DNA from: Phyllobates terribilis
Lineage: Eukaryota
Length of the DNA: 64,000 bases
Assembly: GCF_046119375.1 (NCBI RefSeq)
Contig: NW_027362761.1
Span: 970,610,001 to 970,674,000 of the forward strand
Direction: 5' to 3'
Shown here one piece after another: positions 1 through 64,000 of the stretch. Every line of letters starts with the position of its first letter. Within the stretch, counting starts at the first letter, position 1. The notes beneath the pieces are model-generated. The model ran no database searches, had not been told where the DNA came from, and was given only the letters and a program-made list of their open reading frames with translations. A program made the position numbers and the translations under genes.

Positions 1-683
1 TTCAGGGTCTTTACTGATGATTATAAGGTAGACCCTCCCGGGAGTACTGGCTAGCATAAGAGGCCTGGTCAGTCTGTGAGCAAGCAGGAGTTCCCCTGGC
101 CAGGTGGAGTTGTAGGCCTCCCCGTCTGTCTGCACTCTCCCTGGCTACCTTGCTGTAAGCGGGTAGAAGTAGCCCACGTCACTGAGTGTACCGTGTAATG
201 CTTACCCGTATGGCTGGTGACTTGGGGCCTTCTGTTAGCCTCCGCTCCACGACGGCGGTGCTGGTCCCTTGCTTGTGACTGAGCCTCCGGGCTTCTATGG
301 CCAGAGGACCTGAAATCCCCTGCCGGCTGGTTTCTGCTGCTGGATACATAAGTCCTCACAGCCTCGGACTCCTGTGTCCTGTTCCTATTGTCTTCTGCCA
401 GGGCGAGCTCTGCTCAGCTTCCAACCCCTGGTCTTTAGCTCCTAGCTCCTACAGAGCTCCTTGCTGTTACTTTCCCTTGCTCTCACTCTGACTCTGACTG
501 TTCTCTGTTCTCTGACTCACTCAACCCCGCTCCAGATCCAGATTATAAGGGCAGAATTCTCCCTTCCCAGGACTGGGGCAGGAGGATGTTGCATGTTTAA
601 GGGATCCTGACCAGGAAACCTCCCACTTGCTCTCCGACGTAATATCTCTATTACTGTGGTGACCAGACCCCTGGGGTGCCACA
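1..683 (-). mobile_element. LTR fragment (runs off the window start), related to the solo LTR at 41460
   Basis: Minus-strand terminus at 683 reads TGTGGCACCCCAGGGGTCTGG, resembling TGTAGCACCCCGAGGGCTTGG at 41460; hAT-A repeat sequence begins immediately after it. Confidence 0.5.
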
Positions 684-900
684 CATGGCTCTTGTAAGGG
701 GCATTGCAGTTCCTCATAATTTTTGGAAAGCCTTCCATTCACTGCTTAGGTCAACAGTGCACAGGAGACCCAGTTGCTATAAATGGAAAAAAATGTTTAG
801 TTAACGCCCTCTGACCTCCATGTCATTTCCAAGGGGCATTGGAGTGCCTCGAAATTTTTGGTAGGCATTGCACTCACTGTATGCCCTATAACTGTGTAGC
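684..900 (+). repeat. About two degenerate copies of the ~131-bp hAT-A 3' repeat unit
   Basis: aaggggcattg(c/g)agt..ctc..aatttttgg motifs match the array at 8530-9420. Confidence 0.65.
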
Positions 901-1029
901 CGAACCGCTCCTTTTGTTACAGAAGCATATCCTACAAGACATATCTGGTTGACTGGCCTGATATTGATGTGAATGGTCCCTGTTCCTCCTGCTCTTTCTC
1001 CTTTGCCACTACCTCATCCATCATTTATC

Positions 1030-2480
1030 ACCTGAAGCTTTGCTTTAACGGGAGTCATAGAACTTGGATAGTAGCAGGAAAACATCCAGCAATCCTCGGA
1101 GGAGGTAGGATATGCGCCAAAACGCTGACCACCTCAGGCCTAGCCGCTAATACATACATGCTCTTGCATTACAACAAAACAAAGCAGATGCTAACTTCTA
1201 TCATCCTCATCATGCTCCTCACCTTGGCACTCTCAACTCCCCTGATGGAGAAGCCAGGGCCCACCGGAGGAGTCTGATAGTCCGGTGGGCTCGGCCAATG
1301 CTGCCCTAAAGCAGGCCAGGCTAAGAAAAGTGTGGGAAAGGTTACCGGGACAAAGTATGGACACCCGGCCACCCCCTGGAGGCTGGGGAGCAAGCGGGGA
1401 CCCCCGGCCACCAGGCGGCTGGGGACTGAGTATGGATACCAGGCCGCCGACACAGCCATAAAGGCCCAATTTAAAGTGCAAGCAAGCAAGCAGAATGGTA
1501 TTGCAGCCTGGGGGTGGCAGGCTGCATACTTGCACTTGCATTGCAAGGAATGGGAGAGGTACAATTGTACACTGCCGTGGGACAAGGACTTGAATGGGGA
1601 GAGTTGCAAGTCTGCAACGACAGGTGCAAGGTGGGAGGCATCTTCGCATGTACCATGAACAGGGGTTTGGCATGTACACACTACAGCGGAATAGGCTCTC
1701 CTTCCCACTAAATGCACTGGGGAGGGCACAGGTAATGTTTTGGTATACGCGCTTAATCTTATGTATAAGGCACACCAGGACAAATAGGGGCGGCTGGGGA
1801 CTGAGTATGGATACCTCGCTGCCGAAGCAGCCATGAGGTAGTGGCCAGCTTCGGCCTCCTCCAAACTAAAAGGCCCCATTTCAAGTGCAAGCTAGCAGTA
1901 TGGAATTGCAGTCTGGGGGTGGGTGGGTGGCAGGCTGCACACTTACATTTGCATTAAAAGAAAACATAGCAGATGCTAACTTCTGTCATCATCATCATGC
2001 TCCTCACCTTGGCACTCTCAACTCCACCGATGGAGAAGTCAGGGCCCACCGGAGGAGTCTGGTTCTCTGGTGGGCTCGTCCAATGCTGCCTAAAGCAGGC
2101 CGGGCTAAGAAAAGTGTTTGGGGGGATGTTCCAAGGAGAAATAGGGGCAGCTGGGGACCGTGTGTGGACACCCGGCCGCGGGGCGGCTGGGGACCGAGTA
2201 TGGACACCCGGCCGCTGGGCGGCTGGGGACTGAGTATGGATTCCAGGCCGCCAACACAGCCATGACGTGGTGGCCAGATTCCGCCTCCACATGCCTAAAA
2301 GGCCCAATTTCAAGTTCAAGCAAGCAAGCAGTATGGTATTGCAGCCTGGGGGTGGGTGGGTGGCAGGCTGCATACTTGTGCTTGTATTGCAAGGAATGGG
2401 GGAGGTACAATTGGACACTGCCCTGGGACTAGAACTTGCATGGGGATAGTTGCAAGTCTGCATCTTCTGATGCGGCAAGG
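1030..2480 (-). pseudogene. Scrambled, reiterated hAT transposase fragments
   Basis: Minus ORFs such as HSLQYKHKYAA..LLELEIGPFRHVEAE match KSLKRKHKYAA..LALEMLPFRFIEME (6403-6594) and LLATEMLPFRLVDTE (45177-48704); block 1180-1660 recurs at 1960-2470. Confidence 0.75.
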
Positions 2481-3065
2481 ATCACTTATGATGGGCACAC
2501 TTTTAGACAGTGACCTGGGAGTCAGAGATGCTTCCAGGGGTCTTCCCCATGCTGTTCCCATGTCTTTTCAGCACTTTATGCATGTGTCACACAGCACATG
2601 GCCAGATAAGGTTGTAAAATGTTAAAATGACATTTCCCTGTGAATGCATTTGTCATAGTTGAAAGCAATACAAAAGTGCAAAAACGCATAAAAAATGCTA
2701 CTTGTGAACATAGCCGAAGGTGTGGAGGAGTATTTTTGTTTTTGGTAATTTATTTTAACTTATACACAAGTCTTTTCCCTGGAAAGGATGTTCCTTAACA
2801 TATTTCACAGGAAAAAAGTTTCACTTTCGTTTTATTGTGAGCCTGTAAAAGTGGCTTAATACCTCTGACCACGTTGTTGACAGCAGTGACCTGGGGGTCA
2901 GAAATGCTTCCTGGGGCGATCCCCATGCTGTCCCCATGTCATTTGAGCACTGTCACTATCGTTTTGGGCACTTGTTAGGCTTTTAAAAGACTGCCGGGGG
3001 TGCCACCGCGGCGAGCTCGGCCCGAGCTTCGAGCACCCGAGCATTTTAGTGCTCTCTCAACACTA
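2480..3065 (+). mobile_element. hAT-A 3' terminal segment with terminal inverted repeat (TIR)
   Basis: Ends ...GCTCTCTCAACACTA at 3065 (reverse complement TAGTGTTGAGAGAGC, Ac-like); homologous to 17660-18309 and, inverted, to 30993-31753. Confidence 0.75.
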
Positions 3066-3143
3066 GTCTCTATCTATTGGGTTGCCTGTAGTGGAACCTT
3101 CCTGTTCTGCAGTCTAAGTTGTGTAAGGTTGCGTACCAGTCCT

Positions 3144-3812
3144 TGCTGCACCCTGATACAAACTCTGCCTGCTGCACTCCTGATACAGACTCTGCCTGCT
3201 GTACGCCTGATGCAGACTCTGCCTGCTGCACTCCTGATACAGACTCTGCCTGCTGCACTCTGATACAGACCCTGGCTGGTGCACTCTGATACAGACTCTG
3301 GCTACTGCACTCCTGATACAGACTATGCATGCTGCACGCTGATACAGACTCTGCCTGCTGCACTCCTCATACAGACTTCTGCTTGCTGCACTCCTGATAC
3401 AAACTCTGCCTGCTGCACTCTGATACAGACTCTGCCTGCTGGACTCTGATATAGACTCTGCCTGCTGCACTCCTGATACAAACTCTGCCTGCTGCACTTT
3501 GATACAGACTCTGCCTGCTGCACTCTGGTACAGACTCTGCCTGCTGCACTCTGATACAGACTCTGCCTGCTGCACTCTGATACATACTCTGCCTGCTGCA
3601 CTCTGATACAGACTCCGCCTGCTGCACTCCTGATACAGACTCTGCCTGCTGCACTCCTGATACAGACTCTGCCTGCTGCACTCCTGATACAGACTCTGCC
3701 TGTTGCACTCTGATACAGACTCTGCCTGCTGCACTCTGAAACAGACTCTGCCTGCTGCACTCTGATACAGACTCTGCCTGCTGAACTCTGATGCAGACTC
3801 TGCCTGCTGCAC
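3144..3812. repeat. 26/27-bp minisatellite TGATACAGACTCTGCCTGCTGCACTC(C), about 25 copies, inside an LTR-like segment ending at 4008
   Basis: Direct tandem periodicity; 9-aa repeats (ECSRQSLYQ, VQQAESVSG) in several ORF frames; minus-strand TGTCACGGATG terminus-like sequence at 4008 with no TSD found. Confidence 0.9.
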
Positions 3813-4189
3813 CATCTAGTCTGTCCTACTGAGTCCAACTGCTGCCCGTCCGTTGGTCTGTCCTGGAGTGGCACCTGGAGTTCATTGGGAGCCAAGTCTA
3901 ACCTCTCCATCAGAGGGTCTAGTGAACAGTCTGGTGCTCGCTTAGTCACGCCCCTCCAGACTCTCCGGGGTCCGTGGCACAGTGGTTCCACAAACCACAT
4001 CCGTGACAGTGCTCCCTCGCAGGTAGGGTCCTCTCTCCTGTTGTACTAGTCGGTGACCCCTTTTGACATGTAAAGCGCAAATGAATAAATGTCGCTCTCA
4101 CAGTAATAATAATTATAGTACTTGTACTCTGGGTCAATTGATGGCACTTCCCTGGTGTCTACACCTAATTTGATGTGTTTAGGCAGCTT

Positions 4190-4352
4190 TTGGTTCAGTT
4201 TCTAGGTGTTGTATATGCATTTTTTTGGTCCCCACATTGAATCCTTTGGGATTCGGAAAGGTTCGATGAACATTCGGGGAATAAATTCGTCGAATATCAA
4301 TTTGTTCGACTAACCTTTCCGAACCAAACATTGAAATGTTCGCTCATGCCTA
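4190..4352. mobile_element. Isolated hAT end
   Basis: ...GTTCGCTCATGCCTA at 4352 (reverse complement TAGGCATGAGCGAAC) with clustered TTCG/CGAA subterminal motifs. Confidence 0.6.
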
Positions 4353-4481
4353 CTGAGGACTAATCCAGCTGCATATGATCAGTGGTGATAGCAGGAATTA
4401 GGCAGGCAGGCAGTGTATGTGGCAGACTGCTGTGCATATAGCAAGGGGGTCCATTGAACGTCCTGTTAGTCTAGGTATTCC

Positions 4482-4486
<5 letters not shown>

Positions 4487-4528
<42 letters not shown>
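4487..4528. repeat. (AT)21 microsatellite
   Basis: Direct reading. Confidence 0.98.
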
Positions 4529-4531
<3 letters not shown>

Positions 4532-4819
4532 TATCAGAGCTATGCCGGCAGGCATTGTATGTAGCAGACTGCAGTGTATAATATAGCACAAAAGGCTCCA
4601 TTCCAGTTCTGTCTGCTGCTGCTGTTACAGATATTTCTATAAATAGCCCCAGGTATCAGGGGCCAGGGATAATTATTTTTTTTTATGTTATAATTATTTG
4701 GTTAAAAAACAATCCAGAGAACACAGTTTTTCTGCTCCATTTGCTTGTTGCCACAGCAGAATACGGCCAGATTCTTTCCATATTACAGCGATAAAAATCC
4801 AGAAATTTGTAGTGAACGT

Positions 4820-5296
4820 GGAAAATATTGGCCTCCATTTAAATTTTATTGCAGTGTGTCAGTGAAGTTATTGACACGAGGTCGCTGTGAAAAATAGTAA
4901 CCTACAGGCCAGCTATTGAAAACACATATCACATATAAGTGTGCTCCAAATTTCGTCATTTCTGGCCTCCATTTAAATTTTGTTATAGTGTGTCAGTGAA
5001 GTTATTGACAAGAGGTCGCTGAGAAAAATAGTAACCTACAGGCCTGCTATTTAAAACTGTGGATTTCAGTCACATGTATCACATATAAGTGTGCTCCAAA
5101 TTCAGGCATTTCAGGCCTCCATTTAAATTTTGTTACAGTGTGTCAGTGAAGCTATTGACACGAGGTCGCTGTGAAAAATAGTAACCTACAGGTCAGCTAT
5201 TTAAAAGTGATGTTTTCCATCACATGTATCACATATCACTGCGGTTCAAATCCAGCAATTTGAAGTGAAAGTGGAAAATATTGTCCTCCATTTAAA
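4820..5296 (+). repeat. 134-170-bp tandem repeat (3 copies plus a partial) upstream of the hAT-A transposase
   Basis: CCTCCATTTAAA recurs near 4830, 4964, 5114 and 5283; gaggtcgctg(t/a)gaaaaatagtaacctacagg occurs three times. Confidence 0.85.
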
Positions 5297-8200
5297 ATGG
5301 GCAAAGCGCATGGCAAGGGATGGGGAAGTGGACGTGATGGTGATGATGATGCATGCAGAGCACGAGGCTGAGGCCGTGGGCAAGCTGAAATTGTGCCACA
5401 ACAAACACCCACATCTTCTCTCTCGACTTTCCTGTCCCAATTAATATGGGACCACAGAACACCACTATTGAACACAGAGCAATGTGAAAAGGTTATTGGT
5501 TGGATAGCAGATAATGCTTCCAGTCACTTAGCCACCACCGCCACCCTGTCTTCCACACAGTCAAGTCTCAGTAGCCGTGAGTCTGGACTGCATATTCCTC
5601 ACCCTGATCCTCCTTCCTTCCACCATGCCGTGTGCCCAGAGACAACTGATCCCACACTTGGACACTACGAAGAGCTGTTCACTTTTCCATTTATAGATTC
5701 GGGCCTCTCGCCCCCCGTCCACTTGAAGCGGGGCAAGAGGATATCGCATATAGCGATGCCCAAATATTTGAACAGCCACGGTCACATGAAGGCGACGGTG
5801 AGAAACTGTCACAAGAGGTGGATGATGATGAGACACAATTGCCAGAAAGTCAGGAGGAGGACCAGGGTGCGGAAGTGGAAGATGAGGTGGTGGACGATGA
5901 AGTCACTGACCCAACCTGGCAAGGTGACATACAGAGCGAGGACAGCAGCACACAGGAGGAGGGAGGGGTAGCACCACAACAGGCAAGAAGAAGCAGTGTG
6001 GTGGCCACAGACAGAAAGCGGGCAACCGTTCCCCGTAACATCAACACGACGGAAGTTTTCAGTACAACTGTTAGGTCTTCCCGAGTCTGGTTGTTTTTTA
6101 AAGACTCTGCCGATATCTCCAAAAAGGCCATTTGCACCACCAGCAAGGTCAGCATCATCAGAAGTAGCAAAAGTAGCAGCCTGACCACCACCAGCATGAT
6201 CAGGCACATGGGAGCAAAGCACCCGACTAAGTTGGCCGAACCCAGGTGTCCAGCAACAGTGTCTGCGGATGACACCACTGTTTGTTCCGCTGTTGTGCGT
6301 GCATGCCCATCCCCTGTCGATGATGCATGCCAAGATGCCTCCCGCACTGCACCTGGCGTTAAACACTCTTAACTAGCACCATCAGCAAGCACGTCCGCGT
6401 CCTTGTCCCAGCGCAGAGTTCAGTTGTCCCTGCCCAAGTCCTTGAAACGCAAGCACAAATACGCAGCTAATGCCCCACAGTTCACACTACTAAATTCACA
6501 CATTTTGCGAATGCTCGCGCTCGAAATGTTGCCTTTTAGGTTCATAGAGATGGAAGCTTTCTGCAACCTCATGGCGGCGGCACTCCCTTGGTAATCGGTA
6601 CATTAGCCGCACCCTCAACAATGCAGTTACTGGGAAAGACCACCTAATCACGGACACATGGACATGTGCTTGTGGGCAGGGATGGTACATCTTGCTGACG
6701 GCACACTGGGTTAACATAGTGGAAGCCTGGACCCAATCGGACCTTGGAACAGAACACGTCCACCCGACGCCGAGGATTGTGGGCCCTCGGACAATCAGGG
6801 TTGCCCCCACATTCTACAGCTACTGCATCTCCTCCTCCTCTTCAGCATCCATCTCCAAAATTACCACATCAGTCGCAAGCTGGAAGAACTGCCTTGGCGA
6901 AGCGGAAACAGGCTGTGCTGAAGCTAATATGCTTAGGTGACAAACCACACAACCCTGAAGAGTTGTGGACAGCTCTGAAAGAGCAGGCAGATCTGTGGGT
7001 GACAACGCTGAACCTACAGCCAGGCATGGTCGTGTGTGACAATGGCCGGAACTTGGTGGCGGCTCTGAGGTGAGGTGAGCTCACACACGTTCCATGCCTG
7101 GCCCATGTGCTTAACCTTGGGGTTCAGTGGTTTCTCAAAACCTACCTGGATCTGTTGCATCTGCTCATGAAAGTACGCCGCCTGCGTGCCCATTTTAGAA
7201 AGTCAGCTACAGCTTCTACCGCTCTTGCCGTGCTTCAGCAGCATTTGCAGCTTCCTGCTCACCAGCTGATCTGCAATGTCAACTCTACATTGCTGATATT
7301 GGGAAGGATTTGTCAGCAGAAGAGAGCAGTTGTTAACTACCTGCATCATCAAGGCCATCAGTATTCAGGTCATACTCCACACATAAAACCTCAGAAGTAG
7401 ACATGGATGTCAGACATCTGTACCATCCTCCAAAAGTTTGAGGACTCCACCAAGATGGTGAGCGGCGATGATGCCATAATTAGCGTCACCATCACACTTC
7501 TCTGTCTTCTGAAACGCTCTCTGCTCTTAATTAAAGAGAATGCATTGCAGGCGGAGCACGATAAGATGGAGCAAGGAACCATACAGGGTGATTACACACA
7601 GCCCAGCCTCATCTCATCCCAAAGTGGATTGGGTGACAATGAGGAAGAGGAGGAGGAAGAACAGGAGCTAGTTTCCTGCAGTATAGATGGTACTACCTAC
7701 ACAACTGCCATACCGTCTGTTCAGCGTGGATGGCCTGAGGACAGGCAGGAGGAGGAAGAGGAGGAGGATGAGGGGGAGAGCATGGTCAGTTATCCTCTTG
7801 GTGAGAACACTGAAGTCTTGCCTCTTTGCAGTCTGGCACACATGGCTGAGTTTATGTTACACTGCCTTTCCCGTGACACTCGCATTGTTCAAATTTTGGG
7901 TGACTGTCATTACTGGTTGGTGACGCTTCTAGAACCACACTACAGGGAGAACTCTATGTCTTTTATTCCTTTGCAGGCAGAGGAACACTGTCAAAGTTCT
8001 GGGACAGTTTTCTCAAACCCTCCAATCGCACAGGCCCTGAGGCGGGGGCTACTCTCACAAGGAATGCAAAGTTTTGGAAGATGGTGAGGGACTATCTTGC
8101 CAACCATACCAATGTCCTCCGTAATTCCTCTGTGCCTTATAATTATTGGGTATCTAAGCTGGACACGTGGAATGAAATTGCTTTCTACGCCTTGGAGGTC

Positions 8201-8353
8201 TTGGCCTTCACTGCCGTTAGCGTTTTATCAGAGCGGGATTTTAGTGCCGCCGGTGAAATTATAACAGATAGGAGCATTTGCCTGTCAACTGAAAATGCTG
8301 ACAGGCTGACTATTATAAAAATGATACCACCGAATGATAGCAGCGTAACATAA
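5297..8353 (+). pseudogene. Decayed hAT transposase (family hAT-A), many stops and frameshifts
   Basis: BED-finger relic VWLFFKD...MIRHMGAKH; LALEMLPFRF; LTAHWVN; VVCDNGRNLVAAL; PCLAHVLNL; C-terminal LSERDFSAAG..LSTENADRLTIIKM. Confidence 0.92.
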
Positions 8354-8529
8354 ACTCAAATACAGTGTCTTTTTTTGGGGGGGAGGTCTAATTCTATTCC
8401 CATGCACCGCTGTCTTCACACCCAGACATGGGTATATGCTTCCTGATTTTGTCTATTTGCTCTTGTCCTCCTCCTTCTCCTCATCCTCCACCACCATATC
8501 ACCACCATATGTACCATATCAACATATCT

Positions 8530-9420
8530 ACGTTTCTTGCAAGGGCCATTGAAGTTCCTTCAAATTTTTTGCAGCCGTTGCTTCACTGCATAGGCAAACA
8601 GTATGGGAGACTCACTTCCTAATAATGGGAACAATGTTTTAGGAGGCTCTCTGACCTCTATGTCTCTTGAAATGGGCATTGGAGTGCCTCCAAATTTTTG
8701 GCAGCCATTGCTTCACTGCATAGGCAAATGATATGGGAGACCCACTTCCTAATAGTGGGAACATTGTGTTTAGGAGGCTCTCTGACCTCTACGTCTCTTG
8801 CAAGGGGCATTAAAGTGCCTCAAAATTTTTGGCAGCCCTTGCAGTCACTGCACACGCAATAACAGTATAGGAGACTCACTTGTTAATAGTGGGAACATTG
8901 TTTTAAGGAGGTTCTCTGACCTCTGCGTCTCTTGCAAGGGGCATTGGAGTTCCTCCAAATTTTTGGCAGCCATTTCTGCACTGAATAGGCAAACACTATG
9001 GGAGACACACTTCCTAATAATGGGAACAATGTTTTTAGGAGGCTCTCTGACATCTATGTCTCTTGCAAAGGACATTGGAGTTCCTCCAAATTTTTCGCAG
9101 CCATTTCTGCTCTGCATAGGCAAACACTATGAGAGACACACTTCCTAATAATGGGAACATTGTTTTTAGGAGGCTCTCTGACCTCTATGTCTCTTGCAAG
9201 GGGCATTGGAGTTCCTCCATATTTTTGGCAGCCGTTGCTTCACTGGATAGGCAAACACTATGAGAGACCCACTTCCTAATAATGGGAACATTGTCTTTAG
9301 GAGGCTCTCTGACCTCTACGTCTCTTGCAAGGGGCATTAAAGTGCCTACAAATGTTTGGCAGCCCCTGCAGTCACTACATACGCAATAACAGTATAGGAG
9401 ACCCAGTCGTTAATAATGGG
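8530..9420 (+). repeat. ~131-bp tandem array, 7 copies, 3' of the hAT-A transposase
   Basis: GT(C/T)TCTTG(C/A)AA motif near 8533, 8662, 8792, 8927, 9059, 9189 and 9320. Confidence 0.92.
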
Positions 9421-9650
9421 AGCAACAAAGCATAGCCGGCTGATTGCTCTCTAACAATAGCGAGGGCCGACTGCTGGCCCTTTAAGAATAGTAAGGGCCA
9501 CCTGATGGCCCTTTAAAAATAGGTTTGTGACTTTCAGAGTCCCTCTATCATAAATGAAACAGGATGTGTCTGATAATGCGTCACACACCACAATATCAGA
9601 TAAGGTTGTGAAATGTTAAAATGACATTTCCCGGTGAATGCATTTGTCTT
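9420..9650 (+). mobile_element. hAT-A 3' subterminal sequence, truncated
   Basis: Matches the reverse complement of about 31490-31720 and part of 17750-17830. Confidence 0.65.
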
Positions 9651-9739
9651 AAAAAATAACGTAAAAAAAAATACACAGTAAGATCTTTCTTTAGTATAAA
9701 AACCAGAGTCGCCAATGTAACCTCAATGTAATCTCATTG

Positions 9740-12118
9740 TTCAGCTCCTGCACCTCCTCCTCCAGTTTGGCCTCCATCTCCGAAAGACCACATCAGTCAC
9801 AAGCTGAAAGCACTGCAGCACTGCCTTTGCCAAGCGGCAACAGGCTGTGCTGAAGATATCATGCTTAATGCTTAGGTGACAAACTGCCCACCGCTGCAGA
9901 GTTGTTGAAAGCTGTAACACAGCTGCCTGATCTGTGGCTCTCACCGCTGAGCATACAGCCCGGCATGGTCATGTGTGACAATGGGCAGAACCTGGTGACA
10001 GAGAAATGACAGCCGGAGTAGATACGGTTTCCCAAAAGTCAGTCCTTTCACCAAGCTAAAAAATATGGCTGTGGTGAAATACAACTCACCAACAAGCTGT
10101 GGACTGGCTCCGTACCGTCCCTGGCCACCTGGCCGCCGCAGTCATGAAGTTGTGGACAGCTTCAGCCTCCACGAGCCTAAAAGGCCACATTTCAAGTGCA
10201 AGCAGCTTTAGAAGACTTCCTGGGAGAAATGACAGCTGGAGTAGATACGGTTTTCCAAGTCCTTTCACCAAGCTAAAAAATATGGCTGTGGTGACATACA
10301 ACTCTGAGAAAAAAAGCTGTGGACTGGCTCCGTACCATCCCTGGACACATTCACTTGTCCACGTGTTTGTGGTTAGAGGCGGTCCTTCCCAGTAAGTGCA
10401 TTGGGGAGGGCATGGGTAATGTTATGGGACCCATGCTTGTGGAAGGCGGAGACGACACCGGGACAAACAGTGGCGGCTGGGGACCGAGTGTGGACACCCG
10501 TCTCCCACTGCCATAAGGTTGAGGACAGCTTCCGCCTCCACGAGTCTAAAAGGCCACATTTCAAGTGCAAGCAGCTGTCAAAAATTTGGCAGTAAAGTAT
10601 TGCAGCCTGTGGGTGGGTGGGTGGCTGCATAATTGGGTTTGCATTCCAAGTAACAGAAAACTAAGCAAATGGTGGCCTCTATCATCATCATGGCCTCACC
10701 TCTGCACTATGAACTCTCCTGCAGGAGAATCCAGGGCCCACCAGAGGAGTCTCCGCTTCTGTGGTGGACCCGTCCAACTCTGCCAAGAAGAAGCCCTGGC
10801 TAAGAAAAGTGTGTGGGAAGGTTCCTGGACAATCTATGGCTGCATTTTTAATGTGGATTGGATGTGCTTAATTGCATGTTATTTCTGAAACTGCATTGCA
10901 GATCAGGCCATTGCCTAACTCTGTAGTTATGAAATTAAAAGGTGTGAGGCAGTGACGGGGATCATATACGAGGGTCGGTATATATCCCCCAGAATGTGTA
11001 CAGAGACCTATTAAATCCATTGGAGTGCATTGCAGTCATAGACACAGCTGCGGCTGCAATGCAGGAATGAAGGTGAGCAATCACTTGGTCAGACTACCTG
11101 GCTAAGGCAGATTAAGTAAAACCCGGCAGGGCCTTCATTTCTTGGAGGAGGTCACAGGAGGCAGTGGGGCGGCCTCCTCCCTTCAACCCGGGTTTTCCAG
11201 TGGCTCTTGCCACAGGTCCTTTAAAACTCCTTCACTAAGGTTTAGTGTTGTTCTATGTTGCAACCTGCTAGGAGCACAGCAGGAAAGCTCAGCAGGACTG
11301 AGTGTGGCTGAACCACTGCCTAGGAAGGCTCTGCACCTGTCAGGCTCTGCACGGCCCGGCGTGGCCGTTGTCCCCGGCAACCGCTGTTTATGGACTCATG
11401 TTAACCCGGCTGCGAACCGGAGGACTTTCTGTTTACCCGTGAGTTGCTGAATAAAAGCTGTTTATGTTGGACTTGCTTGGGTCACTGCCTCAGTTACTGC
11501 ACGGTGTGAACACCGCCGCCTTACAAAGGGCAAAGAAAGTTTGTGTGTCGAAGTACTACCGACAAGTGCGAGCTGATGATGGACAGGCTGCCATTGCTTA
11601 TGCGACAAGCTGCATTAGAGGACTTGTCCACGTGTTTGTGGTTAGGCGGTCCTTCTCAGTGAGTGCAGTGGGGAGGGCACGGGTAATGTTATGGGACCCA
11701 TGCTTGTGGAAGGCGGAGACGACACCTGGACAAATAGTGGCGGCTGGGGACTGAGTATGGACACCCGGCCGCCGCCGTCGCCATGAGGTTGTGGAAAGCT
11801 TCCGCCTCCACGAGCCTAAAAGGCCAGATTTCAAGTGCAAGCAGCTTTAGAAGACTTCCTGGGAGAAATGACAGCTGGAGTAGATACGGTTTCCCAAGTC
11901 AGTCCTTTCACCGAGCTAAAAAATATGGCTGTGGTGAAATACAACTCACCAACAAGCTGTGGACTGGCTCCATACCGACCCTGGCCACATTCACTTGTCC
12001 ACGTGCTTGTGGTTAGGCGGTCCTTCCCAGTAAGTGCACTGGGGAGGGCACGGATAATGTTGTGGGATCCGTGCTTGTGGAAGGCAGAGACGACACCTGG
12101 ACAAATAGTGGCAGCTGG
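9740..12118 (-). pseudogene. Patchwork of reiterated hAT transposase fragments, continuing at 17090-17660 beyond the Gypsy insertion
   Basis: LLKLLALEMWPFRLVEAE (10086-10301 minus); modules TTTCAAGTGCAAGCAGC, GCTGGGGAC(C/T)GAGT and GTGGACTGGCTCC recur in varying order. Confidence 0.75.
10943..11525 (+). mobile_element. Solo LTR, 583 bp
   Basis: TGTGAGGC...GCCTTACA inverted termini, 4-bp TSD AAGG (10939-10942 and 11526-11529), internal AATAAA near 11450. Confidence 0.85.
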
Positions 12119-12540
12119 TGTTATGTTCTGCTACCAGAGCTAAGGAAAGAGAGGAGATCTGTCCCTACGATAGAACTCAGCTGAATCCCTACGATGTAAC
12201 AGGGAACCTGATCCTGCGATCAGACCTGCTAAAGTCCTAAGCTAGTCTGTACGGAGACCTATAGATGTGGGGAAGGAATCCCTACAAGTACTAAGGACTG
12301 GGAGGAATATGGGACACCTCCTAACAGAAATAGTAGCAGACAGACGAACAAACAAAATATATAGAACATAGAGGTCCGTAGACCAAGCAAACTAACAGAG
12401 TAAGATACAGAGCACAGGCTAGCTAGAAAGTAGTTATACAATGAAGTCCAGCAAAGCCAGAAGGGCGGAGCAGGCTTAAATAGGCCAACAAGGTCATGTG
12501 ACCAGCAAAGGAAAAAAAACCTAAGAGCAAGGTTCTAACA
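12119..12540 (-). repeat. 3' LTR of the Gypsy element
   Basis: Direct repeat of 16668-17089 (offset 4549); the identical 60-aa ORFs in the track have the same offset. Confidence 0.97.
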
Positions 12541-12552
12541 GTACCCCCCCTT

Positions 12553-15113
12553 CTAAGAGGATCCTCCGGATCCCCTAGGACCAGGCTTATCAGGAAATCT
12601 CCTGGGAAACGCTCTGATAAGTCTGGACGCGGAAACATCATCCGACCTCACCCAAGGGTTATCCTCGGGTCCGAAACCTTTCCAGGCCACAAGATACTGC
12701 AAACTACCTCTATACAGTCTAGAGTTAAGGATGCGAGAAATTTCATATTCCCCGTCCTCCACCACCGGAGGAACAGAGGCAGAGGCGTCACAATCCGATA
12801 CAATAGCTTTTTTCAACAGAGAGACATGAAATACCGGATTAATTCTCCAGGAGGTAGGAACCTCCAACCTAACAGCAGATTGGTTGACAACCTGAAGCAC
12901 CTTAAAGGGCCCTACAAACTTGGGACCCAATTTCTTAGAAGGAATCCTCAACCGCAGATTCCTAGAGGACAACCAAACCATGTCACCAACAGCGAACAAA
13001 ACCTCCTGTCGTTTCCTATCAAAGTAGTCCTTAGATTTTCTGTTGGCCTCCTGAAGATTACCACGCACATCCGTCCAAACTCTCTCCAAATCACCGGAAA
13101 AATTCTCCTCCTCAGGCACGGCAGATCCCAACTTGGAGAACGACCCAAACGACGGATGTCTCCCAGAACAACAAAAAAAAGGCGAACAACCAGCAGAAGA
13201 AGATGTATGATTGTTCAGAGCAAATTCAGCAAGTGGCAGAAACTCAGACCACCCCTCTTGATTGTCTGCCACAAAACAACGCTAGAACTGCTCAACATCC
13301 TGGTTTTTCCTTTCTGTATGGCCATTAGATTCAGGATGATATCCGGACGAGAACGATAAATGAACTCCCAACCTGTCACAAAAGGCACGCCAAAAACGAG
13401 CCACGAACTGAGGACCCCTATCAGAAACAATGTCAGTAGGAACGCCATGAAGTCTGACAATTTCCTTGACAAAGGCCTTAGCGAGAGTTTTAGCGCAGGG
13501 CAGTTTGACAAAGGGAACCAAGTGACACATCTTGCTAAAACGGTCCACGACCACCCAGATGACAGTAAAACCCTCAGAGGGGGGAAGGTCAGTTATAAAG
13601 TCCATAGCCAAATGTGTCCAAGGAGCACTGGGAACCTCCAAAGGACAAAGCAACTCCGCAGCAGGAGTATGTGAGGACTTAGATCTAGCACATATAGTAC
13701 ATTGACGCACCCACTTAATGACTTCCTTCTGCCATCCAGGCCACCAAAAACTGCGACCCACCAGTCTCTTGGTCTCAGAGATTCCGGGATGACCTGCCAA
13801 CCGAGATTCGTGACACTCAACAAATAAATCTCTCCTAAAGGTCCCAGGCACAAACAACCTCCCATGAGGAGTGTTAGATGGGGCATTCTCCTGTGCTTTA
13901 AGAATCTCATCTTCCAAAACGGAGTCCAAAGCAGCTATCACAACACCTTCTTGTAAAATGTTCTCCTCTTTCTCAGCACCGACTATGGGAGAAAAACTGC
14001 GAGACAAGGCATCCGCCTTAACATTCTTAGTACCAGGGATGTAAGTAACGGAGAAATTAAACCGCGAGAAAAACAGTGCCCACCTAGCCTGACGGGCATT
14101 CAGGCGCTTGGCAGCATCAAGATATATCAGATTTTTATGATCCGTAAGAACCTGAACGGGAAATTCCGCACCTTCCAAGAAGTGACGCCAGTGTTCAAAT
14201 GCGAGTTTAATAGCCAATAATTCCCGATTACCAATATCGTAATTCAGTTCAGTCTCTGAAAATTTTTTTGAAAAAAAGGCACAGGGATGTAATCCATCCC
14301 CGTTATCCTGAGACAATACTGCGCCAACCCCCACAGAGGAAGCATCAACCTCAACCAAAAACGGCTTAGTCACATCAGGCTGCATAAGGATGGGAGCAGA
14401 GGTGAACCTCTCCTTGAGATACACAAAAGCTTCAATGGCCTCAGAAGACCACTGAACCGCATCAGCACCTTTCCTGGTGAGATCGGTCAGAGGTTTGACA
14501 ATACTAGAAAATTTTTTTATGAATTTTCTGTAATAATTGGCGAAACCTAAAAACCTCTGTATCGATTTCAAACCAATAGGCCTAGGCCATTCCTGTACAG
14601 CTTGAACTTTAACCGGGTCCATCTCAAAACCTTCGCTGGAGATAATGTAACCCAAAAAACTAATTCTCTGTACAGCGAACTCACATTTCTCCAGCTTAGC
14701 AAAAAGCGAATTGTCCATTAACAACTGTAATACCTCACGTACGCTCCGCCAATGGGACTCCAGATCCGGCGAATAAATCAAAATGTCATCCAAATACACA
14801 ACCACATTTTTGCCGATCAAAGGTCTCAGGATGTCATTAATAAGATTCTGAAAAAATGCAGGAGCATTAGTAAGACCAAAAGGCATAACCAGATTCTCAA
14901 AATGACCCACAGGAGTGTTAAAAGCAGTCTTCCATTCATCACCCTCCTTCATGCGCAACAGATTGTATGCCCCCTTAAGGTCAATTTTAGAGAACCACTT
15001 GGCCCCCATTAACTGGTTAAACAGATCAGGAATCAATGGCAGTGGGTAAGGATTGCGTACAGTAATTTTGTTAATCTCACGAAAATCCAGACAAGGACAT
15101 AAACCGCCGTCCT
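12553..15113 (-). pseudogene. Gypsy pol (RT, RNase H, integrase, chromodomain) with a frameshift near 15115 and an in-frame TAG at 13282-13284
   Basis: YLDDILI; EVDASSVGVGAVL; H-H-C-C (CHESRLAGH..CTIC); MDFITDLP / SDRGPQF / TERKNQ; chromodomain YEISRILNSR..YLVAWKGFGPEDNPW. Confidence 0.95.
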
Positions 15114-16619
15114 TTATTTTACAAAAAAAAATCCAACCGCCACAGGAGACTTAGAGGGCCTAATGTGACCGGCGGCCAAACTTGTCTGTATGTATTCCTC
15201 CAAAGCCTTCCTCTCAGGAATAGTAAGGTTAAATAAACGACTTTTAGGAAGAGTCGCTCCAGGGACAAATTCAATAGAACAATCATAGTCTCTATAGGGA
15301 GGCAAAACCTGCGATTCCTTCTCAGAAAAAACTCTCCAAAAATCCTGAATAGGAACAGGCAATTCTCCCCTATCCAAAGCTGCAATACGCCCGTTACAAC
15401 ACTTGTCATAACATTTATGGCTCCAGGATTTAATTTCATTGGTAGACCAATCCAGTACAGGATTGTGAAATTTTAACCAGGGCAATCCCAATATTACTGG
15501 AGAAGGCAAGTTATTCAAAACTACCAAATCCAATTTTTCATGGTGAACACCATTAATAGTGAGAGGAAATTCACAGACCTTGAGAGTAATATTCTTCAAA
15601 GGGGAACCATCCACAGAAACCACAGCAATGGGGGATGATAAAGGTTCGGGTTTTAAATTGAGTCTTTCCAAGAATCCCCCATCAATTACATTCAGAGTAG
15701 ACCCACAATCAACAAACACCCGAAATTCCATTAATTTTTCCTGAGCAATCGTGGAAGCAGCTAAAAATACACCCTTGGAATTTAAACAGGCAATACGGGC
15801 ATGACTGACCATTTTTTTTACTTTCTTCATACGAAGCTCACAGCCTTTAATCAAATGACCAGATTTTCCGCAATAGAAACACAAGCCTTCAGAAAATCGA
15901 CGGTCTTTTTCTTGAGAGCGAGGTGCCACCGATCCAATCTCCATCGGTTCACCACTGTTAGTACACACATTCTCATAACCAGAAACTGACATAGCAGAGG
16001 ATTTGCTCTCATTAACCCTTGCACGCAGTCTCCTATCCACCCGTATAGCTAATTGCATAGCCTGTTGCAAATCTTCAGGTGTAGGATAAGCAATTAGCAG
16101 GTCTTTAACCCTTTCACTGAGCCCAGCAAGAAATAGACTTTTCAGAGCAGAATCGTTCCACCCTATTTGAGTAGACCAACGACGGAAATGAGTACAATAT
16201 TTTTCCACATTACCTGATCCCTGTTGCAAACGTCTCAACTCAGTCTCAGCTGATGCAACACGGTCAGGATCATCATATAATAGTCCCAAAGCAGAAAAAA
16301 AACTATCCACTGATCTGAAGCATGTATCACTAGGTTGCAAAGAAAAGGCCCACTCCTGAGGCTCTTTGCGCAAAAGTGACAGTATGAACCCTATGCGCTG
16401 GGATTCATCCCCAGAGGACTTGGGTCTCAAACGAAAATACAATAAGCAAGCATTTTTAAATGAAAAAAATTCTCGATGTTCACCAAAAAATAAATCCGGC
16501 AAACATACCTTAGGCTCCAAGAAATGTGCTCCAGGACAGTTACTCACGTGCTGACGGAGCTCGGCCACCTCCAGAGAGAGTCCCTGCAGGCGATGAGCCA
16601 AATCCTGAACCGACACCAT
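15114..16619 (-). CDS. Gypsy gag-protease ORF (501 aa)
   Basis: Retrotransposon gag core (LLYDDPDR, LRRLQQG..VEKY), CCHC knuckle CFYCGKSGHLIKGC, protease motifs FVDCGST and VILGLPWL. Confidence 0.93.
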   Translation of the reverse strand: MVSVQDLAHRLQGLSLEVAELRQHVSNCPGAHFLEPKVCLPDLFFGEHREFFSFKNACLLYFRLRPKSSGDESQRIGFILSLLRKEPQEWAFSLQPSDTCFRSVDSFFSALGLLYDDPDRVASAETELRRLQQGSGNVEKYCTHFRRWSTQIGWNDSALKSLFLAGLSERVKDLLIAYPTPEDLQQAMQLAIRVDRRLRARVNESKSSAMSVSGYENVCTNSGEPMEIGSVAPRSQEKDRRFSEGLCFYCGKSGHLIKGCELRMKKVKKMVSHARIACLNSKGVFLAASTIAQEKLMEFRVFVDCGSTLNVIDGGFLERLNLKPEPLSSPIAVVSVDGSPLKNITLKVCEFPLTINGVHHEKLDLVVLNNLPSPVILGLPWLKFHNPVLDWSTNEIKSWSHKCYDKCCNGRIAALDRGELPVPIQDFWRVFSEKESQVLPPYRDYDCSIEFVPGATLPKSRLFNLTIPERKALEEYIQTSLAAGHIRPSKSPVAVGFFFVK

Positions 16620-16667
16620 GATGGAACAGAAAAATCTTTCCTTAGAGAATTTGCAGGCTGGACTTAC

Positions 16668-17089
16668 TGTTATGTTCTGCTACCAGAGCTAAGGAAAGAG
16701 AGGAGATCTGTCCCTACGATAGAACTCAGCTGAATCCCTACGATGTAACAGGGAACCTGATCCTGCGATCGGACCTGCTAATGTCCTAAGCTAGTCTGTA
16801 CGGAGACCTATAGATGTGGGGAAGGAATCCCTACAAGTACTAAGGACTGGGAGGAATATGGGACACCTCCTAACAGAAATAGTAGCAGACAGACGAACAA
16901 ACAAAATATATAGAACATAGAGGTCCGTAGACCAAGCAAACTAACAGAGTAAGATACAGAGCACAGGCTAGCTAGAAAGTAGTTATACAATGAAGTCCAG
17001 CAAAGCCAGAAGGGCGGAGCAGGCTTAAATAGGCCAACAAGGTCATGTGACCAGCAAAGGAAAAAAAACCTAAGAGCAAGGTTCTAACA
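16668..17089 (-). repeat. 5' LTR of the Gypsy element
   Basis: TG..CA termini; TATTTAA box at 17031-17025 on the minus strand. Confidence 0.97.
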
Positions 17090-17659
17090 GCTGGGGACCG
17101 AGTATGGACACCCGGCTGCCACTGCAATAAGGTTGAGGACAGCTTCCGCCTCCACGAGTCTAAAAGGCCACATTTCAAGTGCAAGCAGCTGTCAAAAATT
17201 TGGCAGTAAAGTATTGCAGCCTGTGGGTGGGTGGCTGGATGCATACTTGCGCTTACATTCCAAGTAACAAAAAACTAAGCATCATCATGGCCTCACCTCT
17301 GAACTATGAATCCGCCTGAAGGAGAATCCGGGGCCCACCAGAGGAGTCTCCGCTTCTGTGGTGGGCCCGTCCAACTCTGCCGAGAAGCAGCCCTGGCTTA
17401 GAAAAGTGTGTAGGAAGGTTCCTGGACACTCTATGGCTGCATTTTTAATGTGGACTGGCTCCGTATGGTTTCCCAAGTCAGTCCTTTCACCAAACTAAAA
17501 AATATAGCTGCATACTTGCGCTTGCATTCCAAGAATGGTGTAGGGACAACTGAACCCTGCGCTGGGAGAAGGACGTGGACGATGATTGTTGCAAGTCTGC
17601 AACGACAGGTGCATGATAGGAGGCATCTTCGCATGCCTCAAGGATCACTTATGATGGGC

Positions 17660-18309
17660 ACACTTAGGCAGTGACCTGGGAGTCAGAGATGCTTACAGGA
17701 GTCTTCACCATGCTGTTCCCATGTCTTTTCAGCACTGTATACATGTGTCTGATGATGTGTCACACACCACATGACCAGATAAGGTTGTAAAATGTTAAAA
17801 TGATATTTCCCGGTGAATGCATTTGTCTTGGTTGAAAGCAATGCAAAAGTGCAAAAACGCATCAAAAACTCTACGTGTAAACATAGCCCAAGGTGTGGAG
17901 GAGCATTTTGGTTATTTATTTTCCTTATATACAAGTCATTACCCTGGAAAGGAAATTCCTTAACATATTTCCCAGGAAAATCCATTTTAGTTTCGTTTTT
18001 GCATGTTTTATTGTGAGTCCGTAATAGTGGCATAATACCTCTAACAACATTGTTGACAGCAGTGACCTGGGAGTCAGAAATGCTTCCAAGGGTCTTCCCC
18101 ATGCTGTTCCCATGTCATTTTAGAACTGTTCCCGTCGATTTGGGCAATTTTTAGGCCCCCTGCAGACCGCCGGGGGGAGCCGCTGGAAAAATGCTCAAGT
18201 TTCCCATAGACTTACATTGGGCTCGCTACTTGGACTGAGCACTCGAGCATTCCAATTTGCTCAACCGGAGCAATGAGTACCCGAGCATTTTAGTGCTCGC
18301 TCATCACTA
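17660..18309 (+). mobile_element. hAT-A 3' terminal segment with TIR
   Basis: Ends ...GCTCGCTCATCACTA at 18309; homologous to 2480-3065. Confidence 0.8.
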
Positions 18310-18319
18310 ATTATTAGTA

Positions 18320-19979
18320 TAGTTGATAGAAAAAGTATATTTACCTCTGATATAATGCCAGGTTTTTGAAAGTAAAAAAAAAATTCAGAACTTTTCCCAC
18401 CTTTAATGTCATTCATTATATGTACAATACAATAAAAAAAATTGAAATTTTTTCAATTGGAAAAAGAAAAATAAAGAACTAAAATAATGTGGATGCATAA
18501 ATATGCACATCCTTAAACTAATACTTTGTTGATGTAACCTTTGAATTTATGACTGCATTTAATGTTTTGGGTTAGTGTCTATCAGCATGGCACATCTAGA
18601 ATTGGCACTATGCCAACTCTTCTTTGCAATAGTGCTCCAAATCTCAGATTGCGAGGTCATCTCCTGCATACAGCACTCTTCAGGTCACCCACAGATTTTC
18701 AATTGGATTCAGGTCTGGGCAAGTGGCGGACACTGACGGAAGAGGGCCCATGTGCAAGAACAATAAATGGGCTCCCCTTTGTATCTGTGACAAGACCTGC
18801 TTGCTGATTTGAAGGTGAAATTGGCCCCACTTACCTCTTGGGCCCCTGTATGGCTGCACTTGTTGCACCAATGATATAATACCCCCTGGGCTGGGCCATT
18901 CCAAATCTTTGATCTTCTGGTAAAGCCGTTGTTTTGATAAATTGCAGGTATGCTTAGGGTCGTTGTTATGCTGAAAAGTGAAATTCCTCTTCATCTTCAG
19001 TCTTTTAGCTGAGGCCTGAAGGATTTGTTGAAAAATGTACTGATATTTGGAACTGTTCATGAATCTGCCTCCACCATGCTTCACTGTAGGTATGGTGTTC
19101 GTTTGGTGATGTGCAGTTATGGCTTTGCACCAAACATACCATTCAGAATTATGGCCAATGAGTTACCGTAAATCTTGGTCTCATTAGACCTAATATGTTT
19201 TTCCAAATGCTTTTGGTAGACATAATTTAGATTTTGACAAAACATAGCATGGTTGTCTTTTTTTTGTAAGAATAGCCTTTGGTCTTGCCACCCTACCCCA
19301 CAGTCCAGGCATATGAAGAATTCAAGAGATTGCTGTCACATATAGTACACAGCCATTGGTAGCCAGAAATTCCTACAGCTCCTTAAAGGTTTCTGTAGGT
19401 CTCTTGGCAGAGTCCTGGACTATTTTTCTTCTTGTCTTTTCATAATTTTTCTAAGTTCTTAGTAATATCACTATTGTGCCAAATTTAAGTAGCTTATTAA
19501 TGACAGTGTTCCATGGTATAATAATTTTGTACCTTTCTGACTGACATCTTTCAACAATAAAATATTTTGCCGTGTTGTAAGCGGTTTACACACCATGGCT
19601 TTGGCTGTAAAATACAACTAAGAAAATGTCTGGAAAATCCATCTAGAACAGCTAAACTTTATATGGGGTTAATCAGAATCCATGTAATTAATGGCAGCTA
19701 TGTACTGACTACTAATTTAACATGAGTTTAAATGTGACTGGATAATTCTGGACAGAAGCACACCTTACACAATCACATTATTTCAGTTTTGTTTTTGTTA
19801 TTATATTCCCCCCCTCAAAATAATTTAATTTTGTTTCTCAATAGATTTATACAGATTATGGGTGACATTAAAGGTGTAAAAAGTTCTGAAATTATTCTTC
19901 TTGGTATGATTTTTTACATGATAAAAACCTTTGGTTAAAAATACAATTTAACAGGTGTCTAGACTTTTTTAATCTACGG
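18320..19979 (-). mobile_element. Decayed Tc1-like element with a ~170-bp MITE-like insert at 18720-18888
   Basis: MKHGGG, FTFQHNNDPKHT, EWPS / PDLNPIENLW separated by the insert; degenerate TIRs sharing ttcagaactttt..cacctttaatgtca; TA flanks. Confidence 0.8.
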
Positions 19980-21148
19980 TATATATCCTGTATAATGTTT
20001 TCTAAAGATTTATAAAGATATATGTAAAATTCAGCACAAACCCTATAAATTTCTCCTGGAACAGAAGGGTTAAATTTCTGAAAAGCTATGCATGCCAATA
20101 TGCAAAAACATCTACTGGGTCCGTGGTCAGCAACATAAATCAGTAAACTGATTAATTATTCTGTTAAAGCTTACAAAATTTATGAGCCTCAAATAAAAGT
20201 GCATATTATACCCAGTCTCGTAATATGAAATTTTGCAAAAGTGACAGCCTTAAAGAAATAGATTACATTTTACTTTAGTTTTAATAATTACATCTGATAC
20301 TGTGACTGACTTTTCAACTTCAAAATAATACATCAAAATATATGATTCCAGACATTCTGACAATCAAGCATGAGACAAAAATGCTACTCAAATATGTTGT
20401 TTGGTTCTTATTTCTGCATACCTGTCATATTTAAAAGTATTTGACCTTTGCAAAAAAAATCCCAGTTATTAAAAAAGGCTAAACATATAAAACAATTTGC
20501 TGACTAATGATTATATTTATTGCAATGGATTTTCCAGTTTGCAGTAAATAAACAGCAATAGACAGCCTTTGTTAAGGGGTTATGAACACGATCTGAGCGC
20601 AAATCTGTCTATCATATTGCAGTCCAGACTTCACATTGTAAAAAATGTGAATCTAAATCTCGTCTTGCACTTATGATACAAGTATAACCGAGATGAGATC
20701 TGGGGTGATTACTCAATAAAACTCAGTAAATCAAATGTCAAGCTGTACATCCTTATACAATGAAGCTTAAAAAAACTGCAGACCAGCATGCCATCAAACA
20801 AAGTGTAAAGAATCCATCACACAATACAGAGCTTCTTTAAATTTGTAAATGATTTATTTAATTCCAAATGGAATGAATGAAATAAAGAAATACGGTAGTT
20901 TCAGAATTTTAAAGAAGCGTTGGATTGCATGTTGGATTCTTTATACAAATATAATAACTGTTGGGGACAGGGTCGGACTGGGGTGTCTGGGGCCCACAAG
21001 GAGAACTGACTCTAGGGGCCCACCTACAGCCATATGCAAATATCTGTTATCCGCTATCCCTGTTATAGTGGAGCATTGACTGGCGGCTCCTGCACATCTA
21101 CTGTGCACCACTATAACTGGGATGTACAATTACGGTAGTTTGCATTAA

Positions 21149-21498
21149 AGGGCTTCTTTGGTTAAAACAAGTTATCACCGATCCATGGGATCCACAGGAT
21201 CGGTGATCACTTATTGATCGTTTGGGTCCGAACATTGGAAAACGCACCTATCAGAAGAAGTTTCATCCCTGACAGGACACTTATCCCCATTTTAAAATGC
21301 AGCTTCCAAAAAAGAGCAGCGCTCACAGTCACTGAGGGAATGACTGGATGAGTGGTCGCATCTCACATGCCGCTCCAGTCTAATGGGGAGAAAAGCTCCA
21401 CATTCTGCCGATTGTGTCCCAGCAGTCAGACCCCCACCAATCAATATCATCACTGATCCTGTGGAGAGGTGATTACTTGTTTTCACCAGAGAACCCCT
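21149..21498. mobile_element. T2/Kolobok-type MITE
   Basis: TTAA then AGGGCTTCTTTGGTTAAAACAAGTTATCACC, with an inverted match GGTGATTACTTGTTTTCACCAGAGAACCCCT followed by GTAA. Confidence 0.75.
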
Positions 21499-21542
21499 GT
21501 AAGTGCATCTCTGCCGCTCTGGTCCAAGTATTTAATCTCTAA

Positions 21543-21734
21543 GGCTGCGGTCCCACTATCAGTATTTGGTCAGTATTTTTTCTCAGGAGTGCGAGCCAAA
21601 ACCAGGTGAGGAATAATCAGAGAAAAGGTATAATAGAAACAAGTCACCAATTCTGTATTTATCACCCACTCCTGGTTTTGGCAGCTACTCCTGAGAAAAA
21701 ATACTGACCGAATACTGATGGTGGGGCTGTGGCC
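21543..21734. mobile_element. PIF/Harbinger-type MITE
   Basis: TAA on both flanks; imperfect TIRs GGCTGCGGTCCCAC / GTGGGGCTGTGGCC; internal inverted repeat CAGTATTTGGTCAGTATTTTTTCTCAGGAGT. Confidence 0.7.
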
Positions 21735-22021
21735 TAATGGAAAAAAATCTTTTCCTAGTTAATATCAGCAAGAACAAAATGACTGCCATACACAACACAG
21801 TCCACTATATCAACACCAATAATACCACATACAAAAGAGACAAATATCGCCACACCATGACTAGATCACATATTACCACCACATAGTGACCGAATAATAC
21901 TACATACAAGGAAAAAATACGGCCACACCATGACCAGACCACATATTACCACCCCAAAGTGACCAAATACTACAATACTGATCATGAATACAAACCACAA
22001 TACTAACAACACTGTTATTAC

Positions 22022-23060
22022 CACCAGTGACATTATACACAGGAGCTCTGTATATAGTGTCAGTGTACAGGTAATACAGGGATCACCAGTGACATTATAC
22101 ACAGGAGCTCTGTATATAGTGTCAGTGTACAGGTAATACAGGGATCACCAGTGACATTATACACAGGAGCTCTGTATATAGTGTACAGTGTACAGGTAAT
22201 ACAGTGACCACCAGTGACATTATACACTGGAGCTCAGTATATAGTGTCAGTGTACAGGTAATACAGGGTTCACCAGTGACATTATACACAGGAGCTCTGT
22301 ATAGAGTGTCAGTGTACAGGTAATACAGTGATCACCAGTAACATTATACACTGCAGCTCTGTATTTAGTGTACAGGTATTACAGTGGTCACCAGTGACAT
22401 TATACACAGGAGCTCTGTATGTAGTGTACAGGTAATACAGTGGTCACCAGTGACATTATACACAGGAGCTCTGTACATAGTGTATAGTGCACAGGTAATA
22501 CAGTGGTCACCAGTGACATTATACACAGGAGCTCTGTATATAGTGTACAGATAAAACAGTGGTCACCAGTGACATTATACACAGGAGCTCTGTATATAGT
22601 GTACAGGTAATACAGTGGTCACCAGTGACATTATACACAGGAGCTCTGTATATATTGCACAGGTAATACAGTGGTCACCAGTGACATTATACACAGGAGC
22701 TCTGTATATAGTGTACAGATAATACAGTGGTCACCAGTGACATTATACACAGGAGCTCTGTATATAGTGTACAGGTAATACAGTGGTCACCAGTGACAAT
22801 ATACACAGGAGCTCTGTATATAGTGTATAGTGTACAGGTAATACAGGGATCACCAGTGACATTATACACAGGAGCTCTGTATATAGTGTCAGTGTACAGG
22901 TAATACAGTGATCACCAGTGACATTATACACTGGAGCTCTGTATATAGTGCACAGGTAATACAGTGGTCACAAGTGACATTATACACAGAAGCTCTGTAT
23001 ATAGTGTATACATAATATAGTGATCACCAGTGACATACACAGGAGTTCTGTATATACTAT
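22022..23060. repeat. 56-63-bp minisatellite (CACCAGTGACATTATACACAGGAGCTCTGTATATAGTG...), about 17 copies
   Basis: Direct periodicity; a remnant of the unit resumes after the Tc1 insertion at about 24785-24825. Confidence 0.95.
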
Positions 23061-23063
23061 ATA

Positions 23064-24782
<1,719 letters not shown>

Positions 24783-25279
24783 TAGTGTAAGTGTACATGT
24801 AATACACTGACTCACCAGTGATGTCTCTAGGTGAAGTCCTTCATCTTCGCTTTTCTTCTTCATCTGGCACAGACAGCCATCACTTCTTCCAGCCAGGAAT
24901 CATCTCTGCAGAAAATAACACACAGTTATTAATAACTGATCTCTTCTAGAGAATATTCCCACTTTCCCCCCCGACCTCTACACTACACCAGTTGAAGAAA
25001 AAAAGCAACATAGTGCCGTCCTGCACAGTAACAGGACCTCTCTTTTGTCCCATCCCATGGAAAACAATTTCCTAAAAAATTATATTACAGAAGTAATAAT
25101 GTAATAATAATTGGAATCTAAAGTAATAATGTTCCCCACTGGTCACCATAAACTAATAAAGTATGTTCCTCAATCTGGCTCCCAAACAGTAATTAAGTCC
25201 CTTGTCTAGCCAGGCACCCCCATATGTCCCTTCTGGCCACCATTTGTCTAGTGTGACCCCTCCATATATTTATCCTAGC

Positions 25280-26690
25280 ACATGTGTATCGAGCCTGCCC
25301 CCTCCCATATACCCATCCTAGCCCCCCCATGTGCCAGTCTGCCCCCCCACATATCCATCCTTGCCTCCATGTTTCCAGCCTGCGCCCCCATATGTCCCCC
25401 CCATATATCCTCCATGTGTCCAGCCTGCCCTCTACATATTCATCCTGGCCTCCATGTGTCCAGCCTCTCCCCTCATATATCCATACTGCCCTTACCCCCT
25501 GCATATATCCATCCTGACACCCCCCATATATCCAGCGTGCCCCTCCATATATTTATGCTAGCCCATGTGTATCGAGCCCGCCCCCCCACATATTCATCCT
25601 AGCCCCCCCCATATATCCATCCTGGCCTCCATGTGTTCAGCCTGCCCCCCCCCCCATATATCCATCCTGGCCTCCATAAGTCCAGCTTGCCCCCCCCATA
25701 TATCCATCCTGGCCTCCATATATCCATCTTGCCCCCCCATATATCCATCCTGCCCCCCCATATATCCATCCTGCCCCCCATATATCCATCCTGGCCTCCA
25801 TGTGTCCAGCCTGCCCCCATATACCCATCCTGCCCACCCCCCTTTGCCTGGGTCCACCTTGGTTCCCCCTTGTGTGTCTTGCCAGGGCTCCCCCTTGTGT
25901 GTCCAGCCAGGGCTCCCCTCCCTTGCGTGTCCAGCCAGGGCTCCCCCCTTGTGTGTCCAGCCAAGGCTCCCCCCCTTGCGTGTCCAGCCAGGGCCCCCCC
26001 CCTCGTGTGTCCAGCTTGCCCCCCCCTCGTGTGTCCAGCTTGGCCCCCCCTCATGTGTCCAGCTTGGTCCCCCCTCATGTGTCCAGCTGGGCCCCCCCTC
26101 GTGTGTCCAGCTGGGCCCCCCCTCGTGTGTCCGTCCAGCTGGGCCCCCCCTCATGTGTCCGTCCAGCTGGGCCCCCCCTCGTGTGTCCGTCCAGCTGGGC
26201 CCCCCCTCGTGTGTCCATCCAGCTGGGCCCCCCCTCGTGTGTCCGTCCAGCTGGGCCCCCCTTGTGTGTCCATCCAGCTGGGCCCCCCTTGTGTGTCCAT
26301 CCAGCTGGGCCCCCCTTGTGTGTCTGTCCAGCTGGGCCCCCCCTTGTGTGTCTGTCCAGCTGGGCCCCCCCTTGTGTGTCTGTCCAGCTGGGCCCCCCCT
26401 TGTGTGTCTGTCCAGCTGGGCCCCCCCTTGTGTGTCTGTCCAGCTGGGCCCCCCCTTGTGTGTCTGTCCAGCTGGGCCCCCCCTTGTGTGTCTGTCCAGC
26501 TGGGCCCCCCCTTGTGTGTCTGTCCAGCTGGGCCCCCCCTTGTGTGTCTGTCCAGCTGGGCCCCCCCCTTGTGTGTCTGTCCAACTTGCCCCCCCCTTGT
26601 GTGTCTGTCCAGCTGGGCCCCCCCCTTGTGGGTCTGTCCAGCTGGGCCCCCCCTTGTGTGTCCTGCTGGCCCCCGCCTTGTCTGTCCAGA
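25280..26690. repeat. C-rich minisatellite complex: ~21-bp CCCCCCATATATCCATCCTG-type units grading into 28-bp CCAGCTGGGCCCCCCCTTGTGTGTCTGT units
   Basis: Period 28 measured at 26412 and 26440; produces 28-aa repeats in the ORF track. Confidence 0.95.
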
Positions 26691-27091
26691 CCATTACACA
26701 CACACACACACACCTCTTACCTTCCTGCGGTCCCGTGCGGTGTCCTCCTTCTCCTGAGTTGCGCGCCTCCTTCACAGCAGGTGCATGACGATGACGTCAT
26801 ACGCCGGCCGGCGAAGGGAGACACGCAGCTTCAGCTGCTTCACTGGGACGTGCGCCGCGGTGGTTCAGGTAATGAACGCTGCGTGCGCGCGTCCCTGCAT
26901 ACACTGTGCCTGTGCTTTTAAAGGGCCCGTGCCCCTTAAAACCGCAGGATTTTTTTTTGTTCTCTTCTCCCCCCTCTACTCTGCAGCAGGGGCGGGGCCC
27001 ACCGGGAAATTTCCCGGTATCCCGCCAGCCCAGACCGACCCTGGTTGGGGAGATACTTGTTCAATAGATTTCCCTATGCGTCATTGCTTAA

Positions 27092-27335
27092 AGAGAACCT
27101 GTCATGTGCAGAACAAGCTGTCATTGAAAGTACCAGGGAGTGATTACAGACGCCGCTCAAAGTATTGTAAGCAATGACTGTAACCGCTCTCTGCACAGCA
27201 CTATTACTGAAAGTTAGCACCTCCTGGGTGGATTTAAGGTCATTTCCTCCCAGAGGCCGAGCTATCAGTGGTGGTCAGACAGTATTTTAAAGCTATCTGC
27301 CTACAGATTAGCCCAATATCTTCACATGACAGGTG
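27092..27335. mobile_element. T2/Kolobok-type MITE, right end eroded
   Basis: TTAA then AGAGAACCTGTCATGTG ... CACATGACAGGT. Confidence 0.55.
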
Positions 27336-29099
27336 ATGACTGTTGGCCATGACTGTAAATGTCCCTACTGTGTTTCAAGTTTTGAATCACAGGCGCATCA
27401 ATTCCTACCAATGTCAGGTGGTGTTGATTTGTATGTGCAACACAAAATTTTCTACCTAACCTAATTAGAAAAAAAAATAAAGTAAAGAACATTAAAGACA
27501 TTTCCTGTCGTGTTCAGCTACTTTCATATACATGATGAAAATATGATACAATGATCCAGATTTAGTTAATGGGGGTAATGCAGTCATGAAAAATAGAAAA
27601 AGGACCAGCTCGCCCACACTCCTAGGCATCCTCAGGCATGGAACACAAGGGACCACTTGCAATAGTAGAAGGAGAAAAAACAAAAAACGTTCCAGCTTCC
27701 ATAAAGTGCAAAATATTTATTGATACAAAAAGGATTCCATATAAAATATCAACGTGTTTCAAATGCAAAGCTGCGTTCTTTATCAAAGCTGTAGGTAATA
27801 CAGTCAGACTGATCTTGTCTTCACGCTAAATATGTGTATAATAATTTGGAGGGTTTCAGCCACAGTAGAAATAAAAAAAGACTAAGGACTCATACTCACA
27901 GGGTTGGACTTTGTTAGGCTGTACACAGCGAGTTGGGAAGTGGTGTAAAATGTAAATAAAATAAGAATACAATGATTTGAAAATCTCTTATGTGACAACA
28001 GAGCATCAATCTGGTAACTGGTGCATTGGTGAATTATTCTTAATTATGCCATATGTATTATTCCTTTGTTCAGTAGGTCAAGGGACATGAGCCATTGTTT
28101 CATGTGAGTCTGTCCCTTGACCTTTGTTGTATGTTAATTTGTGGAATGCCTGCTGATTACTTATTGCATCAGCCCCCTGCGATGAACTCATCTGCATTAC
28201 TTAGAGAACAAATATGCAGGCTAATTGAACAATCAAACAATGAGGGATTGCCTCTCCCCATCTTCCCCCAATCCTGCAAGAGAATTCCCTAAATGAGAGC
28301 TGTGGTATGTAAAAGGTCTCCAGACAGACTCTACATGACAGTTTGTGTATTTTTAAAAGAATTTTTTCTCTGCTCAATAAAGATTATTTGGTTATATAAG
28401 GACTGTTTTGGATACAGTTTTCTGTACTCTTTATTATTCCAGGGCATAGGATGGTTTAAAATAATTGGTATTTCCTTCCTTGATAGGATTTCTCTACAGA
28501 ACATCAGCCTGTCACCTGCCCATCACTGAACCCACAAAGACGTTTGGAGAATCTAGGTTGGAACAATCAGGTCACCTGACCACATACCTTACTGTGCTTG
28601 GTCAGCTTCCTAAGCTTGCCACTTCCTCCTTTCTGTAGGAGCCCACCAAAAGTGGGGTGCTACTAGTTGGGGTATTTGGCCCTGGATGCCTGAAGTTGTA
28701 GAGGTTTTAATCCCCGGTGAGCCAGTGGAAGGGACTCTGTTATTTGCACCATCTTGTGTACTTGCTGGGAATGTACTATATATACTATATGTTGTTGACT
28801 GTTGGTGATCCAAAAAGTATTACCACAGTGTGTTACCCTCACCCTTTGTTGTCTGAGTAGTATTCTGCCCAAGTAGGTGTATTCAGTGGGATGAGCCCTG
28901 GCCTGTGCAGTCTTTCTAAATACAATAATCTGGTTGCTTTATAGTCAGGCAAAAAACTTCAATAGTCAGGTGAAAGAACACCAATTTTCACCTTTTTCTT
29001 CGCTTGGAAGAGGAAGAGAGGAGGAAAAGGAGGTGGAGCAGGTGATAATGAAGGATGACATAGGCTTGGTACAGGCAGGGTAAGAGGCAAACAGAGCAA

Positions 29100-29760
29100 A
29101 AATGATGATGACTGACCATGACAAACAACCATCGCAGTGGTGTTATGACAATGTAACAACAGAGCCCTCTCTCATGCTAGTGGGTATGGCAAGCTGTTTG
29201 CTGCTGTCCTTGTGGGAGGACAGGCGCATAGTTAACATAAATCAAAGTTATTACTACTGGAAAGCCACACTTTTAGACCCTTGCTATAAAAGCAAAATAG
29301 GGGATTTTTTTCCAGCTTCTGAAAGGGAGTCCAAATTGACTTGCTACCAGGATAAGCTCTGTTACCTGCTCCGCAAAGTTTTGCCGAGCAAACACCTGAC
29401 ATATACAACTGTCTAGCTAATCCCTTTGCTATACATGTAGACATAATGTTAGCCCTCCCAGTGTTAGAGCTGCAACAAGAACATTTGACATGAGAGACAA
29501 GATGTTGTTTCTGCCATTCCGACAACCTGACATTCTTCAGCAAACAAAGATGCTCTACCTGACTCATAGATTTTTGAATCAACAAATAGGATTAGTTGTA
29601 AGAACTGGCTCAGTTAGTTAAAGCTATACTGTCGTGTCCAGCCTCCAGTGTCATTTATTTGTCACACTAACAGGGACCAACTTATCTGCCACAACTGTGG
29701 AAAACCTAACATTTGTCAATATAAATCAGGTATGGATCAGTGCAGACTTTCATGCACAAA
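29100..29760 (+). pseudogene. Old hAT transposase C-terminal relic
   Basis: YYWKATLLDPCYKSK and LSATTVENLTFVNINQVWI match the hAT YWVATLLDPRYK and LSTDNVDRLTFIKMN motifs. Confidence 0.75.
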
Positions 29761-30249
29761 TAGCTGATTCTGATTATAAAATTGACCATACCATCTGTCT
29801 GCCTGACTGGCTTTCAATTGAATTTTGTCTACACTGTTCACTGCCACCAGTGCTGATGGACCACACTCTGATGGTCAGCTTTTCCAGCTACATACCTCCT
29901 GGCTAGTCACTGTTTCATAATGCTAGACTATACTGCATCTGCTATTTCTGTCTCTAAACTGTCAATAATCTCCTTGCCTGCCATGTCCTAACTTTCTACC
30001 ATGCTGCTCCTGCCACAATCATTGCACGGTCATGCCAGCCAAACATGTCATGGCTGCCCAGTGTGTTTCATGCTTTCATAGTCCTATACTGCTGCTGCAA
30101 GAGTTGCTTTTGCTGACCCCAAACTGCTATGCGCCTACCCCACCCTAACTTTCTACAATAAAGGCTCCTGTGGAAGTCACTGCACAGTCATGCCGTTCCC
30201 ACCACTCCTGGCCACTGTGTTTTATAATGAAAGACAGTACTACTGGTAA

Positions 30250-30900
30250 TGGGATATGCACTCTTATGTTTGTGTACCTGCAAGAAACAGCTCCCAAATA
30301 GGGCTAATTTTTTAATAGTTTTGGTGACAACAAGTCATAACTTCTTCACGTTCAAAACTATGCAACTCTTTTGTATCCAGAAAAAATGGGATAATTTTTG
30401 GAGGGCTTTATATAAACCTTTCTATTTTCCTAATCATTTTGTGATTGTCAAAATCAGTTGCAGACTCCAAAGAGAGATAATTTTTTTTCACTTCTAATTG
30501 AAAGCCCATTACATCTACTTATTCAAAACAGTACACTTGTTTTGACTCCCTAATAAAAGGGATAATTGTTGAATGGCTTTTGAAAAAGCTATAACTTCTT
30601 CATTTAGCAAAGTCTTTATACTCCCAAAACAGAGATAATTGTTGCACCCAACTGTGTGAAAATGCCACAATGTCCTCCATTGCACTGCCTGCCTATAAAT
30701 AACAGCAATGCATACATCTGCCCTCCCAAAGGGATAATTTATATCTATAATAGTCAGATACTGTAGTGTGTTCTTACATATGCTGTTGATTACCTCTGGT
30801 TTTCCCCTGGCCAGATAGGTTGAAATTATTTGCATTACAATGCTCAAATTGTGTTCATTTGACTCTAATAGCAAATCACAGTGTTTTTCACATATTTTCC
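30250..30900 (-). pseudogene. Highly decayed Gypsy RNase H-like relic
   Basis: Weak similarity, e.g. LLLGSQNKCTV resembling the Gypsy RNase H HLLEGA..VTV region. Confidence 0.35.
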
Positions 30901-30992
30901 AGTCAATTAAAGGCCTTTAATCTTATAAACAACAAACATTCACCAACAGTTTAATTTTTCTGAAGAACTACGCAAAGCCAACTGCTCATCAT

Positions 30993-31753
30993 TAGTGATG
31001 AACGGGCACTAAAATGCTCGGGTGCTCGTTGTTCGAGTCGAAAAAATTGGAATGCTCGAGTGCTCGAACTGAATAACGAGCCCAATGTAAGTCTATGGGA
31101 AACTCGAGCATTTTTCCAGCAGCTCCCCCGGCGGTCTGCAGAGGGCCTAAAAATTTCCCAAATCGATGGGAACAGTGCTCAAATGACATGTGAACAGCAT
31201 GGGGAATACCCCTGGAAGCATTTATGACTCCCAGGTCACTGCTGTCAACAACGTTGTCAGAGGTATTATGCCACTTTTACGGACTCACAATAAAACATAC
31301 AAAAAAGAAACCAAAATGGATTTTCCTGGAAAATTTGTTAAGGAGCATCCTTTCCAGGGTAATGACTTGGATATAAGGCAAAATAAATATACAAAAACAA
31401 AAATGCTCCTCCACATCTTGGGCTAGGTTCACAAGTAGCGTTTTTGATGCGTTTTTGCACTTTTGCATTGCTTTCAACCAAGACAAATGCATTCACCAGG
31501 AAATGTCATTTTAATATTTTACAACCTTATCTGGCCATGTGGTTGTGACACATCAACAGACACATCCTGTTTCATTTATGATGGAGGGACTCTGAAAGTC
31601 ACGAAGCCTATTTTTAAAGAGCCATCAGGCGGCCCTTACTTTTCTTAAAGGGCCAGCGGTTGGCCCTCGTTATTGTTAGAGAGCCATCAGCAGGCTATGC
31701 TTTGTTGTTCCCATTATTAACGAGTGGGTCTCTTATACTGTTATTGCATATGC
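30993..31753 (-). mobile_element. hAT-A 3' terminal segment, inverted
   Basis: Starts TAGTGATGAACGGGC at 30993; reverse complement of 17750-18309 followed by the 9400-9600 subterminal sequence. Confidence 0.8.
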
Positions 31754-31759
31754 AGTGAC

Positions 31760-32130
31760 GGCACAGAATTGAGTGATTCCATAATTTTTTCCCTCTGCTT
31801 GGTCTGAAAAAAATTACCCTTACTGAGTACCACATTTTTAATCTTGATTTCTTTTAGTGTTTCTTAAAGCCCTAAAGTTGCCATTTGAAATGACTTTAGT
31901 TTTGTGCCATGTCTGTGATCTGCTTTTTTTCAACAACATTAAACAACTGAATGAACATCCTCCGAGCCTGGTGATTCCATAATTTTTGCCAGGGGTTGTA
32001 TACACAGTGCCTTGAAAAAGTATTCATTCTTCACAAACTTTTCCACATCTTTTCACTTGCACCTGCAAACTTAAATGTATTTATTTGAATTATATGTGAT
32101 GTACCAACATAAAGTATCTAGAATATGTGA
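31760..32130. mobile_element. Tc1 TIR fragments
   Basis: GTGATTCCATAATTTTT direct repeats ending GCCAGGGGTTG-TA, then a CAGTGCCTTGAAAAAGTATTCA start. Confidence 0.55.
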
Positions 32131-32149
32131 AGTGTAAAGGAGATGATAC

Positions 32150-32530
32150 ATGGCCCCTGATTAAGGCTGGTCCGAAACGCACGACGGGGTTGATGCACAT
32201 CCACCTAGGACCATCTGCATCCACTGACACTTTTCTTGGGTAATACAATAATTTATTCTTCATTATTTGTATATTTCATTCTTATCATTTGTATACACCA
32301 GCGACATGTATATTTCCTGATATGCAATCATATTTTTGCAGACTTTGGCTTTGGATTAGTAATTTAATCTATATACTATCATCTTTTATCATGTGATATA
32401 TTATACAATTATACGCCCATGCTCCTTTTTTGTGCGTCCCTTTTTCTTCACATGTGTGTATATTTTCCCCTTTCCCCCTTAGCCTGAGTTTTCTAATAAA
32501 ACTTTTTTTGTATTTTGACTATTACCTGAG
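32150..32530 (+). mobile_element. Penelope-like pseudo-LTR relic with a degenerate hammerhead core
   Basis: CCCCTGATTAAGGCTGGTCCGAAACGCACGACGGGG followed by an AT-rich tail with AATAAA. Confidence 0.5.
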
Positions 32531-33169
32531 CTGTTGATCATCATTTTCTGCCTTTTTCTGAATATAATTAGTTAAGCAGATTCTTGTCATGTCACTACAT
32601 TGTTACTGTTTTGCTCCTGGTGGTGGAAAAATCTTTTTCTTCCTATATTCTACAAATTACAACCTGTTCTCACATTCCCTAATAGCTCAGTGCATTATTA
32701 GGATCATTCCCAAGCAAAAGGTCGCTGGTTTTAATAGAGGAGAAGCCATAAGGAAAATTTCTCAAGAAAAGAGAAACAGAATCATCTAGCTTATCGATAG
32801 CGGTCACTGAGTCAAGAAAATTGCCAAACTGCATCATGTGAGTGTCATGACTGTTTAGCTTGTCAGTGTAAACTTGGTAATACATGCTCAAACCTCACAT
32901 TGTGCACTGTCAAGATTCCATCTTGTTTCACACACCCAATGGTTGTCATGTCATGTTGGTTGCCATCTCATGTGAAATTTGCACAAGTGCCGAACATTTT
33001 CTCATTTACTTATCTCAAATGAGTGACCATTGAAAGTTGTAGAGAAAGCAGTCAGCACATGATGACAAGTATGCAAATAGCATATGAATGGTCAAGTGAC
33101 AAACGATGGAACTGTGAAACAGAGTAGATTCTTAATAATGTGTATCTTATGCACTGTTAAGATTAAGTA

Positions 33170-34805
<1,636 letters not shown>

Positions 34806-35989
34806 TATGTTCTAGTCCCTCCTTAGTTTTAATCATTGCCTGGAAACCCCCTCTAATAACATTGCCACAACAGGCAAAAACATTGTTTACAAGTGTAACA
34901 TCATGCAAATATACCATATAGTATACATTGAGTGATGAAAAACACCTGAGTGATGAAGAACACCAGAGCGACACTTCAAGTAGTTATCCGTTTGAAATAT
35001 TTTAGCTCTAAAGTCAGTTTTGTTTTATCATATGATGCAATTTACAGTCCTAAAATGCAATAATGTATGAACCTTAATGTATGTATAATGTATGCATCTT
35101 ATTGCAATTCAGAGTTTTACCACAATAAGAAAAGGTTGAAAAATATATGCACAAATTCTAAATAACTTTTTACCAAACATTATTTAAAGCAAAAGGCTGA
35201 AATTTCATTAGAGTTTGGTATAAAGTCTTCTCTCAGTATCTTCTCCTACATAGAGTATACTCTAATCCCGCTAGTCATGTCTTGCATTAATTTCCCTTGT
35301 AAGTATGTCTCTTGTGCTCAGACTCATGGAGCAGTTTGCAGATAGATTGTTAAATGTAATTTGTACAATGACTTTATAGCTGTTTCCACCCCCACCCTCC
35401 CTATTAAAAAAAACATCTTGACATCCGGGAACTGTTCTTTCAGACTGAGCTTTAAGTACCATTGAATGGATGTAATCAATATCACACAGAGTGAGTAATA
35501 CAAACTCAGTTATAGAAGCCAATGATGTGACTATCTAACAGAGTCTCAACAAAGGTCAAGAAAAAGCTGGATCCAAAAATAAAGCTTCACTAAGAACTGT
35601 GTAAAAACAATCTCTATTTTGTACATTTGATGTGCTTACAGTTTCTACATTTGATTTGCTTACAGTTACAGTATGTACTCATTTAAGCACTTATGATAAA
35701 ATTACAGGCCTACAATATACATTATATGCATAGTACATCTAAGAGGTAAACTCAGTGATAGTTACATAGTTCATCAGTTCCGAAAAAGACATAAATTCAT
35801 CAATGAGGTCATCAATCAATCAATAATAAGTTTACCTTTTCAAGCTTCTTTGACCAATGTTACAATGTCTATTGATAGATTATTTACAGCTCATACTTCT
35901 ATTTTTTGGAGAAAAGCATACAACCATTTTCTAAATGCTGATATAGTTTCTGCCAATACAAGATTTTCTGATAGAATAGTTCAACATTG

Positions 35990-36150
35990 GAATGCGCTAA
36001 CTGTAAAGAACCCTTTTCTATTTAGCTGCCGAAATCGTCTTTACTTCACTCGTAATGAAAGTTCCCTGGTCCTTTGTAAGGTCCTTGGAAGGAATAAATC
36101 ACGTGTCTGTCCTCTGTATTGACTACACATTTATTTATACTTATAAATGA
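35990..36150 (-). mobile_element. CR1-like LINE 3' fragment, resuming at about 38010-38760
   Basis: Both parts share tatataaatgagat; LIMGDFN endonuclease motif and an INDLVDGIESKVA-like RT piece at 38527-38742. Confidence 0.55.
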
Positions 36151-37670
36151 GATAAGAAGGCACATCCAGCACAGAATCCTCGTAACAAATCCTTGTTTAT
36201 TGCAAATCCATAAAAACTCCATACACAGAGTAATCGGAGACGCGTTTCAGACTACTACATCTTTAGTCATTGCATACATACTATAGACAAATATAGCACA
36301 TATACCACAGCCATTAAACAATTTCTTAAAATGGCTGTGGAGTTCTTATTGAAAGATAATTGCTTCAAGTTTAACCTAAGTTCTTTCACCAAAAATGGGG
36401 AGCCCCAATGGAGGCTAATTTTTCCCTTTGTCTAGAAAATTTGTATATGTCCAAATGGGAGGAGTTATTTTTGTTTGCGGACAGTTTGTTTTCATCCCAT
36501 ATCAGGTGGCATGGTCGCTATATTGATGACCTCCTCCTGATATGGGATGGGAACACGGAGGAGGCCAATGAATTTGTCTCATATATTATTAACAACGATT
36601 TGAAAATGAAATTCACTTCAAACATGAATATTCATATGATGAGTTTTTTAGTCATCACTTTGGAAGGACATCTCATGCGGGGTAAACAGATCTCCCCATA
36701 TACTAAAAATAATGACATTAATTCCACTTTGTTGGAGACTTCATGTCATCCTGCTCACGTATTCAGGAATGTGCTAGTGGGAGATATTATGAGTCAAAAA
36801 GAATACTTAGGGTACTACATTATGGAAGCGGCAATCTATAAATATGTGCAATAAATTGCGTCGTAGGAATTTCCCAAAATGGATGTTGGCAAGTGTAATA
36901 ATGGGCAATATGGATAGAGAAGACATGCTAGCAGACAATAAAGGCAGAAATAAGGAATTTACTACACAAGACATAGACAGATTTTCATTTTCTACTAACT
37001 ATAGCATTGAATTCATGGAAATTAAAAACATCATACAAAGGAATATCCCAATGTTGTTACAGGATAAAACGTTAAATGAGGTATTAAAAACATCTGTCAA
37101 CTATGTAAGCCCCATCGTTTACACTTATGTCAAAAGTACCCTCGTTGGGTGATATGTTCTCTCCCACATTATTCTCTGTTAATAAATCCCCTACGTCTAC
37201 TTGTCTAAGAAACGTGGGGTTCCTTAAATGTGGCTATATGAGGTGTATGTGTTGTAATTTTGTAGTTAGAACTGAAAAACGAATCTCCCTAGTCATTACT
37301 TAGGAATACAAAATTAAATCGTACATAAACTGCAACACTGCGATCGTAGTTTGTTTGATCACATGTACGGCATGCAACATACAGTTTGTAGGGTGCACGA
37401 TAGGAGCATTGAAAATACGCGCAAGAAGGCATATTTCCGACACTAACAACAAATTAGTTTTGCAGCCTCCAAACACTTAATTGACCACCATAATGCCGAT
37501 ACTAGTACATTTAAAATTGTAGCTTTTGAAAAAGTCCATAGACCTGCTCGTGGAGTTGATCATAAAAGGAAACTTATCAAAAGGGAGTCATGGTGGATAT
37601 ATGTGTTAAAAACACGGGTAACGCAGGGTATGAATATGCACCAGGATATTATACACCATTATGAATAATA
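36150..37670 (+). mobile_element. Penelope-like element fragment (RT and GIY-YIG relic) with an inverted pseudo-LTR at the 5' side
   Basis: MEANFSLCLENLYM..WHGRYIDDLLLIWDG (RT); YINCNTAIVVCLITCTACNIQFVGCT near 37320-37400 (GIY-YIG region). Confidence 0.85.
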
Positions 37671-38009
37671 ACTACAGTTGTGCTCAAAAGTTTACATACC
37701 CCAGCAGAATTTTTCCCTTCTTGGCCTTGTTTCAGAGAATATGAATGATAACAAAAAAACTTTTTCTCCACTCATGGTTATTGGTTGGGTGAAGCCATTT
37801 ATTGTCAAACTACTGTGTTTTCTCTTTTTAAATCTTAATGACAAAAAAACATCCAAATGACTCTGATCAAAAGTAGACATATGAGGACCCCGTGCTGGAT
37901 GTACCTTCCAATGAAACTTCATTGTTTCATGCCGTACTACAAGATCTTCTGTGCAGAGGAGATCCTCAGTCCGTGGGTGAGCTGAATATCAGGTTACCGC
38001 AAGGTTTCC

Positions 38010-38760
38010 TATGACTTCTATATAAATGAGATCACCCCAGAGATTTTCTTTTTTCTAAACTAAGATGCCCAACTTTTCTAACCTCTCATTTTAGGAGAGG
38101 CCTTTCTTCGCATGTAATAATCTAGTTGCTGTCTTTACACTGACTTTAACTTTACAAAGTCCTGTTTAAAATGTTGAGCTCAAAACTGGATTCCAGTAGC
38201 ATTATAATGGATTTAGAGAGGTAATAACAGATTTGGATCACAGTATTTTAGCTATTCATACACCTTGAAATGTGTTTGTTTTTGCTGCTGCTGCTTGACA
38301 TTGAGTACTGCTTCTTAGCTTACTTGTATCCAGAATACCTAAATCCTTCCCCTGTTCTGGACTCTCGAGTATATTACATTTATTGTATATGTTTCAATAT
38401 GATTTATGTGTTTTCAGTGCATTACTTTACATTTATCAACACTAAACTTAACCTGCCATGTGTTTGCTCATGCAGACGTTTTATCTAGATCATTCTGTAA
38501 TAATACAAAGTTTAGCTCAATTTTTATTATTCTACAAAAATGTGCCCCCTCAGCATAGACTGCCACTTTACTTTCAATCCCATCCACAAGGTCATTAATA
38601 ATGAGAATATACACAATGTTGTACAGCTAGAAGACTCTATATCCCATTGAATGTCTGTAGAGTTAAAATCCCCCATAATAAGGACCATATTATTGTTTGC
38701 TGCTTTTTCCACTTGTTGCATTTGTAGTATTTCATCCTCCACCTGGTAGAAAGCTTATCA
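38010..38760 (-). mobile_element. CR1-like LINE fragments (RT tail and endonuclease piece)
   Basis: EKAANNNMVLIMGDFNSTDIQW; continuity with 35990-36150 across the Penelope-like insertion. Confidence 0.6.
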
Positions 38761-40919
38761 CAAACTCCAATTAGTGGTTTACCTTTACTGTCAGCCCCAT
38801 GTATATTTACCCATATTGACTCTATATTGTCGAAGCTCCCCCCAATGTCATCTTTGAGTACAGGTTTTAAATTGAATTTAAAGGGATTCTGTCAGCAGGT
38901 TTTTGCCTTGTTATCTGAGGGTGGCATGAGGTAGGGGTTAAAACACACACTTCAACAATGTGTCCCTTATCAAGCTGTGTGCTGTTTTTCTTACAGTGAA
39001 GGTTTTGTCACTAGGATTATTATTGTTAGGTCTGATGTGCAGGGGAGTGCTAGTCCAACTCTGCCCTTCCTGTGATAAGCAGCTCACTGTCAATAGACAA
39101 TGTAAATACAGAGCCTGATGTTGGCAGGGTTAGGTTTCTCAGCTCTGCTGCATGCTAAACCTAATTTTGACAACTTCTTATAGTTGATTTATTGAATGAG
39201 ATGAACAGTCAGTGTTTGTACTCATATGACTTAGTTAATGATAGTGTGCCCTCAGCCTTGATGGAAGATATCCAGCCACTATTATGTGATGAAGAAAGCC
39301 ATCTCAGCTTCTCCTTCATTTTTTGTGAAATTAAGTTTTTGGTCATTAATTGGGGTTAATTCCCTCAATTGTAACCTGTGCAAGATTGTGCCAATGAGGA
39401 GGGCTGGACACACAGAACACAAAAGTTTAACAAATAAAAATGTATGGGCTTCTATGACTGCACAGGTATGTTCACACAGGACAAAGATTTTAATCAAACA
39501 AAAATTTATGGGCATGATTGCATTTTCTTCTCACTTATTTTTTTTTTTTAGTGAAAGTAAGCTTTTCTTGTACATCAACTGGGGTGAATTCCCCAATTTG
39601 GAACCTGCGCAGTATTGGGATTTTGTCTTATATTACTGCAAGCAATTTTCTTTAACCAAATCCTCATATTTTTGTAAAAAATAGAATTTTTGTGTTTTGT
39701 GAAGTTTCCTGGTAGAACCCTGCACAGGATTTGGCACGTGCCCAGAACTGTGAGCATAAAAGTCAGTTGCAGTGTTATTTTTCATTTCTAACTCCTATGG
39801 TTGGAGAAACTGGTCAAACTAGAAATTGAACCCTGACCCTTTATTTCCCGTGGACTGGATACCAAGTCAGACACATAAAGTAGCATACAAAGTTGATGGG
39901 ACACACAGTATTATCAAGTCCAGCACTCTGTGTGCATCTTCTATAAAATGCACAGCCAACCAAATTTGGCATGAACCACAGGTCTAGCCAGGTAAATTCT
40001 TAGTAGTCCCCTGCGCAGAAAATTGTAGTCAGTCTCTTAGACTTACTGGCAGTGACAAAACAGAAAGATCTGCCTGATCACAAAAAAACGAATACATTTT
40101 TAATTTTTGTACTGGTTTTTAACCCCTTTCCTAGATATGACGTGTTGGTTCGTCATATGTTGGGTCTCGTTCTTTGTTGTGGGCTCAGGAACTGATGATC
40201 ATGACTGTGTTATTCAGCCATCATATGCCTCTAACAGCCACAAGTGGAGCAGAGCTAAGTCTGCAGCTGTTAACTTGTTAAATGCTGTTGTCAATCTGTG
40301 ACAGCAGGATTTACAGCGCAAGACCAGTGGGGGCGTGCTGTTCTAACTACACATTGGTTCTGATAGATTGCACATGGGCGCGGATAGGGGTCTCCTAAGG
40401 ATGTTGCGTCTATCAGGACTAGTGTTGAGCCACCCCCGTAGTGTTCGAGTTCGGTTCGGTTCGTCAAACACCCTTGTGTTCGCCGAACTGTTCGTCGAAC
40501 TGTTCGTCGAACACCTTCGAACACCGTTAAAACCAATGGCAGGCAAACAAAAACACATAGAAACACATAGAAAACACTTTCAAAGGTGTCCAAAAGCTGA
40601 CAAACTGCTCAGAAGACATAACTAACACATGGAAAAGTGACAAGTACATATAGTCATGCGAAAAGAAAAGAGGTGGAGAAGTAAAAGGAGGGGGAGACAC
40701 AGATATAGGCATGTCATGCCCTTCTAAAATCCAAAAAGTGAGAAGCCGACACGGCCAGTCCGTTCCTGCCCGTGCCACCTCCGTGTCGCCGGGTTTGTGC
40801 CAGAGCCGCGGTGGACCCTGACGGCCAGCCCCCATCTCCCAATACTGGTGCCTGTCCGCTGGTGGGTCGAGCGAGCCCCCTGTGGTGGAAGCAGGTCTAA
40901 GCTTTTTAATTTAAATTGT

Positions 40920-41195
40920 CTCTCTAATTTGAATGAATACACTTTAAATCCTTTTACAAGGATCTATTGGAGGGCAAGTCTCATGCCAGCAGCCGCGTAA
41001 TTCCAGCTCCAGTAGCGTCCACTAAAGCTGCTGCAGTTAAAAAGCTTTTATAAGGATCGAGCTCGGCGGTCCACCGCAAGGCGTCCTACCGCCAGTCCCA
41101 GCCCCTATGCCTTGGGGTGCCTCCTGATGCTCTTCACTGAGTGTCCCGGGGTCCCGAAGCATTTCCTTTGAAAAAATTAAGTGTCTAAACTACAG
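40920..41195 (+). rRNA. 18S rRNA fragment (~275 bp, degenerate, non-functional) inside hAT-B copy 1
   Basis: ATTGGAGGGCAAGTC..TGCCAGCAGCCGCG.TAATTCCAGCTCCA..GCTGCAGTTAAAAAGCT..CTGAGTGTCCCGGGG.CCCGAAGC..TTTGAAAAAATTA are recognisable conserved 18S motifs with substitutions. Confidence 0.93.
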
Positions 41196-41303
41196 GTGGT
41201 GTAGCTTGCTTAACAGCTGGGATAATCTGCTGACTAGCAGACACTGCTACTAGGCACAAAGTATTTCCTGGGCTAGATGCAGTTAAAACTTTGTAATTAG
41301 ATA

Positions 41304-43122
41304 CTCTCGTTGGATGCTGAGAAAGCATTCCATAGAGTCTCCGGCACGCCATATATTATTCTCTTAAAAAGCTTGGGGTAGGGGTCTAGGGGACCCTTTT
41401 ATAGCCAAAATCACGGCCCGGTATCGCAATACGTCACCTAGGCTGAAGATAAATGGAACTGTAGCACCCCGAGGGCTTGGTTGCTACAGAGGTATTGCAC
41501 CTCACCCAGAGGTGTGATATCTCACTCTCAGGTAAGGATGGAGTGTGGATCAGGACCGCGACACCTGCATGCATTACACCACATTGCCGTGGGGCAGGGC
41601 GACCAATATGTCTATGAGATGGGCACGACAGTCCCTGTCCCTGGCTGGAGTGGGGGGAGGGAACACTGAGGAAGGGGAACCCTGTAGTGCAGGAGCAGGG
41701 AGGAAGCAGTTCCTGGGTGCATTGAGAAGGAAGTATAAAAGGTGGGCACCATCTTAGTTCAGTGCAGAGAAGTCTGAGCAGAAGTGACAGGGAGCAGGGG
41801 CTCTGCATGAGCTCTTCTCCGGAGGCGGGCCTAGTAACAGAGGCCCAGGCCTGGAAGAGGGAGAAGGAAGGAAGAGGAGCGCAGAAGGCTCCAGGAACGA
41901 GGAACGAAGGGATCCCAGGGGTGCGACAGGCGAGTCGCCACCGCACGCCCGAATCCACCTGCGTGGAGGGGTCAGTCCAAACGGGGAGACCGGTCCCCGA
42001 AACTAGTGGAGGCAGGAAACGACCCTCAGCTAGAAACCGGAGGCTGTGACATTTTATGTGGCGCAGCCCCTCGCTACACCCGCTAGGAAGGCACCACATA
42101 GGGTCAGGGAAACTGGCGCCAAGTTTACCAAGAGGAGGCCCGAGGCAGCCGGACAGAATGTTGGTAAGAAAGACCAGACAAAGGACACACAAAGGGGGTC
42201 CTGTGAAGCGCTCCAAAGTTATCTGGGAGTTGTCTGAGCCCCTCAACTGGTAAGCACTGTACGAAGTGGGCAGACGTTACCTGCAGAAGTGGTCTGGATA
42301 ATAAGAACTGTGAGTAAAGGCCCTGGACTGCATCACTGACTCCGTGTCATTACTGCTGCTGCCCTACACCATCACCCCCATCCTCCGCATACACTGCCCT
42401 GAGACTATACTCCTCCCGTGGGGAGTTATGCTACGCTCTGCTGCACCCACAACACCAGCCTCAGCGGTCTGCCCTGCAGCGGCGGTTCACTCTGACCGCA
42501 ATCCACGGGTGGCATAGTCGGACATTTAAACATCAAAACCACATAAATAGTTCCGCCACTGGTTTGACCGCCCTGAGCCACGGAACCGGGTCGCCGCCAC
42601 GGAGACTACAACCACCAGCATCCACCAAAAAGGGTCCGGCTCCTGGTGTCCCAATGCCCAGGGGGCGCGTCAGAACATTTTCATCACCTTTCATAATCAC
42701 CAATGGGACAAGGCAGGGATATCCTCTGTCCCCTCTCTTATACATCCTAGTGATGGAGCACCTGCTCTCATCAATTCGCCATAACCCCAATATTAAGTGG
42801 ATTGAGGTGGGAGGCACTGAGTACAAGTGCTCTCTATTTGCTGATGATGTCCTAGTATATATCACTCAATCACATATATCCATCCCTGCTGTTATGGCTG
42901 AAATAGATCACTTTGTTACATGGTCAAATTTTAAAATCAATGCAGCGAAGTCTGAGGCCCTCGATGTCTCCCTCCCAAAATCCATACAGGATTACATCCA
43001 GTCCAACTTTCCCTTTGCCTGGCCCTCACAGAGTATCAAATGCTTAGGAATTCCTATTCATAGAGACCTCTCCCGTCTATGTTATCTTAATTTTGGGCCC
43101 TTTATTGAACAACTCCATACAG
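41304..43122 (+). pseudogene. L1-like ORF2 RT fragment, split by a solo LTR
   Basis: LSLDAEKAF...KINGT|FSSPFIITNGTRQGYPLSPLLY..SLFADDVL..NFKINAAKSE. Confidence 0.9.
41460..42672. mobile_element. Solo LTR, 1213 bp
   Basis: TG..CA termini, 4-bp TSD GAAC (41456-41459, 42673-42676); removing it restores the L1 frame ATA AAT GGA ACA TTT TCA. Confidence 0.9.
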
Positions 43123-43194
43123 ACCACGGTTGGCAAGTTAGAACTGTAAGATTCACTACGTGAACCACTGGTGTTTTGTGGAAAAGCACATGTA

Positions 43195-44556
43195 CACTGT
43201 GTTCCAAATTATTATGTAAAAAGTGTTTAGGAGTGATAAGCGAAGAATTTGTTTGTTTGTCAGTTAAACTCATTGATGGTGATGTGTGTCAGGGCTCTTT
43301 ATATCACTGTAAGCAATTGCAGACACCTGTGCTAATTAGTTTGGCAGGTGTGTCCAATGAAAGGCAAGACTACTTAAGAAGGCTGTCCCACATTATTAAG
43401 CAGCCTACATTTTCTGCCAAAATGGGAAAGAAAAAGGATGTGTCGGCTGCAGAGAAGCAACAAATTGTGGAGTGTTTAGGTCAAGGCATGACTACAATCA
43501 ATATTGTGCGATGATCAGGATGAAGTGTCTTGGCAATCAAGAAGTATGTAGCTGATTCACAGTACACACGTGTGCGTGCTGATAAGGGCAAATTGAGGAC
43601 TCTTTCCTACAGGCAATTACGTCAGGTTAAAATAGCAGGGGCAAAAAAGCCTTGTCATAGCAGCAGACAAGTTTTTGAAGCTGCTGGTGCCTCCAACGTA
43701 CCCCGAACAACAAGATGCATTGTCCTTCAGAGGTTTGCAACTGTGCATACGCCATCCTGTCGACCTCCTCTATCCACTTCACACAAGCAGAAATGGCTCC
43801 AGTGGGCCAAACATTACATGAAGACTGATTTCAAAACTGTTTTGTTCACGGATGAGTGCCGTGCAACGCTCGATGGTCCAGATGGATGGAGTGGAGGATG
43901 GCTGGTTGATGGACACCCCATGCAAACACGGCTACAGCGCCAACAAGGAGGAGGTGGAGTAATGTTTTGGGCTGGAATCATGGGGAGAGAGATTGTAGGC
44001 CCCTTTAGGATCCCTGAAGGGGTAAAGATGAACTCCATAATGTATGTGGAGTTTCTCAAACAGCACTTCCTGCCATGGTTCAAGAAGAAGAACCGTGTAT
44101 TCCACAGCAAGATCATTTTTATGCATGATAATGCACCGTCTCATGCTGCACATAACACATCTGCATCTCTGGCTGATATGGGCATAAAAGGGGACAAACT
44201 TATGCTGTGACCCCCATGCTCCCCTGACCTCTACCCCATTCAGAACCTCTGGAGCATCATCAAAAGGAGTGTCTATGATGGCGGGAGGCAGTTCACATCT
44301 AAGCAACAGCTCTGGGAGGGTATTCTGTCCTCATACAAAACAATTGAAGCAGAAACCATCCAAAACCTGACAAATTCAATGGACGAGAGAGTTCAGAAGC
44401 TCCTTTCGAACAAGGGGTCCTATGTGCAAATGTAACATCACCTAGAATAAAGTTTTGAGTTGAAAACTGTTTGATTTCAGTTTCTAATAACCTGCTAATG
44501 CTTATAATTTCAAAAATGACCATTTTTTTGGTCTTTATTAAAATGAAAAGGTTGAT
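43195..44556 (+). mobile_element. Tc1-like DD37E (TRT-type) element, right end missing
   Basis: TA then CACTGTGTTCCAAATTATTATG; MGKKKD..VLFTDECRATLDGPDGW..FMHDNAPSH..(W)PPCSPDLYPI(Q); 37 residues between the second D and the E position. Confidence 0.85.
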
Positions 44557-44684
44557 CGAAGAGTGTGGGGGATCTAAGAGTGTGGCAACCTAGTAGTCAG
44601 GATTACTTCGAATTCTGACAATCTGAGGGTCATGTTGCAGGTAGTGCAGCAAAAAGGCACTTATGTGTCTTGCGCATCTCGGAG

Positions 44685-44960
44685 CCCCAAAATTATTTAC
44701 CGGGCTAGATGCAGCTAAAAATTATTATTAATTTTAAATCTGGTGGAGCTTATTATAGATGGCCTAATAGAATCAGTACTGCACACTGCTACAAAGCCCA
44801 AATTATTTTCCAGCCAAGATACAGATAAACATGATTAGTAATTTTAAATCTGGTGGAGCTTAGTATAGATTTCCTATTAGAATCAGTGCTGCACACTGCT
44901 ACAAAGCCCAAATTATTTTCCAGCCAAGATACAGATAAACATGATTAGTAATTTGAAAGC
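44685..44960 (-). repeat. 110-bp monomer variant, about 2.5 copies, 3' of the transposase in copy 1
   Basis: AAAGCCCAAATTATT near 44792 and 44902; similar to the 48790-49985 unit. Confidence 0.8.
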
Positions 44961-45002
44961 TTAAAACGGTTGGTGAGGTGATTTTAACCAATCATCAAGC
45001 TT

Positions 45003-48000
45003 TTACTCTCCCCAGGATGACACAGGGGTAGAAAAGTCGTTTCGGATCCATGATTTGTTCATCTTTATGAACGTGAGTCTGTCTACATTATCAGTGGAGA
45101 GCCGCGTGCTCTTATCTGTCAGCACACTACCAGCAGCGCTGAACACACGTTCAGACAGAACGCTGGCTGCGGAGCATCACAAGATCTCCAAGGCGTAAGT
45201 GGCTAGCTCCAGCCATTTATCCAGATTGGAAGCCCAAAAAGAGCAAGGGTCCAGTGACACAGTCATGACTTCAATGTTTACTTGGAGATACTCCTGTACC
45301 ATCGTCTCTAGGCGTTGACTATGTGTCAGACTTCTTGTCTCCTGTGGCCTTGCAAAGGATGAGCTAAAAAAGTGGTGAAATGATTCCGCAAAATTGATGT
45401 TACCAGCAGATACTGTGTTTCTGTTACGGTTTGAGTGCTGAACACTCGACGGTCCCACGGTTGGCAATTTGGAACTGTGAGATTCACTACGTGCACCACT
45501 GGTGTTTTGTGGAAAAGCACATGTAAGATTCTGCAACAGTCTCTGCTGATACTCCTGCATGCATGCATCCCTTTCTATGGCAGGAATAATTTCTGCAAAT
45601 TTACTTTTGTATCGGGGATCTAACAGTGTGGCAACCCAGTAGTCAGGATTATTTCTAATTCTCACAATTCGAGGGTCATGTTGCAGGTAGTGCAGCAAGA
45701 AGGCACTCATGTGTCTTGCGCATCCAGGAGCACCAAGTCCCTGTTGTGTTGGTGGCGAGGTAACAATCATGCTTCCTTCCTCTGTCCTCTCCCCCCAACC
45801 TCGCACAACAGAAATGTGATCAAGGTCTCCCTCACCTGATGAGTCTTCCATCAGTTCGTCCTCCACTTCTTCCTGGGCTCCTGCACCTTCCTCACTAGTT
45901 TTGCTGCTACCATTCGCCCTGGTAAAACCATCTCCCCCACCCTCACATGCCTGCCGCCTTGGTGCTGCCGACCATCTGGACCTTGCAGATGTTAGCCCTT
46001 CCGCATACAACTCCTCCTCCTCTACTTCCTCCACCTCCTCTTGTGCCACCACTTGACTCCGAATTCTGTTTAACATGTGCTCCAGCATGTAAATCACCGG
46101 AATAGTCATGCTGATAATGCCATCGTCAGCACTAAACATCTTCGTCGCCATTTCAAAACTGTGCAGAAGGGTGCATAGGTCCCTGATCTGAGACCACTCC
46201 TCCAGCGTGATTTGCCCCACCTCTGGATCTCGTTGGCCCAGGCTATACGTCAGAACGTATTGCACCAGGGCTTGTCGGTGCTGCCACAGTCGCTGCAACA
46301 TGTGCAGAGTTGAATTCCACCGGGTAGGCACATCGCATTTTAGCCGGTGAAGTGGCAGGCCCAACGACTTCTGTAGAGATGTAAGTCGCTGAGCTGCGGG
46401 ATGCGAACGGCGGAAGTGAGCACACAGCGACCGTGCCCTCTGCAGAAGGCCATCTAGTCCGGGATAGTGGGGTAAAAATTGCTGGACAACCAGGTTCAAC
46501 ACGTGAGCCATACAAGGCACGTGTGTGACATTGCCCCGGCGAAGGGCCGCACCCAGGTTTGCAGCATTGTCGCACACGGCCTTCCCTAGTTTCAGGTCCA
46601 GTGGAGACAACCATTCATGAAATTGGTTCTCCAGAGCTGACCACAACTCCTCAGCTGTGTGACTCACATTTCCCAAACATTTCAAAGTAAAAACCACCTG
46701 ATGACGTTGAGCCCTACTGCGAGCATAGTAAGGAGGTGTGCAGGATCCCTTCTGCGCAGTTAGAAAGCTTGTGGCATGACCAGACAGGCTTTGGGTGCAG
46801 GTGGAGGACCGAGAGGAGGTTGAGGAGGCAGAAGCAGTGGAGGAACTTTGAGATAAAGAGGATTGACGCACAATTCGTGGGGATGGCAAGACTTGGACAG
46901 CAGCCCCTTGTCCTGCTGTCACCATAGTTACCCAGTGCCCAGTCAGCGACATGTAACGCCCCTGTCCATGCCTTCTCATCCAAGTGTCTGTGGTGAAATG
47001 CACCCTGTCACACACAGAGTTTCTCAAAGAAGCGGTGATGTTGTGTGCGACATGCTGGTGGAGCGCAGGCACACCTTTCTTTGAGAAGTAGTGCCAACTG
47101 GGCATCTGGTACTGGGGCACTGCGACGGACATAAGGTCTCGAAAATCCTCTGTGTCCACCAGGCGGAAAGGCAGCATTTCTGTAGCCAAGAGCTTGCAGA
47201 TGGTGAAATTCAACCTCTTAGCTTTCTCATGGCTAGGAGGAAATTTTCTTTTACTTGTCCACATCTGAGGGACCGAGGGCTGGCTATTGTGCTTAGACGG
47301 GGTTGATAAGGGTGTCCCCGGCAAACTGCCGGTCTGTGAGGAAGATGCAGGCGGACATGTTAGGTTGCCTTGATCCAAAGGTGGTGCTATCGATGTCAGA
47401 CAGCGCTCAACACCAACTGGTGTTACCACCTCCAAAGAAAATGATGACCTGTCAATCACGCTGGCTGTTGCGGGTAAAGAGGTGGCAGGTCTGCGTCCCA
47501 AAACAGGTGTGACTGCTGTCCCCCCAGTCACAGAGGATGAAGAGGCAGCGGATGCACAAGATATGGCAGACAGTGGTTGGCCCGGCAGGCTAGGCCGCAT
47601 TGTAGCACACTGAGCTTCCCACTGCAACTTATGCTTCATGTCCATGTGCCGGTTCATGCATGAAGTACTCAAACTATGTATTTTTTGGCCTCTACTTAGC
47701 TTTTGCTGACAAATGTTACAGATAACACGAGTTGGGTCATCTTTATCGATCAGAAAAAATGCCCAGGCTATGCAAGGCTTAGCACCCATGCGACCTGAAG
47801 AGCCACCACGACTTGTGGTGAGAGGCAGAGTTGTGTTTGAGGATGCAGTTGTTGACTTGCTTCCAGTACTACGTCTCTGTCCAGGAAGGCGCAACCTGAC
47901 CTTGTCGTCACTAGCATTCTCCTCCACCTCCTCTGCTGACCTCATCCCTTGGCTGACTGTGGGTTGACAGTAAGTGGGATCTCCAACCTCATCATCATCA

Positions 48001-48704
48001 CCCTGTGCGTTATCACACCCGTCGTCCTCAGAGCCAACCTGTTCCTGCCCTGACAAAAAACTAAAGTTGTCGCTCCTATCAGGTATTTGAGTCTCATCAT
48101 CGTCTTCCTCATTGTCTCCACCAACATGAGTTACAATTTGGGAATGAGGGTCTACATTATGGTCAGAACCTTCAGCGTCTGGTCCTGGATCCGACTCATA
48201 AAGATTCTGGGCATCAGTGCAAAACATTTCCTCGTCTGGATTCACAGAAGCGCTGGAGCCGACCTCTGATTCCCAGGCTATAGTATGAGTAAACAGCTCT
48301 GCAGACTCAACCCTCTGTTCTACCTCATACTCAGACGGGCAGCTGGAGATATGGCAGCAGTGAGGAAGCAAGTGCGATTGGGGTGACACCTTTGAGGACT
48401 GGAGTATTTGTGATGTTGAAGTTGATGAGGAGGAGAGCCCACTTAAAGGAGCACTTGATATCCGTTGAAGCACCTGCTGTTTTTGTGCGTCATCTGGAAT
48501 TTGTAGCGATTGGCGTGGCCGTAAGAAAGGGATCTTATCACATTGTCCGCTAAAAGAAGTAGACATTTTAGTTTGGCTGGAAGATGGTCTTTCTTCTGCA
48601 GATGTTACTGTTGCTTTAACACCTACCCCATGGACACAACCTTTTTTCCCCTTCCCAACACGCCTATTCCCCTTTCCACCAGCAGCAGGCCTTTTTCCAC
48701 TCAT
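45003..48704 (-). pseudogene. hAT transposase, 1233 codons, with one in-frame TGA at 45177-45179
   Basis: BED finger (AWAFF..ICNICQ..MNRHMDMKH), FTTDTW, VCDNAANL, PCMAHVLNL, DVPTRWNST; past the TGA the frame continues CSAASVLSERVFSAAG..FIKMNKSW..SWGE to TAA at 45003. Confidence 0.96.
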
Positions 48705-48789
48705 TTTGGTGGTTAACTAATTCACAACTCTGGAGTTGTTTGCACAAAAAACAATGGATGGGAACCGAGCAGAGCTGAGTGGCCAAACT

Positions 48790-49985
48790 GTAGTATTAGG
48801 CCAAAACTATTGGCTGGGTTAGATGCAGAAAAAAATTATATTCAATTTGCAACCTGATGGAGGTCAGTATAGATGGACTAATAGACCAAGTCCCACACAC
48901 TGCTAGAAGCCCAAATATTTTTTCAGAGCTAGATGCAGAAAAAAATTATATTGAATTTGCAACCTGGTGGAGGTCAGTATAGTTGGACTAATAGACCAAG
49001 TCCCACATACTGCTAGAAGCCCAAATATTTTTTCAGAGCTAGATGCAGAAAAAAAATATTTTTAATTTGCAACCTGATGGAGGTCAGTATAGATGGACTA
49101 ATAGACCAAGTCCCACACACTGCTAGAAGCCCAAATATTTTTTAAGAGCTAGAAGCAGAAAAAAATTATATTCAATTTGCAACCTGATGGAGGTCAGTAT
49201 AGATGGACTAATAGAACAAGTCGCCTACACTGCTAGAAGCCCAAATATTTTTTCAGAGCTAGATGCAGAAAAAAAATATTTTTAATTTGCAACCTGATGG
49301 AGGTCAGTATAGATGGACTAATAGAACAAGTCCCACACACTGCTAGAAGCCCAAATATTTTTTCAGAGCTAGATGCAGAAAAAAATTATATTCAATTTGC
49401 AACCTGATGGAGGTCAGTATAGATGGACTAATAGAACAAGTTCCACACACTGCTAGAAGCCCAAATATTTTTTCAGAGCTAGATGCAGAAAAAAATTATA
49501 TTCAATTTGCAACCTGATGGAGGTCAGTATATATGGACTAATAGACCAAGTCCCACACACTGCTAGAAGCCCAAATATTTTTTCAGAGCTAGATGCAGAA
49601 AAAAATTATATTCAATTTGCAACCTGATGGAGGTCAGTATAGATGGACTAATAGAACAAGTCGCACACACTGCTAGAAGCCCAAATATTTTTTCAGAGCT
49701 AGATGCAGAAAAAAATTATTTTTAATTTGCAACCTGATGGAGGTCAGTATAGATGGACTAATAGAACAAGTCCCACACACTGCTAGAAGCCCAAATATTT
49801 TTTCAGAGCTAGATACAGAAAAAAATTATATTCAATTTGCAACCTTATGGAGGTCAGTATAGATGGACTGATAGAACAAGTCCCACACACTGCTAGAAGC
49901 CCAAATATTTTTTCAGAGCTAGATACAGAAAAAAATTATATTCAATTTGCAACCTTATGGAGGTCAGTATAGATGGACTAATAGA
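48790..49985 (-). repeat. 110-bp tandem array (variant 1), 11 copies, immediately 5' of the transposase ATG
   Basis: GCAACCT at 48849, 48959, 49069 ... 49949, period 110. Confidence 0.97.
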
Positions 49986-51479
49986 ATGATGCTATGCCCA
50001 AAAGGTTTTACTTCACTAGGTGCAGTAAAAAAATTGGTATTCTATACACAGGTGGTGTAGCTTGCAACACAGATATACTACTCCACTGACTAGCACACTC
50101 TGCAATAGGCCAAAAAGGATTAGCTTTGCTAGATTTAGCCAAATGCTGTGAAAAAAACTTGCACAGCACTGGCACAGACCTGCCTGGCAAAAACTGATAG
50201 GAACTGATGTAACTTAGTCCTGAAAAGGACTGCAATTACAATTAGTCTTTACTCCCAACCTATCTATTTAAGAGCACAGACCTGCCTGATAAAAGTCGTA
50301 GGAAAAGCTGTAACCTAGTCCTTAAAAGGACTGCAATCACAACTCTTCCCTACTCCCAAGCTATCTGTAGATTTGTGCGAAAATTGGCTTTAAATTAACA
50401 AGGTATAGCGCACACAGCAACAGCGGTGCCGTCTAACACGCAGCTGCAGCAGTGAGAAAATGGTGGCGACGGAGAAAATGGCTGGGTCTTATAGGGCAAG
50501 GACATGTGACATACACTGCCAATGACACATGCCCTTGCTTGTGTGAAAAAAAGCAGTTCGCTCCGTCTGTGCTCTGCTGATAGGCTGACAGATTGCACCT
50601 CCCCACTGTAAATGCGGGAAAGAGAAAAAAAAATGGAGATCTTCATTATTCCTGCAGAGATCCATCCCCTGCCCCTCCCCCGCCCCGCTGTACACTCAAA
50701 CTGCGTATTAACATTAATTTTCAGCACTACTGAGAAAAAATCCAGTTATGATTTTGGTGCACGAACAGTTATCGAACATAACCTCGAACAGCCGAATTTT
50801 TTTCAAATTGTTCGTGTTCGCCGAACGGCTCGAACACCGCCCAAAACAGCTTGAATTTGAGATTGGCGAACAGTTCGAGTCGAACAACGCTCATCTCTAA
50901 TCAGGACAGTACTCCTATCAAAGTCAGCCTGTGGCTATCTCAGATAGGAGATTATGATTTGTGCTATATAGTGTTGGAATTGCTGTATATAGTACAAGTG
51001 ATCAGACAATCAGAGGTTTAAGTCCCCTAAGGAGAACAAAACACAGCAAAAATAAAAAAAAGTTTTAAAATATGTGGAAAAAAAATTGAGTCACCTCTGA
51101 TTTCCCCCATTAAAAATAAAGACATAGAAAGTATGCCCTTGCACATTGATTGATAGCTGGCTCTGCTGCACATCTGTGAAGAGTGAGCTGTCAATCAAAG
51201 TACCAATGCATGCTAACAATAACTGCTCACAGTATAGTGAGCGCTACTATGAGTAATGACTATAGCATCTCCATGCATGCCCCAGGACTAAAAGCTGCTG
51301 GGGAAATATGTTAAATTTCTCAAAGTAGCTGTTCTTTCAATAGGGCAGCCAAGCAAGCAGTATTGTAATGTTATTTACTTGCAGGTTAAACCTATATGTG
51401 CAGATAACTAGCATTTTCATGTAACAGGTTTCTTATAATGAGATTATATTGCAATTAATTCATTAATTGACTGCAGACT

Positions 51480-51569
51480 GACGAATAATGACTTGTCGTG
51501 TGTTTAGAATCATTATCCATTTGTAGTAGCCATCCTCTTTTCAGCTTCAGCTTTTTTACAGCTGGGGTT
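51480..51569 (-). pseudogene. Tc1 transposase relic forming the left flank of hAT-B copy 2; continues at 62646-63116
   Basis: Joining the flanks gives ILDKNITPAVKKLKLKRGWLLQMDNDSKHT. Confidence 0.85.
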
Positions 51570-52229
51570 TAGAGATGAGCAGTGTTCGACTCGAACTGTT
51601 CGCCCATCTCAAATTCGAGCTGTTTTGGGCGGTGTTCGAGCCGTTCGACGAACCCGAACGGTTTGCAAAAAATTTCGCTGTTCGAGGTTATGTTCGATAA
51701 CTGTTCGTGCACCAAAACCGTAACTGCATTTTTTCACAGTAATGCTGTTAATCAATGTTAATAGACAGTTTCAGTGTAGAGTGGGCGGGGGGAGGGGCAG
51801 GGGATGGATCTCTGCAGAAATAATGCCGATCTCCATTTTTTTTTTCTTTCCCGCATTTACAGTGGGGAGGTGCAATCTGTCAGCCTATCAGCAGAGCACA
51901 CACGGAGCGAACTGCTTTTTTTCACACAAGCAAGGGCATGTGTCATTGGCAGTGTATGTCACATGTCCTTGCCCTATAAGACCCAGCCATTCTCCCCGTC
52001 GCCACCATTTTCTCACTGCTACAGCTGAGTGTTAGATGGCACCACTGCTTCTGTGGGCGATATACAATATAACTTAGTGAATTGCGAGCGAATTTGCAGT
52101 TAAATAGAGAGATAGGTTTAGGGAGTAGGGACTAGTTGTAATTGCCGCCCTTTTGAGGGTTAGGTTACAGCAGCTCCTAGCACTTTTTGCCAGGCAGGTC
52201 TGTGCCAGTGCTGTGCAAGTGTTTCTCAA

Positions 52230-55200
52230 TGCAGCTAAGCCAATCCTTTTGGGCCTGTAGCAGTGTCTGTTAGTCATTGGAGTAGCCCATCTGAACCAAG
52301 CTACACCACCTGTGTATCTAATAACAATTTTTTTACAGCATGTAGCCCAGTAAATCCTTTTTGGCCTGTAGCAGTGTCTGGTAGTCAGTGGAGTAGCCGA
52401 TCTGAACCAAGCTACACCACCTGTGTATCTTATAATAATTTTTTACTGCATCTACCCAAGTAAATCCTTTTGGGCCTGTAGCAGTGTCAGGTAGTCATTG
52501 GAGTAGCCCATCTGAACCAAGCTACACCACCTGTGTATCTAATAAATTTTTTTTACTGCATCTAGCCCAGTAAATCCTTTTGGGCCTGTAGCAGTGTCTG
52601 GTAGTCAGTGGAGTAGCCCATCTGAACCAAGCTACCCCACCTGTGTAGCTAATAACAATTTTTTACTGCAACTAAACCAGTAAATCCTTTTGGGCCTGTA
52701 GCAGTGTCTGGTAGTCAGTGGAGTAGCCCATCTGAACCAAGCTACACCACCTGTGTATCTAATAACAATTTTTTACTGCATCTAGCCCAGCAAATCCTTT
52801 TGGGCATAGTAGCAGTGTCTGGTAGTCAGTGGAGTAGCCCATCCGAACCAAGCTACACCACCTGTGTATCTAGTAAAAATTATTTACTGCATCTAACCCA
52901 GTAAATCCTTTTGGGCCTGTAGCAGTGTGAGGTAGTCATTGGAGTAGCCCATCTGAACCAAGCTACACCACCTGTGTATCTAATAAATTTTTTTTACTGC
53001 ATATAGCTAAGTAAATCCTTTTGGGCCTGTAGCAGTGTCTGGTAGTCAGTGGAGTAGCCCATCTGAACCAAGCTACACCACCTGTGTATCTAATAACAAT
53101 TTTTTACTGCATCAAGCCCAGTAAATCCTTTTGGGCCTGTAGCAGTGTCTGGTAGTCAGTGGAGTAGCCCATCTGAATGAAGCTACACCACCTGTTTATC
53201 TAATAACAATTTTTTACTGCATCTAACCAAGTAAATCCTTTTGGGCATGGTAGCAGTGTCTGTTAGTCAGTGGAGTAGCCCATCTGAACCAATCTACACC
53301 ACCTGTGTATCTAATAACAAATTTTAACTGCATTTAGCCCTGTAAATCCTTTTGGGCCTGTAGCAGTGTCTGTTAGGCAGTGGAGTAGCCCATCTGAACC
53401 AAGCTACACCACTTGTGTATCTAATAACAATTTTTTACTGCATCTAACAAAGTAAATCCTTTTGGGCCTGTAGCAGTGTCTGTTAGTCAGTGGAGTAGCC
53501 CATCTGAACAAAGCTACACCACCTGCGTATCTAATAACAATTTTTTTACTGCATCTAACCCAGTAAATCCTTTTGGGCCTGTAGAGTGTCTGGTAGTCAG
53601 TGGAGTAGCCCATCTGAACCAAGCTACTCCACCTGTGTATCTAATAACTATTTTTTACTACATCTAGCCCAGTAAATACTTTTGGGCATAGTAGCAGTGT
53701 CTGGTAGTCAGTGGAGTAGCCCATCTGAAGCAAGCTACACCACCTGTGTATCTAATAAATTTTTTTTACAGCATCTAGCCCAGGAAATCCTTTCGGGCAT
53801 AGTAGCAATGTCTGGTAGTCAGTGCAGTAGCCCATCTCAACCAAGCTACACCACCTGTGTATCTAATAACAATTTTTTACTGCATCTAGCCCAGTAAATC
53901 CTTTTGGGCCTGTAGTAGTGTCTGTTAGTCAGTGGTGTAGCCCATCTGAACCAAGCTACACCACCTGTGTATCTAATAACAATTTTTTACTGCATCTAGC
54001 CCAGTAAATCCTTTTGTGCCTGTAGAAGTGTCTGGTAGTCAGTGGAGTAGCCCATCTGAACCAAGCTACACCACCTGAGTATCTAATAACAATTTTTTAC
54101 TGCATCTAGCCCAGTAAATCCTTTTGGGCATAGTAACAGTGTCTGGTAGTCAGTGGTGTAGCCCATCTGAACCAAACTACACCACCTGTGTATCTAATAA
54201 CAATTTTTTACTGCATCTAGCCCAGTAAATCCTTTTGCGCCTGTAGCAGTGTCTGGTAGTCAGTGGAGTAGCCCATCTGAACCAAGCTACACCACCTGTG
54301 TATCTAATAACAATTTTTTACTGCATCTAACCCAGTAAATCCTTTTTGGCCTGTAGCAGTGTCTGGTAGTCAGTGGAGTAGCCCATCTGAACCAAGCTAC
54401 ACCACCTGTGTATCTAATAACAATTTTTTACTGCATCTAGCCCTGTAAATCCTTTTGGGCCTGTAGCAGTGTCTGGTAGTCAGTGGAGTAGCCCATCTGA
54501 ACCAAGCTACACCACCTGTGTATCTAATAACAATTTTTTACTGCATCTAGCCCTGTAAATCCTTTTGGGCCTGTAGCAGTGTCTGGTAGTCAGTGGAGTA
54601 GCCCATCTGAACCAAGCTATACCACCTGTGTATCTAATAACAATTTTTTACTGCATCTAGCCCAGTAAATCCTTTTGCGCCTGTAGCAGTGTCTGGTAGT
54701 CAGTGGAGTAGCCCATCTGAACCAAGCTACACCACCTGTGTATCTAATAACAATTTTTTACTGCATCTAGCCCTGTAAATCCTTTTGGGCCTGTAGCAAT
54801 GTCTGGTAGTCAGTGGAGTAGCCCATCTGAACCAAGCTACACCACCTGTGTATCTAATAACAATTTTTTACTGCATCTAGCCCTGTAAATCCTTTTGGGC
54901 CTGTAGCAGTGTCTGGTAGTCAGTGGAGTAGCCCATCTGAACCAAGCTACACCACCTGTGTTTCTAATAACAATTTTTTACTGCATCTAACCCAGTAAAT
55001 CCTTTTTGGCCTGTAGCAGTGTCTGGTAGTCAGTGGAGTAGCCTATCTGAACCAAGCTACACCACCTGTGTATCTAATAACAATTTTTTACTGCATCTAA
55101 CCCAGTAAATCCTTTTGGGCCTGTAGCAGTGTCTGGTAGTCAGTGGAGTAGCCCATCTGAACCAAGCTATACCACCTGTGTACCTAATAACATTTTTTTA

Positions 55201-58200
55201 CTGCATCTAGCCCAGTAAATCCTTTTGGGCAGAGTAGCAGTGTCTGGTAGTCAGTGGAGTAGCCCATCCGAACCAAGATACACCACCTGTGTATCTAATA
55301 ACAATTTTTTACTGCATCTAGCCCTGTAAATCCTTTTGGGCCTGTAGCAGTGTCTGGTAGTCAGTGGAGTAGCCCATCTGAACCAAGCTACACCACCTGT
55401 GTATCTAATAACAATTTTTTACTGCATCTAGCCCTGTAAATCCTTTTGGGCCTGTAGCAGTGTCTGGTAGTCAGTGGAGTAGCCCATCTGAACCAAGCTA
55501 CACCACCTGTGTTTCTAATAACAATTTTTTACTGCATCTAGGCCAGTAAATCCTTTTTGGCCTGTAGCAGTGTCTGGTAGTCAGTGGAGTAGCCTAACTG
55601 AACCAAGCTACACCACCTGTGTATCTAATAACATTTTTTTACTGCATCTAACCCAGTAAATCCTTTTGGGCCTGTAGCAGTGTCTGGAAGTCAGTGGAGT
55701 AGCCCATCTGAACCAAGCTATACCACCTGTGTATCTAATAACAATTTTTTACTGCGTCTACTCCAGTAAATCCTTTTGGGCATAGTAGCAGTGTCTGGTA
55801 GTCAGTGGAGTAGCCCATCCGAACAAAGCTACACCACCTGTGTATCTAATAACAATTATTTACTGCATCTAACCCAGTAAATCCTTTTGGGCCTGTAGCA
55901 GTGTCTGGCAGTCAGTGGAGTAGCCCATCTGAACCAAGATACACCACCTGTGTATCTAATAACAATTTTTTACTGCATCTAGCTAAGTAAATCCTTTTGG
56001 GCCTGTAGCAGTGTCTGGTAGTCAGTGGAGTAGCCCATCTGAACCAAGCTACACCACCTGTGTATCTAATAACAATTTTTTACTGCATCAAGCCCAGTAA
56101 ATCCTTTTGGGCCTGTAGCAGTGTCTGGTAGTCAGTGGAGTAGCCCATCTGAGTGAAGCTACACCACCTGTTTATCTAATAACAATTTTTTACTGCATCT
56201 AACCAAGTAAATCCTTTTGGGCATGGTAGCAGTGTCTGTTAGTCAGTGGAGTAGCCCATCTGAACCAATCTACACCACCTGTGTATCTAATAACAAATTT
56301 TAACTGCATTTAGCCCTGTAAATCCTTTTGGGCCTGTAGCAGTGTCTGTTAGGCAGTGGAGTAGCCCATCTGAACCAAGCTACACCACTTGTGTATCTAA
56401 TAACAATTTTTTACTGCATCTAACAAAGTAAATCCTTTTGGGCCTGTAGCAGTGTCTGTTAGTCAGTGGAGTAGCCCATCTGAACAAAGCTACACCACCT
56501 GCGTATCTAATAACAATTTTTTTACTGCATCTAACCCAGTAAATCCTTTTGGGCCTGTAGAGTGTCTGGTAGTCAGTGGAGTAGCCCATCTGAACCAAGC
56601 TACTCCACCTGTGTATCTAATAACTATTTTTTACTACATCTAGCCCAGTAAATACTTTTGGGCATAGTAGCAGTGTCTGGTAGTCAGTGGAGTAGCCCAT
56701 CTGAAGCAAGCTACACCACCTGTGTATCTAATAAATTTTTTTTACAGCATCTAGCCCAGGAAATCCTTTCGGGCATAGTAGCAATGTTTGGTAGTCAGTG
56801 CAGTAGCCCATCTCAACCAAGCTACACCACCTGTGTATCTAATAACAATTTTTTACTGCATCTAGCCCAGTAAATCCTTTTGGGCCTGTAGTAGTGTCTG
56901 TTAGTCAGTGGTGTAGCCCATCTGAACCAAGCTACACCACCTGTGTATCTAATAACAATTTTTTACTGCATCTAGCCCAGTAAATCCTTTTGTGCCTGTA
57001 GAAGTGTCTGGTAGTCAGTGGAGTAGCCCATCTGAACCAAGCTACACCACCTGAGTATCTAATAACAATTTTTTACTGCATCTAGCCCAGTAAATCCTTT
57101 TGGGCATAGTAACAGTGTCTGGTAGTCAGTGGTGTAGCCCATCTGAACCAAACTACACCACCTGTGTATCTAATAACAATTTTTTACTGCATCTAGCCCA
57201 GTAAATCCTTTTGCGCCTGTAGCAGTGTCTGGTAGTCAGTGGAGTAGCCCATCTGAACCAAGCTACACCACCTGTGTATCTAATAACAATTTTTTACTGC
57301 ATCTAACCCAGTAAATCCTTTTTGGCCTGTAGCAGTGTCTGGTAGTCAGTGGAGTAGCCCATCTGAACCAAGCTACACCACCTGTGTATCTAATAACAAT
57401 TTTTTACTGCATCTAGCCCTGTAAATCCTTTTGGGCCTGTAGCAGTGTCTGGTAGTCAGTGGAGTAGCCCATCTGAACCAAGCTACACCACCTGTGTTTC
57501 TAATAACAATTTTTTACTGCATCTAACCCAGTAAATCCTTTTTGGCCTGTAGCAGTGTCTGGTAGTCAGTGGAGTAGCCTATCTGAACCAAGCTACACCA
57601 CCTGAGTATCTAATAACAATTTTTTACTGCATCTAACCCAGTAAATCCTTTTGGGCCTGTAGCAGTGTCTGGTAGTCAGTGGAGTAGCCCATCTGAACCA
57701 AGCTATACCACCTGTGTATCTAATAACAATTTTTTACTGCATCTAGCCCAGTAAATCCTTTTGCGCCTGTAGCAGTGTCTGGTAGTCAGTGGAGTAGCCC
57801 ATCTGAACCAAGCTACACCACCTGTGTATCTAATAACAATTTTTTACTGCATCTAGCCCTGTAAATCCTTTTGGGCCTGTAGCAATGTCTGGTAGTCAGT
57901 GGAGTAGCCCATCTGAACCAAGCTACACCACCTGTGTATCTAATAACAATTTTTTACTGCATCTAGCCCTGTAAATCCTTTTGGGCCTGTAGCAGTGTCT
58001 GGTAGTCAGTGGAGTAGCCCATCTGAACCAAGCTACACCACCTGTGTTTCTAATAACAATTTTTTACTGCATCTAACCCAGTAAATCCTTTTTGGCCTGT
58101 AGCAGTGTCTGGTAGTCAGTGGAGTAGCCTATCTGAACCAAGCTACACCACCTGTGTATCTAATAACAATTTTTTACTGCATCTAACCCAGTAAATCCTT

Positions 58201-59340
58201 TTGGGCCTGTAGCAGTGTCTGGTAGTCAGTGGAGTAGCCCATCTGAACCAAGCTATACCACCTGTGTACCTAATAACATTTTTTTACTGCATCTAGCCCA
58301 GTAAATCCTTTTGGGCAGAGTAGCAGTGTCTGGTAGTCAGTGGAGTAGCCCATCCGAACCAAGATACACCACCTGTGTATCTAATAACAATTTTTTACTG
58401 CATCTAGCCCTGTAAATCCTTTTGGGCCTGTAGCAGTGTCTGGTAGTCAGTGGAGTAGCCCATCTGAACCAAGCTACACCACCTGTGTATCTAATAACAA
58501 TTTTTTACTGCATCTAGCCCTGTAAATCCTTTTGGGCCTGTAGCAGTGTCTGGTAGTCAGTGGAGTAGCCCATCTGAACCAAGCTACACCACCTGTGTTT
58601 CTAATAACAATTTTTTACTGCATCTAGGCCAGTAAATCCTTTTTGGCCTGTAGCAGTGTCTGGTAGTCAGTGGAGTAGCCTAACTGAACCAAGCTACACC
58701 ACCTGTGCATCTAATAACATTTTTTTACTGCATCTAACCCAGTAAATCCTTTTGGGCCTGTAGCAGTGTCTGGTAGTCAGTGGAGTAGCCCATCTGAACC
58801 AAGCTATACCACCTGTGTATCTAATAACAATTTTTTACTGCGTCTACTCCAGTAAATCCTTTTGGGCATAGTAGCAGTGTCTGGTAGTCAGTGCAGTAGC
58901 CCATCCGAACCAAGCTACACCACCTGTGTATCTAATAACAATTATTTACTGCATCTAACCCAGTAAATCCTTTTGGGCCTGTAGCAGTGTCTGGCAGTCA
59001 GTGGAGTAGCCCATCTGAACCAAGATACACCACCTGTGTATCTAATAACAATTTTTTACTGCATCTAGCTAAGTAAATCCTTTTGGGCCTGTAGCAGTGT
59101 CTGGTAGTCAGTGGAGTAGCCCATCTGAACCAAGCTACACCACCTGTGTATCTAATAACAATTTTTTACTGCATCTAGCCCAGTAAATCCTGTTTGGCCT
59201 GTAGCAGTGTCTGGTAGTCAGTGGAGTAGCCTATCTGAACCAAGCTACACCACCTGTGTATCTAATAACAATTTTTTACTGCATCTAGCCCAGTAAATCC
59301 TTTTGGGCATAGTAGCAGTGTCTGGTAGTCAGCGGAGTAG
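52230..59340 (+). repeat. 110-bp satellite array (variant 2), about 64 copies
   Basis: Unit GTAGCAGTGTCTGGTAGTCAGTGGAGTAGCCCATCTGAACCAAGCTACACCACCTGTGTATCTAATAACAATTTTTTACTGCATCTAGCCCAGTAAATCCTTTTGGGCCT. Confidence 0.98.
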
Positions 59341-59355
59341 CCCACCTGTGAAGCC

Positions 59356-60169
59356 CATTTCTCTTGTGCGAGGTTGGGGGGAGAGGGCAGAGGAAGGAAG
59401 CATGATTCTTACCTCGCCACCAACACAACAAGGACTTGGCCCTCCTGGATGCGCAAGACACATGAGTGCCTTCTTGCTGCATTACCTGCAACATGACCCT
59501 CGGATTGTCAGAATTCGAAGTAATCCGGACTACTGGGTTGCCACACTCTTAGATCACCGGTACAAAAGTAAATTTGTCGAAATAATTCCTGCCATAGAAA
59601 GGGATTCACGCATGCAGGAGTATGAGCAGAGGCTGTTACAAAATCTTACATGTTCTTTTCCACAAAACACCAGTGGTGCATGTAGTGAATCTCACAGTTC
59701 TAACTTGCCAAGCGTGGGACTGTCGAGTCTTCATCACTCAAACCGTAACAGTAACACCGTATCTGCTGGTAACAGCAATTTTGTGGAATCGTTTCACCAA
59801 TTTTTTAGACCATCCTTTGCAATGCCACAGGAGACAAGAAGTCTGACACATAGTCAAAGCCTAGAGAGGATGGTACAGGAGTATCTCCAAGTGAACATCG
59901 AAGCCATGACTGTGTCACTGGACCCTTGCTCATTTTGGCCTTCCAATCTGGAAAAATGGCCTGAGCTCGCCACTCATGCCTTGGAGATCTTGTCATGCCC
60001 CGCAGCCAGAGTTCTCTCTGAACGTGTGTTCAGCGCTGCTGGTGGTGTGCTGACAGATAAGCGCACGCGGTTGTCCACTGACAATGTAGACAGACTCACG
60101 TTCATAAAGATGAACAAATCATGGATCCGCAAGGACTTTTCTACCCCTGTGTCACACTGGGGAGACTAA
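59356..60169 (+). pseudogene. C-terminal ~270 codons of the hAT-B transposase (5' part absent)
   Basis: ISLVRGWGERAEEGSM..YWVATLLDHRYK..LEILSCPAARVLSERVFSAAGG..WGD*, closely matching copy 1. Confidence 0.95.
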
Positions 60170-60479
60170 TAGCTTGAGGATTTTGGAAAATCACCTCATC
60201 AACAATTTTAAGCAACTCTGGGGCAATTGATGCCACTTAAGTGGTGTCTGTGGCACAATTTTTGGAAAAAATGGAGACTCTTTTTGGAGTCCCCTTGCTG
60301 TGTTTTACATGACGTTGGCATCGTCAATTCCAGGTGGGTCGGGTCGCCCCCCCCCCTTTTAACCGTAAGAAACTACATACACTATGGCTTGGGGTAACAC
60401 AGATGGTTGAGTCTGAAGAGCTGTTTACTCATACTATAGCCTGGAAATCAGAGGTCTGCTCCAAAGCTTCAGTGTATGC

Positions 60480-61078
60480 TAGTCAGCGCAGTAGCCAAGC
60501 TGTGAAGCAAGCTACACCGCCTGTGTATCTAATAACAATTTTTTACTGCATCTAACCCAGCCAATCATTTTGGGCTAGTAGCAGTGTCTCGTAGTCAGCG
60601 GAGTAGCCCATCTGAAGCAAGCTACACCGCCTTTGTATCTAATAACAATTTTTTACTGCATCTAACCCAGCCAATCATTTTTGGCTAGTAGCAGTGTCTC
60701 ATAGTCAGCGGAGTAGCCCATCTGAAGCAAGCTACACCGCCTTTTTATCTAATAACAATTTTTTACTGCATCTAACCCAGCCAATCATTTTGGGCTAGTA
60801 GCAGTGTCTCATAGTCAGCGCAGTAGCCCATCTGAAGCAAGCTACACCGCCTTTGTATCTAATAACAATTTTTAACTGCATCTAGCCCAGGCAATACTTT
60901 GGGCCTAGTAGCAGTATCTGCTAGTCAGCGGAGTAGCCCAGCTGTTTTGCAAGCTACACTGCCTGTAGATCTAATTACAAATTTTTAACTGCATCCAGCC
61001 CAGGCAATACTTTGGGCCTAGTAGCAGTGTCTGCTAGTCAGTGGAGTAGCCCAGCTGTTAAGCAAGCTACACCACCTG
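60480..61078 (+). repeat. 110-bp monomer array (variant 3), about 5 copies
   Basis: Same backbone as variant 2 with diagnostic GAAGCAAGCTACACCGCC and CCAGCCAATCATTTT. Confidence 0.9.
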
Positions 61079-61352
61079 TGGTTTGGACACTTAATTTTTT
61101 CAGGAAACGCTTTGGGCCCCCGGGACACTCAGTGAAGAGAATTGGGGAGGCGCCCCAAGGCAAGAGGGCTGGGACTGGCAGTAGCACGCCTTGCGGCGGA
61201 CCGCCAAGCTCGGTCCTAATAAAAGCTTTTTAACTGCAGCAGCTTTAGTGGACGCTACTGGAGCCGGAATTACCGCGGTTGCTGGCACCAGATTTGCCCT
61301 TCAATAGATCCTTGTAAAAGGATTTAAAGTGTGCTCATTCATATTACAGAGC
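61079..61352 (-). rRNA. 18S rRNA fragment (degenerate) inside hAT-B copy 2
   Basis: GGAATTACCGCGGTTGCTGGCACCAGATTTGCCCTTCAATAGATCC is the reverse complement of conserved 18S sequence; same boundaries as 40920-41195. Confidence 0.93.
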
Positions 61353-61740
61353 TTAGACCTGCCTCCAACACGGGGGGTCTCGACCCACGAGCGGACAGGC
61401 ACCAGTATTGGGAGAGGGGGGCTGGCCGTCAGGGTCCACAGCGGCTCTGGCACAAACCCGGCGACACGGAGGTCGCACGGGCAGGAACGGCCTGGCCGTG
61501 TCGGCTTTGCACTCCAGCATAGTCCCTCTGCCCGCTCGCACCCGTAACCTCAAAGGGATGCGCAAGCGGCTTTTCTTCCCAGGGCTGTTCCCCGCCCAGT
61601 AGGAACGTGGGGGAGCTCAGGTCGGCCTTCCACCATACTCCCTTACCTTCCTCGCCATCTTTCCTTCTTCCGTTCTCCATCTAACCCCTCGGATCTGTAG
61701 TGTCCGCTCTCCCTCCAGCTCTCTCCTTCTCACAGGAGGA

Positions 61741-62244
61741 CTACCGCATGTATTCACACTGTGTCGAATCTTTTGGGCCCTGGCATAAGAAGTCGTTGAG
61801 GTAATGGATAATATGTGCCCCCTTTGAAACGTCCATGACGACCCATTCGAGGAAGCAACTAAATGTCTCAAATAGTGAGCAGGATCTGGAGCACCCCATG
61901 GGCAAACAGCGATCTATATAGTATGCTCCTTCCCAGAAGCAGCCCAATAGGCGGACACTATTCGGAGGCACAGGTAGTAAGTAACCGGAATGCCCCCTCA
62001 ATGTCTGTTTTGGCCATTAGGGTGCCCCTTCCCAACTTATTAACCCACCTGATTGCCTTGTCAAAGGATGTACAGTATATACTACTGTACTTGGTTCCGC
62101 GTCGATGTTGTCGTTTACTGATCTGCCCCTTGGATATGACAAATGGTGGATTAGGCCGAATGTATTGGGTTCCGTTTTTGGCACGACTCCCAACGGGGAT
62201 AACACTATGTCTTGTAAGGAAAGTGTTCTGAATGGAACCGCCAT
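61741..62244 (-). pseudogene. Ngaro/DIRS-type (tyrosine-recombinase retrotransposon) RT fragment
   Basis: SPLGVVPKTEPNTFGLIHHLSYPRGRSVND and LLPVPP..YYIDRCLPMGCSRSCSLFETFS..IIHYLNDFL. Confidence 0.85.
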
Positions 62245-62645
62245 TCTACCTAAAGATATTTATTTTTTTAATTTTCTTGTCACGACGTCTGGGTGTTGGT
62301 AGGCTGATTTTAGATTTTTACTCCAGCCTTTCTTGATTTTAGAAGGGCATGACATGCATATATCTGTGTCTCCTCCTCCTTTTACTCCTCCACCTCTTTT
62401 CTTTTCGCATGACTATATGTACTGTCACTTTTCCATGTGTTAGTTGTGTCTTCTGAGCAGTTTGTCAGCTTTTGGACACCTTTGAAGGTGTTTTCCATGT
62501 GTTTCTATGTGTTTTTGTTTGCCTGCCATTGGTTTTAACGGTGTTCGAAGGTGTTCGATGAACCATTCGACAAACAGTTCGGCGAACATACCGGTGTTCG
62601 ACGAACCGAACCAAACCCGAACACTACGGGGGTGGCTCAACACTA

Positions 62646-63116
62646 CTGGTGTTATGTTTTTATCAAGAATTTGCTGAAATTTCGTTGAATCCATTCTTCC
62701 CTCTAGATGTGAAAAGTTCCCCATGCCATTGACTGCAACACAAACCAAAACATGATTCATCCACACTCATGCTTAATGGTTGGCAAGATGTTCTTTTCCT
62801 GAAATGCTGTGCCCTTTTTTTCTCCCCATATACTTTTGATCATTATAGGCAACCAGTTCTATTTTAACCTTATCAGGTCACAAGACTTGTTTCCAAAATG
62901 CATCAGGATTATTTATCTGTTCTTTTGCATACTTCTGTCGCTGAATTTTATGGTGAGGGCGCAAGAGGAGAGGTTTTCTTCTAATGAATCTCACTGAAAT
63001 TTTGCTTGGTCTTCCAGACCTTGTCTTGACCTCCACTGTTCCTATTAACTGCCATTTCTTAATTACAGCTCAAACTGAGGAAAGGGCAACTTGAAAATAT
63101 TTTGCTATCTTCTTAC
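62646..63116 (-). pseudogene. Tc1 transposase relic forming the right flank of hAT-B copy 2
   Basis: GMGNFSHLEGRMDSTKFQQILDKNITP. Confidence 0.8.
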
Positions 63117-64000
63117 TAGTGATGAGCGAATATGTTCGAAATCCGATCTCAAAAGTTAAATTTGGCACGAATGTGGCACATTCGGATTCGTGATTGGTAA
63201 GGCGAGCATTTTGTACTTAAATTCGGGAAAATCGGTAATGTTTGGCGAATAAGTGCGGGAACATGATTGTGGGGCAATTACAGCGTTTTCAACAGTTTGG
63301 CTAGCATAGTGCTTGTGTATGAAGAGCAGGGGGTGTGTTAGATGAGTGGAGGGGCTGGTGAGAGCTCAGAAGAGGTCAGATTTTCCCTGTAACTTTAAGT
63401 GAAGAAAGCACGACTAGCCAACCAGAGCGCAGGAGGCATCCACACTCTCCAGACACAAGGGCTTCTGCCATTGGCTGCTGAAATCACATGTACTCACTTT
63501 ATAAAGAGTTGCCATGTTCCCTTAGTGCCATTTTAGGCATGTCACACTGCTGGTGATAGATGCTGCTGCTGAGTGTACTCCTGTTTAATGAGAGATATTA
63601 GCTAGATAGATGGGCGCTTGTTTGGAAGTCAGATAGTGTAGATAAGTCCTCTGCTGTGTACCTGTGAAATCGACCTTGCAGCACATTTTTTTTTTTGTGC
63701 AATTAATGATATTCAGACCGAAAGAGCAGGGTCCATGGCACAGAACTGTATTGTGCACTGCTTGTATTGTGCTGTATGCATGAGCATCCCTTCAATCTAT
63801 TTTTTCACTTGCTAATGTGATAAAGCAAGCAAGCCCTTGTAGCCCACCTTTTGATTTTGTGGGGTTGAAATTCAGGTGTATGCAGACTCTGCAGAGCTTC
63901 TCAGTGCAGAGCATAAAACTCTTTTTTTTTCATTTGTCAATGTGATAGTGCAAGCTATAGTAGCCCACTTTGTCATTTTTTGGTGGGTGAAATTCAGCTG
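63117..64000. mobile_element. End of a further hAT element running off the window
   Basis: TAGTGATGAGCGAA at 63117 with TTCG/CGAA subterminal motifs, interrupting the Tc1 relic. Confidence 0.65.

Follow-up and report, generated by a model that had tools for sequence, protein, structure and literature searches.

As summarized in a review (PMC10946416, citing Jiang et al. 2004), Pack-MULEs and other Pack-type elements are non-autonomous, Mutator-like elements of plants in which a fragment of a host gene, consisting of protein-coding exons, lies between terminal inverted repeats (TIRs), is mobilized with the element, and is amplified as a chimeric family. Ribosomal DNA has also been taken into mobile elements. 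The DNA transposon Pokey, which targets the 28S gene, has an internal module derived from the rDNA spacer beside tandem repeats (PMC10946416, Table 2). The 5S-derived SINEs (SINE3), the Cassandra and Ajax TRIMs, and SINE28 are retroelements that disperse rRNA gene sequence and can pass for rDNA in fluorescence in situ hybridization (FISH) or when copies are counted; the 5S-derived modules are working Pol III promoters (PMC10946416). The table of rDNA-derived modules in this 2024 review lists 5S, 28S, and IGS cases, and neither an 18S module nor a hAT element is among them.

Here we describe two hAT elements of a frog that carry the same internal piece of the 18S rRNA gene. Among the papers searched, we found no description of this chimera.

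RESULTS

Two hAT elements lie head to head

The window, by which we mean the whole stretch of DNA that was analyzed, is 64,000 nt long and contains no N. Copy 1 occupies positions 40420 to 50899 (10,480 bp, with its transposase encoded on the minus strand), and copy 2 occupies positions 51570 to 62645 (11,076 bp, plus strand); the two are arranged head to head with a gap of 670 bp. Copy 2 is non-autonomous, and its ends match those of copy 1. Because of their 8-bp target site duplications (TSDs), their termini, TAG(A/T)G(A/T)TGAGC, and the zf-BED and hAT dimerization domains, both elements are Ac-like DNA transposons of the hAT superfamily. Copy 1 has a perfect TSD, the 8-mer ATCAGGAC, at 40412 to 40419 on the 3'-end side and at 50900 to 50907 on the 5'-end side; the TSD of copy 2 (CTGGGGTT at 51562 to 51569 and CTGGTGTT at 62646 to 62653) is alike at 7 of 8 bases. 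The TIRs are short (TAGAGATGAGC versus TAGTGTTGAGC, 9 of 11 bases matching), and near each of the four ends the subterminal motif GTTCG/CGAAC recurs 8 to 11 times per 150 bp (10 to 11 times on each side of copy 1) versus a window mean of 0.17. In its 3' TIR and subterminal region (40420 to 40744, minus strand), copy 1 is 94.3% identical to the reverse complement of the counterpart in copy 2 (62328 to 62645, plus strand). Overall, the copies are 6 to 10% diverged.

The transposase gene of copy 1 (45003 to 48704, minus strand) has 1233 codons with a single stop: a 1175-amino-acid open reading frame (45177 to 48704), with a zf-BED domain (PF02892, E 6e-10), is followed by one in-frame TGA and then by 57 more codons. 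In an alignment with copy 2, this stop is a single difference, TCA to TGA, which falls inside the hAT dimerization region and cuts the domain in copy 1. Most of the copy 2 gene is replaced by a 7.1-kb tandem array of 110-bp monomers (52242 to 59348); a C-terminal remnant is left at 59303 to 60169 (plus strand), which is 91.5% identical to copy 1 and matches Dimer_Tnp_hAT (PF05699, E 1.3e-14). The Pfam scan of the transposase reported the BED and dimerization domains and no model for the RNase-H-like DDE catalytic core. A word-based protein search with the 1175-amino-acid query matched three gene models, from Ranitomeya imitator and Phyllobates terribilis, that hold an exonized transposase piece of 108 to 138 amino acids with 75 to 80% identity; within the length window to which this search is restricted, no full-length relative was found.

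Both copies carry the same antisense piece of 18S

The 18S rRNA gene fragment lies at about 40906 to 41195 (plus strand) in copy 1 and at about 61079 to 61351 (minus strand) in copy 2, and the two fragments are 90.7% identical. The Rfam model of eukaryotic small-subunit (SSU) rRNA, RF01960, matched 40878 to 41229 on the plus strand (68.8 bits, E 3e-16) and 61258 to 61367 on the minus strand (68.1 bits, E 5e-16), and each of these scores exceeds the gathering score of 50. Local rescans raised the scores to 75.4 and 70.4 bits, respectively, and confined the homology to about model positions 490 to 775, which run from the helix-18/530-loop region into V4. The boundaries are within about 15 nt of those that a preliminary description of this DNA had given for a shared piece of about 275 bp. 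Its statement that the piece is antisense to the transposase also holds, since the 18S strand is opposite to the transposase strand in each copy.

The fragment is decayed. In copy 1, the universal motif GGUGCCAGCAGCCGCGGUAAU has one base deleted and CA in place of GG, and the universal motif of the 530 loop is mutated differently in copies 1 and 2. Beside such private changes, the copies have changes in common where the SSU is universally conserved, such as GUAGCGUCCACUAAAGCUGCUGCAG and GCUUUUAU instead of GCUCGUAG. These common changes point to one capture before the two lineages split; independent capture by each copy was rejected. Divergence between the copies at non-CpG sites was 6.7% for the 18S piece and 4.4 to 8.5% for five other segments. 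Thus, the piece decays neither faster nor more slowly than the remainder of the element, with no special conservation and no recent conversion; gene conversion between the two copies, which the preliminary description had considered, is not indicated.

Only about model positions 490 to 775 of the full-length SSU (∼1.8 kb) are present, with neither an intact universal core nor ETS or ITS flanks, as would be found in a functional 18S gene or an rDNA orphon; a satellite monomer adjoins it on one side and a GC-rich segment without an Rfam match on the other. Such a short and heavily mutated piece could not be an rRNA. Deep rRNA contigs from RNA-like runs aligned only to the V4 part (41005 to 41192), probably because contigs matching human sequence had been filtered out, and broke at 41065, where a few bases of the real 18S gene are missing from the element. 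This pattern fits an origin from a frog's own 18S. Two fixed differences between the element and the real rRNA contigs are listed for the V4 part.

The junctions of the 18S piece are shared

As previously described, both copies join the 18S piece to a 110-bp monomer on one side and to a GC-rich segment on the other, and the copies align without gaps over both junctions. On the monomer side, copy 1 has a single monomer (41196 to 41304) that is 92.5% identical to the reverse complement of 60969 to 61078 and 79 to 88% identical to those in the copy 2 arrays. Tandem Repeats Finder gave 5.5 units of 110 bp next to the 18S piece of copy 2 (60470 to 61078). The 18S homology terminates in ..AAAC(T/C)ACAGG, and the monomer goes on with TGGTGTAGCTTGC. 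The SSU consensus at this point is AAAGCAGG and the monomers read ..ACAGGTGG.., so the 4-nt overlap, CAGG, is real. On the other side, the GC-rich segment of copy 1 (40745 to 40905, 68% GC) is 94.2% identical to the reverse complement of its counterpart in copy 2 (61352 to 61513). No Rfam model matched it at E values of 1 or below, nor did any of its reading frames match Pfam; its reading as another piece of rDNA is unsupported by a database that does not include ETS, ITS, or IGS. In other runs, including those of another organism, contigs continue from the GC-rich segment into a stretch that the window has only in copy 2.

The 18S piece lies in a patchwork zone behind the transposase gene

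The 18S piece is part of a noncoding zone that extends from the transposase stop codon to the 3' subterminal region and also contains monomers, scraps of reverse transcriptase (RT) genes, a scrap of Tc1, and short duplicates from the transposase gene itself. A block found only in copy 1 (41305 to 44567) consists of an unassigned stretch, a LINE-like RT fragment (42318 to 43160; RVT_1, E 1.4e-15), a Tc1 fragment (44211 to 44432, a weak match to DDE_3), and a 71-bp piece (43124 to 43194) that duplicates 45455 to 45525 of the transposase gene. Between this block and the monomers at 44690 to 44958 is a second duplicate of the gene, 123 bp long (44568 to 44690), with 90.2% identity to 45614 to 45736 in the same orientation. 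The junction between monomer and patchwork block is spanned by a contig of sequencing run X14. Copy 2 has instead an 814-bp stretch (61514 to 62327, minus strand) that is absent from copy 1; it holds a frameshifted RT fragment whose strand is that of the 18S piece, with a weak Pfam match to RVT_1 and with nearest named protein-atlas clusters that are all RVT_1 (score, 0.95). The patchwork fits the filling of gaps by error-prone repair.

The family is abundant

The hAT family with the 18S piece is very abundant. We placed 53,424 contigs of DNA run X4, which comes from another individual; their summed depth, which is not a copy number and gives the abundance of the family only as an order of magnitude, was about 2 million over the element (range, 1.3 to 4 million) and 23.8 on unique flank. 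The bins of the 18S piece (1.65 to 2.57 million) were as deep as neighboring bins, and contigs skipping the piece had depths of only 23 to 352. In RNA-like runs, contigs without strand information also cover the element, for which DNA carry-over from such a high-copy repeat is a possible source.

Both 18S junctions are present in another individual. Contigs of X4 span the junction with the monomer, and contigs from two other organisms (B and E) span the junction with the GC-rich segment. Confinement of the junctions to the two copies, which the preliminary description had named as evidence against a family trait, is contradicted by these contigs. An assembly artefact was rejected as the explanation of the shared 18S cargo. 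With two loci in the window bounded by TIRs and TSDs and many contigs elsewhere, the proposal that a DNA transposon family disperses antisense 18S sequence is borne out. So is the order of events proposed for it: since the TSDs are distinct, the cargo junctions identical, and the copies 6 to 10% diverged, the capture predates both insertions, and the cargo was mobilized along with the element.

DISCUSSION

We consider it quite probable (roughly 85%) that a frog hAT element captured a piece of host 18S rRNA gene one time, likely by error-prone repair, and that the piece was then amplified as passive baggage. The host would be a frog, most likely a poison frog, to which the transposase pieces in the Ranitomeya imitator and Phyllobates terribilis gene models are the one external clue, and its hAT family would have taken up an internal piece of 275 to 290 bp. 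The most likely route would be template switching or microhomology-mediated joining during repair of the gap left by excision, or end joining with filler DNA; the one microhomology, together with the analogy to better-known elements, suggests such a mechanism. The same zone would also have gathered the RT scraps, the Tc1 scrap, the 110-bp monomers, and the duplicates of the element's own gene. The chimera may then have transposed as a whole, multiplied to a very high copy number, and diversified into subfamilies, of which copy 1 would represent a young, composite, and nearly autonomous one and copy 2 an older derivative that a satellite array has enlarged. Comparison of both copies and the contigs gave no evidence of function for the 18S piece, which is probably baggage, and we know of no promoter in an internal 18S fragment.

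An 18S rRNA fragment could also have been reverse transcribed, possibly as a chimera with retroelement RNA, and inserted into the hAT element. LINE fragments are frequent in the zone behind the transposase gene, and the RT fragment of copy 2 is on the 18S strand, only about 300 bp away across the GC-rich segment. However, there is neither a poly(A) tail nor a TSD around the 18S piece, the piece is an internal fragment of the rRNA, and it shares a microhomology with the monomer at one junction. Moreover, the retroelement piece is 5' of the 18S piece, and classical template-switch chimeras of LINEs have the opposite order. We therefore regard retroposition as unlikely. That the two copies arose by local inverted duplication of, or gene conversion between, neighbors, and that the cargo is not a family trait, has almost no probability: the copies are close together and head to head, but their TSDs differ, their internal structures are very different on top of the 6 to 10% divergence, and the same sequence recurs in tens of thousands of contigs, with the junctions found in other individuals and organisms. 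We rejected this explanation because those contigs contradict it.

A different question is whether the antisense piece does something for the element, either as part of the 3' untranslated region of the transposase, supplying a polyadenylation signal or rRNA-complementary or small RNAs, or as a landing pad for a site-specific LINE. Position and orientation are fixed in a very successful family, and the sole AATAAA beyond the copy 2 transposase stop, at 61218, is within the antisense 18S piece. Descent alone would also fix the position, however, and copy 1 has TATAAA at that site, its ATTAAA being in a private 18-bp insertion. The piece is as diverged as its neighbors, and the two copies have different mutations in the universal motif of the 530 loop. 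We think a working module improbable. The more specific idea, that the antisense piece forms the 3' end of the transposase transcript and feeds rRNA-complementary or small RNAs into the germline, or else is a habitual landing site of 18S-specific LINEs, seems to us slightly more doubtful still. If it were true, tens of thousands of copies would be involved, and a piece captured by chance would now have a working role in a nested ecosystem of transposons.

If error-prone repair filled it, the patchwork zone would preserve a clear natural trace of careless repair in a giant genome. Whatever the route, 18S-like copies borne by the family probably outnumber this frog's real genes by one to two orders of magnitude. 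They would affect estimates of rDNA copy number from read depth, background in 18S FISH, rRNA-depletion probes, and "rRNA" counts from RepeatMasker; given the abundance of the family, the confounding of rDNA FISH and copy-number estimates foreseen in the preliminary description is a reasonable expectation. In dendrobatid frogs, such analyses should mask about positions 490 to 775 of 18S or use element-specific substitutions.

Aberrant gap repair and filler DNA are known from Ac/Ds, hobo, and P elements. The likeness extends to rearrangements, deletions between short repeats, duplicates of the element's own sequence, and foreign filler at microhomologies, except that the mechanism in the frog hAT is deduced from its product only. 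The likeness to Pack-type elements, as reviewed in PMC10946416, is that a captured host sequence has been mobilized at several loci in copies bounded by TIRs and TSDs, as seen at two loci in the window and in many contigs. The difference is that the frog element is an animal hAT with a nearly intact transposase gene of 1233 codons, and its cargo, which comes from the interior of an rRNA gene, accounts for little of the element's 10 kb. Unlike the Pokey module, that of the frog family derives from 18S coding sequence, and the two copies in the window give no sign of rDNA targeting. Like SINE3, Cassandra, Ajax, and SINE28, the family spreads rRNA gene sequence, but it is a DNA transposon, and no benefit of its 18S piece is suggested. 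The few rDNA-derived modules listed for mobile elements are now joined by an 18S piece in a hAT, which looks like an unusual cargo acquired in an ordinary kind of event.

Two hAT elements and their transposase gene

Two elements bounded by terminal inverted repeats and target site duplications (TSDs) lie head to head in the window. Self-comparison and reading of the ends placed copy 1 at 40420-50899 (10,480 bp; minus-strand transposase) and copy 2 at 51570-62645 (11,076 bp; plus-strand transposase remnant). Copy 1 is bordered by a perfect 8-bp duplication, ATCAGGAC; copy 2 lies between CTGGGGTT and CTGGTGTT. The 5' termini (TAGAGATGAGC) match the 3' termini (TAGTGTTGAGC) at 9 of 11 bases, and GTTCG/CGAAC motifs occur 8 to 11 times per 150 bp in all four subterminal regions versus a window mean of 0.17. 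The copies are 670 bp apart (50900-51569) and their TSDs differ; this spacing could reflect local hopping or the mere density of the family.

The copy 1 ORF encodes 1175 amino acids (aa), including a BED zinc finger. Its lone in-frame TGA lies inside the dimerisation region, 57 codons ahead of the natural stop, and is TCA in copy 2 when the copies are aligned (45003-45179). The 57 codons past the TGA span the conserved SERVFS stretch of the hAT dimerisation domain, which is present in the C-terminal remnant of copy 2. A full-length frame in copy 1 is one substitution away. A 7.1-kb array of 110-bp monomers stands in place of most of the copy 2 gene. The closest protein matches are exonised transposase pieces in gene models of Ranitomeya imitator and Phyllobates terribilis. 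The duplications, termini, subterminal motifs and both domains agree with the preliminary description, which had called the elements hAT.

The 110-bp monomer forms four arrays inside the two copies (44690-44958, 48820-49986, 52242-59348 and 60470-61077), 90 to 95% identical within arrays and 65 to 85% between them; the largest holds 64.5 units and has a higher-order period of 441 bp. Further tandem arrays lie in the left half of the window, at 3144-3812, 8527-9425, 22022-23056 and 25217-26689 (periods of 26, 131/396, 56 and 28/42 bp). Tc1/mariner-type transposase ORFs are found at 33511-34586 and 23528-24577 (two adjoining, 174 and 195 aa; the second copy, 10 kb upstream, is 68% similar). Adjoining ORFs of 148 and 102 aa at 36408-37152 resemble, by eye, a retroelement polymerase fragment.

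The same 18S fragment in both copies

The Rfam eukaryotic small-subunit (SSU) rRNA model matched both copies, each above the gathering score. Local rescans placed the 18S piece at 40906-41195 (plus strand) in copy 1 and 61079-61351 (minus strand) in copy 2, antisense to the transposase in each, with homology to model positions ∼490 to 775, from the helix-18/530-loop region into V4. The alignment of the copies is gapless over both borders of the piece, which are a 68%-GC segment on one side and the monomer, in the same phase, on the other; neither copy of the piece carries an interruption. At the monomer border CAGG closes the 18S homology, and the monomer runs on from its own ..ACAGGTGG.., so that the two overlap by 4 nucleotides (nt). 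The shared fragment and junctions, the antisense orientation and a CAGG-like overlap had all been claimed beforehand, and we found them to within ∼15 nt of where they had been placed.

Identity between the copies ranged from 94.3% (3' subterminal region) and 94.2% (GC-rich segment) through 92.5% (monomer) and 91.5% (C-terminal region of the transposase) to 90.7% (18S piece) and 89.9% (5' end). With CpG-context transitions excluded, divergence of the 18S piece was 6.7% versus 4.4 to 8.5% in the other segments; thus, the cargo aged together with the element, and neither constraint nor recent conversion is visible in its sequence. Both copies have the same changes at universal SSU positions (UAUAUU to UCCACU, GUUGUUG to GCUGCUG, and GCUCGUAG to GCUUUUAU), and the GGUGCCAGCAGCCGCGGUAAU motif has private hits in each. 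Such shared and private changes are the pattern expected from one capture followed by neutral decay. The identical junctions, the shared changes and the common age support the earlier proposal that capture preceded both insertions.

Abundance of the family in public runs

Contigs from four public sequencing runs were placed on 40300-41700. In X4, a DNA run with the same organism label but from a different sample and study, 53,424 contigs were placed, and depth was 23.8 on the unique flank versus a summed 1.3 to 4 million on the element. Depth in the 18S bins (1.65 to 2.57 million) equaled that of the adjoining bins, whereas contigs skipping the 18S piece had depths of just 23 to 352. No well-supported loose end was found at either 18S border among the contigs placed on this interval. 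The 18S/monomer junction was bridged by X4 contigs (records 31 and 32), and the GC-rich/18S junction by record 4 (organism B) and record 21 (436 nt; organism E). As an order of magnitude, the family has tens of thousands of copies, summed depth not being copy number. About three quarters of the placed contigs were at least 95% like copy 1, which puts copy 1 in a young subfamily; the subfamily of copy 2 is older. The refuting case named beforehand, junctions confined to these two copies with gene conversion between them, does not hold: bridging contigs occur elsewhere and recent conversion is not seen.

Runs guessed to be RNA gave very deep contigs on 41005-41192, breaking at 41065 with loose ends ..GGATCTTGGGATCGAGCT. 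These are the real 18S rRNAs of the hosts, and comparison with them shows a probable frog-type 18S origin for the element's V4 part, with a few bases missing. In X14, another of the runs taken for RNA, depth on the 3' subterminal 190 bp (40441-40628) was 5 to 20 times that on the remaining element, unlike in the X4 DNA; this excess may reflect transcripts that contain short derivatives, or may be a contig-depth artefact.

Route of capture and function

The 18S piece lies in a patchwork zone behind the transposase gene. In copy 1 a 3.3-kb block containing a LINE-like reverse-transcriptase fragment (RVT_1, E = 1.4e-15) and a Tc1 fragment separates the monomer from the gene. Short bits of the element's own transposase gene are duplicated within this block (43124-43194 = 45455-45525) and adjoining it (44568-44690 = 45614-45736), and at 60390-60477 copy 2 carries 88 bp of N-terminal coding sequence. 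An 814-bp stretch of copy 2 that is missing from copy 1 (61514-62327) includes a reverse-transcriptase fragment, which is frameshifted and shares its strand with the 18S piece. Because contigs of other organisms continue from the GC-rich segment into this stretch, copy 1 is the deletion form, which also occurs in organism E (record 21).

Own-gene bits among foreign scraps in both copies suggest that templates were switched repeatedly among members of the family. In Ac/Ds, hobo and P elements, foreign and own-gene scraps are left by error-prone gap repair with template switching, and the same mix is gathered here in one zone. The main rival route is retroposition of an rRNA fragment; the piece has neither A-tail nor TSD. 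Judged from the product, gap repair with template switching would be the likeliest route.

Nothing in the sequence supports a function for the 18S piece, as it is 15% of the 18S gene, has a broken universal motif and diverges like its flanks. Downstream of its transposase stop, copy 2 has a single AATAAA, which sits inside the antisense piece, at 61218, where the element departs from real 18S; the equivalent site in copy 1 (41049-41054, transposase orientation) is TATAAA. We regard this putative polyadenylation motif as a curiosity.

Comparison with known systems

The chimera is real and abundant, and apparently undescribed; the observation in the preliminary description is confirmed and its core interpretation, a hAT family dispersing captured 18S, is supported. 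The family has practical bearing on how rDNA is counted in these frogs. Abundant hAT elements are described in three genome papers on poison frogs (PMC11152451, PMC6278860, PMC12208295), none of which mentions 18S within them. The rDNA-derived modules of transposable elements reviewed in 2024 (PMC10946416) include 5S promoters in SINEs, Cassandra and Ajax, 28S in SINE28, and intergenic spacer (IGS) repeats in the piggyBac element Pokey, with no 18S or hAT case among them. There is no sign of a new mechanism: the chimera matches two known kinds, the DNA transposon with a captured host fragment and the transposable element with an rDNA-derived module.
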